Shown: in pieces, positions 1 through 64,000 of the stretch
Layout of the letters: every line of letters starts with the position of its first letter
Numbering within the stretch: the first letter of the stretch is position 1
DNA from: an uncultured Bacteroidales bacterium
Lineage (GTDB): Bacteria > Bacteroidota > Bacteroidia > Bacteroidales > UBA12077
DNA: 64,000 nt
Direction: 5' to 3'
NCBI GenBank assembly: GCA_964461045.1
Contig: CAYWSJ010000001.1
Location: 1,114-65,113 of the forward strand
Notes under the pieces: generated by a model
The model's input: only the letters and a program-made list of their open reading frames with translations
Databases searched by the model: none
Told to the model about the DNA's origin: nothing
Position numbers and translations under genes: made by a program

Positions 1-317
1 GTATCATTACCTCACAATTCGAACAGCATTTGAGGGCTATTCTTAACCTTCCACTGGGAAGCACAAAATTAAAACTTCCCTCGGTAATGGTTAATATTTT
101 AGGTGAAGAAAACCACGAAGGACAGGTGATCTATGAAGGTTTAACGGAAAGTATGGCTATTGATGGAGTCAAAATTCATCTTTATGGCAAAAAAATTACT
201 CAGCCCTTCAGAAAAATGGGGCATATTACCGTATTGTCATCATCACTGGAATGTGCTATGAAAAAAGCCGATAAAGTAAAACAATTAATAAAAGTAAAGT
301 CATGGAAAAAAAGCTAG
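1..317 (+). CDS. purK: N5-carboxyaminoimidazole ribonucleotide synthase (PurK), C-terminal fragment; 5' end lies outside the window
   Basis: The frame running in from nt 3 reads ..SQFEQHLRAILNLPLG..IHLYGK..RKMGHITV.., the conserved PurK C-terminal region. The stop at 315-317 overlaps the purE start by 16 nt. Confidence 0.85.
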   Translation, partial: IITSQFEQHLRAILNLPLGSTKLKLPSVMVNILGEENHEGQVIYEGLTESMAIDGVKIHLYGKKITQPFRKMGHITVLSSSLECAMKKADKVKQLIKVKSWKKS

Positions 318-793
318 TAAACATCGTGATGGGTTCGGATTCTGATTTGCCTGTTATGGAACAGGCTGCCGAAATACTTGATCAATTAGGAGTTGGTTAT
401 GAAATTGATATTGTTTCTGCACACCGTACACCCGAAAAATTATACGAATTTGCTTCAAATGCCCACAAAAAGGGAGTTGAGGCAATTATCGCGGGTGCAG
501 GCGGAGCAGCCCATTTGCCGGGCATGATAGCTGCAATATCTCCTTTGCCTGTTATCGGAGTACCCATTAAGTCCAGTAATTCCATTGACGGTTGGGATTC
601 GCTTTTGTCTATCTTACAAATGCCTGGCGGAGTGCCCGTAGCAACGGTTGCTCTGAATGGTGCAAAAAATGCTGGTATCCTTGCTGCTCAGATCGTATCG
701 GCCCAGGACAGTTCCATACGAGACAAGATAATTCAGTACAAGCAGGAACTGAAAGAAAAAGTGATTACTAAAGCAAATAACCTGAAAAAGTAA
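302..793 (+). CDS. purE: N5-carboxyaminoimidazole ribonucleotide mutase (PurE)
   Basis: 163 aa with PurE hallmarks GSDSD, SAHRTPEKL and AGAGGAAHLPGM. Adjacent to purK. Confidence 0.95.
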   Translation: MEKKLVNIVMGSDSDLPVMEQAAEILDQLGVGYEIDIVSAHRTPEKLYEFASNAHKKGVEAIIAGAGGAAHLPGMIAAISPLPVIGVPIKSSNSIDGWDSLLSILQMPGGVPVATVALNGAKNAGILAAQIVSAQDSSIRDKIIQYKQELKEKVITKANNLKK

Positions 794-802
794 ATTGGTT
801 GT

Positions 803-1966
803 ATGAGGAAGTATTTAACTGTGCTTGCTTCATTTATAATCATGCTATGTTTAGGCAGTGTTTATGCATGGAGCATAATAGCCGATGAGTTAATTCAAAA
901 CCATCATTTTTCTGCAACACAGGCTCAAGTTATTTTTGGAACCATCATAGCCATTTTCCCCGTTACAATGATTTTTGTCGGACGGCTGGGGGAGAAAATC
1001 AATCCCAGGTACATCGCTTACATTTCAGGAATTTTATTTTTAACAGGAAATATATTGGCGAGTTACTCTCAGGGTAATTTTATTATTATCTTTCTGGGAA
1101 TTGGAATTTTCACAGGCATAGCAACAGGATTTGGATATTGGGTGGCTTTAACAACCCCTGTTCAATGGTTTCCCGGTAAAAAAGGGCTGATTACCGGTAT
1201 TGCCGCCGCTGGTTTTGGACTCGGAGCAGTACTTATGTCCGATATTGCAGAAAGAATCTTGTTTAACGGGAGAGATGTACTATACTTGTTTGCGTTTATT
1301 GGAATATCATATGGTATTTTAATACTGCTTTCTTCGAATTTCATCACACCAAATACGCTAGAGTCCAAAAAGAAAAAAATACAACTGAAAGAATATCTTG
1401 GCCATACGGTATTCAAAAAACTGTTTATTGGAATATTTTTAGGAACCTTTGCTGGGTTGCTTATTATTGGCAACCTGAAAATAATAGGTGGTCAGGGCAA
1501 TACCTCTTCGCATTACCTTATACTGGGCGTTTCATTGTTTGCTGTGGCCAATTTTTTAGGAAGAATCACCTGGGGTTTTATTGCTGATTATATTGGTGCT
1601 AACTTGAGCATCTTTATGGCTCTGCTGATGCAGTCGGTAGCTATTATGATGCTAAATATTATCGTATTATCCGATTTTTCTTACCTGTTGCTTGCTTTCT
1701 TCATAGGATTCGGTTTTGGCGGAAACTTTGTACTTTTTGCCAGGGAAACAGCTCATGTATTCGGGTTAAGCAATTTGGGTATCGTTTATCCTTATGTGTT
1801 TATAGGTTATGCCATTGCAGGTATTGCAGGTCCATTTGCCGGTGGTTTGCTTTACGATATAACGGGAGTATATTCCTCTGCTATTTTGGTGTCAGGCATT
1901 ACGAGCCTGGCGGGCAGTATCTTGTTCTTATACCAATACGTAAAAAAACGAAATATGGTAGTTTAA
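803..1966 (+). CDS. MFS transporter (oxalate/formate-antiporter-like)
   Basis: 387 aa, about 12 hydrophobic helices with a central hydrophilic loop (SKKKKIQLKEY), Gly-rich helices. Substrate unknown. Confidence 0.6.
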   Translation: MRKYLTVLASFIIMLCLGSVYAWSIIADELIQNHHFSATQAQVIFGTIIAIFPVTMIFVGRLGEKINPRYIAYISGILFLTGNILASYSQGNFIIIFLGIGIFTGIATGFGYWVALTTPVQWFPGKKGLITGIAAAGFGLGAVLMSDIAERILFNGRDVLYLFAFIGISYGILILLSSNFITPNTLESKKKKIQLKEYLGHTVFKKLFIGIFLGTFAGLLIIGNLKIIGGQGNTSSHYLILGVSLFAVANFLGRITWGFIADYIGANLSIFMALLMQSVAIMMLNIIVLSDFSYLLLAFFIGFGFGGNFVLFARETAHVFGLSNLGIVYPYVFIGYAIAGIAGPFAGGLLYDITGVYSSAILVSGITSLAGSILFLYQYVKKRNMVV

Positions 1967-2416
1967 AATATGTTCAAACAGTTGTTAATTATATCCGGAA
2001 GGTGAAAACAGCATTTTTATTTCAGACTAATCAAAAATGATACTTTGGTTAGCTTTAATTTCAGGTTTTTTTTCTTTTTTTTCTAATTAATTAGCATTTA
2101 AATAAGATCAGGTAACAGCAAGCAGCAAACCTATACTTCAAAATGCCCTTTAAAGTGGTGCATCTTCACAGTTTTCCATTAAAGGCCTTTAAACTGTTTT
2201 CTTACTTGTGAATTTTATTTGATTATTCCAAACGGGATGTTACTGTTTGTGGCATAGACCAATAAAAAACATCCTTTTAGTATGATTGGAATGGAATTTT
2301 TCAAAGCTTTTTCATAACTTGTTAACCAATTCATGCTGAAGGGAAAAAGTTGAACATAATCTTTTAGAGCTCCAAAGGATATTTCATCAATTATGAGACT
2401 TTAAAAACCAATTATT

Positions 2417-3502
2417 ATGAAGAAGCTATTTATTTCAATCATCGGAATGCTGGCGAGCATAAGCATGTTTGCCCAAAGTCCGGATGCTTTTAGTTACCAG
2501 GCTGTAGCAAGAGCAAGCAATGGAGAATTAATCGCCAACGAGGCAATAAGTTTCAGAATAAGCATTTTACAAGGTACTACCGACGGTATTTCGGTTTATT
2601 CAGAAACACATACAGATAGCACCAATGCGTATGGCTTGGTTTCCCTGCAAATTGGAACCGGCACGACTACCGATGATTTTTCTGCCATTAATTGGGCAGG
2701 AGGACCTTTCTTTGTAAAAGTTGAAATGGATGCTAACGGTGGAATAAATTATGAATTAATGGGTACAAGCCAGTTGTTGAGTGTGCCTTATGCATTGGCA
2801 GCCGGAGAACTATTGGTTTCTAAAAAAGGCAAATTATATAAAACCTATTTAAAAGATGATGGTACTTTTGCTGGTCTTACTCATATAGAAGTAGAACAAC
2901 CATTTAATGCTGTACCTACCGTTACAGATGTAGATGGGAATATTTACGAGACCGTAAAAATTGGAAACCAGGTTTGGACAACAGAAAACCTTAGAACTAC
3001 CAAATACAATGATGGTACAGATATACCCCTGGTAACGGGTGACACAGAATGGAGTAATTTGGATACATCCGGATATTGCTGGCATATGAATGATAGTACT
3101 GCTTATGCCCAGACTTATGGCGCTTTATATAACTGGTATACAGTGAATACAAATAAACTATGCCCCGACGGTTGGCATGTGCCTGCTGATGAAGAATGGA
3201 CTGAGTTAACAAATTATCTGAATGGCTTAGCAGGAGGAAGGCTTAAAGAATCTGGCACTATTCACTGGGGTAACCCAAATACGGACGCAATAAATGATAG
3301 TAAATTTACAGGTCGTCCTGGAGGAGTACGTGACCATTATGGATATTATTTCCACATAACTCTTAGTGGATATTGGTGGTGCTCTACTGAATACTCGGAT
3401 CTGAATGCGTTCTACCGTCAGCTATACTATAATTCAGCAGAAGTATTCAGAGAGTACAGCAACAAAAAGTATGGTTATTCAGTACGTTGTATCATGGATT
3501 AG
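2417..3502 (+). CDS. secreted protein with Fibrobacter succinogenes major paralogous (FISUMP) domain
   Basis: Signal peptide MKKLFISIIGMLASISMFAQ. The C-terminal half carries DVDGNIYETVKIGNQVWTTENL, YGALYNWYTV, CPDGWHVPADEEWTEL, GYWWCSTE and GYSVRCI, the FISUMP signature. Confidence 0.75.
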   Translation: MKKLFISIIGMLASISMFAQSPDAFSYQAVARASNGELIANEAISFRISILQGTTDGISVYSETHTDSTNAYGLVSLQIGTGTTTDDFSAINWAGGPFFVKVEMDANGGINYELMGTSQLLSVPYALAAGELLVSKKGKLYKTYLKDDGTFAGLTHIEVEQPFNAVPTVTDVDGNIYETVKIGNQVWTTENLRTTKYNDGTDIPLVTGDTEWSNLDTSGYCWHMNDSTAYAQTYGALYNWYTVNTNKLCPDGWHVPADEEWTELTNYLNGLAGGRLKESGTIHWGNPNTDAINDSKFTGRPGGVRDHYGYYFHITLSGYWWCSTEYSDLNAFYRQLYYNSAEVFREYSNKKYGYSVRCIMD

Positions 3503-3662
3503 AATTTGATGTACTTCTGCAAAAACCGTTTGGTAATTAGTGTTTCAAAATTTGTTGTAAAGAATTTGCAATGAAGCAGTTTTTATCATTATGAAAATAA
3601 TAAATGTTAGGCAATAGTGACTATTCGATGTTCTGCTCTAACCTGGCATGCTGGAAATTCTT

Positions 3663-3920
3663 TTTATTAAGAAACCGTTTTGATTTTAATTTACATTAAC
3701 AGGATAATCTTGACTAGCACAGTCCTTTAGGGCGGTGGATAGGTTAAACTATAATATACCCCCGATTTCTATAAATTTTGTAACTTAGTTTACAAAATTT
3801 ATAGAAATCATAGACGAAAGAGGCATTTGAATCACCGCTAAAGGACGGTGCTAGTGAAATACCATCTTCAGAATTTGGAAAAGTATAATTTTTATAAAAA
3901 CAAACCGGTTTCTTAATAAA
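3663..3920. repeat. 258-bp element built of three nested inverted repeats (MITE-like or structured RNA)
   Basis: Outer arms 3663-3682 / 3901-3920 pair at 19 of 20 positions. Middle arms 3711-3738 / 3833-3857 pair over ~25 bp with 2 mismatches and 1 bulge. The inner hairpin 3764-3783 / 3790-3809 is a perfect 20-bp stem with a 6-nt loop. Confidence 0.65.
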
Positions 3921-3984
3921 TTTAGTTACTTTAATTATATTTGATTTATATTGAAACGTAAAGACACTTTTAAGTATCCATACT

Positions 3985-4443
3985 ATGAATAAAATTTTTA
4001 AATATTTTGAAAAACTGCTAATCTGGGGGATTCTAATATCTATTTCAGTAATTCTCATTTTTGCTTTTATAGACATCGTATATGTTATTTATCAACATCT
4101 GTTTGCTCCCCCAATATTTATTATTAATGCCAAAGGATTAATGAACCTTTTTAGTTTGTTGCTTTTGCTCTTAATCGGACTCGAATTGTTTGAAACCGTA
4201 CGGGCATATCTTAAAGAAGATATTGTGCATGTTGAATTCATTGTGCTGGTAGCTATTATAGCGATAGCGCGTAAAGTAATAATTTGGGATTTTGAACAAT
4301 ATAATACACAAGAGCTTATTAGCCTGGCAGTTATGATACTGGCACTTGGAATTGCTTATTTTCTTATTAGAAAAGCCGATGGGCGAATAAAGAAAAGCTG
4401 GCTGCAAAAAGGGAGGAAAAGTGTAGAAGAAAAGGATGATTGA
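3985..4443 (+). CDS. PsiE-family (phosphate-starvation-inducible E-like) membrane protein
   Basis: 152 aa with 4 predicted TM helices. The segment LELFETVRAYL..VHVEFIVLVAIIAIARKVIIWD resembles the conserved PsiE core. Confidence 0.5.
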   Translation: MNKIFKYFEKLLIWGILISISVILIFAFIDIVYVIYQHLFAPPIFIINAKGLMNLFSLLLLLLIGLELFETVRAYLKEDIVHVEFIVLVAIIAIARKVIIWDFEQYNTQELISLAVMILALGIAYFLIRKADGRIKKSWLQKGRKSVEEKDD

Positions 4444-4661
4444 TGCTATAATTGGTGCTAAGGTTATTCGATATTAAGAAATATTTCAAAAATTGGTTTC
4501 TGAAAAGCAATTGGATCCTGGCTTGAAAGTTATACCTATAAGACCGCCAGTAATGTATCTTTTTATTGCTTCCAACTCAGGTTAATAATAAAACATGCAA
4601 CAACTTAAATTAAAAGAAGTTTTTTTTGAATAATAAAGACAACTTTTAAATTAATAGAAAA

Positions 4662-5099
4662 ATGAAGATAAAAAGGAATTTTTAAACGAAGGTTTGTTGA
4701 AAGCGTTTGCTTTGGTAAGAAAAGAATTCAACGAAATCGCCGGGTTTTATAAGGGGAAAATAAAAACCTATATGAATGAAGTATATGCCACAATTTTTGA
4801 GGATTTAAAGGAACAAAAAGTATCCCGATTATAAGAATGAGTATACCCTTGGTCGTCCATACTGGATGGCTTATGAAATGCTTGCCGTCTTCTTCAACAT
4901 AAAAATCAATAACAAGAAAACCATGGATTATTATGTTTTTAAAGAGGCAGATCCCATAGCTTTCATGGAAATCTATACCAATTTGTATGAAGAGGGCATC
5001 ACCGATCCTAGAGAATTATATGAGCGTGGAATTAATGAATATATGAAAGAAGGCGGATATTGGAATAATGGTCTTGAAGAAAGATATGAAAAACTATAA
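4662..5099 (+). pseudogene. possible frameshifted small gene; the coding signal runs through three frame segments; product unknown
   Basis: ATG 4662 (frame 0) stops at 4683-4685. Frame 2 is open 4658-4834 (..KEFLNEGLLKAFALVRKEFNEIAGFYKG..EDLKEQK). Frame 0 is open again 4809-5099 (..PDYKNEYTLGRPYWMAYEML.., track ORF 4866..5099). Both switches fall at A5 runs (4670-4674, 4815-4819). Confidence 0.3.
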
Positions 5100-5125
5100 G
5101 AATTAACACATAATTCATTACAAAG

Positions 5126-5152
5126 AGCTGGCTCTGTGAGTCGGCTTTTTTG
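5126..5152 (+). terminator. candidate rho-independent terminator
   Basis: Stem agctggctc (5126-5134) / gagtcggct (5138-5146): 9 bp including 2 G-U pairs, 3-nt loop, followed by tttttgttt. Confidence 0.4.
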
Positions 5153-5460
5153 TTTCTTCTATTGAGTTGGGCGTTCTGCAATAATACCAACCTTGTCTGC
5201 CGGATTTATGCCCTTAGCGGTTAATAACCATTGCTGTAGCTTTTTTGCCAGTACCTTTAAATACAAAGACACCGGCGTTGCAAAATGCGGAAGTGTACCT
5301 CAGATATGATTAAAAAATAAATAAATATTTTCTGTATTATTTTGTTTTTCCTATTGCATGTCAGGAAATTAACTTGTAAATTGTTTTTTGGTGTTTGAAT
5401 AAAATGGACACTGTTTTATTAAGCTATTTCTTTAATAAATAATTAATTATACAAATTATT

Positions 5461-6234
5461 ATGATGTTTTCTCCCAGAAAAATATTGTATTTATTTATAC
5501 TGGCCATACCATTTGGCTTTTATTCCTGTCTGCCAAAGGAAAAAATGACCTACTTTTCGGAGGAAGGCAAGAAAGGACATTTAATTGACTATGCAAACTA
5601 CATAAAGAATAAAAAGATTAAACCACGCGACAGGCTTTATATAAAAATCCTCAGTCTAGATGAAAAAACGACACGATTGTTCAGTGAAGAATCAAGGCTT
5701 TATGGAGAATTGGATATGCATTTAAACAGTTATGAGGTAAGTGATTCGGGGTATATTGATTTTCCTTTTGTAGGAAAAATTTATGTAGAAGGGTATACTT
5801 TATCTGCAGCACGAGCCAAACTGGAAGATGAGATTACCATATATCTTCCTAACACAGCTATAAAGCTGAAATATGCCGGTAATTATATAACTATTTTGGG
5901 TGAAGTTAACCGGCCGGGAAATCATTTGTTTTTCAAAGAAAAAATAAGTGTTTTTGAAGCACTTGCTCATGCAGGAGGCATAAGAGACTATGGTAATAAA
6001 CAAGAAGTAATAATTATAAGAGACCTGGAAGGAGAAACAAATTATAATACAATAGATATCACACGAAAGGATATAACCAATACTTACTATTATTATCTTC
6101 TGCCAGACGATATTGTTATTGTTCAACCCCTTAATGCCAAATTCAGAACATTAAGGAACTTTCAGCTTGAATCATTGCTACTGTCAGGGATTACAACAAT
6201 GGTTACAGTTTTGTATTTTATTATAAATAACTAA
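5461..6234 (+). CDS. polysaccharide export outer-membrane protein (Wza-like; Poly_export + SLBB)
   Basis: 257 aa with signal/lipobox-like FGFYSC. IKPRDRLYIKILS (Poly_export) and ITILGEVNRPGNHLF..ISVFEALAHAGGI (SLBB). First gene of the EPS locus. Confidence 0.8.
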   Translation: MMFSPRKILYLFILAIPFGFYSCLPKEKMTYFSEEGKKGHLIDYANYIKNKKIKPRDRLYIKILSLDEKTTRLFSEESRLYGELDMHLNSYEVSDSGYIDFPFVGKIYVEGYTLSAARAKLEDEITIYLPNTAIKLKYAGNYITILGEVNRPGNHLFFKEKISVFEALAHAGGIRDYGNKQEVIIIRDLEGETNYNTIDITRKDITNTYYYYLLPDDIVIVQPLNAKFRTLRNFQLESLLLSGITTMVTVLYFIINN

Positions 6235-6245
6235 AAAAAAACAAA

Positions 6246-8648
6246 ATGGCAGAGAACAGCGGAAATACTATTGATATTAAGTCAATTATATTAAGGTTCT
6301 GGCACTTTAAATGGCTGTTTCTATTTTCTTTGGTTGTTTTTTTAACAGTTGCTTACTTCCACAACAAATTTGCTCCTACAGTTTATAAAAATTCTATTCA
6401 GATTTCTGTTGATATACAGGAAAATAGAACGGGAGCAGGGAGACATGAGAGGATTCAGGCTGTTAATTTCTTAACTGAATCATCCAACCTGGAAAATGAG
6501 CTGGGAAAAATGAATTCCTTTCCTTTCATTAAAACTGCACTTATGAAACTCGAATATGAAGTAAGCTATCACATAATGGAAAGTCCTTTTCAAAATAAAT
6601 CCCTGCAAAAACTTCCATATCTTGTTTCAAGAGAATTATACAAGGAATCTCCTATTAAGGTGAGTTTTTACAGGTCTCATAATCAATTAATAAATACAGA
6701 GATTTTTGTAACCATCTTAACAGATACTACTTATAGATTGAAAGCAGTTGCTGAGGAAGCATCAACCTACAACTATATTGATAATGAGATAAAAGAGCAA
6801 GTTAAAAAATACAATGTAAATAAAGTCTATAAATTTGGTGAAGAGGTAGAGTCTGATTATTTTAAGTTTTACTTAAGTCTGAAAGATACAGGAGACGTTT
6901 ACAAGTATTACAACAACGAAGGGCTTTACTTCATGTTTCATCACATGGATTACCTGACACTGTATTATTTGAATAATATTGAAATTGAGCCTACTTCCCC
7001 CACATCTTCTCTGATAGATATAACTTTAACAGGCAACAATCATCATAAAGTTACAGAATTTCTCAATCAACTTGCACAGGTTTATATTGCCAGGGATCTT
7101 GAAGAAAAGAACAGAGAAGCACGAAGCACAATTGAATTCATTGAGAGCCAGATATCAGATGTAGCAAGTTCATTAAGTTATACCGGTTATACTCTTGAGC
7201 GTTTCCGTTCCCTGCACAAAATTGTGGACCTCGATTTTCAGGGGCAGATGATGTATGAAAAGTTAAATGACCTTGAGAATGAAAGAGCCACAATGCTCAT
7301 GCAAAAAAAATTTTATGAGCAGTTCAGGGATTACATAAAGAGTAATAAAGTCTCCGAACTAATGGCCCCTTCCTCAATGAATATTAGCGATCCGATTTTA
7401 AGCAGTCTCATTGCCCAGTTGATAGAGTTGAATGCTGAACGTACATCATATGATAACAGAAGGAAAAGTGTTTATATGGAAGAACTTAATAACCGCTTTG
7501 ACAATTTGAAAAAAACAATTCTTGAAAATATAAATACCAATTTAATAAATTTCGAAATCTCACTTGATGATATTGATTATCGAATAACTAAAATCTCAAA
7601 TGATTTATCCATATTACCCTCGACAGAATTAAAACTACAGTCTATACAAAGAAAATTCAAACTTAATGATGAGATCTATACTTACTTGCTTACTAAACGT
7701 GCAGAAGCCCAGATAGCACAGGCATCTAATTTCCCTTCTTATGAAATTATAGACCCTGCGAGGGACATTGATTTCACGTTGGTCTTTCCCCGAACCCGGC
7801 TTAATTATTTTTTAGCTTTGTTCATCGGTTTTATTATTCCTGGCTCATCTATACTACTGTTAGACTTTTTTAATATACGGATCAAATCTGTAAGCGATAT
7901 TGAAAATATAACCAATATCCCAATTATAGGGAATATTGCGCATAGCAGAAGAAATGTGGATCATGTCGGGTTAAATGAAATTTCTTATTCTACGACATCC
8001 GAATCAATTCGTATGTTGCGAACCAATATTCAAATGCTTCAGGGTAGCGATGAAATGATAAACCAGGTTATCTTAGTTACCTCTTCAACAAGTAGCGAAG
8101 GAAAAACTTTTTCTTCAATCAACCTGGCTAAAGGATTTTCATTACTCGATAAAAAGGTGATATTAGTTGGATGTGATCTGAGAAAGCCCAAATTAGCCCA
8201 GATTATTAATTTACCAGAAGAGGCCGGCCTTAGTTCATATCTCTCTAATGACCATGAAATAAATGATATTATTTATTATACTGACAATTATAATCTTGAT
8301 ATTATTCCTGAAGGACCTTTGCCTCCTAATCCTACTGAATTAATCGCCTCTCAGAAAACAATCGGTTTGATTGAATACCTTAGAACTAACTATGATTATG
8401 TCATAATAGATACTTCACCTGTAGGAATCGTTCCTGACAGCAAATTAATTATGAAGTATACAGACATTAATTTATTACTAGTCAGACAGACTAAAACCAA
8501 GAAAAATGAATTGATGAATACTTTGAAAAGTCTAACCAGTGTTCAGGTTTCAAAATTTTTTATTGTTTTTAACGATTTTACACCTAAAAACGGACAATAC
8601 AATTATATGTACAAATACTATGCGAATGAGCTGTTTGTCAGGCCATAA
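6246..8648 (+). CDS. polysaccharide co-polymerase / BY-type tyrosine kinase (Wzc-like)
   Basis: 800 aa. Two TM segments flank a long coiled-coil periplasmic region. C-terminal P-loop domain with VTSSTSSEGKTFSSINLA, VGCDLRKP and DYVIIDTSPVG, plus a Tyr-rich tail QYNYMYKYY. Confidence 0.8.
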   Translation: MAENSGNTIDIKSIILRFWHFKWLFLFSLVVFLTVAYFHNKFAPTVYKNSIQISVDIQENRTGAGRHERIQAVNFLTESSNLENELGKMNSFPFIKTALMKLEYEVSYHIMESPFQNKSLQKLPYLVSRELYKESPIKVSFYRSHNQLINTEIFVTILTDTTYRLKAVAEEASTYNYIDNEIKEQVKKYNVNKVYKFGEEVESDYFKFYLSLKDTGDVYKYYNNEGLYFMFHHMDYLTLYYLNNIEIEPTSPTSSLIDITLTGNNHHKVTEFLNQLAQVYIARDLEEKNREARSTIEFIESQISDVASSLSYTGYTLERFRSLHKIVDLDFQGQMMYEKLNDLENERATMLMQKKFYEQFRDYIKSNKVSELMAPSSMNISDPILSSLIAQLIELNAERTSYDNRRKSVYMEELNNRFDNLKKTILENINTNLINFEISLDDIDYRITKISNDLSILPSTELKLQSIQRKFKLNDEIYTYLLTKRAEAQIAQASNFPSYEIIDPARDIDFTLVFPRTRLNYFLALFIGFIIPGSSILLLDFFNIRIKSVSDIENITNIPIIGNIAHSRRNVDHVGLNEISYSTTSESIRMLRTNIQMLQGSDEMINQVILVTSSTSSEGKTFSSINLAKGFSLLDKKVILVGCDLRKPKLAQIINLPEEAGLSSYLSNDHEINDIIYYTDNYNLDIIPEGPLPPNPTELIASQKTIGLIEYLRTNYDYVIIDTSPVGIVPDSKLIMKYTDINLLLVRQTKTKKNELMNTLKSLTSVQVSKFFIVFNDFTPKNGQYNYMYKYYANELFVRP

Positions 8649-9108
8649 TAGCCGTCTTCCTTATGGTCTAACGTTTATTTATGAAATATAAGCACTTGTT
8701 TAAGAAATGACTACTTAAAATAAATGCCTATTTCTTTATATTGATTCCTTTTGTAATTTGTTTCTCCATTTGTTTATGGAATATGTGTGAGCCTTACTTT
8801 ATATTTTGATTTATTATTTTCTTACTTTTGTTTGTTTAACTAAAATGTAAAAACCTGGATAAAAGAAAAACTTACTTTTTATTTGCTGTTAAAGTTTTAA
8901 TAGTAATAAAGATTTACATTTAGTTCCACATCCCCTGACTGAGAGATATGGAAACGTAGTTTAAAACTGCGTGAGTGACCCGTTTTCATTCTTCTTTTTT
9001 AAGTTGCTTAAAAACAAGGTTAACAACCTTACTGCAACTGTTTGAGCTAAGGATTAATATTTTACTCCTAATTCTTATAGCTATGTTTAGTAATAGAATT
9101 ATTGTGGA

Positions 9109-10542
9109 GTGGGGAACTTTGATATGGATTCAAAATTCATTAAAGACAGAGAGCGAACTATCTATTACATAAGCACTTTTGTCGAAGTCTTTATATCTGT
9201 AATTACATTTTATGTAGCCTTATATATTAGGGATCATTTTTTTCAGAAAAGTTTCCTGTATACAAGGGAATACCAGATTTTAATACTGGTTCTTATTTTT
9301 ACATGGTTTTTTCTTCTGAAATCCAAAAATTTTGAAAAGTTCCACAGAAGCAAAAGTTACAGTGCTATATTAATTGATTATACCAAGGGGATAATTTGGG
9401 GAACGGCTCTATTGATAGGAGCAATATTTATTTTTAAACTCGAAACAATCAGCCGGAGTTTTATTCTTCTTTTTGCTGTTCTCAATCTAATGGTTTTATA
9501 TGTCTATCGTATGTCATTTTTCATATTGCTCAAGTATTACCGCAGTAAGGGGAAGAATCAAAGAAACATTCTAATCATCGGGGATGAAACTTCTGAAAAT
9601 ATTATAGAGAGCATAATAAAAAATAAAGACTGGGGATTGAAAATAGTTACGATAATCTCAAATTCAATTAGTATTGTTGAAAAATACAGTTCTTTTATTC
9701 CGGTAATCCCCGAAAACGGGAATATTAATAAAATTCTGGAACTTGATATTATTGATGAAGTTATTTATTATAAAAATGCAATAGACCAGAAAGAATTAAA
9801 TGAAATTTTCTACTCATGCGAAGAGGTAGGGGTTGTTTGCAATGTTTATTCGGGGATGTGGAATATTTCAGGAAGAAAATATCATATTAGTTATTTTGGG
9901 GAAAATCCTTATTTTACTTTTATGAACAAGCCCTCCGATTATATGGCTCTATTCGTCAAAGATTTAATAGATTATACAATGGCTTTTATTCTTACAATGA
10001 TCTTTCTTCCATTAATGACTGTTGTAGCAGCAGCAATTAAACTGGATACCAAAGGGCCTGTATTTTTTATCCAGGAGCGGGTTGGCTTGCGTGGAAGAAA
10101 GTTTCCTATTTATAAATTCCGTACAATGGTCGCTAATGCAGAAAAAATGAAGCAACAAGTAGCAGGATTTAATGAAATGGACGGTCCCGCATTCAAAATA
10201 AAAAAAGATCCGCGTATAACACGGGTGGGCGCATTTCTGAGGAAAACCGGATTGGATGAACTACCGCAGCTCTTTAATATCCTGAAAGGCGAAATGTCTT
10301 TTATTGGCCCAAGACCACCCTTACACGAGGAAGTGGAAAAGTATGAACGCTGGCAGCTTCGCAGACTTTCCATGAAACCAGGAATATCTTGTATCTGGCA
10401 AACCATGCCAAATAGAAATGATATTGTTTTTAAATACTGGATGGAACTTGACTTAAAGTATATTGACTCATGGTCCCTTAAACTTGATTTTATATTGTTT
10501 ATCAGAACTTTTAAAACTGTTCTATTGGGTTCAGGAAGATAA
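9109..10542 (+). CDS. polyprenyl-phosphate sugar phosphotransferase (WbaP/EpsB-type initiating enzyme)
   Basis: N-terminal TM bundle, central Rossmann-like region, and a C-terminal Bac_transf signature KGPVFFIQERVG..KFRTM..DPRITRVGAFLRKTGLDELPQL..GEMSFIGPRP. The track start is GTG 9109; ATG 9124 is an alternative. Confidence 0.85.
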   Translation: MGNFDMDSKFIKDRERTIYYISTFVEVFISVITFYVALYIRDHFFQKSFLYTREYQILILVLIFTWFFLLKSKNFEKFHRSKSYSAILIDYTKGIIWGTALLIGAIFIFKLETISRSFILLFAVLNLMVLYVYRMSFFILLKYYRSKGKNQRNILIIGDETSENIIESIIKNKDWGLKIVTIISNSISIVEKYSSFIPVIPENGNINKILELDIIDEVIYYKNAIDQKELNEIFYSCEEVGVVCNVYSGMWNISGRKYHISYFGENPYFTFMNKPSDYMALFVKDLIDYTMAFILTMIFLPLMTVVAAAIKLDTKGPVFFIQERVGLRGRKFPIYKFRTMVANAEKMKQQVAGFNEMDGPAFKIKKDPRITRVGAFLRKTGLDELPQLFNILKGEMSFIGPRPPLHEEVEKYERWQLRRLSMKPGISCIWQTMPNRNDIVFKYWMELDLKYIDSWSLKLDFILFIRTFKTVLLGSGR

Positions 10543-10738
10543 ATTTGATTTTAATGTATTTTTTAATCTAACTAAATAGCTGATTTTCGGATGATTTTGA
10601 TTGCAAAATGACTCGAAAATCTTTTTTATGAAGTATAAATTTTGGGTGTTACTAAATTGAGAAATTATGACTGACGGGTTAATTTATGAATTATTCGGGC
10701 TGGGTTGTTAATCGATTTAACTTAAATACTATTCCATA

Positions 10739-13700
10739 ATGAGAAAAAAGACAGGTTTATTTTATTTGTTCCTGTTTGCATTGACAGGGATAATTCATGG
10801 CCAGGAAGCATTGATTATTGATCATACTTCCACCGGGCATTCAGATATCCCGGTTTCCTGGCTGGACAGTGCCAAACAAAAGCTTCACATCGGATATGGG
10901 CATACCTCACACGGCAGCCAGCTTGCTACCGGCATGAATGCCCTGGAGTCGTGTTATACCGATGGCCGTTTCGACTGGAGCCACAGCGATGAGGCCGGAA
11001 GCCTTCACCTTTTCGAGGGCGATATGTGGAGCCAGGATGGCTGGTTGGGACAAGACTGCGGCACACCGGGCTGGGACGATGAGACCAGGGAATACCTTGA
11101 TGCACATCCCGATTGCAATGTGATCATATGGTCGTGGTGCGGAATAGTAAATTCAGTTCTCGACCGTGATGTAATGGGTGATTACCTTCAGCCAATGAAT
11201 CAACTGGAGCTTGAATACCCGGGAGTGAAATTTGTCTACATGACGGGTCCGCTGGATGGGCTGGGACCAAACGGCGCTGTGAAAGCTGCCAACGATTCAA
11301 TACGCGATTATTGCACTTCAAACAACAAGATCTTGTATGATTTTGCCGACATAGAAAAATACGACCCAGACCAGCTTGTAAATTACCAGGAATATGGTGC
11401 CGATGATGAATGCAACTACGACCCCGACGGAGAACAACCTTACAACCGAACCGAAAACTGGGCTGCCAACTGGGTAAGTCAAAATCCCGGCGATACGCTG
11501 ACACTTTTGACAAGTGAGGCAAATTCTAATGACTGTAGCTTTGGACACACGCATTGCCTGAACTGTGTTTTGAAAGGCATTGCCGCCTGGCACCTCTGGG
11601 CCAGGCTGGCCGGATGGCAGGAAAACTCTTCAACTACCTGTATCACTTCATATACAGCTCAACTTGGTTCATGGCACAACTCTTCTAACTGGAATAATGG
11701 AGTACCCGATGCATCCTGCCATGCAATACTACCTGGTGCTAATACTTCGCGGATAAATGCTTCGGCTATCTGCAGTACACTGACTGTATATCCAAAAGGA
11801 AATTTAGTGATCAATGAAAATGAAATTTTAAATACAGAGGAGCTGACACAAAAATCAACCTTAGACTCCATAGAAACAGGGGAGATTTTTAATCATGGAT
11901 TCATTAATATAAATTCTGAAGCTTACATCGAACGTTTTGTTCATAGAGACGAATGGCAGAGTATCTCACCACCGGTTTCTGATGGTACCTCGCAGGTGTT
12001 TGACGCCTCGGGAGAGGAGCTCTACCGTTGGGACCTCTCTACAGGTGCTTTCCAGCGAATAACAAATAATTCGCTAACATTGAACAGCATGGAAGGCTAT
12101 CTTTACAGGAACCAAACGAAAGATACAGTTGTTACCTTTAGCGGTTCAATAAATCAGGGGAGCCAGGAGAGGGCGGTTGCGGTAGCGTCCCAGGACAGTC
12201 TTTTTGAAGGGTGGAACTATACTGGCAATCCCTACGGAGCAAAAATAGATTGGAATGCTTCTGGCTGGAACAAATCGAATGTCGTGGAAAGTATTTATTT
12301 TTATGATCCCATAAGAGGTCAGCCTTGTTCTTATGTTAATGGCATCAGCAATCCTAAAAATTGTTCTGATGGAAAAATCTATGCAATGAGTGGATTTTGG
12401 GTCTATTCGCAAAGTGCAGGGAATTTTTCGGTCAACGATAATGCCATGGCAGACCCTGGAAAAACCAGTCCGGGTAAAGATCTGCAAAACATGAAAAGTC
12501 TGCGGATTGGTCTGGCAGCAGTTGGAATCAGTTATGAAACGGTCATTTACTTTGATCCTTCAGCCAGTAAATCATTTGACCCTGACCTGGATGCACTTCA
12601 TCTTCCTGTACCTCTGGTAGATGAAACTTTATCCCCGGGACTTTTCTCCCTGGACAGCACCTTTCGAAAGCTCTCCATAAATGCCATGCCTGTAGGAACC
12701 AAAATACGGCCTTACCTGGGTTTTACAGTACCTGTTGGAGGAAATTTTACCATTGAAATTATTGAGCAAAACAACTTTTCTGATACACTTTACCTTATAG
12801 ACAAATTTGAACAAACATATTGGGAAATTAGCTCCAATAATTATACATTTACTGCAACAGGAGGAATTACCGGCAATCGGTTTATTCTTACCACTGAGAA
12901 ACCTAAGCCACTTTCAGATCCCATTGTAATTGATCATATTTCCACCGGGCATTCAGATATTCCGGTTTCCTGGCTGGACAGTGCCAAACAAAAGCTTCAC
13001 ATCGGATATGGGCATACCTCACACGGCAGCCAGCTTGCTACCGGCATGAATGCCCTGGAGTCGTGTTATACCGATGGCCGTTTCGACTGGAGCCACAGCG
13101 ATGAGGCCGGAAGCCTTCACCTTTTCGAGGGCGATATGTGGAGCCAGGATGGCTGGTTGGGACAAGACTGCGGCACACCGGGCTGGGACGATGAGACCAG
13201 GGAATACCTTGATGCACATCCCGATTGCAATGTGATCATATGGTCGTGGTGCGGAATAGTAAATTCAGTTCTCGACCGTGATGTAATGGGTGATTACCTT
13301 CAGCCAATGAATCAACTGGAGCTTGAATACCCGGGAGTGAAATTTGTCTACATGACGGGTCCGCTGGATGGGCTGGGACCAAACGGCGCTGTGAAAGCTG
13401 CCAACGATTCAATACGCGATTATTGCACTTCAAACAACAAGATCTTGTATGATTTTGCCGACATAGAAAAATACGACCCAGACCAGCTTGTAAATTACCA
13501 GGAATATGGTGCCGATGATGAATGCAACTACGACCCCGACGGAGAACAACCTTACAACCGAACCGAAAACTGGGCTGCCAACTGGGTAAGTCAAAATCCC
13601 GGCGATACGCTGACACTTTTGACAAGTGAGGCAAATTCTAATGACTGTAGCTTTGGACACACGCATTGCCTGAACTGTGTTTTGAAAGGCATTGCCGCCT

Positions 13701-15280
13701 GGCACCTCTGGGCCAGGCTGGCCGGATGGCAGGATACCATATCTGGCGGAGATACAACAATAACTCCGTTTACAACAACTTTTACCGCTGAAAACGGGTT
13801 ATGGCATAATCCTGACAACTGGGACAATGGACTGCCTGATTCAATGGCATTGGTAATTATTCCTGGCAACAAGCACGTAACTGTTTCACAGAATGCCAGG
13901 TGCAGTACAATTACCATTTATCCCGAAGGAACTGTGACAATTAATGAGGGTGTAGAACTCAAAACAGATAAATTGACCATAAAATCTCAAAACGATGAAG
14001 CCATTACTGGTAAACTTATAAACCATGGATCAGTAGAAGTTGACGGGCAAACTTTTATAGAACGGTTTATTGAAAAAAAACAATGGACAAGTATTACTCC
14101 TCCGGTGAATAATTCAACTTCGGGTGATTTTAATGCCTCCGGGGAAGAGTTGCATTTCTGGAATGTTTCAGAGGGAAATTTCAGTCAAATAATAAATAAC
14201 AGTACTCCGCTTAATGCTATGCAGGGATATCTTTTCAGGAATCAATCAGCCGATACAGTGATAACATTTAACGGATCGATAAACCAGGGTGCACAAAGCT
14301 TTAATTTGTCCATTAATGAAACTGATAGTCTGTATAAAGGCTGGAATCTTGCAGGTAATCCATATTTGAGTAAAGTGGACTGGGATGCTGATGGCTGGGA
14401 TAAGACAAATAGTGCGGGAAGTATTTATCAATATACAACATTATCGGTTCAGCCTTGTGCTTATGTCAACGGATTGAGTGTTCCTGACGGATGTTCAGAT
14501 GGTCTTATTAGTCCAATGAGAGCTTTTTGGGTTTTTGCTGAAAACGAAGGTCCGATTAGCCTTAATGATAATACCCTGGCTGAATTTGAAGTAAAAACAG
14601 ACTCTCGAAGCCTGCAAAGTACCAAAAGTATTCGACTCCAATTAAGCGGCGGCGGCTCCGATAATGAGACACTCATAGTCTTTGATAATGAATCTACAAC
14701 CAGTTTTGATGCTGATCAGGATGCTTTTCATTTTCCTGTTCCTGTTGCAGGAAATGCTGTATCACCAGGTTTATATACTTTAGATGAAGATGGAAATAAA
14801 CTAACGATAAATTCCTTACCTGAGTTGGACTACTTCCGGATCCCGCTTGGTTATTCTTTGCTCCAGGCGGGTGAGTATGTGTTTAAAGGGTTAGAAATTA
14901 ACAATATTAAAGATACTATTTTCCTGGTGGATTCGGTGATGAACACTGAAATTAATATTTTACAGAATGATTACACTTTTACGGCAACGCAAAGTGTAAA
15001 TAATCAAAGATTTAGTCTGATAAACAAGATAGGAACCGGCCTTAAACCGTTGGTGTCAGAACTGTTTGAGGTTTACGGTTACAATGAAGCTATTTATATT
15101 ATTGCAGAAAAACCTTTGTTTGCCAAAATTAAGGTAATAGATTTAACAGGAGCAATAATTTATGAGAGTACTATTGATCATCAACCAAGGACTGTTATCT
15201 ACTTAAATAAAAGAGGCTATTTTGTTGTATTAATTAAGACTTTAAAGAATACTTACACTTATAAAGTAATGGTGTTTTAA
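10739..15280 (+). CDS. 1,513-aa secreted two-module protein with a T9SS C-terminal sorting domain; function unknown
   Basis: Signal peptide MRKKTGLFYLFLFALTGIIHGQ. Two ~704-aa modules, each a GC-rich N-domain plus a diverged domain containing GWN(Y/L)(T/A)GNPY..(I/V)DW. The C-terminus ..KVIDLTGAIIYES..GYFVVLIKT..TYKVMVF looks like a type-A T9SS CTD. Confidence 0.8.
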   Translation: MRKKTGLFYLFLFALTGIIHGQEALIIDHTSTGHSDIPVSWLDSAKQKLHIGYGHTSHGSQLATGMNALESCYTDGRFDWSHSDEAGSLHLFEGDMWSQDGWLGQDCGTPGWDDETREYLDAHPDCNVIIWSWCGIVNSVLDRDVMGDYLQPMNQLELEYPGVKFVYMTGPLDGLGPNGAVKAANDSIRDYCTSNNKILYDFADIEKYDPDQLVNYQEYGADDECNYDPDGEQPYNRTENWAANWVSQNPGDTLTLLTSEANSNDCSFGHTHCLNCVLKGIAAWHLWARLAGWQENSSTTCITSYTAQLGSWHNSSNWNNGVPDASCHAILPGANTSRINASAICSTLTVYPKGNLVINENEILNTEELTQKSTLDSIETGEIFNHGFININSEAYIERFVHRDEWQSISPPVSDGTSQVFDASGEELYRWDLSTGAFQRITNNSLTLNSMEGYLYRNQTKDTVVTFSGSINQGSQERAVAVASQDSLFEGWNYTGNPYGAKIDWNASGWNKSNVVESIYFYDPIRGQPCSYVNGISNPKNCSDGKIYAMSGFWVYSQSAGNFSVNDNAMADPGKTSPGKDLQNMKSLRIGLAAVGISYETVIYFDPSASKSFDPDLDALHLPVPLVDETLSPGLFSLDSTFRKLSINAMPVGTKIRPYLGFTVPVGGNFTIEIIEQNNFSDTLYLIDKFEQTYWEISSNNYTFTATGGITGNRFILTTEKPKPLSDPIVIDHISTGHSDIPVSWLDSAKQKLHIGYGHTSHGSQLATGMNALESCYTDGRFDWSHSDEAGSLHLFEGDMWSQDGWLGQDCGTPGWDDETREYLDAHPDCNVIIWSWCGIVNSVLDRDVMGDYLQPMNQLELEYPGVKFVYMTGPLDGLGPNGAVKAANDSIRDYCTSNNKILYDFADIEKYDPDQLVNYQEYGADDECNYDPDGEQPYNRTENWAANWVSQNPGDTLTLLTSEANSNDCSFGHTHCLNCVLKGIAAWHLWARLAGWQDTISGGDTTITPFTTTFTAENGLWHNPDNWDNGLPDSMALVIIPGNKHVTVSQNARCSTITIYPEGTVTINEGVELKTDKLTIKSQNDEAITGKLINHGSVEVDGQTFIERFIEKKQWTSITPPVNNSTSGDFNASGEELHFWNVSEGNFSQIINNSTPLNAMQGYLFRNQSADTVITFNGSINQGAQSFNLSINETDSLYKGWNLAGNPYLSKVDWDADGWDKTNSAGSIYQYTTLSVQPCAYVNGLSVPDGCSDGLISPMRAFWVFAENEGPISLNDNTLAEFEVKTDSRSLQSTKSIRLQLSGGGSDNETLIVFDNESTTSFDADQDAFHFPVPVAGNAVSPGLYTLDEDGNKLTINSLPELDYFRIPLGYSLLQAGEYVFKGLEINNIKDTIFLVDSVMNTEINILQNDYTFTATQSVNNQRFSLINKIGTGLKPLVSELFEVYGYNEAIYIIAEKPLFAKIKVIDLTGAIIYESTIDHQPRTVIYLNKRGYFVVLIKTLKNTYTYKVMVF
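10819..11622 (+). repeat. intragenic direct repeat, copy 1 (804 bp)
   Basis: Matches 12931-13734 at a +2112 offset with 2 mismatches (10827, 10849). 10850-11622 is identical base for base on line-by-line comparison. Confidence 0.9.
12931..13734 (+). repeat. intragenic direct repeat, copy 2 (804 bp)
   Basis: See copy 1. The ORF track shows identical antisense ORFs at the same offset (10907..11107 = 13019..13219; 11124..11522 = 13236..13634). Confidence 0.9.
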
Positions 15281-16033
15281 TTAATTTGAATTGATTTGTC
15301 TTAAACTCGAAACCTTTTCCATTTTTTTACTAACTTCTCCATTCGGCGCAAGCACCACACAACCCCTTTTATATCCAGTTTCAAGCCCGGAGGCAGCTGA
15401 GGGGAAATATGGGGTCAGATTATTATTTTTAAACAATTGGCCAAATACCTGAATGGTCAGGGATTTCTTCCTGGAATAATGATCGTACGTATAACCTCCA
15501 TCGTCAGGAACTTTAAAATCGTCTATCATAATTATGAATTGATCCCAATGGCTAACAATTATTTCAATTTCCTTTTTGAGCGGCAAATCCTTATACCAAT
15601 GAGCGTCCAGGTAAATGAATACTTTTTTGTTTTTCATATTCTTAGACGAGAGTTTTTTTAAGAATTCCCTTGAATCTCCCAAAAAATAATGAATGTTGTT
15701 TATTTCTATTAGTCTTCTGTGTGCAATATCGTGAAACCACTTGTTGAGTTCACAGGTGTATATCGGTAAGGAGGAGGTTTTGGCCATATAACCCGTGGTG
15801 TCTCCTGTATAAGTTCCTGTTTCAAGAATGGCATCAAATTTAAAAGTATTCATTAGTTCCATAAAAATTTTTTTCCTGTATTGTTGCCCGTTAAAGCCAA
15901 CATTAGAGGCTGCCTGGAATTTTGGACTGTTAATTATCCACTCCAATGCAGCTTCGAGGTTAAAGATGTGATCCCATAGCTGTTTATACTGTTTGTATGC
16001 GTAAACCGGGAAAATTAGTTTTTTTAGTTGCAT
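15281..16033 (-). CDS. putative class I SAM-dependent methyltransferase-like protein
   Basis: 250 aa. ILETGTYTGDTTGYMA resembles the E/DxGxGxG SAM-binding loop; later acidic strands (YLDAHW, MIDDF). Last gene of the minus-strand operon. Weak call. Confidence 0.4.
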   Translation of the reverse strand: MQLKKLIFPVYAYKQYKQLWDHIFNLEAALEWIINSPKFQAASNVGFNGQQYRKKIFMELMNTFKFDAILETGTYTGDTTGYMAKTSSLPIYTCELNKWFHDIAHRRLIEINNIHYFLGDSREFLKKLSSKNMKNKKVFIYLDAHWYKDLPLKKEIEIIVSHWDQFIIMIDDFKVPDDGGYTYDHYSRKKSLTIQVFGQLFKNNNLTPYFPSAASGLETGYKRGCVVLAPNGEVSKKMEKVSSLRQINSN

Positions 16034-16045
16034 AATCGTTATATT

Positions 16046-17113
16046 TTAGTTGTTTGTAAGCGAGTCTGATGCTCCTGTATTTTTATTGTTAGTAAGCAAT
16101 GGTTCGTTGGCGTTAAATATTTTTTCAAACTGAAAGGCAATATCTTTGGTAAAACGCATTGCTCCTTTTTCATTTAAATGCAATGGGTCTGAGAAATACC
16201 TGTTTTCGTAAAAAGGCAATTCCCAGTTACGTGAAAAATAAATGTGATCGTATTTGGCACTTAATTCTTTTAATACTTTCGGAAGTTCATCAAATTGCTT
16301 GTATTTCCCTTTTCTTGCAGGGTGACTTATTATTAAAACCTTGACGTTGTGCTTTTTAGTGAGATTAAAGAATTTTTCTACAAACACATCGCCATCTGGC
16401 TCATATATTTTCATTTCGTATTCCGGGCAGTCTGATTTTTCTTTATAATCTGCAGGTAATTTTCCTTCAGGAAATCTTGATTGTTCCTTGATAAAATAGT
16501 AACCCCGATCCTCAATCATCTTTCTGATAATGGCATTGTTTTGTTTTCTCTTTTCTTCAATATCCGAGGGATAAGCAACTGAATTATAAAGAAATTTAAA
16601 CATAGGTTTCCGATAAACATGGCAAGGTAGTAAGTAGTTAATTGTTTGATTTTTGCTGCCATTGTGATAGAGGAAATAGGAAACCACTTCACCCGGAAAG
16701 TCTATTCCCTGGTTGGCATAGCTGTCAAAAAGCAAAACAGGCTCATTTGCTACATGGTAAGTCATAATGATATAATCCGGAGGATCATTATTTTCCAGGT
16801 AATCCAGAAGAGCATGGTAGTAAGGGCCAATTGGTAATGCAGGAAGTGCCAGGTTCAGGGAATAGGTTTTATTATTCAATGTGGAGTCGAAAACTTCCGG
16901 TACTAGTGCCGATAAAACATCGCTTGCGCCAAAATAAAGAACAGTTTTTTTACCATCAGGAATTTCCCATTTATTCTCTCTTATGGCGATTCTTTTTTGT
17001 TCGCAGACAATGGATGCCCCATCTTTGTATACTTTCCCGGAATGGATGCCAAGTTGGTTAAGCAAAACCACAAGTACAAGTAAAATTCCGGAATGTAGAA
17101 TTACTTTTTTCAT
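16046..17113 (-). CDS. extracytoplasmic SGNH-like protein (DltD/AlgJ/AlgX-like partner of the MBOAT)
   Basis: Signal/anchor MKKVILHSGILLVLVVLL. FGASDVLS (block-I-like) and DPLHLNEKG (DxxH block-V-like). Starts 3 bp downstream of the MBOAT gene. Confidence 0.5.
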   Translation of the reverse strand: MKKVILHSGILLVLVVLLNQLGIHSGKVYKDGASIVCEQKRIAIRENKWEIPDGKKTVLYFGASDVLSALVPEVFDSTLNNKTYSLNLALPALPIGPYYHALLDYLENNDPPDYIIMTYHVANEPVLLFDSYANQGIDFPGEVVSYFLYHNGSKNQTINYLLPCHVYRKPMFKFLYNSVAYPSDIEEKRKQNNAIIRKMIEDRGYYFIKEQSRFPEGKLPADYKEKSDCPEYEMKIYEPDGDVFVEKFFNLTKKHNVKVLIISHPARKGKYKQFDELPKVLKELSAKYDHIYFSRNWELPFYENRYFSDPLHLNEKGAMRFTKDIAFQFEKIFNANEPLLTNNKNTGASDSLTNN

Positions 17114-17116
17114 AAC

Positions 17117-18556
17117 TTAAAATTGAAAATAAACAAAATCTGATGCTGCAAATTTGCCAAATATCAGTACTGTTAAGACCAATCCATAATACAATGCATA
17201 TTTTATTAACGGTCTGTAAGTCAGTTTATCTCTTATTATAATTCCCTTCTCATTTAAATAATCAAAAAGAAGTACAATAATAATTCCTGAAGAAGCAATA
17301 ACATGGTCGGTATGAGTCATACCCATATTGTATCCTGTCAGTCTCCATTCCAGTCCGTGAAAAAGATTAGTTATCAGATAAACGGCGTCCTTCGTACTTG
17401 ATGCATTAAAAAACACCAGGGAAAAAGCAAAGAAGATGAAAACAATGACCCTGCTGAAAAATTTTACCCAGTATTTGTTCATCTTTGAGGCAAGCTGCAA
17501 TCGTTTTCTCTTTGTAAAGAATTCATAATTAATGGCAACACCTTGCAACGCCCCGAGAATAATAAAATTCCAGCCCGAGCCATGCCAGATACCTATAATA
17601 AGAAATGTGATGAATACCCCGTAAACCGCCGCCCACTTCTTCCATCTCATGCGTTTCAGCAAAATTCTTTTAAAAATATAATCGTTACACCATTGTGAAA
17701 GAGTGATGTGCCATTTTCTCCAGAACATGCTAACATTTTGAGCGAACAAAGGTCTTTCAAAATTATTGGTAAGCCTTAAGCCAAAAAGTTTCCCAATGCC
17801 CAGGGCTATATCTGTATAACCTGAAAAATCGCAATAAATATGAAATACTTGTAAAACAAAGACAGTCATAAGGGGAACACCTGTAAATTCATTGACGTTA
17901 CCATATATAATGTTTACAAGTACAACCAGCCTGTCTGCTATTACCAGCTTTTTAAATAATCCCCAGAAGATCTGGATCAGGCCGTCATAAAAGAGTGTTG
18001 AATCGAACTGATAGTTTTTTTTCAGGGAAGGCAGGAACGACTTTGAACGTTCTATTGGACCAGCAAGCAGCTTAGGGAAAAATAAAATGTAACTAGCAAA
18101 AAAGCCCCAGTGACGTTCCGCTTTGCCGGACCCACGGTAAATTTCGATTAAATATCCAATACACTCAAAAGTATAGTATGAAATGCCGATGGGAATAATG
18201 AGATTAATGTATTCAAATTCAGTTCCCGGTTCAAAAATCCCCAGGAATGTATTTGCGTTCTCTATCAGGAAGTTAATGTATTTGAAGAAAATAAGCTGGC
18301 CAATATTCAATACCATCCCCAAAAGGTAGAGCGGGAAGCGTTTCTTTTTTTCTTCTTGTTTTTCTATCAGTCTGCCAAGGAAATAATTGATTGTTATAAC
18401 CAGGTAGGTATATACGAGAAAATTGATTGAGAAATAGCCCAGAAAAGCCGTACTGGCAAGCAGCAGAATAAACCACTGGTGGCTTTTTTTTGCCTGGTAA
18501 TATAAAAGCAGCAATACAACAATAAAAATAAAAAATTCAAGCGTGCTGAAAATCAT
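17117..18556 (-). CDS. membrane-bound O-acyltransferase (MBOAT; AlgI/DltB family)
   Basis: 479 aa, polytopic. FWRKWHITLSQWCNDYIF and IIGIWHGSGWNF match the conserved MBOAT His-containing motifs. Confidence 0.85.
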   Translation of the reverse strand: MIFSTLEFFIFIVVLLLLYYQAKKSHQWFILLLASTAFLGYFSINFLVYTYLVITINYFLGRLIEKQEEKKKRFPLYLLGMVLNIGQLIFFKYINFLIENANTFLGIFEPGTEFEYINLIIPIGISYYTFECIGYLIEIYRGSGKAERHWGFFASYILFFPKLLAGPIERSKSFLPSLKKNYQFDSTLFYDGLIQIFWGLFKKLVIADRLVVLVNIIYGNVNEFTGVPLMTVFVLQVFHIYCDFSGYTDIALGIGKLFGLRLTNNFERPLFAQNVSMFWRKWHITLSQWCNDYIFKRILLKRMRWKKWAAVYGVFITFLIIGIWHGSGWNFIILGALQGVAINYEFFTKRKRLQLASKMNKYWVKFFSRVIVFIFFAFSLVFFNASSTKDAVYLITNLFHGLEWRLTGYNMGMTHTDHVIASSGIIIVLLFDYLNEKGIIIRDKLTYRPLIKYALYYGLVLTVLIFGKFAASDFVYFQF

Positions 18557-18590
18557 ATATCCCTGTTAAATTGTTAATAATTATTATGCT

Positions 18591-20195
18591 TTATTCCTGT
18601 TCTTTATTTACAGGAATACTTTTTAAGCGTTTTTTATCTGTTTTTCCATGAGCTGTTTTGGGCAGCTCATCTAAGAACTCAATATATCTGGGAACACTGA
18701 ATGGTTCCAGGTTCTTAGCGCAGTGAAAAATGATTTTCTGACTATCTGGTTTAAAACCTTTGACAGGCACAACAAATGCTTTTATCGCCTGGCCCAGAAT
18801 TTCATCATCAACGCCAACCACAGCACATTCATTTATTCCTTCTACCTGGTTGATAATGTTTTCAACTTCTTTAGCGCTAATTCTCTCGCCCCGTGACTTA
18901 ATCATATCGTCTTTCCTCCCGATAAAATAAAGGTACCCTTCCTGGTCTGTTTTAAAATAGTCTCCGGTAAAGAGAAGTTTTTCACGGAAACCCAGTCCGG
19001 GCCTGAATGTTTTCGCTGTTAGTTCAGGCGCATTCCAATAACCCTGCATTACATTAGAACCTCTAACCACGAGTTCTCCTGTCTGCCCAGGCTTTACCGG
19101 TTCTTCGTTTTTATCTACAACAAAGACTTCACAATTGGGCATGGCTTTGCCCACCGAATCTGTCCGGTTGTCAATTTCTTCAGGGGGCAAATAAGCAATT
19201 CGCTTACACTCGGTTAGTCCGAACATGGAATAAATCTGAACATGGGGCATTAATTTTCTGAATCGTTTTATGTGTTCTGCCGGAAATGCAGCTCCTGTGT
19301 TGGAGATGTAACGTAATGTGCTTAAATCAAAGGATTTCAGATCAATTGTTTTAAAGATCATGGCCACAATTGTCGGAACAATAGGGAATCCGGTAACTTT
19401 CTCTTTGGCGACCAGGTTTAATACTTTGGTAAGGAAAATAAATGATCTTTCAAGGACGATCGTACCTCCGAACATGAAAGCCATAATAACCTGGTAAAGC
19501 CCATAGTCAAAGGACAGGGGTAAAGTGTTCAGAATAATATCGTCCGGAGTATTCCCCAGGTACTGAATGATGCTGCGTGCAGCAGAGATAATGTTGTAGT
19601 GCGATTCCATAACCCCTTTGGGTTCACCAGTTGATCCCGAAGTATAGATCAATCCTGCCAGATCAATATCCAATACCCGCCGGTTGGATATTTTCTGTAA
19701 ATCATAATGATTCAACTTGTATGATTTTCTGCCGAAGATTTTGGTCCAATGAAATGTTGATACATTTTCTTCAGCCGATGGGTTTATTTTATTTGGGCCA
19801 GTCCAGATTATCGTGCAGGAGATTGCATTTTTTCTTACTGCTTTAAGAACAATATTTTGTTTTCTTTCATCGGCCACGATAATCTTGGGTTTACAGTCGC
19901 CAATGATATAAGATAACTTTTGAAGCTGAACGACACTGTTTATGATAGTGAAAATTCCTCCGGCTTTCATTGCAGCATAAAAAGAAATGATTATCTCAGG
20001 AGAGTTGTCCATGTAAATTAAAACCCTGTCCTGTTTTTCCAGTCCATGGTTTATAAAAAATCTACTCAGAAAATTTACGCGGTTGAATATCTCCCTGTAC
20101 GTATAGCGTCTATCGGAAAAAATCAGCGCCTCTTTGCCCGGGTATTTTTTTGCCGACTCATCAAAATAATCGTATAATAAGGTTGCATGATTCAT
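18591..20195 (-). CDS. adenylate-forming (AMP-binding) ligase
   Basis: 534 aa. LIYTSGSTGEPKGV (A3), GELVVRG, GDYFKTDQEGYLYFIGRKDDMIKSRGERI (A7/A8), PKTAHGKTDKK (A10). Confidence 0.85.
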   Translation of the reverse strand: MNHATLLYDYFDESAKKYPGKEALIFSDRRYTYREIFNRVNFLSRFFINHGLEKQDRVLIYMDNSPEIIISFYAAMKAGGIFTIINSVVQLQKLSYIIGDCKPKIIVADERKQNIVLKAVRKNAISCTIIWTGPNKINPSAEENVSTFHWTKIFGRKSYKLNHYDLQKISNRRVLDIDLAGLIYTSGSTGEPKGVMESHYNIISAARSIIQYLGNTPDDIILNTLPLSFDYGLYQVIMAFMFGGTIVLERSFIFLTKVLNLVAKEKVTGFPIVPTIVAMIFKTIDLKSFDLSTLRYISNTGAAFPAEHIKRFRKLMPHVQIYSMFGLTECKRIAYLPPEEIDNRTDSVGKAMPNCEVFVVDKNEEPVKPGQTGELVVRGSNVMQGYWNAPELTAKTFRPGLGFREKLLFTGDYFKTDQEGYLYFIGRKDDMIKSRGERISAKEVENIINQVEGINECAVVGVDDEILGQAIKAFVVPVKGFKPDSQKIIFHCAKNLEPFSVPRYIEFLDELPKTAHGKTDKKRLKSIPVNKEQE

Positions 20196-20219
20196 AATTC
20201 TGCAATTTTTTGTAATGAA

Positions 20220-21248
20220 TTATAATACAGTTGCTTCATTGAATTTATCTGTCTCCAGGTCTTTTTCATGGTAGATGATAGATTCCCTTCTCAGATAATC
20301 AGTTGTTTGCTGTTTTCTTCTGAATGAATTGAAGATATTTTTAACAGCCTCAGGAGTTTTGTTTAACAGGTTTGCTACGTTCTCCGGTTCATAATTATTT
20401 TCGTAAGCATACCATAATAAATCCATCTCTTTAAAGGGCAGTTGGAAGAAAAACTCTTCCTGTGTTTGTTCTGCAGAGTAAGTGTCTGTAGTGGGTGTTC
20501 GCTTAATGATCTCTTTGGGGATTTCCAGGTGTTCTGCGAGCTGATACACCTGGGTTTTATACAGGTGTCCAATCGCCATGATATCAACACCGCCATCGCC
20601 ATGCTTAACAAAAAAACCCTGGTTGATTTCCTGCTTGTTTGAAGTACCGATAACCGCATAATGAAGTTTTTCAGCATAATAGTAAAGCATACACATTCGG
20701 GTTCTCTGCTTAAAGTTAGAGGCAGCCATAATCTCCAGAAATTCAGGTGCAGGTAGCTTTTTCTTGTTCTCATTACCATTTTCAGCAACAAGGGTTATGT
20801 AAAATACAGAGGGGAGTGTGGTTTCAATCAATGATTCGTTCAAGCCTATTTTAAATTTGTGTTTTTTGGGATTATATCCGGGAAAGAGTCTTTTAACGGC
20901 AGCATCTCTCCTGGGATAACACTGAAAACCCTGTAACGCCTCAGTAATGTCTTCAATATAATAATCAACCCGTAATTTTTTGGCCAGTTTTTCGGCTAGT
21001 TTGACACTATCCGGACTGGAATCTTTTTCCGGCAGCATGAGGGCTGTAACATTTTTGCTGCCCAGCGCACGAACTGTCAGTGCAAGTGTTACTGAAGAGT
21101 CTATCCCTCCGCTTATTCCTATAACACCACCTTTCCTTCGGAGCCGGCGGTGTACATCCTCTTTTATTTTCTTACACAAATTCTCAATGTATGTATTAAC
21201 ATTGTCGATTTTTAATATATCCTGGGTGAAAGGTTTTGTTGTATACAT
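20220..21248 (-). CDS. NAD-synthetase-family PP-loop ATP pyrophosphatase (NadE-like), in an EPS context
   Basis: 342 aa. GVIGISGGIDSSV PP-loop, later NFKQRTRM and GTSNKQE motifs typical of NH3-dependent NadE. Sits inside the decoration operon. Confidence 0.65.
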   Translation of the reverse strand: MYTTKPFTQDILKIDNVNTYIENLCKKIKEDVHRRLRRKGGVIGISGGIDSSVTLALTVRALGSKNVTALMLPEKDSSPDSVKLAEKLAKKLRVDYYIEDITEALQGFQCYPRRDAAVKRLFPGYNPKKHKFKIGLNESLIETTLPSVFYITLVAENGNENKKKLPAPEFLEIMAASNFKQRTRMCMLYYYAEKLHYAVIGTSNKQEINQGFFVKHGDGGVDIMAIGHLYKTQVYQLAEHLEIPKEIIKRTPTTDTYSAEQTQEEFFFQLPFKEMDLLWYAYENNYEPENVANLLNKTPEAVKNIFNSFRRKQQTTDYLRRESIIYHEKDLETDKFNEATVL

Positions 21249-21291
21249 AATTTTTGGGTTTTAAATTATTACTACACTTAAAAAGCCAGCG

Positions 21292-23265
21292 TTAAATGCT
21301 GATTTCTTTTTTAATATTCAATTTTTCCACAGGAGCCTTCTCTTTGGAAAAATTGCGAATAAACTGGTCATACAATAGTTGAGTCGATACAATACCAATT
21401 AGAGCCATATCGTTTACCTCTGAGATATTCTGACCCAGAGTATACTTTTGTTTCAGCCATTGTATCTTAATAGGATCGAAAATTCCAAAATCTTTGATCA
21501 TGCTGGGGCATAAAATAGCTTTTATTGCTTTCGATACTTTTGATTTGTTTACCATATGTGAAACCGGCGCTCTGTATGCCTGTTTTGGACGCTTAATGAT
21601 GCTTTCGGGAATTTTTTGGTTCATAATCTTTTTTAAAATATATTTTTCCGACAGACCATTGAGCTTTAAGTCTGCAGGCAAGGAGGCAGCATACTCAATA
21701 ATCCGGTGGTCAAGGAAAGGATAGCGACCTTCGACAGAATTTGCCATGGCCATTCTGTCTCCCTGCGATGACAAAAGATAACCCGACATAAACATGTTTA
21801 TCTCCAGCCATTGTGCTTTGGCTAAGGGTGTCCATGAATTAAAAGTGTCAGGCAGAAGGCCATTCACCTCTTCAAACGGGTCGTAGTTGTTGCTATTACA
21901 GAGAAATTCCTGGGAAAGAAAATTCTTAATCCTTGAAGTATTATTCCAGCGAATTAAATGAGAATAGTAGGGAGAAGAGGTTTCTTCCAGCTGAAACCCG
22001 AAGAATAATTTAAGCATTCCAGGGCTGGCTGATTTAATGTATGGAATATAGGGATACAATTTTTTGAGCAGGAGAGGTCTGAATTTGGAATCAGGATGTT
22101 TGGCCCAGAAGTGTCTTATGATTGTTTCTTTAAAAATATTGTATCCAGCAAGCATTTCATCAGCACCTTCTCCGGTGATTACTACCTTTATGCCATTTTC
22201 TCTTACCAAACGGGAAAGAAAGTACATTGGCGCAGGTGCTGTACGTATTACCGGAGTTTCTGTATGCCAGATAATCCTGCCAAAATGTTCAGTAATGTCA
22301 TTGTTTTCGCAAACAAATCGTTTATGAGTTGTATCCAGGAATTTCGAAGCTTCATTCTGATAATTTGTTTCATCATATTGTGCTTCTTTAAAACCAATGG
22401 AGAAGGTTTGAAGATTTTGTGGCTGTAAGTCTTTTATCATGCACGTTGTGGCCGTAGAGTCCAGTCCGCCACTTAGATAAGCTGCTACAGGAACGTCGGA
22501 GCGTAAACGTAACCGGATGGCATCATAAAGCAACTCCCCAAATTCCTTTTGTGCTTTTTCCGGGGAAGTTTCTTTAACAGATGAAAAAGAGAGTTCCCAG
22601 TACCGTCTAATTGTTAGCTTGCCTTTACTGAGTTTCAGATAATGCCCCGGGGGCAGTTCAAATACATTTTTAAAAACGGTATTTGGACTTACCGGGGTCC
22701 AAAAGGTAAAAATTTGAATAAGCGCCTTGTTATTAATTTCTCTTGGTAACCCGGGAAATTCAAACAACGATTTAACTTCTGAAGCGAAAAGAAAATTTCC
22801 TTTTTGGTATGTGTAAAAAAGTGGTCTTATTCCCACGCGATCCCTGGCGAGGAAGAGCTCGTGCGTTTTTTTGTCCCAGATGGCAAAGGCAAACTGTCCA
22901 TTGAGTTTGGTAAGGCATGATTCGCCGTAAACTGCATAAAGTTGTACCAAGACCTCTGTGTCCGACTTCGTTTTAAACCAATAACCCTTTTTTTCGAGTT
23001 CTTCCCTTAATTCAATATAATTAAAGATCTCCCCGTTAAAAACGATCCAGTATCTCTCTGATTGATCACAAACAGGCTGGGTCCCGCCTTGCAGGTCTAT
23101 AATGTTTAACCTGACATTACCCATTAAGAGATTCTTTCCAGTTACAATACCACATTCATCAGGGCCGCGGTAGTGAATCCTGGCCAACATCCTTTTGAGT
23201 GTATCATGGAATGAAGGAATCCTTAAAGAAGGACTATAAATACCTGCAATACCACACATTTTCAA
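21292..23265 (-). CDS. asnB: asparagine synthase family glutamine amidotransferase (AsnB-type)
   Basis: 657 aa. N-terminal MCGIAGIY (Ntn Cys2) and AYLSGGLDST PP-loop in the synthetase domain. The asnB symbol marks family membership only: the operon context suggests polysaccharide amidation rather than Asn synthesis. Confidence 0.85.
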   Translation of the reverse strand: MKMCGIAGIYSPSLRIPSFHDTLKRMLARIHYRGPDECGIVTGKNLLMGNVRLNIIDLQGGTQPVCDQSERYWIVFNGEIFNYIELREELEKKGYWFKTKSDTEVLVQLYAVYGESCLTKLNGQFAFAIWDKKTHELFLARDRVGIRPLFYTYQKGNFLFASEVKSLFEFPGLPREINNKALIQIFTFWTPVSPNTVFKNVFELPPGHYLKLSKGKLTIRRYWELSFSSVKETSPEKAQKEFGELLYDAIRLRLRSDVPVAAYLSGGLDSTATTCMIKDLQPQNLQTFSIGFKEAQYDETNYQNEASKFLDTTHKRFVCENNDITEHFGRIIWHTETPVIRTAPAPMYFLSRLVRENGIKVVITGEGADEMLAGYNIFKETIIRHFWAKHPDSKFRPLLLKKLYPYIPYIKSASPGMLKLFFGFQLEETSSPYYSHLIRWNNTSRIKNFLSQEFLCNSNNYDPFEEVNGLLPDTFNSWTPLAKAQWLEINMFMSGYLLSSQGDRMAMANSVEGRYPFLDHRIIEYAASLPADLKLNGLSEKYILKKIMNQKIPESIIKRPKQAYRAPVSHMVNKSKVSKAIKAILCPSMIKDFGIFDPIKIQWLKQKYTLGQNISEVNDMALIGIVSTQLLYDQFIRNFSKEKAPVEKLNIKKEISI

Positions 23266-23272
23266 ATGAAGT

Positions 23273-23557
23273 TTAAGTTTTAACAGACTGTTTTTGCTTT
23301 ACGTAATCGGCTATGGCGTTAACAGATTCGAAGTTTTCCTCTATGAAATCTTTGTCCTCTGTTTTAACGTCAAATTCGTCTTCAAGAAAGGTGATTAATG
23401 TGATAAAACCCATAGAATCAAAAAATCCTTCTTTAAAGATTAAAGTATCAAATTCAATATCCGCGGGGTCCGAATAAGTATTATCTGAAATGAACTTATA
23501 AACCTTCTCCTTAATATAGTTTTCAGTTATCATCTTTTTAGTTATTTGATTAAACAA
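23273..23557 (-). CDS. acyl/aminoacyl carrier protein (phosphopantetheine-binding)
   Basis: 94 aa, acidic. GFFDSMGFITLITFLEDEF fits the carrier-protein Ser attachment motif. First gene of the operon. Confidence 0.7.
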   Translation of the reverse strand: MFNQITKKMITENYIKEKVYKFISDNTYSDPADIEFDTLIFKEGFFDSMGFITLITFLEDEFDVKTEDKDFIEENFESVNAIADYVKQKQSVKT

Positions 23558-23721
23558 TTATTTTTCTCTTGCTAATTATACGGCTATTAACTAATTTATT
23601 GAGTCTATCAATAATACAAATTATGAAGAATTCCAATAAAAGTCAATAGAATAAACCTCTATTATTTAGGAAGGTATATTTTGGATGAATTATTTATTAT
23701 TTTTTAGATTTTCCTCACAAA

Positions 23722-25134
23722 TTAATATGTTGATTTGGAAGAGAAAATATCGGAGCAAAACTCTTTTGCACCGATATCCACTGCCTCTCCACAATAGTTT
23801 AATGAAAGATTCCAATTGGTAAGTTTGTTACAACCTTTATCAATGCAAGGGGAAGATTTTACCAGGTTAAAATTATTGTCTGGATTATTCTCAAATAATG
23901 GATCACAAAAAATTGAGTGCTTCCCATTTCCCGTTGCAAAAGTGAACCATACCAAACTTCCGTAGCCATCGAATAATTTATTTGGCTTAGGGATAAAATA
24001 ACAGTTGTAGTTTTCAGTAAATGGCTTTTTAAGATATATCATATGGTTTTTGATTGAACTGGCATAAAAAATATTGTTGAGTATGTGTACATTTTGAGCA
24101 TTCAGCGCCACCGGATTATTCCAGAATGTATTATTGACGACAACTCCATTATGTGTATTTATTAACCACATACCTATTTCGTTTTCTGTCAGGATATTTT
24201 TGAAAAGTTTTATGTTTTTAGCATGACTGTATATTCCGCAAGGACTATGAGACAACAGGTTGTAACAGACCCTTATTGAGTCTGTTCCAAAGCCAAGGTA
24301 AATACATGCTCCTCCGCTGCCTTTCAGAGAAGGGCCTTTTAGTTGGTTGCCCATGATCATACCTTTTTTTGAATTATTGGCAACCACACAGAACTTATTT
24401 CCGGTATCTGTGCGGTCTATATTACAGTTGCTTACAGTAAATCCGGAACAATTCTCAAGTTGTATTCCGTCACCGGAAGCCTGTAGTTCTGCTTTGCCCA
24501 ATGTGTACCACTTTTGATTTACTTTATTGACCTGACAGGAGTCAATTTTCAATCTGTTTATATTTTGTGCATAGATGCCATCATCTCCGGTGTTGGATAT
24601 TTTGCACGATATAATGTTTATGTTATGTATATGCTCCTGATTTTCCTGCCCCATTAAACGTATACCCCACATAGCCCTGGTAAAGTTGCAATTCCGGACG
24701 CAGATATCTTTCGAATTTCCCATAACACGAATGCAATAGATACTATTACTTTTGCCGTTTATGTGAATGTCTTTTATTGTAATGTTTTTTGAACTATTGA
24801 TATTAATTGGCTTTTCTACATATTTTGTGTTTATTACAGGACTATTTCCTTCTCCATAAGTTTCAATTCTTATACTGGTTTTACTGTTAAAATTTATAGG
24901 ACGATGTAAAATAAGTATTGTGGAGCGTTTAATATAGTATGTTGCATTGGAAACAAGTTTTATCTCGTCCAGGCTGTTGTAGGGATTTTTTATTGTTCCA
25001 TTTCTTCCTAAATTTGTATTTCCAGGGTCAATATAGATTTTTTTATTCGCCCCTTCTGTCTGATAAGAAAAAAGGAGAAAAATAAATACAATAGCATACC
25101 TCAAATTCAATTTTTCTTTAATTATAAAATTCAT
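23722..25134 (-). CDS. secreted right-handed parallel beta-helix repeat protein
   Basis: 470 aa. Signal/anchor YAIVFIFLLFSYQTEG. Repeated ~22-aa N/G/I-rich coils (IISCKISNTGDDGIYAQN, VSNCNIDRT..). The N-terminus is paralogous to that of 31894..35274. Confidence 0.65.
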   Translation of the reverse strand: MNFIIKEKLNLRYAIVFIFLLFSYQTEGANKKIYIDPGNTNLGRNGTIKNPYNSLDEIKLVSNATYYIKRSTILILHRPINFNSKTSIRIETYGEGNSPVINTKYVEKPININSSKNITIKDIHINGKSNSIYCIRVMGNSKDICVRNCNFTRAMWGIRLMGQENQEHIHNINIISCKISNTGDDGIYAQNINRLKIDSCQVNKVNQKWYTLGKAELQASGDGIQLENCSGFTVSNCNIDRTDTGNKFCVVANNSKKGMIMGNQLKGPSLKGSGGACIYLGFGTDSIRVCYNLLSHSPCGIYSHAKNIKLFKNILTENEIGMWLINTHNGVVVNNTFWNNPVALNAQNVHILNNIFYASSIKNHMIYLKKPFTENYNCYFIPKPNKLFDGYGSLVWFTFATGNGKHSIFCDPLFENNPDNNFNLVKSSPCIDKGCNKLTNWNLSLNYCGEAVDIGAKEFCSDIFSSKSTY

Positions 25135-25149
25135 TTGTTTTATTCTATA

Positions 25150-26355
25150 TTATTTTACATGATTTAATCTTATTATTTTTTTAATATTCTGGCGTAATCC
25201 ATAAGGAACCTTTTTGCGAAAATTTTGTGCAAGCGGATATATATATTTATTTCCCAGGAATTTTGATACTTTGTTAATTGGATAATTTTTCTCTTTAGCA
25301 AGAACGAGAATTTCTTTACCCAATGGATCTTTATCATATAAAAGCGATTCTATGTATGCTCTTTTTATTCTGTTAAATCTATTGATATCAAATACCTCTT
25401 TGTAAAGATGTTGCAAGCCCAGTATCTCTAATGTCAAGAGTGTACGTGCACATTTGAAGCACACAGAACAGTTCCTCACATTTTCCAGTGTTGTATCGGT
25501 GCAAACATAGAGATGACGGTAAGAAGGTTTTAGCTTCGCAACTTGCTCAGTCTTTTCAACCCTTGTATAATTGGAACCCACCATGATGCAGTCCAGAGAT
25601 TCTGTAGAGTATAATGAGTGAGTCAAAGGTTCTGTATACCCTATTTTATATATGTCGGAAGTAAGAAAATTACCGTAGGTATAACCCGAGGCATAAAGGT
25701 ATTTGGAAAACATTTTCTGTAGAACCATAACAGATGCTACATTTCTTGGCAGAACAGAGAGAAGAAAACTTGAATCAATAATATCATAAAGATTCGAATT
25801 GACTTTAATAAATGGTAACTCATATTCTTCTGCAAATTTTTCCAAATGGTAATAACGCTTATGGAAGAAAACGGAAGCATTGCTGCCATGAGCACCTACG
25901 TTATTGTAAATCAGATGTGTAACCTTATAATGAGGAGGTACATTATGATTGAAATAGTAATCACTTAAGACACTAAATGAATCAATCCCTCCTGAAAATC
26001 CTGTTACTACATTTTGAGTATCTGTATTTAATAAATTCCCGTTAAAATCCTCAGGAAATATCTTTATCTCATGGAACATAGGATCTAAAAAGGTGTAAAT
26101 ATTCACTATATTATTTGTCAGGTTGTAATAAAGCTTCTCAGATACCGGTCCATCAAGATAAATATCTTCATTAAGCTTCATTGCATGCACAAAAAGACCA
26201 ATTAGAAATGCATCAAGCGTTTCGTCTGAAACATAATCTTCATAGACCTTGTTAACTGCAAACCAAACCCTGGCTGAGCCTTCATGTGTTTCTACTTTTG
26301 AAGTAAGCTTAACCTGGTCTCCTTTTACGGATTTTTCTATCTTGTTGATTTTCAT
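25150..26355 (-). CDS. uncharacterised PP-loop (adenine nucleotide alpha-hydrolase-like) protein
   Basis: 401 aa. VVTGFSGGIDSFSV matches the SGGxDS PP-loop; C-terminal Cys cluster NCSVCFKCARTL. No closer family recognised. Confidence 0.5.
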   Translation of the reverse strand: MKINKIEKSVKGDQVKLTSKVETHEGSARVWFAVNKVYEDYVSDETLDAFLIGLFVHAMKLNEDIYLDGPVSEKLYYNLTNNIVNIYTFLDPMFHEIKIFPEDFNGNLLNTDTQNVVTGFSGGIDSFSVLSDYYFNHNVPPHYKVTHLIYNNVGAHGSNASVFFHKRYYHLEKFAEEYELPFIKVNSNLYDIIDSSFLLSVLPRNVASVMVLQKMFSKYLYASGYTYGNFLTSDIYKIGYTEPLTHSLYSTESLDCIMVGSNYTRVEKTEQVAKLKPSYRHLYVCTDTTLENVRNCSVCFKCARTLLTLEILGLQHLYKEVFDINRFNRIKRAYIESLLYDKDPLGKEILVLAKEKNYPINKVSKFLGNKYIYPLAQNFRKKVPYGLRQNIKKIIRLNHVK

Positions 26356-26498
26356 TTTAATTTATTTTAGTGATAGAAACAACAATAGGTTTACTAAACC
26401 ATTTATTTAACTAAATACATTCTTATAAAGGTGGTTACTGATTAAACAATAGCACTTCAATAATATGGGCCACTCAAGCTACCTTACTCGCTTATTTA

Positions 26499-26529
26499 TT
26501 AACACTTGATTTTCAGCAACAAGTGTTAA
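26499..26529. promoter_or_regulatory. perfect 10-bp inverted repeat in a divergent intergenic region
   Basis: ttaacacttg (26499-26508) / caagtgttaa (26520-26529) with an 11-nt spacer, between divergent genes 25150..26355(-) and 26736..27545(+). Confidence 0.25.
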
Positions 26530-26735
26530 GCTTTTCCTGTTAAAAAAATAAAAAGTATAAAAGACAAAATAGTACTTTTTTTTATAAAAATCAATATAAC
26601 GGACTGATTATTTGGGGATAAATTTTAAAAAATAACTACAATTGCAGGTTAAATCCATATTCGTTATTGTTTTTTTCGTACCTTTAGTTTAGAAAGTTTT
26701 AGTTTAATTAACCCAATTGAATAAAACCATCTTCT

Positions 26736-27545
26736 GTGTCATGCAGACTTATAGCAATGAATAAATATGATGGTTTTATGGCAAAAAAAACAAAACTTAA
26801 ATCTATAAAGGCTATGAAGAAATTAATTTTTGTATTAGGAACAGGGCGTTCCGGGACTCATTTACTGGGTCGGACAATAAGCAGCCATCCTCTTATAGAA
26901 GGCCATATCGAAGATCCTGAATATTTTCATCCCGCTGTTAATATTGCTGTAAAGCAGGATATAAGTTATAACTTTTACAATAGAATTCAGAAATACAGAC
27001 TTGTAAAAAAATACAAACAATTGCTGAAGAAATCTGCCGGTGAATATATTCTGGATAAGACCCATCCTGTAATCTGGTATGCCGAATACTTAATGAAGAA
27101 AATTCCTGGTTCATTATTTGTTGGTATTATAAGAAATCCCTATCAAACTGTAAGCAGTATGTTGAATCATTCGGGTGTTCTGGAATGGTACGCTAAACTG
27201 CCCCAGGATAAACCTAACCGTTTTTTGGGCATTACAGAAGAAAACAAATCTTTTTTTAAAGATTTGCCACTGGAAACAAAATGTGCTTATCGCTGGCTTT
27301 CGCATAAAAGGGAACTACAAAGGCTTCAGGGTGTTCTGAAGGACCGGTATGTGTTATTTGATTACGATAACTTTTTAGAAAATCTGAATGAAAACCTTGA
27401 AAAGTTAAGCCAGTTTCTGAAAATAAGCAACCAATTTAATCCGGAACACCTGAAAACTGAAAGTCTTGATAAATGGAAAACGTTTCTTAATGGGGTACAG
27501 ATCAGAAATATTGATTCTGTTACACAGGAAATTCCAGTAGCATAG
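26736..27545 (+). CDS. sulfotransferase family protein
   Basis: VLGTGRSGTHLL (5'-PSB P-loop) and GIIRNPYQTVSS (3'-PB motif). The track start is GTG 26736; ATG 26814 (MKKLIFVLGTGRSG) is the more likely start. Confidence 0.7.
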   Translation: MSCRLIAMNKYDGFMAKKTKLKSIKAMKKLIFVLGTGRSGTHLLGRTISSHPLIEGHIEDPEYFHPAVNIAVKQDISYNFYNRIQKYRLVKKYKQLLKKSAGEYILDKTHPVIWYAEYLMKKIPGSLFVGIIRNPYQTVSSMLNHSGVLEWYAKLPQDKPNRFLGITEENKSFFKDLPLETKCAYRWLSHKRELQRLQGVLKDRYVLFDYDNFLENLNENLEKLSQFLKISNQFNPEHLKTESLDKWKTFLNGVQIRNIDSVTQEIPVA

Positions 27546-27558
27546 AAATGTTTGGTTA

Positions 27559-28626
27559 TTAGCTGTAAATAGGCTTTTCATTGGTGTCTTCAAGCAAGTT
27601 AAGGTATACCGGATTATTACGGAATCCTTTTTGCGCGATTTCATGATCATTTAATCCCGGGCGAATGTTTCCCTCTATGATTAATGGACCATCGGGTGTA
27701 ATGGCCATATCCCAGCCTACTAATATGATCTGGGGTACGCTTTTAGCTGCGTATAAAGCCAATTCTTTAGCTTCCCGGAAATAGGGTATTCTGAACCCTT
27801 TGGGTTTAAATCCCGTAACAGGATGTTTGTAATAGACTTCTCCTGTATTTTTCTCAAAACCTGTGCATATCTTATCATAAAGAATACCATTTTCCATATC
27901 CAGCGGAATGAAACCGCCCCCGAAGGAAACATTATCAACATAAGCCTCACTTAAAGAGGCTTTCTGGGTAATTCCAAGAATCCTGGGAATTTTATCTTTG
28001 TTGGTATAGGTAACAATTCGAACACAGTTAATGCTGTTCGGATTTATTTTGTTCATTTCATCGTGCTGTATGATCTGGTTCTGATAAATATAACCCGCTT
28101 TTATTACTTCACTGTAGATTTTGTTTAGTAACTCCCTGTCTTCTTTCAACTGCTCCGGAGTAACTTTAAAAATATTTTTTCCTCCAAAAGAATCTTCTTT
28201 TTTCTTAATAAATATAGCCTTTTCTACTGGAAGTGAGTTGATAAAACCAAGGAATTCTTCAGGCGTACCGATTAATTTTAGTTTCCCATTTTGCACAAAA
28301 ATTGCTTTATGGTTATATGCCAGCGTTTTAACCACATTGATTCCAAACTGGGAAAGATATTTCTCAAAGTTATCTTTCATTTCAAATGCAGGCGTAAAAT
28401 GCTCTTCATTAATGTCCCAATACTTTTTGTGAAGCCTGTTTGTATTAATATAATTGTTTATTTCTCCTGCATCTTCCCGGTACAGAGGTTTAATAAAGTA
28501 TTGTTCAGCCAGTAAGGGTTTGGTTAATTTTAACCAGAAATACTCTTTAAGGATTTTTAGTGTCGACTTTCGTTCTTTATGCCTTAAAGCCCGTCTTATC
28601 CTCTTGGTAAAAGCCTTTAAATTCAT
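27559..28626 (-). CDS. ATP-grasp enzyme (sugar-transfer-associated ATP-grasp-like)
   Basis: 355 aa. FIKKKEDSFGGKNIF, CVRIVTY, GGGFIPLD and GWDMAITPDGPLIIEGN fit ATP-grasp strand/loop motifs. Confidence 0.6.
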   Translation of the reverse strand: MNLKAFTKRIRRALRHKERKSTLKILKEYFWLKLTKPLLAEQYFIKPLYREDAGEINNYINTNRLHKKYWDINEEHFTPAFEMKDNFEKYLSQFGINVVKTLAYNHKAIFVQNGKLKLIGTPEEFLGFINSLPVEKAIFIKKKEDSFGGKNIFKVTPEQLKEDRELLNKIYSEVIKAGYIYQNQIIQHDEMNKINPNSINCVRIVTYTNKDKIPRILGITQKASLSEAYVDNVSFGGGFIPLDMENGILYDKICTGFEKNTGEVYYKHPVTGFKPKGFRIPYFREAKELALYAAKSVPQIILVGWDMAITPDGPLIIEGNIRPGLNDHEIAQKGFRNNPVYLNLLEDTNEKPIYS

Positions 28627-28843
28627 TTTTTATTGAATTAATGCAATATATACAATCTTGCTTTTGTAAAATAATCTACTTGCATTGAACAAGTTACAAA
28701 ATAATTTAATATGCTGCCTACTATAATTAATTAATTATTTTTATTAATGAATACTTTTTTGTAACTCGCAATAAGGAATTTAGGTTTTTCGTAAAATTGA
28801 TTTGCTTATGTAGGTATAGAATGATTAATAACAATTAATTTTT

Positions 28844-30274
28844 ATGTCTTTTAAAAAGGCCTTTTTTAAGAACATCTCAACCTTTGCTGTTTATAATTAT
28901 CTTACACAGGGTGTTGAATTTCTGGCTACGATAGTTTTGTCAAGGTTGCTTCTTCCCGAAGAATATGGTTTTGTTGCGATGATCTATATTTTTGTTGGTT
29001 TTATCAGATTGTTTGCTAATTTGGGTATTGGTGTGACAGTTGTAAGATCAGATTATAGGTACACCTACCATAAACATTTGTTTAGTCTCGCGATATGGCT
29101 TGGATTTGCACTCAGCATAACCTTGTCAATGTTGTCTTACCCAATAGCTGTATTTTTTGATAATATGGAACTCATAATACCCACGATTATAGTGTCCGTA
29201 AAATTCATCTTTGACTCTTTAACTTACATTCCTATAGCAATTCTCAATAAAAAACTCGATTTTAATTCTATTGGTAAAATAAGGTTGTCAGGAACCTCTT
29301 TTCAGATTGCGATGATGATTTTACTGGCCTTTTTGGGGTTTTCATACTGGTCTTTAATTATTCCGGTAATCTTTAATCCAATTGTTCAGTATCTTTTACT
29401 CAGAAGGAAAGTGAAATTACCTATTCGGATTTATGGTTGGAGGGCTACAAAACGGATGATCTACCGGATTCGTTCTCTCATGGGAAATCTTTCTCTCAAT
29501 AATCTTGTCAGGTACTGGTCAAATCATGCAGATAAGGTCGTGATTGGGAGACTCTATATGCAGTCTGACCTTGGTCTTTATAACAGGGCTTTTCGTTTCG
29601 TTCAGATAACCAATCATCTTATAACCGGTATTTTTAGCTCTGTGTTGTTTCCTTCACTAAAGCAATTAATCGATGAAAAGGGAGATGCAAACCGGGAATA
29701 TCTCGATATTGTGAAAATCATTACATTATTTAATCTTCCGGTTGTTATTATTCTGGTGGTTCTCCCGGAAATTCTTGTCAGAATTCTCTGGGGAAATGAC
29801 TGGACAGGAGTGGCGCCCTTTTTGCCTTATGTTGGCCTGATAATTATATTTAATTCAATTATTAGCACAATGGCCCCGGTATTTCTTCTTTATGGGAAAG
29901 AGCGAAATCTATTCCTTGTAAATCTTGCAAGCAGCATGATGACTATCCTACTTGTGATTGGTGGTGGTTTGTTTTCCATTATGCACGTTATTAAATTTCT
30001 TGCATTAGGCTATTTGTTTTTCACCATACCTGTGAACATCTATTTTGGTTTTTATAAATCTTTTGGATTCAAAATTGGCTTAATGTTACGTTTTTGGATT
30101 CCAACCCTCATATTTGGAATGTTTCTTTTCATTTCTATTAGCTGCGATTCAATATTACTTAAATTACTTATAATTATTTTCTATATGGGATTTCTATTTT
30201 ATGAACTAAGGGGAACTGCAAAAGAAAGCTTTAAATATTTGTTAAATCGTCTTCGTAAGAAAAAAGAAGCTTAA
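28844..30274 (+). CDS. polysaccharide flippase (Wzx, MOP superfamily)
   Basis: 476 aa, about 12-14 TM helices. N-terminal ..NISTFAVYNYLTQGVEFLATIVLSRLLLPEEYG.. is typical of Polysacc_synt flippases. Confidence 0.75.
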   Translation: MSFKKAFFKNISTFAVYNYLTQGVEFLATIVLSRLLLPEEYGFVAMIYIFVGFIRLFANLGIGVTVVRSDYRYTYHKHLFSLAIWLGFALSITLSMLSYPIAVFFDNMELIIPTIIVSVKFIFDSLTYIPIAILNKKLDFNSIGKIRLSGTSFQIAMMILLAFLGFSYWSLIIPVIFNPIVQYLLLRRKVKLPIRIYGWRATKRMIYRIRSLMGNLSLNNLVRYWSNHADKVVIGRLYMQSDLGLYNRAFRFVQITNHLITGIFSSVLFPSLKQLIDEKGDANREYLDIVKIITLFNLPVVIILVVLPEILVRILWGNDWTGVAPFLPYVGLIIIFNSIISTMAPVFLLYGKERNLFLVNLASSMMTILLVIGGGLFSIMHVIKFLALGYLFFTIPVNIYFGFYKSFGFKIGLMLRFWIPTLIFGMFLFISISCDSILLKLLIIIFYMGFLFYELRGTAKESFKYLLNRLRKKKEA

Positions 30275-30368
30275 GCAAAATATTTTAATATAAGAAATTG
30301 AAACATTGAATTTAATAAAAATTCAAATTATCTTGTTTTAAATATGTTAGTTCATTTTATAACCTCAA

Positions 30369-31673
30369 ATGGATAGATCCTTTATTAATTGGAATGACAG
30401 TATTAAAGATACTAATTCCCCATCCAGAAAAGATTATGTCAGGCCAGCACTTATAATATTAGTTCTTGCTGGCTCTGTATATTTTTTCAGAGTAAATTTT
30501 TTAACTAAGGATATAATCTATATAGCCCAATTTTTTGTCATCGGACTGATGGGTACTGTGATTCTGTTTCAGGCAATATACTGGAAATATGAATTGTATA
30601 GGCGAAATTTTATTTCACCTATATTTTTAATTTTTTTAGGAGTATTTCTGAGTATGATAACAGCCTATGCCTTCCACAGCCAGTCATTTGTGATTTCGTT
30701 CTGGGCTCAGCGGTTTACGTACTTTTATCTCTTCTATTTTGTTTTGCATATTATACAGGTGCCAATTCAGACACTTGAAAAAATATTATTTTTTGCAGGT
30801 GTTGTTTATGCTTTTGTATTTTTTGTTCAATATCTGGCTTTCCCGAAAGTCATTTTTACTGTACGACAAGGTATTGAAAGAGGAACAGTTCGTATTTTCA
30901 TACCTGGTATGGCATTCATGCACCTTGCCTACTTTATGGGCCTTACAAGGGTGATCTTTTTTAATAAATTTAAATATGTTCCTTACTTGCTGCTTTTTCT
31001 GGGCATCTATATATTAACAGGAACGCGTTCTACAATTGCCGGTCCAACTATTATCACGATATTAATATTAATTTTCAGTAATAAAATCAGATCCAGGGGA
31101 GTCATTCTTATACTTATAATTCTTTTATTGGGAGCTGCTTATTATATGTTCCAGGATATTATCGAGAATTTAATCACATTATCGGTAGAACAAAAGGAAA
31201 CCGCAGAAGAGAATATCAGGGTAAGGGCAACGAGATTTTTTATGACTGATTTTTTCCCGAATAATTTTGCATATATCACCGGGAACGGGGAGGGGCACCA
31301 AGCATCTCCTTTTGGGAAAGAAATTTTCTCTTATAAAATTTTATATGGTTATTATCAATCTGATATAGGCTTAATTGGCGAATATATAAAGTTTGGTGTT
31401 TTCTTTTTACTTGGAGCATTTATGATCCTCTATAAAGGGATTTTTCAATCTGTTGACACCAATCATAAATATGTACGTTACTTTTTCCTGCTTTTATTAA
31501 TTTCAATGCCTCTTAGTGCGAATTTTACCTCACCAGACAGTATTGTGGCAATTTGTATAATGGCTTATATTCTGGACTATTTAAAGAACAACAAAAAAGA
31601 AAAGAAAAAAGAGAAAAAACCGCTTGTATATTTTCCTGAACTGGAATACAGAAAACAAAGTTTTATTAAATAA
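30369..31673 (+). CDS. O-antigen/EPS polymerase (Wzy-like, O-antigen ligase family)
   Basis: 434 aa, polytopic, with a large loop (..EQKETAEENIRVRATRF..GNGEGH..). Lies next to wzx. Confidence 0.6.
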   Translation: MDRSFINWNDSIKDTNSPSRKDYVRPALIILVLAGSVYFFRVNFLTKDIIYIAQFFVIGLMGTVILFQAIYWKYELYRRNFISPIFLIFLGVFLSMITAYAFHSQSFVISFWAQRFTYFYLFYFVLHIIQVPIQTLEKILFFAGVVYAFVFFVQYLAFPKVIFTVRQGIERGTVRIFIPGMAFMHLAYFMGLTRVIFFNKFKYVPYLLLFLGIYILTGTRSTIAGPTIITILILIFSNKIRSRGVILILIILLLGAAYYMFQDIIENLITLSVEQKETAEENIRVRATRFFMTDFFPNNFAYITGNGEGHQASPFGKEIFSYKILYGYYQSDIGLIGEYIKFGVFFLLGAFMILYKGIFQSVDTNHKYVRYFFLLLLISMPLSANFTSPDSIVAICIMAYILDYLKNNKKEKKKEKKPLVYFPELEYRKQSFIK

Positions 31674-31695
31674 CCTTAGTTCGTTATAAAACTAA

Positions 31696-31775
31696 GAAAC
31701 GGTTTTAATTTTAACTTGCTTTAACAAGATAACCTTGGATAGCCCCAGCCTTCAAAGACTGGAGGTTAATATGTT
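31696..31775 (+). repeat. partial second copy of the left part of the 3663-3920 element
   Basis: taagaaacggttttaattttaacttgctttaacaagataaccttggatagcc aligns without gaps to 3668-3719, with matched blocks of 8, 5, 7, 2, 1, 6, 5, 4 and 4 nt separated by single or double mismatches. No right-arm partner was found. Confidence 0.4.
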
Positions 31776-31820
31776 TTGATATATCGAGTTAAATAAGAAC
31801 AAACAATTTATTGAATAAAA

Positions 31821-31858
31821 AAGCCGGTGTTTGAAGTTTAATTATCAAACACCGGCTT
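31821..31858. terminator. bidirectional rho-independent terminator between convergent genes
   Basis: aagccggtgtttga (31821-31834) / tcaaacaccggctt (31845-31858) forms a perfect 14-bp stem. An A-run lies upstream and a T-rich run downstream. Confidence 0.7.
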
Positions 31859-31893
31859 TCTTTCAGATTAGAAGGAATTCTGCAGTTCCGATT

Positions 31894-34800
31894 TTATCGT
31901 TTAATAAACTGCTTGCTATACAATATCTCACCTTGATGCTGGATTGAAAGAATATACATGCCATTGGGCAATTTGTTTGCATTTAGCCTTAATAATTGAC
32001 CATCTGTTATTCTTCCACCAACAAACTTTTCGCTCATCTGTTTTCCTTCAATAGAATATATGCTTATTCTGAGATCCTTCAAGTCTATGTCGGATGCATA
32101 ACGAACCTTCAGTTCTCCATGTGTTGGATTCGGGAAAAGTACAAAAGATACTTTTTCATTGAAATCTCCATCATCTATTGAAGTGGCCATGGCGTAAATT
32201 CTTATTTCTACTGAATCTTCTTTGGAAATAAGGTCGCCATCAGAAACTTTAAGTTTTATATATAAAGTTGTATCTGTTTCAAATTCTGGTGCATAGAAAT
32301 AGGGCGAAACGGCTGTTGCATCGGAAAGATCTATTTCTTCAGGTGCATTCCATATAAACTCAATTGAATCCCCATCCGGATCATAGGATTCGCTTCCATC
32401 AAGATATACTTTCTGCGAACCGTCTACTTCCTGATTTTCTCCTGCTATGGCTACAGGACGTGAATTCTGATCTTTAGTCTTTATTTTAACATATACACTA
32501 TCCGGCTCGGATAACAGGTCTCCGTCACCAACCCTCAGATATACTGTAAGCACTGTATCTTCACTTACAGGGGGTGCTTCGAACATTGGTTGAGCTGCAT
32601 ATGGATCAGACAGAGTAATGAAATCTGGTGCATCCCAATAATAATTAATGCTTTCACCATCCGGATCATATGAATTACTTCCATCAAGAATTCCTGTTTG
32701 CGTTTCATATAATACTTCGTGATATCCTGCTTCAGCAATTGGCTGAAAATTATCATTCTGGTTTAAAATCGTAATGTAAACGCTGTCTGGCTCGGAAATT
32801 AAATCCCCATCACTAACCCTCAGCACAACCAGTAATGTAGTATCTTCATCCACTTCTGGTGCAGTAAAAGAAGGCTGTGCTGTTCCAGGATCAGACAAAG
32901 AAATGTTATTGGGTTCGTCCCACATGAATTCAATTGAATCTCCGTCCGGGTCATAGGATTCGCTTCCATCAAGGGTCACATTATTCATTTCATCTCTCGA
33001 CTGATCTTCCCCGGCATCGGCTACTGGTCTAGAATTCTGATCCTGATTCTTGATTTTAACATATACACTATCCGGCTCAGAGATCAGCTCTCCATCACTA
33101 ACCCTCAAATATACAGTAAGTAAAGTGTCTTCGTCTACAGAAGGAGCTTCGAAAGATGGTTGAACAGCACTTGTGTCAGATAAGGTTATAAAATCTGGTG
33201 CCTGCCACATATATTCAATATTATCTCCGTCCGGATCATATGAATTTCCTCCATCAAGGTTCCCGGTTTGCGTTTCATATAATACTTCATGATATCCTGC
33301 TTCAGCAACCGGTCTTGAATTACCTGTTTGATTGGTAATTGTAATGTTAACACTATCCGGGTTGGAAACTAAATCACCATCACTTACAGTCAACACGATA
33401 AAGAATGTAGTATCGGCTTCAGTCGATGGAGCAATAAATGTGGGCATTTCTGCATTTGGATCGGATAATGTTATAAAACCAGGAGCATCCCATGTAAATA
33501 AGAGTGAATCCTGATCCGGGTCATAAGAATCGGAACCATCAAGTTGAACCTGCTCGTTCTCTGATACTTCCTGATCCGGACCGGTTATAGCTACAGGTCT
33601 TGAGTTGCCTGTTCCTAAATTATTAATGGTTACTAATACGCCATCGGGTTCGGAAGTTAATTCTCCATCACTAACCTCTAAAGTTACGTTTAGTGTAGTA
33701 TCTGAATTTACTTCAGGAGCATTAAGCACTGGTTGTTCAGCACTTGGATCGGAAAGATTAATTATGGAGGGAGTGTCCCACATAAAGCTTAGGGAGTCAC
33801 CATCAGGATCGTATGATCCGCTGCCGTCAAGAACAGCTTGCTCTCCTTCATCAATGACTATATTTTGCCCTGCATCTGCTACAGGACTATGGTTTGTACC
33901 TCCACTGCAGTTTCCCTGGTATTCAAATGCCCCGATATCGGGAATTCCATTACACGGAATTAAGTTACTATCAAAATCATAAGTAATACCTACATCTGTT
34001 CCATTATCAATAGCAGGCGAACTTACCTGAAGGTGAAAATTGTGATCTGCCGGGCTGACAAATTGAGGATCAGCTATTATGCCAGCATCAAAAGACGAAT
34101 TGGTTGATGAGCTAACATTCTGCAGGTTATGACTCATATCATCTGAGGAGCCATAAAATCCGATTTGAGATCCATCTGTAAGATAAACAATATTATTTTT
34201 AATACTTGATGGATTTCCCCATAAATCTACTGCAGTTGAATTTCCATAAAAAACATTGTTATAGATCTCTGCAGTATTACCAGCCACATTAATTCCTGTT
34301 GTGTTGTTTATAAAATGGTTGTTGTTAAGTACTATGTCGCTGGCATGAGAATATACACCAATAGGTGCATCTTTAACAATATTTCTTCTGAAAGTGACAG
34401 TCGGAACACCAAAAAATACCCCAGCACCGCCATGATCATGAATACCAGGACCTATAAAGGTGTTGTCTTCCATCACTACTGTCTCGACATTAACATCATC
34501 GCTTGGGTTAATAACAATTATACCGAATTTTTTACCACTGTTTGTCCGGTCAATGACTGTATTCCTGACGAAAATTGAGTCTGTGTCGTTAAACTGAATA
34601 CCATCACCAGGTGCTCCATCAGGATCATCGTGATATGCCTGGTTAATATCATGTATGTAAGAGTCCTCAATAACAATATTATTTGCATGATCGAAGTATA
34701 ATCCATCAAGATAAATGTTGTAAATTTCAGTGTCTGTAATCTTGAGGCCATCAACACCAGCAGAAATACCAAAATTATAATCCCCCGTTTCCCATGTAGG

Positions 34801-35274
34801 AGGACTGTGTATTTCACAATTGTTAATTTCTACATCATAGCTTTTACCCTCATTACGAAATTCCATAACATGTTTTCCATCCGAAAGAATATCCAGATCA
34901 TTAAAAACAAGGTTACTACAACTAGTAACACGAACCACCTTTGTCTCGATTCTTGGAAGATCCCCTGTTCCATAAGCACCAAAAGTGGTATTTTCAAGAT
35001 TTGATATCTCGGTTATTAAATCTTCTTGTAGTACTGTACCTCGTTTAAGCAGGTAAGTTGTGTTGTCCTGAAAGTTCAACCCTTCCCAGTGATCGTAGGG
35101 ATGGGCCTCGGAGCCATCCTGCTCCGGATCTGCTGTGTTTGTTGGGTCAATATAAATAGTGTTTTGCCCATAGGCCGCTACACTTACAAATCCCAACAAC
35201 ACAATCCAAAATAAGCTTTGTTTAAATAATTTCATACTATTCCCTTCTTTTTTTTTAACATAAAAATTCCCCAA
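31894..35274 (-). CDS. secreted beta-helix protein with six PKD-like repeats and a T9SS C-terminal sorting domain
   Basis: 1,126 aa. The likely start is ATG 35235 (MKLFKQSLFWIVLLGF..AYGQ). aa ~40-460 are parallel beta-helix coils. Six ~95-aa repeats follow (NSRPVA.AG....LDGS.SYDPDGDS..F.W..P....LSD....P.F.AP.V..DT.L...L.VSDG.L.S.PD.V.I.I). The C-terminus LFPNPTHGELKV..NGMYILSI.. is a type-A CTD. Confidence 0.85.
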   Translation of the reverse strand: MGNFYVKKKEGNSMKLFKQSLFWIVLLGFVSVAAYGQNTIYIDPTNTADPEQDGSEAHPYDHWEGLNFQDNTTYLLKRGTVLQEDLITEISNLENTTFGAYGTGDLPRIETKVVRVTSCSNLVFNDLDILSDGKHVMEFRNEGKSYDVEINNCEIHSPPTWETGDYNFGISAGVDGLKITDTEIYNIYLDGLYFDHANNIVIEDSYIHDINQAYHDDPDGAPGDGIQFNDTDSIFVRNTVIDRTNSGKKFGIIVINPSDDVNVETVVMEDNTFIGPGIHDHGGAGVFFGVPTVTFRRNIVKDAPIGVYSHASDIVLNNNHFINNTTGINVAGNTAEIYNNVFYGNSTAVDLWGNPSSIKNNIVYLTDGSQIGFYGSSDDMSHNLQNVSSSTNSSFDAGIIADPQFVSPADHNFHLQVSSPAIDNGTDVGITYDFDSNLIPCNGIPDIGAFEYQGNCSGGTNHSPVADAGQNIVIDEGEQAVLDGSGSYDPDGDSLSFMWDTPSIINLSDPSAEQPVLNAPEVNSDTTLNVTLEVSDGELTSEPDGVLVTINNLGTGNSRPVAITGPDQEVSENEQVQLDGSDSYDPDQDSLLFTWDAPGFITLSDPNAEMPTFIAPSTEADTTFFIVLTVSDGDLVSNPDSVNITITNQTGNSRPVAEAGYHEVLYETQTGNLDGGNSYDPDGDNIEYMWQAPDFITLSDTSAVQPSFEAPSVDEDTLLTVYLRVSDGELISEPDSVYVKIKNQDQNSRPVADAGEDQSRDEMNNVTLDGSESYDPDGDSIEFMWDEPNNISLSDPGTAQPSFTAPEVDEDTTLLVVLRVSDGDLISEPDSVYITILNQNDNFQPIAEAGYHEVLYETQTGILDGSNSYDPDGESINYYWDAPDFITLSDPYAAQPMFEAPPVSEDTVLTVYLRVGDGDLLSEPDSVYVKIKTKDQNSRPVAIAGENQEVDGSQKVYLDGSESYDPDGDSIEFIWNAPEEIDLSDATAVSPYFYAPEFETDTTLYIKLKVSDGDLISKEDSVEIRIYAMATSIDDGDFNEKVSFVLFPNPTHGELKVRYASDIDLKDLRISIYSIEGKQMSEKFVGGRITDGQLLRLNANKLPNGMYILSIQHQGEILYSKQFIKR
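32182..33894 (-). repeat. six tandem ~285-bp coding repeats (PKD-like)
   Basis: aa ~461-1031 of the protein. Repeats 3/5 (..AEAGYHEVLYETQTG.LDG..) and 4/6 pair up, implying duplication of a two-repeat unit. Confidence 0.8.
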
Positions 35275-35876
35275 TCCTCATAACTATGAGAATGCATTGC
35301 ATTTTTTCTTTCACTAAAACATAAAATTTGTGGGGATCCCCAGATGGTCAGTGCCTCATCTGAGCTTAATCTTCATGATTTTAACAAATGAGATTAATGC
35401 TTTTTAATCGGTTGTAATTTGTAGAACTAATTTTGCAAAATTTAGATCTGAATTTTTGATTAAATATTCTATGCAAATATACGGGAAAGAGTTTTAAATG
35501 TTACCACTTTTTTGCAAAAAAATATTGGCTATAATATATTAATATACAGAACAATACGACTGTCAAAAAGTCACATTTCAGGAACCGCTTATTTCATAGC
35601 GAATTCATTGTGAGTATGTTATGTAACAACCATTAATTCAGTGTTCTGGAAGTTTTCTTCAATATAACTTCCCGATTTTCAATCTTTAATCATATAATTT
35701 TCCTTATCTGAAAGGCAAAAGATGATGATGGGTCTTTTAAATCGTCTATTTTAGGAGGGTTTCCCGATTTTTGTTTTGTTTGTCCTGATTTTTTATAAAC
35801 AAACCACATTTTTTGACGAATAAATAATAGAAAAACACTCCCAAATAACTATACCAATTAATTTTTTTTATAACTT

Positions 35877-36689
35877 ATGTCTGGATTAAAAATGCTTTTA
35901 ATGAGACGAGTAGGCTTGTTTAGATATCATAGTAATCCTGACATTTGCAGGAACAGACTGAAATTATTTAGCCAGTTAAATCCTGATATTGAAGTATATG
36001 GTCTGTATGGTGGTAAAGAGGAAGATTTTTCTTTTTATGATGCTTACTTAAAAGACTTTCTTGGGGGGAATTATTGCCTCAGGGATAAAACATATATCTG
36101 GAAATGGAAAAATGGAGATCTCTCAATTCGTGAATGGTACAAAAATTATGGTAAACATAAGAAATTTGATGTGGTTCATATATTGGAGTGGGACTTGGTT
36201 ATAATGGGTAAACTTGATGAATTGTATTCTCATATACCTCCTGATTCTCTAGGGGTTACAGGATTAACGCCTCTTGTCTCCATTGAAAAAGAATGGTTCT
36301 GGACACGTGACACAAAACAAAAAGCAGAGTGGAAAGTGCTTAAAGAGCATGTAAGAAAATTTAATGGATTCAGTGGACCCTATTTCGCTTCGGTTGCCCC
36401 GGGATTATCTATTCCAAGAAGTTTTCTTGAGCAATATAGCGAGATGCCGGTTCCTGATCTTTGTAATGATGAACTGAGACTTCCACTTTATGCAAAAGCT
36501 CTTGATTTTGAAATTTATGATACAGGATTTTTTAAAAAATGGTTTTCAAAAACAGAAAAGCAATATTTTAATTGCAATGAGTTTGCAATAAAAGAAAAAA
36601 AGCTCCTTAAAGAATTGAAGAAGAAGAAAGGCAGACGCGTTTTTCATCCTTTCAGAGAAGAATTGAATATGGAATTAATTAGTAAATAA
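35877..36689 (+). CDS. hypothetical protein (EPS locus)
   Basis: 270-aa ORF with coding-like composition, first gene of a same-strand run of transferase genes. No motif recognised. Confidence 0.5.
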   Translation: MSGLKMLLMRRVGLFRYHSNPDICRNRLKLFSQLNPDIEVYGLYGGKEEDFSFYDAYLKDFLGGNYCLRDKTYIWKWKNGDLSIREWYKNYGKHKKFDVVHILEWDLVIMGKLDELYSHIPPDSLGVTGLTPLVSIEKEWFWTRDTKQKAEWKVLKEHVRKFNGFSGPYFASVAPGLSIPRSFLEQYSEMPVPDLCNDELRLPLYAKALDFEIYDTGFFKKWFSKTEKQYFNCNEFAIKEKKLLKELKKKKGRRVFHPFREELNMELISK

Positions 36690-36702
36690 TGAGTTTATTA
36701 TT

Positions 36703-37626
36703 ATGGTACTGAGATACTATGATACAACTAAAAATTTTGGTGACTTATTGAACCCATTAATTTTTAGCCATTATCTTCCGGAGTTTTTCGATGGAAACCC
36801 GAAAACAATTTTCCTGGGGATTGGAACAATATTGGGGCTTTTAAAAGGCAATAAAGATACGAACAGGATATTAGTCTTTAGCTCAGGCTACGCACCTGAT
36901 GACAAAAAAATGTACGGGGAACCGCCCGTTCTGGATGAAAAATATGAATTCTACTGTGTTAGAGGTCCTTTAACAGCCAAAGCACTGAAGCTGGATCCTG
37001 CATTGGCTATTTCAGACGGTGCTCTGCTACTCAAGAATATGCCATTTATGCCAGTTGAAAAAGAATTCGAATGTGCCTATATGCCTCATCATGTTACAGA
37101 GGGTATATTTGAGGGATGGAAAAAGCTCATGCTTTTAGATGGTATTCATTATATCAGTCCGCAGGGAGACCCGATTTCAATAATTGAACAGATACGTAAA
37201 AGTAAGTTACTAATTACTGAAGCTATGCATGGAGCTATTGTTGCTGATGTATTCAGGGTTCCATGGATTCCAGTAAAATCTTCTGCACATATTAATCAGT
37301 TTAAATGGGATGATTGGGCTATGTCCTTGGGGCTGGAATTTTCCTTACATCCTCTGAAATCATTATTTGGTGATAGGATAATTCGTAAAATGCTGGCTGA
37401 AAAGTTTAAACTAACAAAATACCAACCGGTTAATTACGTCGCTTCTGAAGTCTATAAAGCAACTCGGCAAAAGAAAAGAAAAAAAGCAGTACTTAAAGAA
37501 CTTAGAACTTTAAGAACCGGAAAGTATTACCTGAGTGATGAAAAAGTATTAGATAAAAAAATAGCGCAACTCACAGAAAAATTAAAAATGATCAATGAAA
37601 TATACAGTGATAGGCTGGCATATTGA
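36703..37626 (+). CDS. polysaccharide pyruvyl transferase family protein (ExoV/CsaB-like)
   Basis: 307 aa. N-terminal ..NFGDLLNPLI.. and C-terminal LLITEAMHGAIVADVFRVPWIPV resemble PS_pyruv_trans motifs. Confidence 0.65.
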   Translation: MVLRYYDTTKNFGDLLNPLIFSHYLPEFFDGNPKTIFLGIGTILGLLKGNKDTNRILVFSSGYAPDDKKMYGEPPVLDEKYEFYCVRGPLTAKALKLDPALAISDGALLLKNMPFMPVEKEFECAYMPHHVTEGIFEGWKKLMLLDGIHYISPQGDPISIIEQIRKSKLLITEAMHGAIVADVFRVPWIPVKSSAHINQFKWDDWAMSLGLEFSLHPLKSLFGDRIIRKMLAEKFKLTKYQPVNYVASEVYKATRQKKRKKAVLKELRTLRTGKYYLSDEKVLDKKIAQLTEKLKMINEIYSDRLAY

Positions 37627-37656
37627 ATGATTTGAATAATCATTAATCCAAACAAG

Positions 37657-38811
37657 ATGAAAATAGCATATATCTCTGTTCAGGATTCAACCAATGTACG
37701 AAGTTTTTCGGGTACAGGTTATTTTATTCCCCGGTCCCTTAAAATGAATGGAGCAGAAATTAATTACATCGGGAACTTAAAGACACAACCCTATCTTACT
37801 GAAAAGTTTAAAGAAATTTATTACAGATATATTCCGGGAAAAACATATTGGTTTAATCGCAATCCTCGTGTTCTGAAAAATTATGCACGGCAAATAAATA
37901 AAAGTCTTAATGGTATAAATCCTGATGTTATTTTGAGTTTTTCCGGCCAGCCTCTGGCTCTGCTGAAAACTGACAAACCGATTGTCTTATGGGCCGATGC
38001 TGTCTTTGAAGATATAATTGATTTTTATCCGGAATTTACAGATATGGCAAAGGTTACAATAAAACACGGCCATAAAATGGAAAAGGAAGCACTTGATCGT
38101 TGTGCTCATATCGTTTATTCTTCTGACTGGGCAGCAAAAGGAGCGATACAATACTATAATATTCCTCCCGAAAAGGTTTCTGTTATTACTTATGGTGCGA
38201 ATATCGAAACAAATTGGGATCAGGAGACTGTGGATGAAAAAATTAAGAAAAAGACGAATGAGCAGTGTAACTTGCTATTTGTAGGGGTTCACTGGTACAG
38301 AAAAGGAGGAGATAAAGCCCTTGAAGTGGCAAAGGAGTTGCATTCCCAAGGCATGCCTGTTAAGCTTGATATTCTTGGTTGCAGACCAGACAATGAGAAT
38401 CAATTGCCTTCTTATGTTAAAGTGCATGGTTTTATCAGCAAAGAGACAGAGAAAGGTAAGACCATTATTCATCAACTGATCAGCAATGCTCATTTTCTTA
38501 TTTTACCAACTTTAGCAGATTGTACACCAATTGTCTTTGCAGAATTCAATTCATACGGAATTCCATGTTTAACAACAAAAGTAGGCGGAATCCCGACATT
38601 GATTAAAAATGAGGTCAATGGAAAGTTATTCGATAAAAAAGCACCGGCAACTGAATATGCAGAGTACATTAAATCTTTGTTTACGAATTATGACAACTAT
38701 AAAACCCTGGCTCAAAAATCATATAATGAATACAAAACACGTCTTAACTGGAATGCCTCCGGAAAGAAAATGATGGGTGTATTAAAAAATGTAGTTAATG
38801 GAAAATCATGA
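37657..38811 (+). CDS. glycosyltransferase, GT-B fold (family 4-like)
   Basis: 384 aa. FLILPTLADCTPIVFAEFNSYGIPCLTTKVGGIPTLIKNEVNGKLF fits the EX7E-region pattern of retaining GT4 enzymes. Confidence 0.75.
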   Translation: MKIAYISVQDSTNVRSFSGTGYFIPRSLKMNGAEINYIGNLKTQPYLTEKFKEIYYRYIPGKTYWFNRNPRVLKNYARQINKSLNGINPDVILSFSGQPLALLKTDKPIVLWADAVFEDIIDFYPEFTDMAKVTIKHGHKMEKEALDRCAHIVYSSDWAAKGAIQYYNIPPEKVSVITYGANIETNWDQETVDEKIKKKTNEQCNLLFVGVHWYRKGGDKALEVAKELHSQGMPVKLDILGCRPDNENQLPSYVKVHGFISKETEKGKTIIHQLISNAHFLILPTLADCTPIVFAEFNSYGIPCLTTKVGGIPTLIKNEVNGKLFDKKAPATEYAEYIKSLFTNYDNYKTLAQKSYNEYKTRLNWNASGKKMMGVLKNVVNGKS

Positions 38812-39719
38812 CTAGCTCTGTAGCCATATTGATACCTGTTCATAATAAGCTTCACCTTACAAAGGAGTGTCTTCAGGGATTGCAAAACCTTATTAATGAG
38901 GTAAATTTTAAAGATAGTGTGAATTATTCAATTGTTCTTATTGATGATGGTTCTGAAGATGGAACTGAACAATGGGTGAAAAAAAAATTTCACGATATTC
39001 ATCTATTGAAAGGAGATGGAAATTTATGGTGGAGTGGAGGTGTTAATGCAGGAGCTAAATATGCCTTTGAAGAAAAGAATTTTAATTATGTATTGCTTTG
39101 GAATAACGACATTACTCCTGACAAAGGTTATTTCAGTAATTTAAGCCGGATTATCCTTGAGGGTGACGAAGAAACAATCGCTGGCTCAAAAATTTGTGAT
39201 CTGGAGGATCATAATAAAATATGGTCGATGGGTGGAGTATTTAACCCGGTTAATGGTGAAAATTATATGATTGGAATTGATAAAGAAGTTGATAATCATA
39301 ACTTTCAGTATTTTGAGCCCGACTGGCTGACAGGAATGGGTACACTAATACCGAGGAATGTACCAGAAAAAATTGGATATCTGAATGAAAATGATTTCCC
39401 CCAGTACTTTGGAGATACTGATTATACCTACCGGGCAAAGCTGGCAGGTTTTAAGCTCAAGGTTTTTCCGCAGCTGGTTATTTTTAACAATACTGCTAAT
39501 ACAGGCATTGTGCATGGGGGTAATTTCTTCCAATTAATTCGTACTCTTTACAGCACACGTTCTAAGTATAATTTTAAGAAAGAGTGGAAGTTCTATAGAA
39601 TGTATGCAGAATCTCGTAAAGCATACAAGCAGCTGTTTATTAAATATTTCCGATATATTGGTGGTTACTTTAAATGGAGCTTTTTAAATCTTTTCGGATT
39701 GAAAAAATCGGTTCGCTGA
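38808..39719 (+). CDS. glycosyltransferase family 2
   Basis: AILIPVHNKL..VLIDDGSEDGT..LLWNNDI, the GT-A DxD-type N-terminal domain. The ATGA overlap with the upstream gene suggests translational coupling. Confidence 0.8.
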   Translation: MTSSVAILIPVHNKLHLTKECLQGLQNLINEVNFKDSVNYSIVLIDDGSEDGTEQWVKKKFHDIHLLKGDGNLWWSGGVNAGAKYAFEEKNFNYVLLWNNDITPDKGYFSNLSRIILEGDEETIAGSKICDLEDHNKIWSMGGVFNPVNGENYMIGIDKEVDNHNFQYFEPDWLTGMGTLIPRNVPEKIGYLNENDFPQYFGDTDYTYRAKLAGFKLKVFPQLVIFNNTANTGIVHGGNFFQLIRTLYSTRSKYNFKKEWKFYRMYAESRKAYKQLFIKYFRYIGGYFKWSFLNLFGLKKSVR

Positions 39720-39790
39720 TTTTTTTTAGTATCTGAAATTTGACCTGTGAAGTCTGCAAGATTTAGAATTTAAAAGAAAATCAAGATTGT

Positions 39791-40816
39791 ATGAGAAACA
39801 ACAGAATGTACATTTATCCTCTGTCTGCCAGGTTTGAAGAAAAACTGAATAACCCCTATATTAAAGATGTCATAAGTTCTATAGAAAATTACTTTTTTTG
39901 CGTGAATAAGCAGAGTCCTTCTGCTGTTGGTTTTTTTAATGTTGTTCGCTATTTCTTTAGAACAAGGTATTACCACCTAAACTGGATTGAAGATCTGCCG
40001 GATAAAAAAGGAGGTCTACTACAGTCTCTGTTTCTATTGCTCATAATTCAGATAATGCGGGTCACAGGCAAAAAAATTATCTGGACTGCACACAACAAAA
40101 TCAGCCATTACCAGAAGAATCTTTGGATCAAGAAAATGTTAATGAGTGTTTTGGCCAGGAAAAGCCACTACATAATTACGCATAGCCATGAGGGTGTTGA
40201 GTATGTAAAACGATTAAATAAAAACAAAAATACGGTGAAAGTGATATATATTCCGCATCCTGTCAAAAATAAAATACATACGAATTCCGTGGAATTAACC
40301 AACGATATAATCATTTGGGGAAACATAGCGCATTACAAAGGAATTCATCTTTTCCTGCAACACTTAATAGAGAACGGGTTACAGAAAAAATATAAAATAA
40401 TAATCGCGGGAAGGTTTACCGAACCTGCTTATGAAGAGGTGCTTAAAAAATACCTTTCAGGGAATATTACACTTATTAACCGGTTTATTCAAAAAAAAGA
40501 ACTTGAAAAACTTATAAAAACGTCACGAATTGTTTTGTTTACCTACCAGCAGGAATATGTGCTAAGCTCTGGCGCTCTTATGGATTCTCTTGGTTATGGC
40601 AAAAATGTGATTGGTCCGGACATTGGTGCATTTAAAGATTTACAGGAAGAGGGATTGGTGACAACCTATGCCGATCTTAACGATTTGATTGAAAAAATTG
40701 ATAAATGCCTCGGATCATCAGGAAAAACAAGCAGAGAAAAGTTGAAAAATTTTATTGACAAAAACAGTTGGGAAAATTATGGCTTACAGCTTTACAATTG
40801 GTTAAATCAGCGTTAA
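39791..40816 (+). CDS. putative glycosyltransferase (GT-B-like)
   Basis: 341 aa. C-terminal half ..IIIAGRF..SRIVLFTYQQEYVLSSGALMDSLGYGKNVIGPDIGAFKDL.. resembles a GT-B nucleotide-sugar binding domain. ATG 39806 is an alternative start. Confidence 0.5.
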   Translation: MRNNRMYIYPLSARFEEKLNNPYIKDVISSIENYFFCVNKQSPSAVGFFNVVRYFFRTRYYHLNWIEDLPDKKGGLLQSLFLLLIIQIMRVTGKKIIWTAHNKISHYQKNLWIKKMLMSVLARKSHYIITHSHEGVEYVKRLNKNKNTVKVIYIPHPVKNKIHTNSVELTNDIIIWGNIAHYKGIHLFLQHLIENGLQKKYKIIIAGRFTEPAYEEVLKKYLSGNITLINRFIQKKELEKLIKTSRIVLFTYQQEYVLSSGALMDSLGYGKNVIGPDIGAFKDLQEEGLVTTYADLNDLIEKIDKCLGSSGKTSREKLKNFIDKNSWENYGLQLYNWLNQR

Positions 40817-40817
40817 A

Positions 40818-41714
40818 ATGAAATACGCCGTTATCATACCTGCAAAGAATGAAGAGAACGATCTTCCCGTTGCTCTTAATTCTATTATCAGTCAAACACT
40901 GTCACCTGTTTGCATTTTGGTGGTTGATGACCATTCAACGGACGGCACGGCAAAGGTTGTTCGTTCTTTTATGGATAAATATCCTTTTGTAGAATATTTG
41001 TTTCATGACGAAAATCACCAATATAATCTTGGTTCACCGGTTGTAAAGGCTTTTCATAAGGGAGAAGAGTTTTTGTTGCGTAAAAAATATTCATTTGATT
41101 ACCTGGTTAAAATTGATGCCGACGTAAGCTTTTCGCCAGAAATATTTGAAGAAACATGGAAGTTTATTAAAAAACAGGATACCTCATGTGGAATTGTTTC
41201 AAATGTCCCTTATTTTAACGTAAACGGTAAGAAAAAATACAGAAACAGCCCTGAATGGCATACCAATGGCTCTTTTAAAGTTTATAGTCTCCGTTGCCTG
41301 AATGAAATTGGAGGACTGAAAAAAGAATTGGGATGGGATTGTGCAGACAACATAATGGCCATGGAAAAAAACTGGCAAACGTTTGTTATACCCTATTTAA
41401 ATCACGAATTAATAAGACCGATAGGCAGATTCTCCCGGAAAAGGGGAGCTAAAAGACAGGGAATTGGTGCATATAAGCTTAGATATAGCATTTTGTATGT
41501 TTTTTTTAAAGCATTTCATGATATGCTGAACCCGCCCTATGGGATTCTTGGTTTTTGTTATCTCTATGGATACTTCATGGCTTTATTGAAAAGAGAAAAA
41601 AAAACATTGACAAAGAACCAGGGTAGTCTTCTGCGCAGATTATTATGGAAAAGTTTTTTTAACAGGTTGCAGAAAAGAGAGTTTTTGCTTTTGCAAAAAG
41701 AAAATGAAAAATAA
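40818..41714 (+). CDS. glycosyltransferase family 2
   Basis: YAVIIPAKNEENDL..LVVDDHSTDGT..KIDADV motifs. Starts 1 bp after the upstream stop. Confidence 0.8.
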   Translation: MKYAVIIPAKNEENDLPVALNSIISQTLSPVCILVVDDHSTDGTAKVVRSFMDKYPFVEYLFHDENHQYNLGSPVVKAFHKGEEFLLRKKYSFDYLVKIDADVSFSPEIFEETWKFIKKQDTSCGIVSNVPYFNVNGKKKYRNSPEWHTNGSFKVYSLRCLNEIGGLKKELGWDCADNIMAMEKNWQTFVIPYLNHELIRPIGRFSRKRGAKRQGIGAYKLRYSILYVFFKAFHDMLNPPYGILGFCYLYGYFMALLKREKKTLTKNQGSLLRRLLWKSFFNRLQKREFLLLQKENEK

Positions 41715-41782
41715 TGGCGGTTGGAATAAAAAGGAAATCAAAACATGCACAAACCCTAATTTAAACTTGAAAATACAATTCC

Positions 41783-42517
41783 ATGGAGTTGATGGGTATT
41801 AAATACGATAATTTGACAACCAGTGAGGCTCTTAAAAAACTGGAAGAATTCCTGGATAATGAGAAAAAAACCAATGTGTTTTTCTTAAATATCGACTGTC
41901 TCTACCATGCCAGGAAAGACAAGGAATATTCAGAAATACTCAGAAAAAAAACTGGTCTTGTTCTTGGTGATGGACTAGGTCTGAAAATATTATCCTTTTT
42001 TTACGGAGAAAAGATGAAGGAAAATCTTAATGGTACGGATTTTTCCCCTAAACTCATGTGTACGGCTGCCCAAAAAGGTAAATCCGTTTTCCTCCTGGGT
42101 GGACAAGACGGTGTTGCTGAAAACGCAGCAAAAAAATTTGCATCAACAACCAAAGTGCAAATTGCAGGCACAAATAATGGATATTTTGGCAATGTTAACC
42201 AGGTAATAGACAGAATAAATCGTTCTGAGGCCGATATACTTTTTGTGGGTTTTGGTGTGCCAAAGCAGGAAAAATGGATTGTTGAAAACAGGAAAATGTT
42301 AAATCCTACGCTCTGTATTGGAGTAGGAGGGCTTTTTGATTACAACTCCGGGAGAATAAAACGAGCTCCCAAATTTATCAGAACAATGCACATGGAATGG
42401 ATCTGGCGCATACTGATGGAGCCCCGCAGACTTTTTACCCGATATTTTGTCCATGATATTCCATTGTTGTTTTACTTTATTTTGAATAAGCGGGGCTTGA
42501 AAAAAATGAAATCCTGA
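41783..42517 (+). CDS. WecB/TagA/CpsF family glycosyltransferase
   Basis: 244 aa. GDGLGLK, VFLLGGQDGVAE, ILFVGFGVPKQEKWI, GVGGLFDY.SG..KRAP, MEPRRL, the family signature. Confidence 0.8.
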   Translation: MELMGIKYDNLTTSEALKKLEEFLDNEKKTNVFFLNIDCLYHARKDKEYSEILRKKTGLVLGDGLGLKILSFFYGEKMKENLNGTDFSPKLMCTAAQKGKSVFLLGGQDGVAENAAKKFASTTKVQIAGTNNGYFGNVNQVIDRINRSEADILFVGFGVPKQEKWIVENRKMLNPTLCIGVGGLFDYNSGRIKRAPKFIRTMHMEWIWRILMEPRRLFTRYFVHDIPLLFYFILNKRGLKKMKS

Positions 42518-42559
42518 TTAAATAAAACAGAGTCAAAAATATAAATAACAGCAAAATGA

Positions 42560-43264
42560 ATGAATAAAATGGCAAAATTAGCTTATTTCACAATTGATGA
42601 CTCCCCTGGAAAATATACAACAAGAAAAGTTGATCTTTTGAAAAAGAAAAAGATCCCGGCTCTCTTCTTTTGCAGAGGTGACTTTATGGAAAAAAATCCT
42701 GAACCTGTTATCTATGCCTTAAAAAATGGTTTTGTCGCAGGAAATCATGCCTATTCACATACTCCATTCTCAAAATTAACAATTGATGAATGCCTGAATG
42801 AAATTTTAAAAACGGATCAGATTATTGATGATTTATATGAAAAGGCAAAAGTCAGCCGGGGAAAAAAATATTTCAGGTATCCTTTTGGAACTAAGGGAAA
42901 CATAAGGTTTGGAAACCCAATGATATTTCTGAGAGAATTTGATAAAAAGTTTAATGCTGTTGAAAACCATCTGAAACAACTGGGATATGAACCTTTGAAA
43001 ATTGAAAACTTCAGAAAAAGATATCCGGAAGGTTTTATCATGAATGATACGGATACTTTCTGGACGAGGGATATTAAAGAATGGCAGATTCGAAAATATA
43101 ATCTGAAGTTCGATTCCATTGAAAAGCGAATGGATAAATCTTTTTCCTCCCGAAATGGAAATGAAATTATATTGGTTCATGATCATGAAGAAACCCAGGA
43201 TTATTTTGAAAGAATAGTAAATAAGCTTATTCTGAAGGGTTTTGAATTCTTGGAAATTAAATAA
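42560..43264 (+). CDS. polysaccharide deacetylase (CE4-like)
   Basis: YFTIDDSPG (motif 1), GNHAYSHTPF (motif 2), FRYPFG (motif 3). Confidence 0.7.
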   Translation: MNKMAKLAYFTIDDSPGKYTTRKVDLLKKKKIPALFFCRGDFMEKNPEPVIYALKNGFVAGNHAYSHTPFSKLTIDECLNEILKTDQIIDDLYEKAKVSRGKKYFRYPFGTKGNIRFGNPMIFLREFDKKFNAVENHLKQLGYEPLKIENFRKRYPEGFIMNDTDTFWTRDIKEWQIRKYNLKFDSIEKRMDKSFSSRNGNEIILVHDHEETQDYFERIVNKLILKGFEFLEIK

Positions 43265-43340
43265 CCTGTTGCTTCATTTAAAATCTACATAAAACTGGAT
43301 TTTCTCCCAATAATGTATTATCTTGAAAATTTACTAAACG

Positions 43341-43351
43341 AGAATAATTCT
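43341..43351. promoter_or_regulatory. Fur/PerR-box-like palindrome upstream of the Fur-family gene
   Basis: AGAAT-A-ATTCT is a perfect 5-1-5 palindrome (GAGAATAATTCTT is 6-1-6 with one mismatch) 20 bp upstream of ATG 43371. It resembles the GAnAAT-n-ATTnTC Fur-box core. Confidence 0.3.
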
Positions 43352-43370
43352 TACTTGAAAACTATTCAAC

Positions 43371-43793
43371 ATGAAAGTAAGTGAAGATCAAATCCGCAAA
43401 GCCTTGTCAGAAAAAGGTTTAAAGATAACTCCGCAGAGAATTATTATTCTTAAAAAGCTATATAGTCTGAATAATCATCCTGCGGCTGATAATATTATCA
43501 GCGTGGTTAGAAAAAATCATCCAAATATTGCGCCGGGAACGATTTATAAAACACTGAATACTTTTACAAAAAGTAATTTGGTTAAAAAGGTGACTACAGA
43601 AGAGGGCATTATACGATATGATGCTGTAACTGCTCATCACCACCATTTGCATTGTACAGACTGTAGTTTAATTAAAGATTATTTTGATGAAGAGCTTGAC
43701 AATTTACTCAGAGATTATTTCGCTAATAAGAAAATAGATGGCTTTCAGGTAGATGAGATGGTTCTTCAGATTCATGGGAAATTAAAGAAATAA
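43371..43793 (+). CDS. Fur-family transcriptional regulator (PerR-like by context)
   Basis: 140 aa. N-terminal wHTH GLKITPQRIIILKKL and metal site HHHHLHCTDC. Lies 24 bp upstream of katG. Confidence 0.85.
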   Translation: MKVSEDQIRKALSEKGLKITPQRIIILKKLYSLNNHPAADNIISVVRKNHPNIAPGTIYKTLNTFTKSNLVKKVTTEEGIIRYDAVTAHHHHLHCTDCSLIKDYFDEELDNLLRDYFANKKIDGFQVDEMVLQIHGKLKK

Positions 43794-46025
<2,232 letters not shown>

Positions 46026-46306
46026 TTCATTGCGGATTAAATAGTATAGCCTGTTCCAATCTTAAGAGTGCATTTATTTTGGATAAAGTGAAAAAATATT
46101 ATGAACGCAGAGAGATTGAGGACAGGCTCCTTTTTTTCTTAAGATAGACAAACTATGGTGTAATATCCTTAATTATACTTATTTTTATTTGCCAAACAGG
46201 GTAAAGTTGCCTTTAATAAAACCTTGAGATAAATGATAAAATTTTGTATAAATAAAATCCTCTCAATAATATATTTGTTTATATTGAAATTGAATTAAAT
46301 AAAAAA

Positions 46307-46990
46307 ATGATTACAAAAGATACCATAAAAGAAATTGCCTTCAAAAATGGAGTAAATTTATTTGGAGTGGCTTCCACAGAAAGATTTGAGAATGCCCCGG
46401 AAGGATTTCACCCAAAAGATATTTATTCGAAAACTAAAACCGTAATTGCCTTTGCAATAAAACTGCCAACTGAGTCATTATACGCGGATAACCCAATTCC
46501 TTTTACTCATGTTAATACATTGGCTATGCAAAAAATGGACTTAATCACTTATAACATTTCCTCCGAACTTGATAATCTTGGATTAAAAAACGTATTGATT
46601 CCAACCGACGACCCTTATTTGTTTTGGAATAATGACAAACAAGAAGGCCGTGCTATATTATCACTCAGACACGCGGGATACTTAGCCGGGCTTGGAAATC
46701 TTGGAAGAAATAATTTGTTGATTAACAAAGATTATGGCAGTATGATTCAAATAGGTGCATTATTAACAGCCACGGAGTTTAAATCAGACCCTTTAGCAGA
46801 CTACGAAGTTTGCCCGCAAAACTGCAGAATTTGCCTGAATATTTGTCCTAACAAAGCATTAACCGGAAATACTGTGATTCAAAAAAATTGCAGACCAATT
46901 TCAAATTATAAAACTGAAAAGGGATATATTATAAAAAAGTGCTTTGAATGCCGGAAAAACTGTCCAAGCGTATTGGGATTAAAACAATAA
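46307..46990 (+). CDS. 4Fe-4S cluster protein, epoxyqueuosine-reductase (QueG)-like, short form
   Basis: 227 aa. LSLRHAGYLAGLGNLGRNNLLINKDYGSMIQIGALLT resembles the QueG core. CPQNCRICLNICP and CFECRKNCP are ferredoxin-type Cys motifs. Confidence 0.5.
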   Translation: MITKDTIKEIAFKNGVNLFGVASTERFENAPEGFHPKDIYSKTKTVIAFAIKLPTESLYADNPIPFTHVNTLAMQKMDLITYNISSELDNLGLKNVLIPTDDPYLFWNNDKQEGRAILSLRHAGYLAGLGNLGRNNLLINKDYGSMIQIGALLTATEFKSDPLADYEVCPQNCRICLNICPNKALTGNTVIQKNCRPISNYKTEKGYIIKKCFECRKNCPSVLGLKQ

Positions 46991-47015
46991 TAAAGAGCAA
47001 AAAATAAGAACACTA

Positions 47016-47402
47016 TTGAAAATGCAGTACCTCATTAGAATATTTTACATCTTACATGGCTTGGTTCACTTATTGTATATGGGTCACAGTCTTAATTACT
47101 TTGAATTGGAAAAAGGTTTTAACTGGCCACATAATTCAAGATTGCTTGCAAATTACTGTAGTTCTAAACAAATAATGTTGATTGCTGCCATCTGGTGCGC
47201 TATGGCTGCAACAATTTTTATATTGTCTGGAATCTTTGTTCTGATAAATCATCCCTGGTACAGTCTGTTAACCTTTATCGCAGTTGTTTTATCTACGATG
47301 CTTTTTATTGTGCTTTGGGACGGCAACAGGAAAAAATTGCACACACAGGGTGGTATTGGGATATTGATTAACATCATTATCCTTGTTTTTTTGTTAATTT
47401 AA
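47016..47402 (+). CDS. small integral membrane protein
   Basis: 128-aa ORF with 4 hydrophobic segments. No motif recognised. Confidence 0.4.
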   Translation: MKMQYLIRIFYILHGLVHLLYMGHSLNYFELEKGFNWPHNSRLLANYCSSKQIMLIAAIWCAMAATIFILSGIFVLINHPWYSLLTFIAVVLSTMLFIVLWDGNRKKLHTQGGIGILINIIILVFLLI

Positions 47403-47529
47403 AAAGAGTTTAATATCGGATTAAAACATAGCAAGATAACAATTCATAAAAAACATAGGGCGGAAGTATTAAAATTGAATAAAATAACTTTAATAACTTT
47501 GGTTTATAACACTGAACGAGATAAATAGC

Positions 47530-48321
47530 ATGGATAATCATTTTTACTATACCAAAATTCCAAAATCAAGAATAGCAACATTTGATGTTTATTCTGTTGG
47601 TTTATTGAAGCATCATGTCAGCGCCTTGCTGGAATTTGATGTAACTGACTGTCGTACAAAATTAAGCCAACTAAGAAAATCAGGCTCAAATATTTCTTTT
47701 AATGCATGGTTAATTAAAGCCATCAGCAAAGCTTTGGAAAAGCATCCTGAAGCCTCTTCTTTTCTTTACAATAAGAAAAAACTAATAACTTTTAAGGATC
47801 ACAATGTATCCTTTTTGGTAGAAAAGCAGCTGGGTGATCAAAAAGTACCATTCCCCATGGTTATAGACCAGGTAAATTTAAAGAGTGTCCCCGATATAAC
47901 CCGGGAGATTGAAAATGTAAAGAGCCAAAAAGTATCGGAAAAGGATATAGTACTGGATAAGAAGTCAAAGTTTATTGAAAGGCTGTATTATAATCTGCCT
48001 GGATTTTTAAGAAAAAAAGTATGGAAATATATTATAAATCATCCTGGATTAGCTTATAAAAAAATGGGAAATGTTTCTATAACATCCTTGGGTATGATAG
48101 GAAAGATTAATGGTTGGTTTATTCATAAATCAATTCATCCTGTTTCTTTTGGAATTGGTTCAGTGATTAAAAAGCCGACAGTTGTTGATGATGTGATAAA
48201 AATAAGAGAAATCCTGAATATGACAGTATTAATTGATCATGATGTGATAGATGGAGCCCAAATGGTAAGATTTCTAAAGGAATTAACCAGGAATATTGAA
48301 ATGGCCAACGAACTCAGCTAA
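47530..48321 (+). CDS. 2-oxoacid dehydrogenase E2-type acyltransferase, catalytic domain only
   Basis: 263 aa. C-terminal LIDHDVIDGAQMVRFLKEL matches the DHRxxDG catalytic motif. No lipoyl domain. Confidence 0.6.
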   Translation: MDNHFYYTKIPKSRIATFDVYSVGLLKHHVSALLEFDVTDCRTKLSQLRKSGSNISFNAWLIKAISKALEKHPEASSFLYNKKKLITFKDHNVSFLVEKQLGDQKVPFPMVIDQVNLKSVPDITREIENVKSQKVSEKDIVLDKKSKFIERLYYNLPGFLRKKVWKYIINHPGLAYKKMGNVSITSLGMIGKINGWFIHKSIHPVSFGIGSVIKKPTVVDDVIKIREILNMTVLIDHDVIDGAQMVRFLKELTRNIEMANELS

Positions 48322-48931
48322 ATGTTACCAGAAAAATCAGGATTCTTCTGAGTGAAATATAAAATTTTGCCCTTCCAGACCTGTCATAGTCTAATGTCTC
48401 CGTAAATCTATCCTAAAACTATTGACTTATTCAAGAATAAAAAATATATTTATTTTTTAATCCTGCGATTTTATGCATTTATATGAAATATTATCTTTTT
48501 TATCAAAAATGCTTGCATATTCTGTCTTTTGGGTTTGTAATTAATTAATTGATTATGAGTAAAATATTTTTGTTATTCCATTTTTTTCGAATTATCTAAC
48601 TTAAACTCTGTTAATTTCTAATCGTAATAAATAGAAAAAGTAAAAACAAACATATCTATCGATAGAATACCACTAAATAAAAGCATGCCATCTCTCATTC
48701 TTTTTTGGAGTTATTTAAAACTTTTCCGGAAAAAAGAAATCCTTCCAGCAATAAGAAAATTCTGTTTTGATTTATTTTTCCCTTTATTCAAGGAAAAAAG
48801 AATATCTGTTAGCACATTTTCAATTTCTGTATTTAAAAAACATTACTGGTATAATTTAACTGAAATACAAACGAATAATTATCAAATATTCCTTTTCAAT
48901 AAAAATAATATTAGCTTAAAAATATAAAACA

Positions 48932-51900
48932 ATGGATAAAATAAAAAATAAGTATAAAATGAAGAAGTCACTTGTATTTAAGGTTTTGCTATTATCAATT
49001 TTTATGTTGATACTAGGCCGGCAAATGTTTGCAACCAATATTCAGGTAAACAATATTGTGATTGTAGAACGTAATGATGCCGAAGAGTACATCATTGTAG
49101 AGTTCGATTTGAGCTGGGACAACAGCTTTAGGGTCGATGACGGTTTAAATACTAACTGGGATGCCGCCTGGGTATTCATGAAGTATAAAAAAACCACTGA
49201 AACGAATGTTCAGTGGGGACACGCTTCACTGCATGGTTCCGGACATACAATACCCGGTAATTTTAGCGGAAATCTTGGTTCTACAGGTGGGGTAAATAAA
49301 GGAATATTTATTTATCCGAGTGTAATTTTTAATGGGACAGCCTCAATTGAAAATGTAAGGTTAAGATGGGATTATGGTGATGATGGCTTGCTCCCTGAGG
49401 ACGAGGTAGATATTCGTGTGTTTGGCATAGAAATGGTATACGTCCCACAGGGTGACTTCTATGCAGGTAGTGGTGGCGATGAAGCAGCCAGATTTCATGC
49501 AGGTGGCGAAGCTGCAGATGTGCCTTTCCAGGTATCGGACGGTGCTTTTCAAATTGAAAATAGTTCTGGCCATCTATATGCCGCTGGAGAGATTCAAACG
49601 CCTGGGCCTTTGGATACTGACTACCCAACCGGATATAACGACTATTATGTAATGAAACATAGTGTCACTCAACAGGCTTATGTTGATTTTCTGAATACAC
49701 TTGATTATGCAAAGCAGAATGCCCGAACAGAAACAGAAGCAAATACAACAGGCTATATTTATGATACATACCGCCATAAGATCCAGGTACAAACAGCAGG
49801 TACTGCTGGTAGCTCTCCGGCAGTTTACTCCACTGATAATCCCTGGGTTGCTTGTGGTTATTTAAGTAAAGAAGATATTTTATCCTATTTAGATTGGGCT
49901 GCTTTACGTCCGATGACGGAGCTTGAATATGAAAAAGCTGCCAGAGGTCCTTCAAACCCGGTACCTAACGAATATGCCTGGGGAAACACAAGAATAGGGA
50001 AAGTAAACGATATATCCGATCCGGGTCTTGCTACAGAAGCTCCGGTTCCTTCGGGTTATCAAAGAGATATTACAATAGACCACAACAAGATAGATGAGGA
50101 TTTAACCGATTTCCCAGTATTGGTTAAACTTGACAGCAATAATTTTGATTTTACTAAATGCCGACCGGATGGTTTTGATATCAGATTTTATGATGCATCC
50201 GGTTCACCCCTGAAATATCAAAGGGAAAGACATGATGAACCCAACGAAAAAGCAGAATATTGGGTGAAAGTTCCTGAAATATCCAGCAGTGAGAATACTG
50301 TGATAACAATGGAGTATGGAAATAGTTCGGCAGCGGACGGTGAGGATGCTGCTAATGTCTGGAACGGCGGAAGTTTTGCATCAATCTGGCACTTAAATGA
50401 AGAAAGTGATGGAACCGCCGGTGAATACAATGACATTGTCGGTAACAATGATGGTCAGGGAATGGGTTCTTTTGCTGTTAGAGTTGACGAACAACTTGGT
50501 TTTGCCCAGGAATTTGAGGGCGATGATTCAATCTCTGTGCCATACGATGTATCACTGGATATCGAAAATAAAATAACAATAAGTGCCTGGGTTAATCCGC
50601 AGGATATTACAGGTGCTTCATTATCAGAATCTACTGCTGCAGACTGGAACGATAATCAGAGTATGACAAACCTTACTGTTGATGGAGATAGTCTGTTAGT
50701 TACGGATCATACATCAGTGGGAGAAAGAATATCTAAGCCTATTTCGCTTGATAGCATTAAGAAAGTGGGTACCAGTACAATAAACTGGGAAGACAATTAT
50801 GGTTACAAGGTGAAAGCTTTCACAAGTGATGGAAAATTTACTGTTCCGGAAGGTGTTACTGAAGTTGATGTTCTTGTCGTCGCTGGTGGCGGCGGAGGCG
50901 GAGGTAACTCCGGAGGCGGCACCGGTGGCGGCGGCGGCGGCGCCGGAGGCCTGGTATGGCAGGAAGGACATAGCGTAACGCCAGGATCTATAATTGATGT
51001 ACAAGTTGGCGCCGGTGGCGCCGGTGGCCCTGCTGATACCAGGGGCGAACCCGGCGAAAATAGTCAATTCGGAAGTATAGAAGCCATCGGTGGTGGCGCT
51101 GGTGATACCAGGGGCAGTTCATCTACCGATTGGGTTTCAGGAAATTACGGTGACGGTGGCTCCGGTGGCGGTTCCAACTATGCCAATATTGATCCGGGTG
51201 TTTATGGTGCTGGAACTGCCGGACAAGGTAATGATGGCGGTACCGGTGAACAGAATAACTCCGGACAGGGCGGAGGCGGCGGTGGCGCCGGCGCTCCAGG
51301 GGAAAATGGAGTAGCTGATCAGAGTACAACCCGCCCACATGGAGGTGATGGATTATACTACGGAGATGTATTTGGTGATAGTTATGGTGCAAGCGGCTGG
51401 TTCGCCGGCGGTGGTGGCGGCGGAAGTGCTGATGATGCTAACGTGGCAGGACCCGGTGACGGAGGCCAGGGTGGCGGCGGAAACGGTGGTGGAGACCCAG
51501 ATGGTCCGACTGTCGGCCAAACTAACACCGGCGGAGGCGGCGGTGGCGCCGGCGGAGCCGGAGGTGCCGGAGCTGATGGTGGTTCAGGTATTGTGCTTGT
51601 CAGATACAAAAGCCCGGAATCAGTAAATGTATATACTGTAGTAAACAGCGATAATACAACTCCTCCAACTTTTAAAGGACAACAGGTTTTTAATTCTGAT
51701 GGTACTTTTACTGTTCCTGAAGGTATTACAAAAGTAGATGTGCTTGTAGTAGCAGGAGGTGGTGCTGGCAGCGCCGGAACATCAGGCGGAGGAGGAGCAG
51801 GTGGCCTGGTATGGGAAACAGGCTATAGTGTCACTCCGGGAGAGAATATTAATGTAGTAGTCGGTGCTGGCGGTACAGGTGGTCCTAATCCGGGCAATGA

Positions 51901-53365
51901 TCCTCAAGCCGGCACAAATGGAGAAAATAGTTCCTTCGGATCCATAGTAGCTACAGGAGGAGGATATGGCTCATGTGGTCATCCTACCCCTGCAAATGCA
52001 GTTGCCGCAGCAAATGGTGGATCCGGTGGTGGAGCGATGGAATATAACGGAACTTATAGAGGTTTCGGAACAGGAATTTCAGGCCAGGGTAATAATGGTG
52101 GAGATGTTGCCGGAGGTTCTAATGCTACTGCCGGTGGTGCCGGTGCTGGTAGCGTTGGAAGTTCTGTAATAAACACTGCAGGTGATGGTGGCATTGGCCG
52201 GGATTTTAGCCATATTTTTGGAGCAGGCGTTGGAGACAATGGTTGGTTCGCCGGCGGTGGCGGCGGCGGATTTCCTTCATCACCCGGCCAGGGAGGCCTT
52301 GGTGGAGGTGGAAATGGTATTGCCGGAGGCAATGCACCAGCAGCTTCCAATGAAGGAATGCCCAACACCGGTGGCGGTGGTGGCGGCGGCTGGAATTACA
52401 ATGCCGGTACCGGCGCTGATGGAGGATCTGGTGTTGTTATTGTCCGATGGGGAAACTATGCTTCCAAAGGTGATGAAATACCTGGAATTGAACATGGCGA
52501 CGATCTGTCAGGAAAGTATTTATGGGTTATGCAGGAATTGAAAACAAACAATCCTGATTATTCCCCCTCTCTGAATAGTCTGGATATAGAAATAAAAGGT
52601 GAAGCCGTTGTTACAGGCAAAGGAGAAGATACATACCAAATGAGCGTTTACGATGGTAATCTGAAAGGTTATATCAACAGCCAGGAAGTATCCTCTTCCA
52701 GTTTAACCAATGATGTATACCAACACGTAGCCATTACATACGATGGGTCTTTCCAGCGTATTTATATTAATGGTCTGCTAACAGGAACCAGTTCTTTAAC
52801 CGGAAATATAAATACCAATGCAAATAACCTGCTAATGGGAACAAACCTTGAAGGGATTCTTGACGAAGTGCGGTTATCTGATACTTCAAGATCACAAGCA
52901 TGGCTGAAAGCAGAATTTCATTCCGGAAATCTTGATTTATTAACTATTGGCGGAGAAGGTGCCCTGAGTAATGCTGCTGTTGAAAATGTTGAGTACGACG
53001 CTGTAGGTTCTGCCGGACCTCTTCGGGTTGGTTTTGGAGCAACAGCAAGTAGTTCGAGAACTGCTGCCGGGTCTTCTTATTGGGGTATTCCCGGCTTGAG
53101 TGGAAATGTTTGGGAACGTACGGTTACTGTCGGAAATGCTACAGGTCGTTCATTTAACGGCTTACACGGCAATGGCTTACTTAATGCAAGTGGTCTGTTT
53201 GATGTTACCAATTGGGATATTAACGGTCTTGGTTTTCGGGGAGGTGCTTTTCACCATCAGATTAGTGATGGTTATTTCAGAATCTCTGACAGAACAGCTG
53301 CTGAACACACAAGTGATGCCCGTGGTTTTTCATGGGGTGGAAGAGGAGTACGTACAGCACCATAA
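48932..53365 (+). CDS. 1,477-aa secreted multidomain protein: split FGE/SUMF1-like domain enclosing DUF2341-like and LamG-like domains, with the LamG itself split by two glycine-rich domains
   Basis: Likely start ATG 48959 (MKKSLVFKVLLLSIFMLILG). FGE N-part 49424-49988 (MVYVPQGDFYAG..YVMKHSVTQQAYVDFL..LRPMTELEYEKAARG..YAWGN). DUF2341-like 50068-50325 (ITIDHNKIDEDLTDFPVLVKL..). LamG N-part to ~50600 (..ITISAWVNPQD). Glycine-rich domains 50815-52452. LamG C-part 52618-52920 (..YQHVAITYDG..IYINGL..LDEVRLSD). FGE C-part 53093-53362 (SGNVWERT..FRGGAF..). Confidence 0.85.
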   Translation: MDKIKNKYKMKKSLVFKVLLLSIFMLILGRQMFATNIQVNNIVIVERNDAEEYIIVEFDLSWDNSFRVDDGLNTNWDAAWVFMKYKKTTETNVQWGHASLHGSGHTIPGNFSGNLGSTGGVNKGIFIYPSVIFNGTASIENVRLRWDYGDDGLLPEDEVDIRVFGIEMVYVPQGDFYAGSGGDEAARFHAGGEAADVPFQVSDGAFQIENSSGHLYAAGEIQTPGPLDTDYPTGYNDYYVMKHSVTQQAYVDFLNTLDYAKQNARTETEANTTGYIYDTYRHKIQVQTAGTAGSSPAVYSTDNPWVACGYLSKEDILSYLDWAALRPMTELEYEKAARGPSNPVPNEYAWGNTRIGKVNDISDPGLATEAPVPSGYQRDITIDHNKIDEDLTDFPVLVKLDSNNFDFTKCRPDGFDIRFYDASGSPLKYQRERHDEPNEKAEYWVKVPEISSSENTVITMEYGNSSAADGEDAANVWNGGSFASIWHLNEESDGTAGEYNDIVGNNDGQGMGSFAVRVDEQLGFAQEFEGDDSISVPYDVSLDIENKITISAWVNPQDITGASLSESTAADWNDNQSMTNLTVDGDSLLVTDHTSVGERISKPISLDSIKKVGTSTINWEDNYGYKVKAFTSDGKFTVPEGVTEVDVLVVAGGGGGGGNSGGGTGGGGGGAGGLVWQEGHSVTPGSIIDVQVGAGGAGGPADTRGEPGENSQFGSIEAIGGGAGDTRGSSSTDWVSGNYGDGGSGGGSNYANIDPGVYGAGTAGQGNDGGTGEQNNSGQGGGGGGAGAPGENGVADQSTTRPHGGDGLYYGDVFGDSYGASGWFAGGGGGGSADDANVAGPGDGGQGGGGNGGGDPDGPTVGQTNTGGGGGGAGGAGGAGADGGSGIVLVRYKSPESVNVYTVVNSDNTTPPTFKGQQVFNSDGTFTVPEGITKVDVLVVAGGGAGSAGTSGGGGAGGLVWETGYSVTPGENINVVVGAGGTGGPNPGNDPQAGTNGENSSFGSIVATGGGYGSCGHPTPANAVAAANGGSGGGAMEYNGTYRGFGTGISGQGNNGGDVAGGSNATAGGAGAGSVGSSVINTAGDGGIGRDFSHIFGAGVGDNGWFAGGGGGGFPSSPGQGGLGGGGNGIAGGNAPAASNEGMPNTGGGGGGGWNYNAGTGADGGSGVVIVRWGNYASKGDEIPGIEHGDDLSGKYLWVMQELKTNNPDYSPSLNSLDIEIKGEAVVTGKGEDTYQMSVYDGNLKGYINSQEVSSSSLTNDVYQHVAITYDGSFQRIYINGLLTGTSSLTGNINTNANNLLMGTNLEGILDEVRLSDTSRSQAWLKAEFHSGNLDLLTIGGEGALSNAAVENVEYDAVGSAGPLRVGFGATASSSRTAAGSSYWGIPGLSGNVWERTVTVGNATGRSFNGLHGNGLLNASGLFDVTNWDINGLGFRGGAFHHQISDGYFRISDRTAAEHTSDARGFSWGGRGVRTAP
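50815..52452 (+). repeat. two tandem glycine-rich domains (~265 and ~255 aa)
   Basis: Each starts F(T/N)SDG(K/T)FTVPEG(V/I)T(E/K)VDVLVVAGGG and ends ADGGSG(I/V)V(L/I)VR(Y/W), at 50815-51612 and 51685-52452. The GGN-codon-rich sequence spawns off-frame and antisense ORFs. Confidence 0.75.
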
Positions 53366-53431
53366 ATTGATAACAATTAAAACAAAATTACAAAATGAAT
53401 ATTGAACTGTACAGCCGATAAAAAACATTAA

Positions 53432-56400
53432 ATGCAACGACTGATATTATATTTTCTTTTAATATTCTTCCAGGCAGGCACTCTTTTTGCCCAACCTGAT
53501 TATATGCAAGTTACCACCCAGCCTCAAAATACCGAGGCTGGCCAGGTCGTTGCGGGAAATCCGGTTGTAACAGTTTATGATTCAGATGATAATCCTGTAG
53601 GGGCAGGAACAAATGTTAATGTTACCCTGAATAAGCATAGTTTTGCAGGATCAAGCACACTTACAGTTGCAACAGATGATAACGGAAGAGCCGTTTTTTC
53701 AAACCTGGTTATTGATACTGCTGCAAACAATTATCAACTAACTTTTAGCTCCGGCTCTCTTTCTGATGTTGCTTCAAATAATTTTAATGTTACTTCTGCT
53801 GCTCCTGACTATATGTCTATAACAACACAACCCGGAGATACTATCCAGGGTTATCCTGTTGCCGGTTTCCCAACTGTAACAGTTTATGACACTTATGGTA
53901 ATCCGGTGCAGAACATCGAAATCACAGTTACTGTCAATAAAAATTCATTAAACGGTACTTTAACTGAAACAACAAATTCAAATGGTACAGCCTTATTTAA
54001 CAATCTTATTATAGATGTTTTTGACACTGGTTATGAGTTAACTTTTGATGCTGATGATACGGATGCTCCGGGTGTTGCAAATGTAACTTCAACAACTTTT
54101 GAAATATTCGAAGAACAAGCCACCATTACAACAATCAACCAACCTGTGAATAGTGTTGTTTCATATCCCCTGGAAGGAGATAATGTTATTCAGGGACCAG
54201 CCGTTCTGGTAAAGAATATGTCCGGGGATTCACTTCAGGGTATTAATATCATTGCTGAATTATCGGGAGGGTCATTTGGCAGTTCCAGTATAGATACAAT
54301 AACAACAGATTCCGATGGTATTGCTGTATTTGACAGTTTATTAATTAATAACCCGGGAACTGGATACCAGATCATATTCAGTACAGGAACCAATGCCGTG
54401 GCTGATGAAATTTCAACTACTTTTGATGTTCTTTCGGAAAGTGGTGTTTTAATTCTGAATCAGCAACCTGAGGAGAGCATAGAAGCCTACCCGGTCGAGG
54501 GGCCTCCGACAATATACCTGGAAGATGGAGGTTCTCCAATAATTGGGACTGATGTAACTGCATATTTGAGTAAGAATAGTTTTTCCGCGGAAAGCAAACT
54601 TACTGTAACCACAGATAATTCCGGTATTGCTGTGTTTGATAGTTTATTTATTGATTCAGTAGACACGGACTATCAGATTTATTTTAAAGCCTCACAAGCG
54701 GGTGTTTCAACTATTATTTCCGATTCTTTTGATGTGGTTGAGGAACTTGCTACCTTATCTGTAAATCAACAACCGGAGTTAACCATATCCGGAGAATTAA
54801 TTAATGGTCCTCCATCAGTGGAATTAATTGATAAAAGTACAGGAAATCCACCTTCTTCTCCTGTAAATATTTATGCATACATTAATAAAAACGACTTTGC
54901 CGGAGAAAGTGATACTATAGCTACTGCTAAACCGGCCAATAACGGAATTGCTACTTTTGACAGTTTGATTGTTAATCATTCTGAAAATGATTATGAAATT
55001 AGATTCTCCACAAATTCATCAGGTATTGCGGATATTACTACTGATTCATTCGATATAATACCTGTAGCGGGCACTATGACAATTGATCCTCAGCCTGTAG
55101 AAACTATAGAAGGTTACCCGGTAGCCGGACCCCCAAAAATTACAATTCTTGATCCTGGTGATAATCCTCTACAGGGAATTTCTGTCGAAGCCATACTGAA
55201 TAAAAACGGTTTTGCTTCAGGCACAACAACCCTATCAACAAATGCTGATGGAGAAGCGATTTTTGATGACTTGATTATTAACGATGTAGCTGCAAATTAC
55301 AACATTCAGTTTAATGTTGATGTAAGTACAGGTGTTGTAAGTCAAACTTCAAATAATTTTGATGTTGTTGAGGAAACTGCTTTTCTTACTGTTCAGAATC
55401 AGCCTTCTTTAACAGTTGCAGGAGAGGTGGTGAATGGCACGCCATCGGTCTTGCTTGAAGACGCTGTTACAGGTGACCCGATTGCAAATGCTACAATTAA
55501 TGTGTCACTGAATAAAGGAAATATTTCCGGAGGAACGACATCTGTATTAACAAATTCAAGCGGTATAGCTGTTTTTGATGATTTATTTATAGACAATGAC
55601 GATCAGGATTATGAATTAATATTTTCCACAGGTACTTCCGGAATTGCTGATATTCATTCTGGACAATTTGATGTGGTACCTGTTGCAGGAGAAATTTCCA
55701 TAATTCAGCAACCACAGGAAACTGTCGATGGATACACTGTTGCAGCCCCCCCAGCAATAGAAATATTGCGGACAGATGGTATTACGCCTATGCCAGGGTT
55801 AGATGTAACAGCCACTATAAACAAAAATAATTTTACAGGCCCCAGCACAACAACGCTAACTACAGATGTAAACGGAGAAGCTTTTTTTGATAACCTCACA
55901 CTTAACCAGGCTGCTGATGATTATGAAATTACTTTTACGCTTGATCCTTCTGACAGTATACCCGATACAACTACAACAAAATTCAATGTAGTCAACGAAG
56001 TCGCTGTTATTACAATTCAAAATCAGCCTCAACTTACCATTGCTGGTGAATACATAAATGGCCCTCCTTCTGTAATACTTGAAACACCAAGTGGAACACC
56101 AATTAGCGGAGGAACAATTTATGTAAGCCTGAATCAGTCGGATTTTGCCACAGAAAGTGTTGTTTCCGCTACTTCAAATTCAAGCGGGATTGCAACCTTT
56201 GATAGCCTGATTATCGATGATGCAAACACGGGCTATGAAATAACATTTTCTTCAAATTCTTCCGGTATAGCGCCCAAAACATCTTCCTCCTTTGAAATTG
56301 TTGATCCTGAAGGTCTCATAGAAATAACTCAGCAACCTCTTGAAACTGTTAATGGCCAACCTGTCGCAGGTCCACCTTCTGTGTCAATCACAGAAACTAA

Positions 56401-59400
56401 TGGTGATCCATGGGGTGGCAATGAAGTTGATATTACAGTATCTATTAATAAAAACGGATTTAGCAGTGGAACATTAACAAAAACAACAACCGGAGGTAGC
56501 GCTGCCTTTGATAATCTAATTCTAAATAGCATTGATACGGATTATCAATTAACTTTTTCTACTGACATTTCTGAACGAATACCATCTGAAAAAACTGATA
56601 GTTTTGATGTGGTAGCTGTAACAGGTAATATGAATATTACTCTTCAGCCTTCAGAAACCGTTGCGGGTGATCCCATTAACGGCCCCCCAACAGTGATACT
56701 GACAAATTTATCAGGCAATCCGGTTCAGGGAGTTGATATCACTGCCTCTCTTAATAAAAATTCATTTAATGGAAGCAGTACTACAACGGTTACTACTAAC
56801 TCCAGTGGAGAGGCGGTTTTTGATAACCTCATGATTGATGTTTTTGATACCGGTTACGAAATCACTTTTTCGTCGGAGGCCTCGGGAGTAGCAGATATTA
56901 CATCCAATCCTTTTGAAGTAACAGATGCTACTCTGTCAATGAGCGTGACAACGCAACCACAACAATCTGTTGCAGGAGACACTGTTGAAGGTTATCCTGC
57001 TGTAACAGTAACCAATGGTGGTGGCGGAATTTCCGGAGTAGTTGTTACAGCTTCTATAAACAAAAACAATTTTGACGGTGCAAGCACACTAACTGCTACT
57101 ACAGATGGAGGAGGAGTCGCTACATTTGATAATCTTATTTTGAATACTGCCGACACAGATTATAAGATAACTTTTAATGCTGATTATTCAGGAGTTCCAA
57201 ATGCATTATCAAGCCCTTTTGAAATAATTGCTGCTTCACCTGATGATATAATTGTTACTACTGAACCTTCTCAAACTGAAGCAGGATCAGTTATTCAAGG
57301 ACCTCCAACTGCCTTGTTGCTTGATGAATTCGGAAATCCGGTTAGCGGAGTAAATATTGATGTTGTTCCTAACCAGCATAACTTTGCATCAGGAACAACC
57401 TCTAAAACCACCAGCAACAATGGTAAAGCTATTTTTGATGACCTGGTTTTAAATATAGCTGAAGATAATTACCAGTTATTGTTTACCGAGTCGGGCGGAG
57501 CTGACGCTAATTCTGATTATTTTGAAGTCACCAGCGCTCAGGAAGATACACTTAAGATTCTTAACCACCCATTTGAAACAGTAGCCGGTGCAGCAATTAA
57601 TGGTCCCCCTACAGTCCTTGTTGAAGATGAATATGGAAATCCTGTTACAGGTATTACGGTTTCTCTGAATGAAGAGGGTGGCTATCCTATTGATGCAGGA
57701 ACACTTAACCTGGAGACCCAGGATAACGGACAGGTCTCTTTTACTGACCTTGTAATTAATACAGAAAATATTGGCTATCAATTGCGTTTTAGCACCGGAG
57801 GAATTCAAAATCTTTCAAATAAATTTAATGTCGTTCCCGGTACCATCTTTCCAAGGTTTCATGGAAGCACACACAGCGGTTATGTAACTCACCTAAATAA
57901 CAATAATTCACTAGGACAAACTCCTACCCGTATTGAAATTGACATGCAGCCACAGGAAAGTGTAGTCGGATCTAATATTGAAGGACCTCCTGAAATTGTG
58001 GTTTATGATGCAACTGATCAACCGGTGTCAAATGTTTCAGTAACAGTTAGCGGTGCTGTATTCAGCAGCGGAACAGTAACCCGCACAACTGATGAAAATG
58101 GTCATATTCCCTTTAATGACCTTGTAATTGATACTAAAGGGACATATAATTTAACTTTTACTGCTGATGACTATCCTTCAGTAACCGCTCAGTCTAATGA
58201 TTTTGAAGTCATTGATGCAATAGCTACAATGACTATGGACATACAACCCCAGGAGACAGTAGCCGGACAACCCGTGGCAGGTCATCCAGCAGTTCTGCTT
58301 GAAAATTCTATAGGAATGCCTATGGAGGGAGTTGATATTAGAGTTTATATCAACCAGCATTCGTTCGTGTCGGGAAATACTACTGTTCAAACCGATGCAA
58401 ATGGGTTGGCTGTTTTTGATGATTTGGTTATTAATAAGGCTGCTGAAAATTATCAGTTGATTTTTGATGCAGATTATTCCGGAGTACAGAATCTAACTTC
58501 AGGCAGTTTTAAAGTGATTAATGCCAATGCCCATAACCTGCAAGTTACAACGCAACCCATGGAAACTTATCAGGGAGCAACAATTGAAGGTCCACCTGTT
58601 GCTCGTGTTACAGATGAATACGGCAATCCAGTGCCTGGTGCTGAAATCTCTGTATCAGAAGTTTCAGGGGCTATTGATGCTGGTATTACCAATATTACTT
58701 CAGATATTAATGGTTATGCTACTTTTTCTACATTGGTTATAAACGACAATGGTACTTATCAACTAAACTTTTCATCTTCGGGTCTAACGGACGCTTTATC
58801 CAATAATTTTCAGGTGGTTCCCGGTACCGTTGCTAATCGTTTTAAAGGAAGCAGCCATAGTGGATTTGGAAATAAATCAATTCAAAATAAACTCCTGGGT
58901 CAAAAACCTGTTCGAATGGAGATGGTGACACAGCCGCTGGAAACTGTAGCCGGATTTGCTATTGAAGGTCCACCGGTTATTGGTGTTTATGATGCACTTG
59001 ACAACCCCGTTCCGAACGTACAAGTTACTGTAACTGCTATTGGCGGTTCTCTTGACAACGGAACATACACAAAAACAACAAACGAACAGGGAGAAATTAC
59101 CTTTAATGACCTGATTATAAACACTTCAGGTACATATCAGCTATCCTTTACTGCTGATAATTATTCCGGTACAGTGTCTGATTTACAGTCTTCTAACTTT
59201 GATATAGTTGACCAGGTTTATAACATGCAAATAGAAACCCAACCTGGAAATACTACTGCTGGTCAAACTGTTAATGGAGTTCCTAAAGTTTCAATTACAA
59301 ATTTTATTAACCAGCCATTATCAGGAGTGGAGGTTACTGTGTATATCAATCAGTTTAGCTTTGCTTCCGGAACAATGACAGTCCAAACAGATGAGAATGG

Positions 59401-62400
59401 TGAAGCAATTTTTAATGATCTTGTAATTAATAATGCCTCTGCAGATTACCAATTAATCTTTGATGCAGATTATTCAGGTGTGAGTAATGTTGCTTCGGAT
59501 AATTTTGACATTACACCCGCTGCGCCTTCGTCTATGACCATAAATACACAACCTTTTGAAACTACCGAAGGAGCTGCAATAGAAGGACCACCATCAGTTG
59601 CTTTAACAGATGATTTCAATAACCCGGTAACAGGTGAAAATATATCTGTATCCGAAAGTGGTGGTTATATCTTTGACGGTGGAACCACAACTCTCAGTAC
59701 CAATGAAAATGGATTGGTAACTTTTTCAGATTTGGTTATCAATGCAATTGGAACTTATAGTCTTACATTTAGTCATTCTTCTGTAAGTGACTTGAATTCT
59801 GACATTTTTAATGTAATATCAGGAACTGTTTCAAACAGGTTTAAAGGGAGCTCACATAGCGGTTTTGGAAAACAGGAAACAAACAACAAATTATTAGGTC
59901 AAATACCCTCAAGAATAGAAATTATTGGTCAGCCGCAAGAGACCGTAGTTGGAGAAGTAATAGAAGGCCCTCCACAAATTGTTGTTTATGATGCCCTGGA
60001 TAATACTGTAGCTAATGTAGACATTTCTGTTACAGTTCCCGGTGGTTTTAAGCCTGGCTCAACCACGACCATATCAACAGATGAAAATGGCGAAATCACA
60101 TTTAACAATCTGATAATTGAATCTGTGGGTAGTTATCAATTAAGTTTTTCAGCTGATAATCATCCCGGAGTTACCGCTCAGTCTGAAACTTTCGAAGTAA
60201 TTGATCAGCAACTATTTCTTTCTGTTACCACACAGCCTGGAGAATCAACAGCTGGGCAACCAGTAGCGGGCCATCCAACTGTGCAACTGGCCAATTCAAT
60301 CGGTCAGGGCTACCAGGGAGTAGACATTACGGTTTATTTGAATCAATTCGGGTTTTCTTCTGCTCCTTCTACCCAGACTGTAACTACAAATTCATCTGGC
60401 TACGCTGAGTTTGACCAAATTGTGATCAACCAGGCAGCGGAAAATTACCAGTTACTCTTTGATGCCAATTATGGCGGGGTTTTAAATGTCTCCTCTGATA
60501 CTTTTAATGTGATCCATGCCGCAGCCGATCATCTTACTACAGTTACCGAACCAGAAGAAACAGTCTCGGGAGCTACGATAAGCGGACCACCTTCAGTAAG
60601 AGCTGTTGATGCATTCAATAATCCCGTTGATGGTGTAAATATTAGTGTATCGGAAACTGGTGGATATACTTTTGATGCTGGAACATTGTCAGCCAACTCC
60701 AATGAAAATGGGATATCTGCCTTTAATGATTTAATTATTAACGACATAGGTCAATATAGCTTGACATACAGTGCTTCGGGGCTTCCCGATCTTGTCTCTA
60801 ATAACTTCAATGTAATTTCAGGAACTATATCTTACCGATACAAAGGTAGTACTCATAGTGGTTTTTCCCAGGTAGCAGCCAATGATAAATATTTAGGCCA
60901 AACACCTGCCAGAATAGAAATTCAGGCACAGCCAATGGAAACAATTGTTTCATCATCCATTGAGGGGCCTCCTTCGATAATTGTTTATGATAATGTTGAT
61001 AACCCTGTCTCTGGTATCACAATTAGAGTTAGTGTGGATGGATTCTTTACTCCGGCAAGTACAACAGAAATACAAACAAATGCCAGTGGAGAAGTTGTTT
61101 TTGATAACTTGGTTATAGACCAGACAGGATTCTATACATTAACTTTTGAGGCTATTGGATATGGAAATGTAGATCCTGTAAATTCACAGGAATTCGAGGT
61201 GGTTAATCAAATGTTAAATGCCAGTATTGTTACTCAGCCATCTGAAACAGTTGCAGGTGATCCACTTGCCGGACCTCCTGAAGTTAAACTTGAAAATGAT
61301 TTCGGTCAGGGCTTCCAGGGTGTTGATGTAATAGCTCATATCAATCAGTCAAATTACACTCCCTCATCAACAGATACAGTAACAACAGATGCGAACGGCC
61401 TGGCAACCTTCAGTAACCTGGTACTTGAGAATGCAGAAGAAAACTACCAGGTTATATTTGAAATTGATTATACCGGAGTGAACAATCTTTCATCTGACTT
61501 TTTTGATGTTGTACCTGCACCTGCCAGTCAGTTTGTGATGATTACCCAGCCTGAAGACGGACTTGCTGGAGCTCCTGTTGGTGGTCCACCGGCTGTAGGC
61601 CTTCAGGATGCTTACAATAATGCAATAGCTGGTGAGACAGTAACAGTTTCCGAAGTAGGAGGTTATAGTTTTGATGCTGGTACAGTAAATATAACAACCA
61701 ATGAGAACGGAACAGCAGTATTCAATGATCTTTTAATTAATACAGACGGAACATATAATTTGAATTTCAGTACTTCTCTGGCAGGAGTAAGCGACCTACA
61801 GAGCAATTCATTTACCTTGCAGCCAGGTAATATTGCCAATAGATTTAAAGGAAATACTCATAGCGGATTCTATACGCAAAATAGAGAAAATGTATTGTTA
61901 CAACAAGTTCCTGAAAGAATAGTGATTTTGACACAACCTATGCAATCAGTAGTAAGTGTACCTATTCAGGGACCACCTTCGCTTAGAGTCTACGACCAGA
62001 CTGATATTTCTGTTTCAGGTGTGGCGGTTACCGCCTCAGTTGTTGGTGGTTCTACATCTCTTTCCGGTACACAAACACTTACAACCGATGTAAATGGAGA
62101 GGTCCTTTTTGATGACATCAGTATTAATCAAACAGGCACTTACCAATTACATTTCGAGGTTGCAGGGTATCCTGATGTAGAAGTAAATTCACAAAACTTC
62201 GAAGTCATTAATCAAACATTATCAATGGAAGTGAACGAACAACCACAAAATACAGAAGCCGGACAAATCATAGGAGGACATCCTGCTGTATCCATTACAA
62301 ATGAAGTTGGTCAGCCCGCACCAGCAGGCATCGATGTGGTTGCTTATACAAATCAGAATAGCTTTTCTTCTGATCCTTCTTATGATACTGTTCAAACAAA

Positions 62401-64000
62401 CTCTTCAGGTATTGCAATTTTTGAAAACCTTGTAATAAATGAAGCTTCAGATGATTATCAGATTGTTTTTGATGCAGTTTATTCTGGAGTATCCAATGTT
62501 AGTTCAAACGTATTTACAATTTTTCCCGCACCGGCTGATAATATGCAAATAATTACACAACCTCTTGACGGAGAGGCAGGTTCTGTAATCTCAGGACCAC
62601 CCACAATAGGTGTATACGATGTTTATGGAAACAGTATTCAGGGAATTGATGTAGGAGTATCAGAAATAGGTGGTGAACCTCTAAATGGCACAACAACAAT
62701 TGCTACAGATGATAATGGAATTTCTGTATTTACCGATCTTATAATAGACAATCCTGGAACATATCAGCTATTGTTCAATGCCAATGCAGCAGGAGTAAGC
62801 AATATTCAATCTGAAAGCTTTAATGTTATCTCCACAGGAACAATTCACCGGTTCAAAGGTGGCTCCCACAGTGGATTTATTTCATCTGAAATTGATAATC
62901 AGTTGCTTTCAGAACCTCCTGAAGTCGAATTACCGGTATTTACAATCTTTGAGGATACCTTATGCCAGGGTACATTAAATACTCAATATACAGCAGAAGC
63001 AGCAAATAATGATTCAATAAGATATGAAATTACTGTTCCTTCTGCAGGAAGCATTGATAACATCACAGGGGTGCTTGATTTACAAACAAACTTTTATGGT
63101 GAGTTTTATGTAAAAGCAACTTCATATGGATATAACGGACCCAAATCTGATTCTATGAGAGTAATAGTAGAACCAGAAATTGATGCTCCAGTGTTTACAG
63201 ATCCTGTATTGGATGTCTGCCAGGGAGATAATACCACTTATACTGCCACTTCGGTACATACTGATTCCATTTCTTATTCAGTATCTCCTTCATTTGCAGG
63301 AGCTATGGATGCTGGTAGCGGAGAAATAAACTGGGATTCAGGGTTTTCCGGCTCAGCTCAAATTACTGCAACTGCAGGTGAAGTTGATGATTGTGGAGGA
63401 CAGAAACAAACAAGTGTTGAAGTAACTGTAAATCCAGAAGTTGAAACACCTGTGTTTACAGAAGGAGCAACCTCACTCTGTCAGGATTCTCCAAATGAAA
63501 CTTATACCGCTACCGCAGCTCATGCTACAGATATAACTTATTCGCGTGCACCTGCTGAGGCTGGTACTATTGATCCGAATACAGGCGAAATGAACTGGGC
63601 ATCTGATTTTTCAGGTACTGTTACTATTACAGCCAGGGCAGAAGGACAATGCAATGGACCAAAAGACAAAGATCTTACTGTTACAATACATCCTAAACCT
63701 GCTACTTCTGTTATTTCGGGAGAGGCGGATATTGCCTGTAACGCCACTGGAGAGGTTTACAGTGTCGATTTACATACAGATGCAAATTATAACTGGTCAG
63801 TCCCAACTGGCGCATCTATTACAAACGGTGCAACAGGCCCGGAAAATAACAGCATTACAGTTGACTTCTCCGACAATAATGGATATATCCGTGTAACAGA
63901 GACCAGTCAATTTGGATGTGTTGGTGATGAACAAGAATTACAGGTAACATTGTATGGATGTAACCTTTCTTCAGACTTTGAAGCTTCTGAAACCGAAACA
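53432..64000 (+). CDS. giant repetitive surface protein / adhesin, 5' part (at least 3,523 codons; 3' end outside the window)
   Basis: ATG 53432 is preceded by an in-frame TAA (53429-53431). By manual translation no stop appears in this frame through 64000 (10,569 nt), so it is missing from the ATG..stop track. Signal peptide MQRLILYFLLIFFQAGTLFAQ. Roughly thirty ~100-aa Ig-like modules follow, then Cys-containing PKD-like units. Confidence 0.85.
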   Translation, partial: MQRLILYFLLIFFQAGTLFAQPDYMQVTTQPQNTEAGQVVAGNPVVTVYDSDDNPVGAGTNVNVTLNKHSFAGSSTLTVATDDNGRAVFSNLVIDTAANNYQLTFSSGSLSDVASNNFNVTSAAPDYMSITTQPGDTIQGYPVAGFPTVTVYDTYGNPVQNIEITVTVNKNSLNGTLTETTNSNGTALFNNLIIDVFDTGYELTFDADDTDAPGVANVTSTTFEIFEEQATITTINQPVNSVVSYPLEGDNVIQGPAVLVKNMSGDSLQGINIIAELSGGSFGSSSIDTITTDSDGIAVFDSLLINNPGTGYQIIFSTGTNAVADEISTTFDVLSESGVLILNQQPEESIEAYPVEGPPTIYLEDGGSPIIGTDVTAYLSKNSFSAESKLTVTTDNSGIAVFDSLFIDSVDTDYQIYFKASQAGVSTIISDSFDVVEELATLSVNQQPELTISGELINGPPSVELIDKSTGNPPSSPVNIYAYINKNDFAGESDTIATAKPANNGIATFDSLIVNHSENDYEIRFSTNSSGIADITTDSFDIIPVAGTMTIDPQPVETIEGYPVAGPPKITILDPGDNPLQGISVEAILNKNGFASGTTTLSTNADGEAIFDDLIINDVAANYNIQFNVDVSTGVVSQTSNNFDVVEETAFLTVQNQPSLTVAGEVVNGTPSVLLEDAVTGDPIANATINVSLNKGNISGGTTSVLTNSSGIAVFDDLFIDNDDQDYELIFSTGTSGIADIHSGQFDVVPVAGEISIIQQPQETVDGYTVAAPPAIEILRTDGITPMPGLDVTATINKNNFTGPSTTTLTTDVNGEAFFDNLTLNQAADDYEITFTLDPSDSIPDTTTTKFNVVNEVAVITIQNQPQLTIAGEYINGPPSVILETPSGTPISGGTIYVSLNQSDFATESVVSATSNSSGIATFDSLIIDDANTGYEITFSSNSSGIAPKTSSSFEIVDPEGLIEITQQPLETVNGQPVAGPPSVSITETNGDPWGGNEVDITVSINKNGFSSGTLTKTTTGGSAAFDNLILNSIDTDYQLTFSTDISERIPSEKTDSFDVVAVTGNMNITLQPSETVAGDPINGPPTVILTNLSGNPVQGVDITASLNKNSFNGSSTTTVTTNSSGEAVFDNLMIDVFDTGYEITFSSEASGVADITSNPFEVTDATLSMSVTTQPQQSVAGDTVEGYPAVTVTNGGGGISGVVVTASINKNNFDGASTLTATTDGGGVATFDNLILNTADTDYKITFNADYSGVPNALSSPFEIIAASPDDIIVTTEPSQTEAGSVIQGPPTALLLDEFGNPVSGVNIDVVPNQHNFASGTTSKTTSNNGKAIFDDLVLNIAEDNYQLLFTESGGADANSDYFEVTSAQEDTLKILNHPFETVAGAAINGPPTVLVEDEYGNPVTGITVSLNEEGGYPIDAGTLNLETQDNGQVSFTDLVINTENIGYQLRFSTGGIQNLSNKFNVVPGTIFPRFHGSTHSGYVTHLNNNNSLGQTPTRIEIDMQPQESVVGSNIEGPPEIVVYDATDQPVSNVSVTVSGAVFSSGTVTRTTDENGHIPFNDLVIDTKGTYNLTFTADDYPSVTAQSNDFEVIDAIATMTMDIQPQETVAGQPVAGHPAVLLENSIGMPMEGVDIRVYINQHSFVSGNTTVQTDANGLAVFDDLVINKAAENYQLIFDADYSGVQNLTSGSFKVINANAHNLQVTTQPMETYQGATIEGPPVARVTDEYGNPVPGAEISVSEVSGAIDAGITNITSDINGYATFSTLVINDNGTYQLNFSSSGLTDALSNNFQVVPGTVANRFKGSSHSGFGNKSIQNKLLGQKPVRMEMVTQPLETVAGFAIEGPPVIGVYDALDNPVPNVQVTVTAIGGSLDNGTYTKTTNEQGEITFNDLIINTSGTYQLSFTADNYSGTVSDLQSSNFDIVDQVYNMQIETQPGNTTAGQTVNGVPKVSITNFINQPLSGVEVTVYINQFSFASGTMTVQTDENGEAIFNDLVINNASADYQLIFDADYSGVSNVASDNFDITPAAPSSMTINTQPFETTEGAAIEGPPSVALTDDFNNPVTGENISVSESGGYIFDGGTTTLSTNENGLVTFSDLVINAIGTYSLTFSHSSVSDLNSDIFNVISGTVSNRFKGSSHSGFGKQETNNKLLGQIPSRIEIIGQPQETVVGEVIEGPPQIVVYDALDNTVANVDISVTVPGGFKPGSTTTISTDENGEITFNNLIIESVGSYQLSFSADNHPGVTAQSETFEVIDQQLFLSVTTQPGESTAGQPVAGHPTVQLANSIGQGYQGVDITVYLNQFGFSSAPSTQTVTTNSSGYAEFDQIVINQAAENYQLLFDANYGGVLNVSSDTFNVIHAAADHLTTVTEPEETVSGATISGPPSVRAVDAFNNPVDGVNISVSETGGYTFDAGTLSANSNENGISAFNDLIINDIGQYSLTYSASGLPDLVSNNFNVISGTISYRYKGSTHSGFSQVAANDKYLGQTPARIEIQAQPMETIVSSSIEGPPSIIVYDNVDNPVSGITIRVSVDGFFTPASTTEIQTNASGEVVFDNLVIDQTGFYTLTFEAIGYGNVDPVNSQEFEVVNQMLNASIVTQPSETVAGDPLAGPPEVKLENDFGQGFQGVDVIAHINQSNYTPSSTDTVTTDANGLATFSNLVLENAEENYQVIFEIDYTGVNNLSSDFFDVVPAPASQFVMITQPEDGLAGAPVGGPPAVGLQDAYNNAIAGETVTVSEVGGYSFDAGTVNITTNENGTAVFNDLLINTDGTYNLNFSTSLAGVSDLQSNSFTLQPGNIANRFKGNTHSGFYTQNRENVLLQQVPERIVILTQPMQSVVSVPIQGPPSLRVYDQTDISVSGVAVTASVVGGSTSLSGTQTLTTDVNGEVLFDDISINQTGTYQLHFEVAGYPDVEVNSQNFEVINQTLSMEVNEQPQNTEAGQIIGGHPAVSITNEVGQPAPAGIDVVAYTNQNSFSSDPSYDTVQTNSSGIAIFENLVINEASDDYQIVFDAVYSGVSNVSSNVFTIFPAPADNMQIITQPLDGEAGSVISGPPTIGVYDVYGNSIQGIDVGVSEIGGEPLNGTTTIATDDNGISVFTDLIIDNPGTYQLLFNANAAGVSNIQSESFNVISTGTIHRFKGGSHSGFISSEIDNQLLSEPPEVELPVFTIFEDTLCQGTLNTQYTAEAANNDSIRYEITVPSAGSIDNITGVLDLQTNFYGEFYVKATSYGYNGPKSDSMRVIVEPEIDAPVFTDPVLDVCQGDNTTYTATSVHTDSISYSVSPSFAGAMDAGSGEINWDSGFSGSAQITATAGEVDDCGGQKQTSVEVTVNPEVETPVFTEGATSLCQDSPNETYTATAAHATDITYSRAPAEAGTIDPNTGEMNWASDFSGTVTITARAEGQCNGPKDKDLTVTIHPKPATSVISGEADIACNATGEVYSVDLHTDANYNWSVPTGASITNGATGPENNSITVDFSDNNGYIRVTETSQFGCVGDEQELQVTLYGCNLSSDFEASETET
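54731..56610 (+). repeat. three ~625-bp di-module super-repeats inside the giant ORF
   Basis: E-type modules (FDVVEE..NQP.LT.(S/A)GE..NG.PSV.L.D) start at 54731, 55361 and 55985. They alternate with V-type modules (F(D/E)(I/V)(I/V)..(A/E)G....(I/T)..QP.ET..G..VA.PP). Confidence 0.7.
57836..62834 (+). repeat. five ~1.0-kb tri-module super-repeats inside the giant ORF, delimited by a conserved linker motif
   Basis: The linker (P/S/T)G(T/N)....R(F/Y)(K/H)G(S/N/G)(S/T)HSG(F/Y) starts at 57836, 58820, 59819, 60818, 61823 and 62834, giving spacings of 984, 999, 999, 1005 and 1011 bp. Confidence 0.85.
62930..64000 (+). repeat. ~250-bp Cys-containing PKD-like units at the distal end of the visible giant ORF
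   Basis: Units begin ..PVFT..LCQG.., ..APVFTDPVLDVCQGDN.., ..TPVFTEGATSLCQDSPN.., ..PKPATSVISGEADIACNATGEVYSV..NYNWSVP..GCVGDEQELQVTL. Each has a Cys pair ~60-70 aa apart. Confidence 0.55.

Follow-up and report, generated by a model that had tools for sequence, protein, structure and literature searches.

In the Dlt pathway of teichoic acid D-alanylation (DltA, DltC, DltB, DltX and DltD) an adenylation enzyme, a small carrier protein and an MBOAT protein act together with a membrane-anchored SGNH protein, DltD, and the FxYxxF acyl-shuttle motif resides on a microprotein, DltX. A stand-alone A-domain enzyme loading a stand-alone ACP is found in the vicenistatin starter-unit pathway (VinN/VinL, and VinO), which uses a beta-amino-acyl carrier protein and in which a PLP decarboxylase strips the tethered acid of its free carboxylate. 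The XrtA/PEP-CTERM set includes a ligase (TIGR03098) and an amidotransferase (TIGR03108), EPS-locus proteins of unknown chemistry, and to our knowledge there is no NadE-like partner among its members. ATP-dependent amidotransferases of the WbpS and WbpG/PseA types are likewise encoded in surface-glycan loci, and we know of no carrier protein involved in these systems. In the MBOAT-SGNH systems of the PatA/PatB type the FxYxxF motif, defined in PMC12148441, is fused C-terminally to the MBOAT, which works with a separate SGNH partner, and such fused proteins are reported to use acyl-CoA and not a carrier protein (PMC12148441). In the capsule locus of C. jejuni, the C-terminal TupA-like amidoligase domain of Cj1438, an ATP-grasp enzyme, converts a sugar carboxylate into an amide (PMC11800379).

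The window analysed here, a stretch of 64,000 nucleotides from an uncultured Bacteroidales bacterium, contains, according to a Pfam scan of its ORFs, a polysaccharide locus with Wza, Wzc, Wzx and Wzy genes; the housekeeping synteny considered in the initial annotation is not the setting of these genes. That annotation had described five ATP-dependent carboxylate-activating enzymes, each of which was thought to tune a separate sugar carboxylate. All five ORFs are intact at the coordinates given there and belong to the enzyme classes originally proposed, four of them by Pfam and the fifth, an orphan PP-loop protein, with modest support by motif and AF2/Foldseek comparison. Matches above the Pfam cutoffs were also obtained for the further enzymes it had placed in the locus, all on the plus strand: a sulfotransferase (26736..27545; Sulfotransfer_3, E 7e-13), whose counterpart in the related locus L001 shows 72% identity and has the same relative position, a polysaccharide pyruvyl transferase (36703..37626; PF04230, 33.4 bits, cutoff 25.3) and a CE4 polysaccharide deacetylase (42560..43264; PF01522, E 1.4e-19), the last gene of the locus, after which the Fur and KatG genes follow. 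The clustering of the five enzymes is not a matter of chance, yet it does not represent five independent events, since three of them form one co-inherited module.

This module, encoded on the strand opposite to the sulfotransferase, consists of the AMP-ligase, the NadE-like enzyme, the AsnB-like enzyme and a small carrier protein. Its linkage was followed in loci drawn from the species genomes that hold NadE-like relatives; these number at least 577, and almost all are Bacteroidota. In 48 of the 53 well-flanked loci (those with at least 5.5 kb of sequence on either side) all four genes were found within 8 kb, and in 40 of these 48 they made up a contiguous block of less than 6.2 kb, which does not support the view that each enzyme tunes its own sugar carboxylate. 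The carrier protein and AsnB-like genes are adjacent in 63/68 loci, an adjacency that survives gene rearrangements, and the synteny of the NadE-like gene with those of the carrier protein and the ligase is constant across orders in otherwise variable loci. The catalytic motifs of the module proteins are intact throughout the homologues. The module was seen in a minority of species, which is a lower bound only, and no description of it was found in the literature searched. Judging from this linkage, the joint product of the ligase and of the NadE-like and AsnB-like enzymes is most likely a single amidated acyl substituent and not three separate decorations. With about even confidence, we propose that the minus-strand genes between 15281 and 23557 specify a single Dlt-like pathway that acylates an extracytoplasmic polysaccharide and to which two amidotransferases have been added. 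The proposal is based on gene linkage, motifs and folds, and its chemistry is predicted. The intergenic gaps are 3-43 bp from the carrier protein gene through the gene of a 250-aa protein, an operon-like layout.

The carrier protein gene (23273..23557, minus strand) had been overlooked in the initial annotation. It codes for a stand-alone ACP/PCP-like protein of 86-94 aa (Pfam PP-binding, E 2e-6), the ATG at 23533 being the likely start (86 aa), and the phosphopantetheine-attachment motif reads FFDSMGF, with DS[ML] present in 67/67 homologues. The ligase (18591..20195, minus strand; AMP-binding and AMP-binding_C, E 8e-93) is a stand-alone adenylation enzyme of class D, whose closest PDB relatives are, in this order, the LgrA A-domain, VinN (3wvn, 3wv4) and malonyl-CoA synthetase. 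A point that counts against the scheme is that the specificity code comes from an alignment to a GrsA fragment, the sole check on which was that DAWTIAAICK is reproduced. The FDYGLYQ and G.TE-CKR motifs are invariant in all 27 class D ligases, as are Asp235, Tyr236, Thr301 and the Lys-Arg pair after G.TE; class C ligases retain an Arg. These motifs match the recognition features of VinN described in PMC11253843. The VinN-like signature (Asp235, Tyr236 and the Lys-Arg loop) predicts an aspartate-like dicarboxylic acid, the free carboxylate of which would then be amidated, and a dicarboxylic amino acid is the predicted cargo that the class D ligase would attach to the carrier protein. In the first step of the proposed pathway the ligase would thus activate such an acid, held as VinN holds 3-methylaspartate, and would thioesterify it to the carrier protein, as suggested by family, signature residues and gene linkage. 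Furthermore, the ligase is swapped between classes (29% identity) on a constant background of NadE-like, AsnB-like and carrier proteins (61, 52 and 44%, respectively), which indicates that the latter three act on a feature common to the tethered acids.

The AsnB-like glutamine-dependent amidotransferase (21292..23265, minus strand; GATase_7/6 and Asn_synthase, E 4e-86) likely starts at the ATG at 23259, which gives the N-terminus MCGIAG; the MCG start is present in 65 of the 68 homologues and SGGxDS in all of them. In the second step, with glutamine and ATP, it would amidate the distal carboxylate that the tethered acid still has free, giving a carboxamide. The NadE-like PP-loop enzyme (20220..21248, minus strand; NAD_synthase, E 3.5e-56), which has no glutaminase domain and is labelled 'NAD(+) synthase' in public records, is the product of the module's most conserved gene; at least 577 species genomes hold relatives with 56-75% identity, and SGGxDS is found in 81/81 and FFxKxGDG in 79/81 homologues. 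In the third step of the pathway it would transfer nitrogen once more, again at the expense of ATP. Two considerations count here against the Dlt-like pathway. A dicarboxylic acid tethered by one carboxylate leaves one free, therefore the presence of two amidotransferases is left unexplained by this scheme. Additionally, the NadE-like enzyme scores above the NCBIfam 'NAD(+) synthase' cutoff (NF002048, 422 bits, cutoff 313) and retains FFxKxGDG, a motif specific to NadE; it could bind a dinucleotide-like substrate instead of an acyl-carrier protein.

An MBOAT and an SGNH gene, both overlooked previously, come next, immediately downstream of the ligase gene. The DltB-like MBOAT (17117..18556, minus strand; Pfam MBOAT, E 9e-19) gives a full-length match to TIGR04091 (DltB; E 4e-51) with 174 bits, under the equivalog cutoff of 375, and DltB is its only PDB sequence match (E 8e-27), in which the histidine of WHxSLS is aligned. 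It ends in the acyl-shuttle hexapeptide FVYFQF, and an FxYxx[FY] ending was present on 29/29 module-linked MBOATs. The DltD-like SGNH acyltransferase (16046..17113, minus strand) has an N-terminal membrane anchor, and its G62, S64, N87 and D309-x-x-H312 are invariant over three subfamilies. The best PDB match of the family profile is DltD (6o93, E 0.0026), and with the AF2 model (pLDDT 87) Foldseek returned DltD in six of the top seven places and at ranks 8 and 9 (prob 0.99-1.00). By analogy with DltB/DltX and PatA, the MBOAT would, in the fourth step, accept the acyl group from the carrier on the tyrosine of its own FVYFQF and move it across the membrane, and finally the SGNH protein (Ser64, Asp309, His312) would pass it to a polymer hydroxyl. 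The co-directional array closes with the gene (15281..16033, minus strand) of the 250-aa protein, of unknown family, which had no match in Pfam and NCBIfam searches and, in the PDB, only sub-threshold methyltransferase matches; it may be a class-I methyltransferase, and in L001 and L007 its gene and the DltD-like gene are inherited together.

The MBOAT is present in 22/84 module loci and is accompanied by the SGNH gene in 18 of the 22 (p = 1e-13), while its co-occurrence with a cytoplasmic hexapeptide acyltransferase was never seen (0 overlap, p = 0.004); these two mutually exclusive partners look like alternative outlets for one acyl donor. The MBOAT and the SGNH protein might instead be O-acetyltransferases of the common PatA/PatB or AlgI/AlgJ kind that use acetyl-CoA and merely neighbour the module, which might deliver its product via another, cytoplasmic transferase. 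This would agree with the fused FxYxxF, typical of acyl-CoA-using MBOATs (PMC12148441), with the 62 module loci without MBOAT and with the score under the DltB cutoff, all three of which also count against the Dlt-like pathway. However, both genes stand inside the operon of the module, where several gene orders occur, the MBOAT and the hexapeptide acyltransferase exclude each other, the SGNH fold is specifically DltD-like, not PatB- or AlgX-like, and Pfam found no further acyltransferase in the gene array of the window, so we consider this arrangement unlikely.

It is still more doubtful that the AsnB-like, the NadE-like and the orphan enzyme each act on sugars (as WbpS-like uronamide or WbpG/PseA-like acetamidino-forming enzymes), with the ligase and the ATP-grasp enzyme adding groups independently. 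The setting is a polysaccharide locus, WbpS-type AsnB-like enzymes provide precedents, as do TupA-like ATP-grasp amidoligases that act on the C6 carboxylate of GlcA (PMC11800379), and the NadE substrate NaAD might be regarded as resembling a nucleotide-linked carboxylate. Nevertheless, three of the enzymes show close linkage to a carrier protein, whose adjacency to AsnB outlasts rearrangements, and in Flavobacteriaceae the module is located outside any polysaccharide locus. Furthermore, no UDP-sugar dehydrogenase, the maker of uronic acids, was detected among the window ORFs scanned and the orphan protein had no match to a WbpG/PseA-type NCBIfam model. The two precedents invoked in the initial annotation, WbpS and WbpG/PseA, are thus not supported.

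In Winogradskyella and Mariniflexile the module and one acyltransferase-like gene are flanked by recG and a gene for an M1 peptidase, away from any glycan genes, which would suit a non-glycan product (an aminolipid or a small molecule) whose association with polysaccharide loci is secondary; this is improbable, as many other loci are flanked by Wza, Wzc, initiating transferases, flippases and glycosyltransferases, and the partners of the module (MBOAT/DltD-like and WcaF-like hexapeptide transferases) are typical glycan O-acyltransferases. That a genuine NAD+ synthetase and a genuine asparagine synthetase of primary metabolism lie here by chance is very hard to believe: the cutoffs are passed (TIGR01536 with 524 against 267 bits for the AsnB-like protein) and the NadE core motifs are retained, but the synteny with carrier protein and ligase is constant across orders, one MAG has two NadE-like copies, each within a module (L006, L007), the NadE-like protein has an insert of ~70 aa relative to the PDB NadE structures, and the module is restricted, as far as the lower bound tells, to a minority of species.

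Two further enzymes, the orphan PP-loop protein and the ATP-grasp protein, are predicted to be tailoring activities separate from the acylation pathway. The orphan (25150..26355, minus strand) belongs to an unnamed family with SGGIDS and a C-x10-C-x2-C-x2-C cysteine cluster, and gave no match in Pfam, NCBIfam and PDB sequence searches. Its assignment as a PP-loop protein is modestly supported by the GFSGGIDSF motif, invariant (G123, D125, S126) in 40 homologues, and by the AF2 model (pLDDT 91.5), for which the best Foldseek matches were TilS and the QueC-like Cap9 (prob 0.97-0.98, E 1.6e-3 to 5e-2). It was found in only 4/84 NadE-centred loci, outside the core module; in its closest relatives (L001, L006 and L089) the gene is paired with that of a secreted right-handed beta-helix protein (23722..25134, minus strand; Beta_helix E 6e-12, NosD E 3e-10). 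Elsewhere its commonest immediate neighbour is PS_pyruv_trans (18/92 neighbours), and in locus L090 it overlaps a pyruvyl transferase gene; because of this family-level association the pyruvyl transferase of the window may be its functional partner. The ATP-grasp enzyme (27559..28626, minus strand; ATPgrasp_ST, sugar-transfer-associated, PF14397, E 3.5e-40, 138 bits against a cutoff of 31.4) forms its own transcription unit, is absent from all other NadE-centred loci and had no relative in a PDB sequence search.

Several charge-modifying activities are thus encoded at the locus, as had been anticipated: the sulfotransferase, the pyruvyl transferase, the CE4 deacetylase, the ATP-grasp enzyme and the putative acylation pathway. 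The Dlt-like export enzymes would probably hang the amidated acid on the surface polysaccharide, and a zwitterionic product is possible via an ester-linked amino-acyl group, by analogy with D-alanine on teichoic acids.

Compared to the known systems, the TupA-like domain of Cj1438 is the best functional precedent for the ATP-grasp enzyme, although the latter is an ATPgrasp_ST and a stand-alone protein. The WbpS/WbpG/PseA-type enzymes share the glycan-locus setting, but the window has no uronic-acid pathway. The XrtA/PEP-CTERM proteins are the best specialised NCBIfam matches of the ligase (TIGR03098, acyl-CoA ligase, 458 bits) and the AsnB-like enzyme (TIGR03108, 441 bits), both however under the curated cutoffs (592 and 817), and the window is without exosortase. 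The PatA/PatB-type systems have the fused motif and the separate SGNH partner in common with the window, whereas in the window the operon includes carrier protein and ligase and the partner is DltD-like. With VinN the ligase shares Asp235, the bulky residue at 236, Ser/Thr at 301 and the Lys-Arg beta13-beta14 loop, and in the proposed scheme the free carboxylate of the tethered acid would also be processed after loading, but by amidotransferases, the predicted product going to a glycan and not to a polyketide synthase. The parts list agrees with that of the Dlt pathway in the adenylation enzyme, the small carrier, the MBOAT, the membrane-anchored SGNH protein with DltD as best fold match and the FxYxxF shuttle motif; in contrast to Dlt, the host is a Gram-negative member of the Bacteroidota with a Wzx/Wzy polysaccharide locus, the motif is fused to an MBOAT that scores under the DltB cutoff, the signature of the ligase resembles that of VinN (acidic amino acid) and not that of DltA, and two amidotransferases would be inserted between loading and export.

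The window holds a polysaccharide locus of the Bacteroidota type, with genes for Wza (5461-6234), Wzc (6246-8648), an initiating sugar transferase (9109-10542), a Wzx flippase (28844-30274) and a Wzy-like protein (30369-31673), and additionally for five glycosyltransferases, one pyruvyl transferase, one CE4 deacetylase and two T9SS cargo proteins, one of them with a Por_Secre_tail Pfam match. The five carboxylate-activating enzymes listed in the initial annotation were all found to be intact, with correct coordinates, and four of them fall with high confidence into the families assigned to them (Pfam, NCBIfam). These are, all on the minus strand, an AMP-binding ligase (18591-20195), an NAD_synthase (20220-21248; NCBIfam NF002048 passed with 422 bits against a cutoff of 313), a class-II glutamine amidotransferase with Asn_synthase domain (21292-23265) and an ATPgrasp_ST protein (27559-28626; PF14397, 138.4 bits against a Pfam gathering cutoff of 31.4). 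The fifth ORF (25150-26355, minus strand), here called the orphan, had no Pfam, NCBIfam (E <= 0.01) or PDB sequence match. A carrier protein (ACP) had been overlooked: directly upstream of the AsnB-like gene lies a 94-residue ORF (23273-23557, minus strand), probably starting at the ATG at 23533 and thus 86 residues long, with a PP-binding match (E 2e-6) and the phosphopantetheine-attachment serine in an FFDSMGF motif, of which DS[ML] is kept in 67/67 homologues. Altogether nine genes run co-directionally from 26355 to 15281, with gaps of 3-43 bp and a single one of 164 bp.

Several features were recorded around this array. Two points concern the regions 43371-46025 and 48932-53365: genes for Fur and KatG come directly after the locus, and KatG as well as the middle of a 1477-residue ORF have a G+C content of 0.47-0.49, much above the window background of about 0.35. 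From 53432 to 64000 runs a single giant ORF of more than 3523 residues, with a signal peptide and extending past the window end; an rRNA operon at 53-64 kb is ruled out by this ORF and by the Rfam search, which found no RNA family across the window. The 1513-residue protein at 10739-15280, read as T9SS cargo, has an internal duplication (residues 23-717 against about 727-1427, 65% identical).

Close homologues of the NadE-like protein were looked up in public assemblies, and one genome per species was then scanned with the family alignment. At least 577 species genomes turned out to encode a relative. Of the 80 listed (56-75% identical), nearly all come from Bacteroidota (Bacteroidales, Marinilabiliales, Chitinophagaceae, Flavobacteriaceae, Sphingobacterium), and one from an Ignavibacteriaceae MAG. 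Neighbours were surveyed by tblastn and clustering over 84 loci (83 fetched and the window). Where at least 5.5 kb was available on both sides, 48 of 53 loci had AsnB-like, ACP and AMP-ligase genes no further than 8 kb from the NadE-like one, and in 40 of those all four are contiguous, in a block of less than 6.2 kb. The ACP gene adjoins the AsnB-like gene in 63 of 68 loci, also where the gene order is rearranged. The AsnB-like proteins begin with MCG in 65 of 68 cases, SGGxDS is present in all AsnB-like and NadE-like homologues aligned, and the window AsnB-like protein has both the MCG N-terminus with the glutaminase cysteine and the SGGLDS of the synthetase PP-loop. The NadE-like, AsnB-like, ligase and carrier-protein genes are therefore co-inherited largely as one unit: the enzyme density described in the initial annotation is real as regards the five ORFs, but not as five independent enzymes.

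The module is also present in the cultivable Winogradskyella psychrotolerans, Mariniflexile fucanivorans DSM 18792, Arenibacter hampyeongensis, Ancylomarina salipaludis and Geofilum rhodophaeum. In Winogradskyella and Mariniflexile an M1 peptidase gene and recG flank the module and one acyltransferase-like gene, at a distance from glycan genes. This self-contained five-gene operon of the Flavobacteriaceae (L051, 6969-12432; likewise in loci L056, L067 and L074) is ordered as a hexapeptide transferase or 245-residue protein, ACP, AsnB-like, NadE-like and ligase; a module confined to polysaccharide loci is ruled out by these contexts. An 'S9' lipoprotein family of 282 residues, with no Pfam match, lies inside or beside the module in 17 loci (L009 at 12867-13715, L036, L045 and 14 more) and may be another extracytoplasmic partner. 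The 1513-residue window protein is weakly related (E 4e-7) to 411-residue T9SS-tailed proteins (cluster 18), which adjoin the module in other loci.

These contexts bear on the earlier proposal that each enzyme tailors a sugar of this locus. Direct action on locus-specific sugars is hard to square with a module that in Winogradskyella and Mariniflexile stands outside glycan loci. For a WbpS-type uronamide role it speaks that the window AsnB-like protein shares with WbpS the glutaminase cysteine and the synthetase PP-loop; however, the WbpS pathway makes a uronic acid, while the window AsnB-like gene is coupled to an adjacent ACP gene and no UDP-sugar dehydrogenase (UDPG_MGDP_dh) was present among the window ORFs scanned, so that nothing points to a uronic acid for such a reaction. 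Placement in primary metabolism, named in the initial annotation as the finding that would overturn it, fits the names 'NAD(+) synthase' and 'asparagine synthase' but clearly not the synteny. The NadE-like gene was always found inside the ACP/AsnB/ligase module, and one MAG (CAYFRV01, loci L006 and L007) has two modules and with them two copies of the gene.

The alignment of the module ligases revealed two classes. Class D, to which the window ligase belongs, has FDYGLYQ and G.TE-CKR (27/27), and class C has YCYGLSL and G.TE-ATAR (46/46). The ligases are 29% identical between classes as against 54-56% within a class, whereas the NadE-like, AsnB-like and carrier proteins are 61, 52 and 44% identical between classes, almost as within them. 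As read from these alignments, the ligase was exchanged while the other three proteins stayed the same, and this swap on a constant background points to recognition, by the other three, of something that the two loaded acids share.

The best PDB relatives of the window ligase are, in order, the LgrA A-domain, VinN (3wvn, 3wv4) and malonyl-CoA synthetase, and there was no DltA model among its best 25 NCBIfam matches. The class D specificity residues were read from an alignment to a GrsA fragment, which reproduces the published code DAWTIAAICK: Asp235, Tyr236, Thr301 and a Lys-Arg pair in the beta13-beta14 loop, with D, Y, T and K-R invariant. According to a review (PMC11253843), VinN accommodates aspartate or 3-methylaspartate as a beta-amino acid by means of Asp230, the bulky Phe231, Ser299 and Lys330/Arg331, to which the class D features (Asp, bulky residue, Ser/Thr, Lys-Arg) would correspond on the GrsA alignment. 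A shortening of the beta13-beta14 loop is not evident in the window ligase by residue counting. Class C has no amino-binding Asp and keeps the loop Arg; Asp235 as a proof of an amino-acid substrate for the whole module is ruled out by the 46 class C loci, which have Cys there. From these residues, loading would in both classes use one carboxylate of a dicarboxylic acid, which in class D would bear an amino group. Furthermore, a PrmC/HemK-like NPPY methyltransferase is encoded in about three-quarters of the class D loci and in 0/46 class C loci. This restriction, to be taken as a lead, fits N-methylation at either the class D amino group or the newly formed amide; the gene is found at L010 (5612-6514), L089 (13951-14865) and 19 other loci, and the window module does not have it.

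Directly downstream of the ligase gene there are three genes, all on the minus strand. The first (17117-18556) encodes an MBOAT matching the DltB model TIGR04091 over its full length (E 4e-51; 174 bits, equivalog cutoff 375); its sole PDB sequence relatives are DltB proteins (E 8e-27), with the WHxSLS histidine aligned. It ends in FVYFQF, and FxYxx[FY] ends 29/29 module-linked MBOATs. FxYxxF is the acyl-shuttle hexapeptide: in DltX and PatA-type MBOATs the acyl group rides on its tyrosine (PMC12148441). The second (16046-17113) encodes a membrane-anchored 355-residue protein in which Gly62, Ser64, Asn87 and Asp309-x-x-His312, the SGNH signature, are invariant together with two other MBOAT-adjacent subfamilies. 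The Pfam DltD model was not significant for this protein and a single-sequence PDB search gave no match; a profile of the three SGNH subfamilies had DltD as its top PDB match (E 0.0026), and in a Foldseek search with the AF2 model (pLDDT 87) DltD took six of the top seven places and ranks 8 and 9 (prob 0.99-1.00). The third (15281-16033), the last gene of the array, encodes a 250-residue protein with no family match, whose PDB matches, all sub-threshold, were to class-I methyltransferases, among them protein-isoaspartate methyltransferase; the gene is kept with the DltD-like gene in loci L001 and L007, the latter having two MBOAT and DltD-like pairs in tandem.

The MBOAT is accompanied by the DltD-like protein in 18/22 loci (Fisher p = 1e-13). 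No locus with an MBOAT also had the WcaF-like hexapeptide acyltransferase that 16 other module loci encode (p = 0.004), and these two acyltransferases look like alternative outlets of the same acyl donor.

Based on the gene linkage, motifs and folds observed we infer every chemical step of an acylation scheme, to which we give even chances of being correct as a whole. The ligase would load an aspartate-like acid on the carrier protein, the AsnB-like enzyme would turn the free carboxylate into an amide, and the NadE-like enzyme would carry out a second ATP-dependent nitrogen transfer. The MBOAT would then take the acyl group onto its own C-terminal tyrosine and across the membrane, where the DltD-like serine would pass it on to a polymer hydroxyl. 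The main weakness of the scheme is that a dicarboxylic acid offers one free carboxylate for two amidotransferases. Possibly the NadE-like enzyme converts the amide to an amidine, which is in-family PP-loop chemistry: GMP synthase, TilS and WbpG-type enzymes perform adenylate-and-convert reactions on amide carbonyls. A tricarboxylic substrate is another possible way out. The third is a different, NaAD-like substrate of the NadE-like enzyme, possible because the NadE-specific FFxKxGDG is kept in 79/81 proteins; the NadE core as such, SGGxDS with FFxKxGDG, is found in 79-81 of 81 homologues, and the window protein scores above the NF002048 cutoff.

The orphan was regarded as a PP-loop protein in the initial annotation, and this was borne out. 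Its family consists of about 300 'hypothetical' proteins with no Pfam or NCBIfam model; in 40 aligned members G123, D125 and S126 of SGGxDS are invariant, as is a C-x10-C-x2-C-x2-C cluster. A single-sequence PDB search gave no match for it, and a profile and AF2/Foldseek were needed: for the AF2 model (pLDDT 91.5) the best matches were TilS and the QueC-like Cap9 (prob 0.97-0.98), at modest E values of 1.6e-3 to 5e-2, which point to a PP-loop (adenine-nucleotide alpha-hydrolase) fold. A WbpG/PseA-type role of this ORF found no backing, as no corresponding family model matched (Pfam/NCBIfam, E <= 0.01). The orphan is ruled out as a core component, being present in only 4/84 NadE-centred loci; only in the closest relatives (loci L001, L006 and L089) does it travel with both the module and a beta-helix gene (23722-25134). 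In the metagenome and genome loci of its own family (L091-L170) the commonest immediate neighbour is a polysaccharide pyruvyl transferase (18/92 neighbours), and in locus L090 (4961-7164) the two genes overlap; in the window they are about 10 kb apart. From this adjacency, it is a reasonable conjecture that the orphan may act on the carboxylate of a pyruvate ketal. The ATP-grasp gene forms a transcription unit of its own, and a PDB sequence search found no solved relative of its product. In function, the nearest precedent comes from a different Pfam family: in C. jejuni Cj1438, a TupA-like ATP-grasp domain amidates the carboxylate of GlcA (PMC11800379).

A more far-reaching reading can be given, which we consider improbable. 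Here the four-gene core would constitute a pathway spread across the phylum and so far undescribed, whose 'NAD+ synthase' makes no NAD: acting after the AsnB-like enzyme on the same tethered acid, it would adenylate the new carboxamide and convert it to a carboxamidine. The permanently cationic amidine would be exported by a hybrid Dlt/Pat machine and ester-linked to the polysaccharide, and the orphan family would, in parallel, amidate pyruvate-ketal carboxylates.

As judged from sequence the system is widespread, and we infer its chemistry. If the acylation scheme is true, the so-called 'NAD(+) synthase' gene of at least 577 Bacteroidota species genomes belongs to surface-glycan acylation; it is probably mis-named in public annotation. 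Amino-acyl and amide esters alter the charge of capsule and EPS, with consequences for phage and immune recognition, antimicrobial-peptide resistance and marine particle chemistry, and the cultivable strains make the chemistry testable. The link between the orphan family and pyruvyl transferases is a second lead. In the open literature covered, neither the module nor a Dlt-like pathway in Bacteroidota glycan loci was found described, which is an absence of evidence only.

Among named families the nearest are the XrtA-associated ligase and amidotransferase models, of unknown function, and the window proteins score below both cutoffs. Compared to known acylation systems, the window encodes a full Dlt-like set: ligase, ACP, MBOAT with built-in shuttle and DltD-like protein. 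A carrier protein with phosphopantetheine serine (the role of DltC) and a membrane-anchored SGNH protein with a Ser/Asp/His triad (DltD) are shared with Dlt. However, DltA is specific for D-alanine, while the window ligase is not a DltA equivalog and has a VinN-like signature with the Lys-Arg loop; the MBOAT misses the TIGR04091 equivalog level, and the FxYxxF borne in Dlt by the separate DltX microprotein is fused to its C-terminus. This fusion is shared with the PatA/PatB type. MBOAT-SGNH pathways other than Dlt are reported to have no carrier protein and to use an acyl-CoA donor (PMC12148441); the carrier protein and ligase in the same operon make such a donor less likely for the window MBOAT. 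By its sequences, the arrangement reads as a natural hybrid of the two known MBOAT-SGNH mechanisms, Dlt (carrier-protein donor) and PatA (fused tyrosine shuttle), and it puts directly to the test the published view that carrier proteins are confined to Dlt (PMC12148441). It should be emphasized that the predicted system is of a known kind, carrier-protein-dependent MBOAT/SGNH glycan acylation, to which it adds amidotransferases and a hybrid shuttle.

Follow-up and report, generated by a model that had tools for sequence, protein, structure and literature searches.

The closest described counterparts of the locus analysed here come from several quite different settings. In Flavobacterium johnsoniae, a T9SS-bearing member of the Bacteroidota, the cluster sprC-sprD-sprB-sprF places accessory genes directly upstream of, and co-directional with, the gene of a giant repetitive protein. 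In the T9SS and gliding machinery the proteins PorK, GldK and GldJ use the fold of the formylglycine-generating enzyme (FGE), devoid of its cysteines, as a hub for inserted domains and for docking (PMC12421860, PMC12635249). The glycine-rich domain of the phage proteins Pam3 gp24 and S16 gp38 has been described as a receptor-binding tip, and S16 makes its gp38 adhesin as a protein of its own, which attaches to the gp37 fibre (PMC9608196).

The Big_1/invasin-type giant adhesins of Gram-negative bacteria display tens of Ig-like repeats of ~95 aa after a signal peptide, together with distal non-repeat modules. To our knowledge giant repeat proteins are common in Bacteroidota genomes, while a partner or a ligand-binding part has almost never been assigned to them.

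The window, i.e. the whole stretch of 64,000 nucleotides of an uncultured Bacteroidales bacterium that was analysed, contains two genes that resemble each of these systems in part. Judged from their sequences, they look like a new two-part adhesion system. The reading preferred here, with slightly better than even confidence, is that they constitute a conserved and functionally coupled pair, an exported binding protein and a giant fibre, forming a two-part adhesion system in uncultured T9SS-bearing Bacteroidota.

Conservation of the gene pair

Gene 1 (48932-53365, plus strand) starts with ATG and encodes 1477 aa; the assignment is based on the ORF, its translation, Pfam and 17 full-length orthologues (51-78% identity). 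Gene 2, encoding the giant repeat protein, begins at 53432 on the same strand and is translated without a stop to position 64000, where the window end cuts the frame, giving at least 3523 aa; Pfam and orthologues agree with this. The ORF calls are thus those of an earlier note on this DNA, which had described two co-oriented frames separated by 66 AT-rich bp.

In all nine of the gene 1 orthologues whose loci were looked up (51-78% identity), an orthologue of the giant gene is found 3' of gene 1, on the same strand and at a distance of 67-133 bp. These giants are true orthologues: their alignment is colinear and starts at residue 1, with 43-57% identity in the first 600 aa. The flanking genes differ at every locus. 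Upstream of gene 1 they encode an ATP-grasp protein, glycosyltransferases, a hydrolase, a transhydrogenase, a histidine kinase/CSD or an ADP-ribosylglycohydrolase, and in the window an E2-like ORF, while the genes downstream of the giants differ or converge. Since the giant follows in nine out of nine loci while the flanks change each time, the pairing is not due to chance, and the conserved neighbourhood that the earlier note had proposed as a check was found. The broader association it had suggested, between split-FGE proteins and giant repeat proteins, holds within the orthologue group, but the picture is mixed in the two loci sampled from the wider scaffold family. In one, from Algoriphagus (P0093), a different large repetitive secreted protein is encoded two genes downstream, while the other (P0032) has tandem FGE-like paralogues instead of a giant.

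The gene 1 family is narrow: clustering at 90% identity gives ~17 groups, and at 50% essentially a single complete representative is left. It is known solely from metagenomes and MAGs, the relatives being uncultured Bacteroidetes/Bacteroidales. A genome scan returned two close loci, both among those already found, and one distant match. Paralogy with the window ORFs at 10739-15280 and 31894-35274 was considered and discarded, as these gave no BLAST matches to either gene.

Domains of the gene 1 product

The gene 1 product had been described as a nested FGE/glycine-rich protein and both products as carrying N-terminal signal sequences. Pfam coordinates, structure prediction and Foldseek agree on the former, and Sec signal peptides can be read in both proteins. 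That of gene 1 (aa 1-34; 48932-49033) reads MKKSLVFKVLLLSIFMLILGRQMFA/TN, ending ...GRQMFA/TN. All orthologues start at the equivalent of Met10 (MKK...), with the consensus MKK...LFA/TNIQV; judging from this alignment the true start may be Met10 at 48959, with nothing else altered. Next comes an N-terminal β-sandwich (aa 35-171; 49034-49444), which in the AF2 model (residues 1-137) is all β with a pLDDT above 90, and which is kept across the wider scaffold family.

The remainder of the protein is an FGE-like fold interrupted by an insert of ~950 aa between aa 385 and 1338. The N-terminal part of the fold (aa 172-385; 49445-50086) is recognised by Pfam, AF2 and Foldseek, and the C-terminal part (aa 1338-1477; 52943-53362) contains the motifs GNVWE, RGG and GVRTAP. 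The insert starts with a DUF2341 domain (aa 386-480; 50087-50371; Pfam PF10102 at aa 413-476, 52.7 bits), for which a literature search gave nothing bearing on function. It is followed by the N-terminal part of a LamG (Laminin_G_3) domain (aa 481-560; 50372-50611), read from the sequence (...ITISAWVNPQDI) and preceding an inner insertion; matches of DUF2341-LamG modules in other proteins to gene 1 end at ~aa 559. Two glycine-rich domains come next, at ~aa 620-895 (50789-51616) and ~aa 896-1180 (51617-52471), and then the C-terminal part of LamG (aa 1181-1337; 52472-52942), where Pfam Laminin_G_3 matches aa 1231-1324 with profile positions 52-149 of 151. The LamG domain thus appears to be split by the two glycine-rich domains; we infer this split, as the AF2 model is poor in the LamG halves.

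The FGE fold, which is C-type-lectin-like, becomes complete only once residues 172-385 are connected to residues 1338-1477. Spliced in this way, and with the β-sandwich included, the scaffold folds in AF2 with a pLDDT of 85 and a pTM of 0.89. In Foldseek it aligns with the FGE structures 5nyy, 6muj, 2q17 and 1y1e over ~380-400 columns, with E values from 1e-6 to 1e-4, and also with EgtB structures (FGE/EgtB E 1e-6, ~380-400 columns); true FGEs, not PorK, rank on top. In most wider-family relatives the two parts of the fold are contiguous. Pfam FGE-sulfatase (PF03781) matches aa 236-354 with 27.4 bits, above its cut-off of 23.3, covering profile positions 35-137 of 255. Even with the spliced scaffold these positions alone are aligned, so the C-terminal half of the FGE fold is too divergent for the HMM. 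Sequence-only searches of the PDB, using the full protein, a profile or the spliced scaffold, gave marginal matches to FGE, CalU17 and Pam3, and matches to scFv linkers and to a designed 'Cake' repeat were rejected as spurious, which is why structure prediction was needed. On these models gene 1 is confirmed to encode a multidomain protein with a signal peptide, in which a predicted cysteine-less FGE-fold scaffold holds a nested insert.

None of the cysteines is invariant or near-invariant among the 18 gene 1 sequences (window plus orthologues). The window protein has just three, at positions 308, 410 and 1015; its C-terminal RGG...GVR region is free of them. At what we take to be the two FGE catalytic positions, placed by alignment to human FGE, the residues vary among the orthologues, and no cysteine is located at them or close by. 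Without a conserved cysteine gene 1 does not encode a working FGE; the assignment as a catalytic FGE/SUMF1 was dropped, as the fold is present while the two active-site cysteines (copper site) are absent.

A different activity within the FGE/EgtB superfamily can still be imagined, namely post-translational modification of the giant, for instance at its conserved HSGF linkers. Besides the fold and the above-threshold Pfam match, the giant's repeated and strongly conserved short motif is a possible modification site, and in locus L018 a DinB_2 gene is located just 3' of the giant. EgtB is composed of DinB and FGE-like domains. However, gene 1 has no DinB domain, the DinB_2 neighbour occurs in one locus only, no CxPxR-type FGE target motif is present in gene 2, and the lack of conserved cysteines also weighs against this. 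The fold is moreover often non-catalytic in Bacteroidota, as in PorK, GldK and GldJ (PMC12421860), and an enzymatic role is held to be highly improbable.

Gene 1 resembles PorK, GldK and GldJ in having, as its scaffold, an FGE-like fold that lacks both catalytic cysteines and accommodates further domains in its loops. It differs from them in not being a lipoprotein (no lipobox Cys), in having the extra β-sandwich, and in the size and content of the insert, with its lectin-like and phage-like domains. The conserved cysteine used by GldK in disulfide coupling is also absent. Neither the full protein nor the scaffold matched any NCBIfam model, those of GldJ and GldK included, even at E<=10.

The glycine-rich part of gene 1 matches both the Pfam model Gly_rich_2 (PF21722; two stretches, 156 bits, the best at aa 923-1173) and a structure consisting of a TNF-like sandwich and a polyglycine lattice. 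Domain 1 contains 37% Gly and is modelled with a pLDDT mostly of 70-95, and domain 2 has similar AF2 and Foldseek support. Foldseek finds the tail tip of Bxb1 at E 5e-6 and the fibre of Pam3 at E 2e-5, as well as the glycine-rich domain of ALK, and 231 viral proteins in BFVD were matched at E<=0.001. The two domains are accordingly like those of the phage tip adhesins (Pam3 gp24, S16 gp38 and Bxb1) and of ALK/LTK. Unlike the phage adhesins, the gene 1 product is cellular, its domains are a tandem duplicate nested within LamG and FGE folds, it lacks a trimerising helical or shaft domain, and no chaperone gene was seen here. The separate tip and fibre of S16 (gp38/gp37) parallel a separate 'head' gene adjoining a 'stalk' gene, although attachment of the gene 1 product to the giant is a proposal. 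DUF2341-LamG and glycine-rich modules recur in many giant proteins of 2,000-7,800 aa, and two of the 120 matches retrieved with the gene 2 repeats (P0123 and P0172) carry an N-terminal Gly_rich_2 on a Big_1-type repeat stalk.

The giant repeat protein

The signal peptide of gene 2 (aa 1-20; 53432-53491) reads MQRLILYFLLIFFQAGTLFA/QP and is conserved in all orthologous giants; no lipobox cysteine is found at the N-terminus. The repeats begin at residue 25, right after the signal peptide, and Pfam detects neither an N-terminal β-barrel nor LysM. An HMM trained iteratively on the protein's own sequence delineates 29 tandem Ig-like repeats of ~95 aa each (aa 25-3131; 53504-62824), which Pfam recognises as Big_1-, CarboxypepD_reg- and MG4-like. 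From 57818 to 62986 the repeats are arranged in threes (~330 aa) with six conserved linkers between them. The linker motif, G-T-x-x-N-R-[FY]-x-G-x-x-H-S-G-F...L-G-Q-x-P-x-R-[IM]-E, is located at aa 1475, 1803, 2136, 2469, 2804 and 3140, and most of the orthologous giants examined have five or six copies.

The C-terminal part seen in the window (aa 3170-3523; 62939-64000) consists of PKD_6-like modules and is incomplete, with a Pfam PKD_6 match at aa 3424-3504. It shares 66% identity with the matching part of the L018 orthologue, which is complete with 3877 aa, and the full length of gene 2 is probably ~3,900 aa. The C-terminus itself lies outside the window, and the C-termini of the giants were read from the orthologous loci; a search with the last 1000 aa of gene 2 returned no protein longer than ~1,740 aa. 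In the last 385 aa of the L018 giant, the closest complete one, a CTD cannot be recognised, those of L004 and L005 display weak type-A (Por_Secre_tail) matches, and the precomputed Pfam record of the L010 giant (5619 aa) contains SprB repeats, HYR and a type-B CTD (CHU_C).

In the number and size of its repeats and in its distal non-repeat modules gene 2 is thus similar to the Big_1/invasin-type adhesins. It differs from intimin and invasin by the lack of a β-barrel, a LysM anchor and T1SS-type features, and from the group as a whole by the higher-order unit of three repeats with its HSGF linker and by a C-terminal sorting signal that differs from one orthologue to the next, being of type A, of type B or not recognisable.

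The earlier note had also proposed an adhesin-plus-accessory analogy to SprB and SprC, SprD and SprF, while asserting no similarity to SprC or SprD. Pfam and NCBIfam likewise give no match of this kind for gene 1. The analogy itself is based on layout only and is not established, since the window protein lacks SprB repeats and the giants of L003 and L018 are not followed by a PorP/SprF-like gene. A stronger version of the analogy would make the pair a divergent homologue of sprCDBF, with gene 2 as a SprB-like mobile adhesin and gene 1 as a SprC/SprD-like support. The shared order of accessory gene and giant, the L010 giant and the central role of the FGE-fold proteins GldJ and GldK in gliding (PMC12635249, PMC12421860) all agree with such a relationship. 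However, L010 is the sole orthologous giant with SprB repeats, Pfam (PF13573) finds none in the 3523 aa of window gene 2, and the L018 giant has no type-B CTD (PF13585/TIGR04131). The window pair has two genes instead of four, and L003 and L018, the two loci with a visible downstream region, lack the carrier. Gene 1, moreover, shows no relationship to named gliding proteins in NCBIfam and lacks a conserved cysteine for a disulfide coupling like that reported from the gliding track. Homology to sprCDBF is therefore considered very unlikely.

Export and transcription

A protein with Por_Secre_tail is encoded elsewhere in the window, which is thus a T9SS-bearing context. Gene 1 itself has no T9SS CTD, lipobox cysteine or β-barrel according to Pfam, NCBIfam and the sequence; Por_Secre_tail (PF18962/TIGR04183) gave no match, and the FGE fold extends to the C-terminal end of the protein. 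Of the 'surface' module proposed earlier, the signal peptides on both products stand, but the surface location of gene 1 stays putative because it lacks a T9SS signal, and its product could remain in the periplasm. There it might assist the giant as a chaperone or as a factor in its assembly or export, without ever reaching the surface. Strict synteny and a signal peptide with neither CTD nor lipobox fit this, and a giant repetitive cargo plausibly wants help before transport. On the other hand, LamG, DUF2341 and phage-type glycine-rich domains typically occur in proteins that bind outside the cell and in giant surface proteins, a lectin-like protein of 160 kDa would be an odd chaperone, and some wider-family relatives (P0064 and P0092) do carry Por_Secre_tail. 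A purely periplasmic role is unlikely.

In the preferred two-part adhesion system, the β-sandwich and the cysteine-less FGE fold would form the scaffold or the hub for docking, a role known from PorK, GldK and GldJ. The gene 1 product would be non-enzymatic and either supply a ligand-binding 'head' or decorate the fibre, while gene 2 would encode the giant fibre that gives reach, composed, behind a signal peptide, of 29 Ig-like repeats with six conserved linkers and of PKD-like modules at the distal end. Together the two products would mediate attachment to a surface, a polymer or another cell. A more specific version, which is rather doubtful, is a cellular counterpart of S16 gp37/gp38. The FGE hub of gene 1 would here dock on the six HSGF linkers or on the distal end of the fibre and ride with it to the surface without a secretion signal of its own, resulting in a multivalent 'decorated fibre' whose specificity resides in the glycine-rich tips.

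With LamG, DUF2341 and two phage-type domains as recognisable modules for binding, the strictly syntenic partner provides a concrete and testable model of how such fibres gain their specificity. It also extends the role of cysteine-less FGE hubs, recognised not long ago, beyond the core T9SS and gliding proteins PorK, GldK and GldJ, and shows that cells use glycine-rich receptor-binding domains of the phage type.

Gene 1 is preceded by a leader of 610 nt (48322-48931, plus strand), the preceding ORF ending at 48321. The leader has ~25% GC (GC 0.22-0.29, versus 0.39-0.59 within gene 1), and its sole ORF of at least 80 aa (48685-48927) is AT-rich and of low complexity; the ORF scan and GC profile thus agree with the AT-rich gap devoid of convincing ORFs that had been reported. 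The suggestion that this gap harbours a promoter or regulatory site is in part supported. In most of the nine orthologous loci the gap upstream of gene 1 is ~230-1290 nt, the exceptions being L005 and L009, where a short ORF without Pfam match is called close upstream, and these common long non-coding regions fit a dedicated promoter. However, no promoter motif rises above background. The leader has one copy of the Bacteroidota promoter motif TAnnTTTG, ~367 nt 5' of the gene 1 ATG, but this motif was rejected as a promoter mark, its frequency being that of the background and its distance not conserved. Sigma-70-type matches equal the shuffle expectation, so no promoter can be assigned. An invertible promoter was dropped as well, as the repeat search gave just AT-rich low-complexity repeats; convincing inverted repeats, such as those found on either side of invertible promoters, are absent. 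An Rfam search of the whole window gave zero matches.

The intergenic spacer (53366-53431, plus strand; 66 nt, 21% GC) is unstructured according to sequence, RNA folding (MFE -0.3 kcal/mol, z +1.0) and a plus-strand terminator scan, which found no terminator-like site. Co-transcription of the two genes in the window is plausible, and a promoter in the 610-bp leader would then drive both. In L006, L007 and L009, by contrast, a common strong stem-loop (core CCCTAAGGG...CCCTTAGGG; z -4.6 to -6.6) is found directly 3' of the gene 1 stop, and in L005 a different strong hairpin (z -3.7) occupies the same place. The earlier statement that no terminator could be found between the genes thus holds for the window spacer, whereas obligatory co-transcription across the family is disfavoured by the strong hairpins in these four orthologous loci.

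The hairpins raise the possibility that the genes are functionally linked but separately or differentially expressed, with a terminator or attenuator after gene 1 and an own promoter or operator for gene 2, i.e. a conserved neighbourhood and not a simple operon. This reading is considered rather unlikely. The shared stem-loop is kept between loci whose gene 1 proteins are just 63-71% identical and is not a dispersed repeat, it is followed by TATTTTTT in L006 and by a conserved A/T-rich motif, AAGCNTTTAAT, in all three loci, and a perfect palindrome is a possible binding site for a regulator. Intercistronic hairpins, however, often just attenuate transcription or stabilise the upstream mRNA. 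TAnnTTTG is absent from the window spacer, and a stable intergenic hairpin is missing both there and in the closest relatives (L017, L016, L004 and L003). Where a hairpin does occur, 35-45 nt are left between it and the gene 2 start, which gives little room for a promoter.

Conservation of the gene pair

Gene 1 (48932..53365, plus strand) encodes an FGE-fold protein of 1477 aa, and gene 2, which encodes a giant repeat protein, follows on the same strand as an open frame of at least 3523 codons from the ATG at 53432 past the window end. The orthologues of gene 1 begin at the equivalent of Met10, so the true start may be 48959. As the earlier note had proposed, both products have N-terminal signal peptides; these are of the Sec type and neither has a lipobox. 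The preceding ORF stops at 48321, and the 610-nt gap upstream of gene 1 (48322-48931) is indeed AT-rich (GC 0.22-0.29) and devoid of convincing ORFs, the only one being of 80 aa and low-complexity. Neither an Rfam match nor convincing inverted repeats were found in this gap.

Gene 1 has 17 full-length orthologues (51-78% identity). All derive from metagenomes or MAGs, and the named sources are uncultured Bacteroidetes or Bacteroidales. Nine loci were looked up (those of P0004, P0010, P0007, P0017, P0011, P0015, P0012, P0002, and P0001). In every one a same-strand gene encoding a giant of 2,600-5,600 aa lies downstream, with spacers of 67-133 nt once three mis-called starts were corrected. These giants, 43-57% identical to gene 2 over the first 600 aa, colinear from residue 1 and equipped with the same signal peptide, are its orthologues. 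The pairing suggested from the window alone is thus conserved in 9/9 loci. The flanking genes differ at every locus, so that conservation covers these two genes and no others. Where the region downstream of the pair can be seen, locus L003 has convergent genes, while L018, which belongs to the same genome as L001, has a DinB_2 gene and then a convergent subtilase. The family is narrow, since clustering at 50% leaves essentially one complete representative of the nested architecture. No paper describing this architecture or the gene pair was found in the literature.

Some neighbouring genes deserve mention. The 162-aa DinB_2 protein of L018 (12703-13191) is encoded 249 nt 3' of the complete giant gene, at this one locus only. 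EgtB combines DinB with an FGE-like domain; the proximity may be a coincidence. Divergent and upstream of the pair in L003 (1562-7921, minus strand) are two small ORFs, one of 157 aa with DUF2341 and one of 427 aa with Laminin_G_3, as well as a 1442-aa ORF without Pfam match and a Por_Secre_tail protein; together they may represent another surface-protein gene that has been fragmented. In the window (43371-49000), genes for a Fur-family regulator and a catalase-peroxidase, at GC 0.43-0.50, give way to AT-rich DNA (GC 0.22-0.35) that contains two ORFs lacking Pfam matches and one of 263 aa covering no more of a 2-oxoacid dehydrogenase E2 than its catalytic domain. This composition break just upstream of the pair may mark a junction.

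Spacer and transcription

The earlier note had described two co-oriented genes 66 bp apart without a terminator between them, and the ORF list, a terminator scan and the folding energy all agree with this. The spacer (53366-53431, plus strand, 66 nt) has 21% GC, an RNA MFE of -0.3 kcal/mol that is not better than that of shuffled sequences, and no plus-strand terminator-like site. The loci of the closest relatives (L017, L016, L004, and L003) likewise have no stable intergenic structure. Separate or attenuated transcription of the two genes must be weighed against this when the other loci are considered. L006 (14339-14417), L007 (6883-6962), and L009 (14366-14453) share a perfect stem-loop with the core CCCTAAGGG-N-CCCTTAGGG between the gene 1 stop and the gene 2 start, directly 3' of the stop (z from -4.6 to -6.6). 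Its outer pairs vary in a compensatory fashion. The proteins of these loci share only 63-71% identity, yet the stem-loop is placed identically in each, and it is no dispersed repeat. In this sub-clade it is followed by a conserved AAGCNTTTAAT motif, and in L006 also by the T-run TATTTTTT. The stem-loop may attenuate transcription, stabilise the 3' end or bind a regulator. L005, too, has a strong hairpin at the equivalent position, but a different one (z -3.7). The shared stem-loop is absent from the window, where co-transcription is plausible and nothing speaks against it; because of the hairpins in these four loci, however, the operon claim is not general.

The FGE scaffold of gene 1

Pfam finds FGE-sulfatase at aa 236-354 of the gene 1 product (only profile positions 35-137 of 255), DUF2341 at 413-476, Gly_rich_2 in two stretches (best aa 923-1173, 156 bits) and Laminin_G_3 at 1231-1324 (profile 52-149); NCBIfam gives no match. 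When aa 35-385 were spliced to aa 1338-1477 and modelled with a 66-sequence alignment, the scaffold reached pLDDT 85 and pTM 0.89, with low confidence at the splice only. Foldseek matched it to bacterial and human FGE, CalU17, and EgtB (E 1e-6 to 1e-3), with alignments of about 380-400 columns. The confident model and these matches indicate that the fold is whole only when both pieces are joined, and the description of a nested FGE/glycine-rich protein was correct. Members of the wider family have the N-terminal beta-sandwich and the entire FGE-like region in one uninterrupted piece, with C-terminal additions such as Hint, DUF1566, Fib_succ_major, PKD_6, and sometimes Por_Secre_tail. At L015 10001-15769 such relatives stand side by side as tandem paralogues, two of 890 and 710 aa and one ORF that is truncated.

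The LamG domain also appears to be split, its N-terminal third lying at about aa 481-560 and the remainder at 1181-1337, with two glycine-rich domains between; DUF2341-LamG matches in other proteins end at about aa 559. This second nesting is read from the sequence, since the model of the insert is of low quality in its LamG parts. The glycine-rich domains are well modelled (pLDDT mostly 70-95) and match the Bxb1 tail-tip protein and the Pam3 tail fibre; the match to the ALK glycine-rich domain is weaker. A further 231 viral proteins match at E<=0.001. In Pam3 gp24 and S16 gp38 such a domain has been described as a receptor-binding tip (PMC9608196). The pair borrows such phage tip domains, but otherwise does not show what defines the phage tip adhesins.

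With FGE and EgtB among the structural matches, the gene 1 product might be a modifying enzyme. No cysteine is conserved among 18 gene 1 orthologues. The window protein contains three in all, and these lie away from the active-site region of FGE; it is not a working FGE, and no catalysis is expected of it. PorK, GldK, and GldJ provide a published precedent for a cysteine-less FGE fold that serves as a hub for insertions and docking (PMC12421860). This hub principle is shared, while the defining characters of the PorK/GldK family are lacking in gene 1.

The giant protein, its sorting and a proposed role in attachment

An HMM iterated on gene 2 itself finds 29 tandem repeats of ~95 aa (aa 25-3131), followed according to Pfam by PKD_6-like modules reaching the window end. 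From about aa 1470 the repeats come in threes, separated by ~35-aa linkers (G-T-x-x-N-R-[FY]-x-G-x-x-H-S-G-F...L-G-Q-x-P-x-R-[IM]-E) spaced by ~330 aa. The six linkers, at aa 1475, 1803, 2136, 2469, 2804, and 3140 (57854-62900, plus strand), have counterparts in L001/L018, L003, L005, L007, and L010, and most orthologous giants examined contain five or six. Across orthologues the linker seems to be conserved better than any other part of the giants, and it may serve for docking, metal binding or modification.

The pair lies in a cell-envelope, surface-rich region, as judged from polysaccharide-synthesis genes at 9109-10542 and 41783-43264 (Bac_transf sugar transferase, WecG/TagA glycosyltransferase, and polysaccharide deacetylase). 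The organism uses a T9SS, as shown by the Por_Secre_tail signal of a 1126-aa protein (31894-35274, minus strand) with K319L-like/PKD repeats and Sde0182_C domains. The C-terminus of gene 2 lies beyond the window end, and statements on its sorting signal (CTD; type A, Por_Secre_tail, or type B, CHU_C) come from orthologues. According to precomputed records the giants of L004 and L005 have weak type-A matches, while that of L010 has SprB, HYR and CHU_C type-B features. The L018 giant, complete at 3877 aa, is closest to that of the window (66% identical over the last 354 aa of the window's), and in its last ~385 aa after the PKD domains (11300-12454) neither Pfam nor NCBIfam finds a match and no T9SS CTD can be recognised. 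The final residues, ...ICPETGNIYTVPNDFAR, resemble the beginning of a further PKD_6-like module. The sorting signal thus seems to vary among the orthologous giants, being of type A, of type B or absent. Elsewhere in the window (10739-15280, plus strand) a 1513-aa ORF with a signal peptide and no Pfam family above threshold ends in a T9SS CTD-like ...TYTYKVMVF; BLAST relates it to neither gene 1 nor gene 2.

The term surface module is reasonable for gene 2 but unproven for gene 1, whose only export signal is Sec, with no T9SS CTD. A periplasmic helper is accordingly the rival reading for the gene 1 product, set against the receptor-binding type of its glycine-rich domains. Homology to the SprB operon, whose layout (sprCDBF) is similar, is another; however, gene 2 has within the window none of the SprB repeats that define the SprB-type family, and the likeness is one of layout. 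In kind, the pair would be a giant adhesin whose accessory protein is encoded beside it.

In the favoured reading, the gene 1 product would be a non-enzymatic FGE hub presenting lectin-like and phage-type receptor-binding domains, the gene 2 product a long fibre, and the two would jointly serve attachment; the two-gene module as described is given slightly better than an even chance, and this mechanism less. Three observations were counted as hints for it. P0123 (1559 aa) and P0172 (1499 aa), retrieved with the gene 2 repeats, have Gly_rich_2 at the N-terminal (distal) end of a stalk of Big_1/MG4-type repeats related to gene 2, and thus naturally unite in one protein the two proposed functions that are divided here between gene 1 and gene 2; CBM_3 cellulose-binding domains are present as well in P0123. 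Giant proteins often contain DUF2341-LamG and glycine-rich modules. In Algoriphagus (L014) an FGE + PKD_6 + Gly_rich_2 protein is encoded two genes upstream of a large repetitive secreted protein, different from gene 2. The L014 locus (Algoriphagus marincola) encodes at 11630-15208 a secreted protein of at least 1193 aa without Pfam match, with ~90-aa repeats of the form GDQxxCG...QWQxRTxGxW...TYDPGTISQTTQYRRG.

Follow-up and report, generated by a model that had tools for sequence, protein, structure and literature searches.

Introduction

In Big_1 rods of the invasin/intimin/FdeC type, as in arrays of CarboxypepD_reg/macroglobulin-like domains, tandem beta-sandwiches follow one another through connectors of 1-3 residues and form a surface rod. 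Inserts and spacers between folded repeats are known from other proteins. Filamin has two hinges, flexible inserts of ~30 aa that separate Ig repeats 15/16 and 23/24, are unrelated to each other in sequence and serve as calpain targets. The staphylococcal SasG/Aap B-repeats combine a G5 domain with an E spacer, contain His and form a Zn-dependent zipper. SprB and RemA are giant mobile adhesins linked to the T9SS, and GldJ and GldK are machinery proteins with an FGE fold.

Here, we describe a giant surface protein encoded in a 64,000-nt window (the whole stretch of DNA that was analysed) from an uncultured Bacteroidales bacterium. It is built from the same tandem beta-sandwiches as the Big_1 rods, to which it adds a super-repeat of three module classes (A-B-C) and, towards the C-terminus, a PKD_6-like region; unlike the other Big_1-type arrays that we inspected (~40 related proteins outside its family), it also has a periodic, motif-bearing insert of fixed length. 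The likeness to filamin, a short non-Ig insert predicted to be flexible within a long Ig-repeat rod, is one of working and not of ancestry: the bacterial protein is extracellular, has six copies of one motif at a strict three-domain period and shows no sequence relationship to filamin. As in SasG/Aap, folded domains alternate with short conserved spacers in a fibrillar surface protein, but no G5 domain was found (Pfam, E <= 1), the spacer comes after every third domain and its one His is substitutable. SprB and RemA are likewise very large and repetitive surface proteins of Bacteroidota; a search for the SprB-repeat family in the giant protein found none (Pfam, E <= 1).

Results

A 28-residue linker follows every C-type module

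The N-terminus of the giant ORF, MQRLILYFLLIFFQAGTLFAQ, looks like a signal peptide when judged by eye. At the other end, a 90%-identical ortholog (P0004) reaches 457 aa beyond the point where the window cuts the ORF. Pfam matched CarboxypepD_reg (204.2 bits against a cut-off of 32.3; 18 matched stretches), Big_1 (PF02369; 152.7 bits against 34.9; 15 matched stretches) and, at aa 3424-3504, PKD_6. With an HMM built from the modules themselves, we resolved 29 Big_1/CarboxypepD_reg-like modules (Table 1). Connectors between them are 1-2 aa long everywhere except at five gaps of exactly 28 aa, the linkers. Identity between modules is 47-50% within the classes A, B and C and 31-38% between classes, which upholds the triplet organisation proposed in an earlier, sequence-only reading of this DNA. 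Every 28-aa linker comes after a C-type module. The resulting A-B-C super-repeats, five in number, measure 328-337 aa, and a sixth linker copy stands before the PKD-like region.

Table 1. Positions of the two-gene cassette and of the modules and linkers of the giant ORF in the window.
Feature	Coordinates	Strand	Remarks and basis
Cassette partner, 1,477-aa secreted protein	48932..53365	+	Split FGE-sulfatase-like fold, DUF2341, Laminin_G_3, two Gly_rich_2; 66 nt upstream of giant ORF
Giant surface-protein ORF	53432..64000	+	ATG, signal-peptide-like N-terminus; still open at window end, at least 3,522 aa
Thirteen N-terminal B-like Ig modules	53498..57538	+	1-2-aa connectors, no linkers; HMM segmentation, class assignment
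Module 14, first C-type module	57545..57841	+	Signature ..EEGGYPIDAGT..; directly before linker 1
Linker 1, 28 aa	57842..57925	+	TIFPRFHGSTHSGYVTHLNNNNSLGQTP; HMM gap, motif scan
Super-repeat 1, modules A, B, C	57926..58825	+	HMM segmentation, class assignment
Linker 2, 28 aa	58826..58909	+	TVANRFKGSSHSGFGNKSIQNKLLGQKP; HMM gap, motif scan
Super-repeat 2, modules A, B, C	58910..59824	+	HMM segmentation, class assignment
Linker 3, 28 aa	59825..59908	+	TVSNRFKGSSHSGFGKQETNNKLLGQIP; junction chosen for AlphaFold2; HMM gap, motif scan
Super-repeat 3, modules A, B, C	59909..60823	+	HMM segmentation, class assignment
Linker 4, 28 aa	60824..60907	+	TISYRYKGSTHSGFSQVAANDKYLGQTP; HMM gap, motif scan
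Super-repeat 4, modules A, B, C	60908..61828	+	HMM segmentation, class assignment
Linker 5, 28 aa	61829..61912	+	NIANRFKGNTHSGFYTQNRENVLLQQVP; HMM gap, motif scan
Super-repeat 5, modules A, B, C	61913..62836	+	HMM segmentation, class assignment
Terminal (sixth) linker copy	62837..62920	+	GTIHRFKGGSHSGFISSEIDNQLLSEPP; between last C module and PKD-like region; motif scan
Start of Cys-containing PKD_6-like region	62921..64000	+	Runs off window; Pfam PKD_6

The sequence-only reading had placed six copies of a linker motif at 57836, 58820, 59819, 60818, 61823 and 62834 and had given their spacing as 984-1011 nt. All six lie there, each starting with a P, S or T, in one frame of a single ORF, at intervals of 984, 999, 999, 1005 and 1011 nt, and the peptides and codons quoted for them are exact; the first of these starts lies 6 nt before linker 1, at the PG that closes the C module. 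The strict ~1-kb period recurs at the protein level, where self-identity is highest at a shift of 333 aa (27% vs a background of 7%). Tandem Repeats Finder found nothing on the DNA; the periodicity exists in the protein only. A six-frame scan of the window found no other occurrence of the pattern [RK][FY][KHR]G..HSG[FY]; a chance origin of the periodic motif is excluded.

The linker has a common layout of T(V/I)xNRFxGx(S/T)HSGF, nine variable residues and LGQxP, followed by RIEI as the first strand of the next module. In the terminal copy, the RFxGxxHSGF half is kept and LGQxPxR is absent, and each half may accordingly have a role of its own. Among aligned internal copies, the Q-x-P-x-R stretch has its Gln in 25/25, its Pro in 25/25 and its Arg in 22/25, and the Lys of RFK is found in only 12/25. 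The linker had been called His/Ser-rich as well as strictly periodic; the periodicity stands, but the richness was overstated, since each copy has a single His. In ~4 of ~60 family copies, Glu, Tyr (twice) or Ala stands in its place, which weakens the case for a His-dependent site.

The linker lies outside the Ig fold

The module HMM ends 28 aa short at exactly the linker junctions, as expected of the non-Ig element that the linker had been taken for. A comparison of the linker profile with the module profile in hhalign gave no similarity (probability 0.1%), and we rejected on this ground the possibility that the linker is a duplicated last strand of a module (S-N-x-F-x-V versus S-N-R-F-K-G). 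Pfam found no match in isolated linkers, and the linker profile reached PDB sequences at chance level only (ribosomal protein S4, E = 0.64; antibody light chain, E = 5.5). As judged by these profile searches, the linker matches no described family.

AlphaFold2 was run twice on the linker 3 junction, with alignments of 6 and of 25 sequences. In both models, the two flanking domains are complete beta-sandwiches that make no use of the linker (pLDDT 84-96, and >90 in the second run), and pTM was 0.44-0.45. The linker itself had a pLDDT <50 at residues 108-129 or 114-128, a value that is not proof of disorder. Going to 25 sequences raised the confidence for the domains, not for the linker. Its predicted secondary structure was inconsistent between the models: one leaves the core unstructured and has a short helix within the variable spacer (126-129), the other a short helix at 106-112. 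Foldseek matched the model best to Yersinia InvE (5n40), intimin D00-D0 (6tqd), FdeC (4e9l) and the MG domains of C3 (E ~1e-7). The linker belongs to neither Ig domain.

The core of the linker is under purifying selection

According to the sequence-only reading, the motif is conserved in protein and not in DNA, kept by selection on the protein, and owes nothing to recent duplication or gene conversion. The comparisons that we made agree on each point. First, pS between paralogous linker copies is 0.77-0.87, i.e., at saturation, and a 16-aa core is 67% identical. Second, dN/dS against a 90%-identical ortholog (L008) is lowest in the core (0.04, a figure from 60 codons), higher in the modules (0.10) and highest in the spacer (0.15). 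Third, the identity of copies between genomes is 64-68% on the diagonal versus 40-55% off it; the copies are positionally orthologous across genomes. The repeat array is ancient and not homogenised.

Such age and divergence are not special to the linker but extend to the super-repeat in its entirety (49% aa identity, 56% nt identity, pS 0.70); what stands out is therefore the 10-aa core only. This decamer has a pairwise identity of 78% among the window copies against a mean of 48% (z = 2.9), which within the window puts it only just ahead of the structural IEGPP..VY motif (74%). Over the C-linker-A unit, RFxGxxHSGF is the most conserved 10-aa window, at 3.71 bits vs 2.67 for the domains, and the 9-aa spacer is the least conserved part (1.39 bits). 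Taken over all 28 linker residues, dN/dS against the same ortholog is 0.10, the value of the modules.

The linker defines a small family

A word-indexed homolog search with a C-linker-A query returned two matches only; the family emerged from exhaustive HMMER and genome-contig scans. The motif is present in 11 of the best 150 matches of an exhaustive HMMER scan through 1.84 billion representative proteins, always at a spacing of 328-341 aa, and the named source records of its carriers are uncultured Bacteroidales/Bacteroidota MAGs, a narrow distribution. Loci L008 and L001/L011 are contained in the JGI samples 3300038954 and 3300076001. The linker part of the profile also matched one further protein (P0030) 46 times; this protein contains an unrelated 56-aa tandem repeat (ARYGVTPHSGS) and was taken as a chance match. 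A literature search for an HSGF motif in Bacteroidetes yielded no papers.

Every family member has a [28,1,2]n pattern of connectors. The linker is 28 aa long in ~40/42 family copies from >10 genomes, one copy having 27 residues and one 29. Invariance across the family is in part circular, as copies were first gathered by regular expression; a positional analysis of HMM gaps recovers the same copies without it. By contrast, ~40 related module arrays outside the family have connectors of 1-5 aa or whole domains of ~100 aa and never an insert of ~28 aa. Two orthologs end in a T9SS type A sorting domain (Por_Secre_tail, TIGR04183; P0006, 24.6 bits against a cut-off of 23, and P0010, 39 bits), which supports a location at the cell surface. 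No CTD match was obtained for the 90%-identical ortholog P0004 or for P0003, and the C-terminus of the window protein lies beyond the window.

The giant gene travels with an upstream partner

The upstream gene (Table 1) is the only conserved neighbour of the giant gene in a synteny comparison of loci L002-L006. A reverse search from the upstream protein led to three new loci (L011-L013), in all of which the downstream giant gene has the periodic motif. The upstream gene and a linker-bearing giant gene occur together in 9/9 loci, with the giant gene always the next one along, and two linker-less relatives are without the upstream neighbour; synteny here means that the genes travel together and no more than that.

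For the upstream protein of the window itself, the assembly index had no entry. The upstream protein matches PF03781 (FGE-sulfatase) at E = 3e-6, a weak and partial similarity; its FGE-like core is split between residues ~160-372 and 1372-1477, and a fused version of it gave only weak FGE and CalU17 matches in the PDB (E = 0.019). Matches of this core to designed 'Cake' beta-propellers in the same database were spurious. An FGE-like fold is shared with GldJ/GldK/PorK of the T9SS and gliding machinery, without a match to the GldJ or GldK models; a search of NCBIfam returned only a sub-threshold TafC. Domain searches for protease, transglutaminase, sortase and glycosyltransferase domains found none in the conserved cassette.

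Discussion

We tentatively favour, while giving it somewhat less than an even chance, the explanation that the linker acts as a joint of fixed length with a putative docking element. The protein is a giant secreted one of the cell surface, and in its C-terminal half each C-type module is followed by a 28-residue insert; these inserts would split an otherwise rigid Big_1/CarboxypepD_reg-type rod into segments of three domains and so provide it with defined articulation points. RFxGxxHSGF would not fold alone and would instead be held by the neighbouring domains, as a latch, or by a partner protein. The best candidate for such a putative partner would be the secreted protein encoded upstream, with its split FGE-like fold and its place in a conserved two-gene cassette. 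The linker may be flexible, to judge by its low AlphaFold confidence. The strict constancy of the 28-aa length, in spite of a middle that varies freely, speaks for a defined geometry and against a floppy tether. Among the functions that the sequence-only reading had listed (a metal or ligand site, a processing or cross-linking site, or a hinge), a hinge or docking role fits best, with no decisive narrowing.

A fixed length could equally go with a small structured clasp missed by AlphaFold2, such as one dependent on a metal or ligand. Here, RFxGxxHSGF would form a beta-hairpin-like structure that folds only with its ion or ligand bound through His, Ser/Asn/Gln and aromatic residues, and would fix the angle between three-domain segments or mediate a zipper-like self-association of separate molecules, as Zn does in Aap/SasG. 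We regard this as unlikely, although it has several points in its favour: the strict length of 28 aa, Gly, His, Ser, Gly and aromatic positions that are invariant or nearly so, and the low pLDDT, which a ligand-dependent fold beyond the reach of AlphaFold2 would account for. A likeness of the R-F-x-G-S...S-G-x-x-F pattern to the D-E hairpin of antibody light chains is no better than chance (E = 5.5). The single His of each copy, however, gives way to Glu, Tyr or Ala in some, there are no conserved acidic or Cys ligands, no relative was found in the PDB or Pfam, and the two AlphaFold2 models disagree in secondary structure.

Less probable again is a site of processing or covalent modification, at which the protein would be cleaved into units of ~333 aa, cross-linked, or modified at Ser or His. 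Sites recognised by enzymes are typically conserved linear motifs of this kind, in a region whose fold is not predicted with confidence, and a secreted multidomain partner of unassigned activity is always co-encoded. The Gln of LGQxP, which like the Pro is present in 25/25 internal copies, presumably resembles a Q-x-P acceptor of the transglutaminase type that could be cross-linked to Lys; the Lys of RFK, however, is missing from more than half of the copies (12/25 have it), and the cassette lacks any protease, transglutaminase, sortase or glycosyltransferase domain. Self-cleavage, for its part, usually needs an absolutely invariant nucleophile, and both His and Ser show exceptions. The linker does not fit the pattern of a GxSxG nucleophile elbow, and the Bacteroidetes O-glycosylation sequon D(S/T)(A/L/V) is absent from it. 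Conjectural alternatives that we set aside are an autoproteolytic site of the G/S or HFS type, a domain with ester or isopeptide cross-links, and transient haem binding.

An improbable variant assigns a specific role to the FGE-like partner. The LGQ-T-P-x-R stretch would mimic the (L)C-T-P-S-R of sulfatases, and the six linkers would form a putative docking rack for the co-encoded FGE-fold protein, which, repurposed and without catalysis, would bind a CTPSR-like pseudo-substrate once every three domains. A passage of PMC7756428 describes CxPxR as the sequence that FGE recognises, and PMC12635249 refers in one place, through its ref. 47, to an FGE fold repurposed as a structural element in the T9SS protein PorK. 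The near-invariance of Q-x-P-x-R in internal copies and the syntenic PF03781-matching protein point the same way. Since the residue at the FGE target position is Gln, and not Cys or Ser, in 25/25 internal copies, the linker is no true FGE substrate and a mimic at most. The resemblance covers five residues and may be a coincidence, and its Arg, with the Ile-Glu that follows, probably represents no more than strand one of the A module. The terminal copy has no Q-x-P-x-R, and the similarity to FGE is itself weak and partial, with no GldJ/GldK model matched.

That the linker is a mere extended strand or loop of a known Ig family, or a neutral remnant of duplication with no function of its own, is very improbable and largely refuted. 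In its favour, the entire super-repeat, not the linker alone, is conserved in protein and saturated in DNA, and the 28-residue average of dN/dS equals that of the modules (0.10). Against it, both domains are complete in the module HMM and in the two AlphaFold2 models with the linker left over, hhalign finds no similarity between linker and module profiles, no other segment of the unit is as conserved as the core decamer, and a neutral remnant would have decayed and varied in length instead of staying constant in ~40 copies from >10 genomes.

The usual description of a giant Ig-repeat adhesin is that of a uniform rod. In the protein described here, the rod has strictly periodic joints, fixed in length and invariant in sequence, that have long been kept. 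The motif is short and portable, and all its known carriers are uncultured organisms. If the pseudo-substrate rack were true, uncultured Bacteroidales would have a surface assembly of two components that had not been known before, akin in principle to the repurposed FGE folds of PorK, GldK and GldJ. If the joints are docking or latch sites, they would be a simple natural example of encoded mechanical segmentation, or of ordered partner loading, in a surface fibre, and would add a further non-enzymatic use of the FGE fold in Bacteroidota.

Results

A 28-residue linker follows every A-B-C triplet of Ig-like modules

The giant surface-protein ORF opens with what resembles a signal peptide and has reached no stop codon by the last base of the window, giving at least 3,522 aa. 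In Pfam, its ~100-aa modules matched CarboxypepD_reg at 204 bits and Big_1 at 153 bits; a PKD_6-like region lies beyond aa ~3180. A membership test placed the protein in the Big_1/CarboxypepD_reg Ig-like repeat adhesin class. The six linker motifs proposed in the sequence-only reading were recovered at identical coordinates, 984, 999, 999, 1005, and 1011 nt apart, and a regular expression run over all six frames of the 64-kb window found no seventh match. In this part of the ORF, self-identity of the protein peaks sharply at a 333-aa offset (27% versus a 7% background); Tandem Repeats Finder returned no DNA repeats.

An HMM built from the modules located 29 of them, joined by connectors of 1-2 residues throughout, save for five of exactly 28 residues, the linkers. 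A sixth copy lies after the last module, ahead of the PKD-like region. The modules form three classes (identity 47-50% within and 31-38% between), which follow one another as A-B-C in five super-repeats. Since the module preceding the first linker is also C-type, all six motif copies come after a C module. At the N-terminus lie 13 B-like modules with a weak periodicity of two modules (peaks of self-identity at 207, 415, and 103 aa offsets); their odd/even identities barely differ (40-42% versus 37.5%).

Table. Coordinates of features in the window and in two related loci
Feature	Position	Strand	Remarks
Polysaccharide-biosynthesis run	39791-43264	+	GT1, GT2, WecG/TagA-type glycosyltransferase, polysaccharide deacetylase
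Catalase-peroxidase gene	43818-46025		
First G+C peak	44001-46000		0.47
Upstream partner gene	48932-53365	+	1,477-aa secreted protein; 66 nt upstream of giant gene
Second G+C peak	50001-52000		0.49
Giant ORF	53432 (ATG) to 64000 (open)	+	
N-terminal modules	53498-57538	+	
Linker motif 1, first residue	57836	+	regular-expression scan
Linker motif 2, first residue	58820	+	regular-expression scan
Linker motif 3, first residue	59819	+	regular-expression scan
Linker motif 4, first residue	60818	+	regular-expression scan
Linker motif 5, first residue	61823	+	regular-expression scan
Linker motif 6, first residue	62834	+	regular-expression scan
Broken giant gene, L001	1-13412		JGI contig
Second gene set, L011 (280-kb JGI contig)	1562-7921	-	adjoins cassette, divergently oriented

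The linker lies outside the Ig fold

In agreement with the sequence-only reading, the linker is not part of an Ig domain. The module HMM ends before it and does not cover it, and a profile of 30 linkers showed no likeness to a profile of 29 modules (hhalign probability 0.1%). Isolated linkers had no matches in Pfam and only chance-level matches among PDB sequences. We ran AlphaFold2 on one C-linker-A junction with 6, then 25 aligned junctions. The model contains two beta-sandwiches that are complete without the linker, their first and last strands flanking it. With 25 junctions, domain pLDDT rose to 90-96, and the linker (residues 114-128) stayed below 50. The pTM of 0.45 suggests no defined inter-domain geometry. 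Foldseek neighbours of the modelled domains were InvE, intimin, FdeC, and complement MG domains.

A conserved decamer stands out from an old array

The five paralogous super-repeats share 49% aa and 56% nt identity, and the proportion of synonymous differences between them (0.70) indicates saturation. The 16-aa core of the motif is 67% identical between copies, with a pS of 0.87 and a dN of 0.18 versus 0.5 elsewhere. The earlier observation that codons differ while the protein is kept is thus correct for the linker, but the whole array behaves alike (pS 0.70) and the pattern is not linker-specific. The sole stretch that stands out from the array is the decamer RFxGxxHSGF, the top 10-aa window among the five copies in the window (78% versus a 48% mean, z = 2.9), with the structural IEGPP..VY motif narrowly behind. 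In a comparison with L008, the locus of a 90%-identical ortholog with fetched DNA, dS was unsaturated; dN/dS was 0.04 in the core decamer, 0.10 in the modules and likewise in whole linkers, and 0.15 in the 9-aa variable spacer. Between the window and the homologous protein P0005, super-repeats in matching positions share 64-68% identity and those in non-matching positions 40-55%, so they are positionally orthologous between genomes; the array is therefore older than those lineages and has escaped homogenisation.

A word-indexed search returned only one other carrier. When 185,579 species genomes were scanned with the back-translated pattern, six loci emerged, each from an uncultured Bacteroidales/Bacteroidota MAG (labels include Salinivirgaceae, Rikenellaceae, and Bacteroidaceae). 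Among the best 150 matches of an exhaustive HMMER search against 1.84 billion representative proteins, 11 have the motif, spaced by 328-341 aa in every carrier with at least two copies. All motif-carrying proteins share the junction-gap pattern [28,1,2]n, and the linker is 28 aa long in ~40 of 42 copies (one 27, one 29). No ~28-aa insert occurs in ~40 more distant module arrays, where connectors are 1-5 aa or whole extra domains. Over 25 aligned junctions, the Arg, Gly, His, Ser, and Gly of the core and the Gln and Pro of LGQxP are invariant; information per position is 3.71 bits in the decamer, 2.67 in the domains, and 1.39 in the variable spacer. A positional search free of the regular expression gave a small number of exceptions, in which Glu, Ala, or (twice) Tyr replaces the His, or in one case His replaces the Ser. 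The terminal copy always keeps RFxGxxHSGF and lacks LGQxPxR.

The linker part of the profile also matched P0030 (2,579 aa, ~46 near-identical 56-aa repeats with ARYGVTPHSGSQ), which appears unrelated, low-complexity, and eukaryote-like; we took this as a chance match. In L001, the homologous giant gene is called as numerous short genes that lie in differing frames, which looks like frameshift errors or pseudogenisation; owing to this breakage, the first protein search returned a 184-aa fragment alone.

A secreted protein is co-encoded with the giant protein

The sole conserved neighbour of the giant gene is the upstream partner gene, which precedes it in the window and in L002-L006. Its product carries two Gly_rich_2 copies, Laminin_G_3, DUF2341, and an FGE-sulfatase-like fold. 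The latter appears to be split by the other domains, with an N-terminal half at ~aa 236-354 and a C-terminal half (RGG...RISDR...GGRGVRTAP) at the very C-terminus. A reverse search with the partner recovered 17 orthologs with the full architecture, and three new loci fetched from it each have a periodic-motif giant gene directly downstream, bringing the cassette to 9/9 loci examined. Two linker-less relatives of the giant protein do not have this upstream neighbour. No conserved downstream genes were found among the loci compared.

The second gene set in L011 encodes a 1,442-aa product without a Pfam match, a Laminin_G_3 protein, and a DUF2341 fragment; it is possibly a paralog of the upstream partner gene that has decayed or diverged. 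The polysaccharide-biosynthesis run upstream of the cassette is not conserved in related loci. Two G+C peaks stand above the ~0.35 elsewhere in the window: the first coincides with the catalase-peroxidase gene, the second with the glycine-rich domains of the upstream partner, where the composition of Gly codons probably accounts for it.

A T9SS type A sorting domain ends two orthologs and is absent from the nearest ortholog of the giant protein, for which T9SS export is thus at most possible. Two kinds of C-terminus occur in the family (P0003, P0004, P0005, P0007, P0009, and P0012 compared with P0006, P0010, and L003). One is the type A domain; the other stops just past a short ...(H/Y/S)IP(N/F)(T/D)F.. 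similar to the start of a type B (CHU_C) sorting domain, without a recognisable CTD.

Discussion

The reading that fits best is a joint carrying a docking or latch element, because the rod has rigid connections everywhere but at the linker sites, the linker has no confident fold, a 10-residue linear motif is its best-conserved part, and its length is fixed. The docking partner might be the flanking domains or the co-encoded upstream protein. A weak lead to the latter is that LGQ-T-P-x-R mirrors the FGE recognition sequence C-T-P-S-R, Gln replacing the target Cys. PMC7756428 gives CxPxR as the motif that FGE recognises; PMC12635249 cites the FGE fold as repurposed into a structural element in T9SS PorK. 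The lead is weak in that only a short stretch is alike, Arg-Ile-Glu is probably part of the A module's first strand, and the FGE similarity of the partner is modest. The fixed length speaks for a metal- or ligand-dependent clasp, a less likely alternative that the single, substitutable His weakens. Still less probable is a site recognised by an enzyme that cleaves, cross-links, or modifies the protein; the cassette contains no recognisable enzyme.

No described counterpart of the periodic linker was found in Pfam, NCBIfam, PDB sequences, or the searchable literature. In function, the linker is reminiscent of filamin hinges and SasG/Aap spacers, but it has no sequence in common with them and differs in periodicity. 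The anatomy of the linker is exceptionally clear and lends itself to testing, although its hosts are uncultured.
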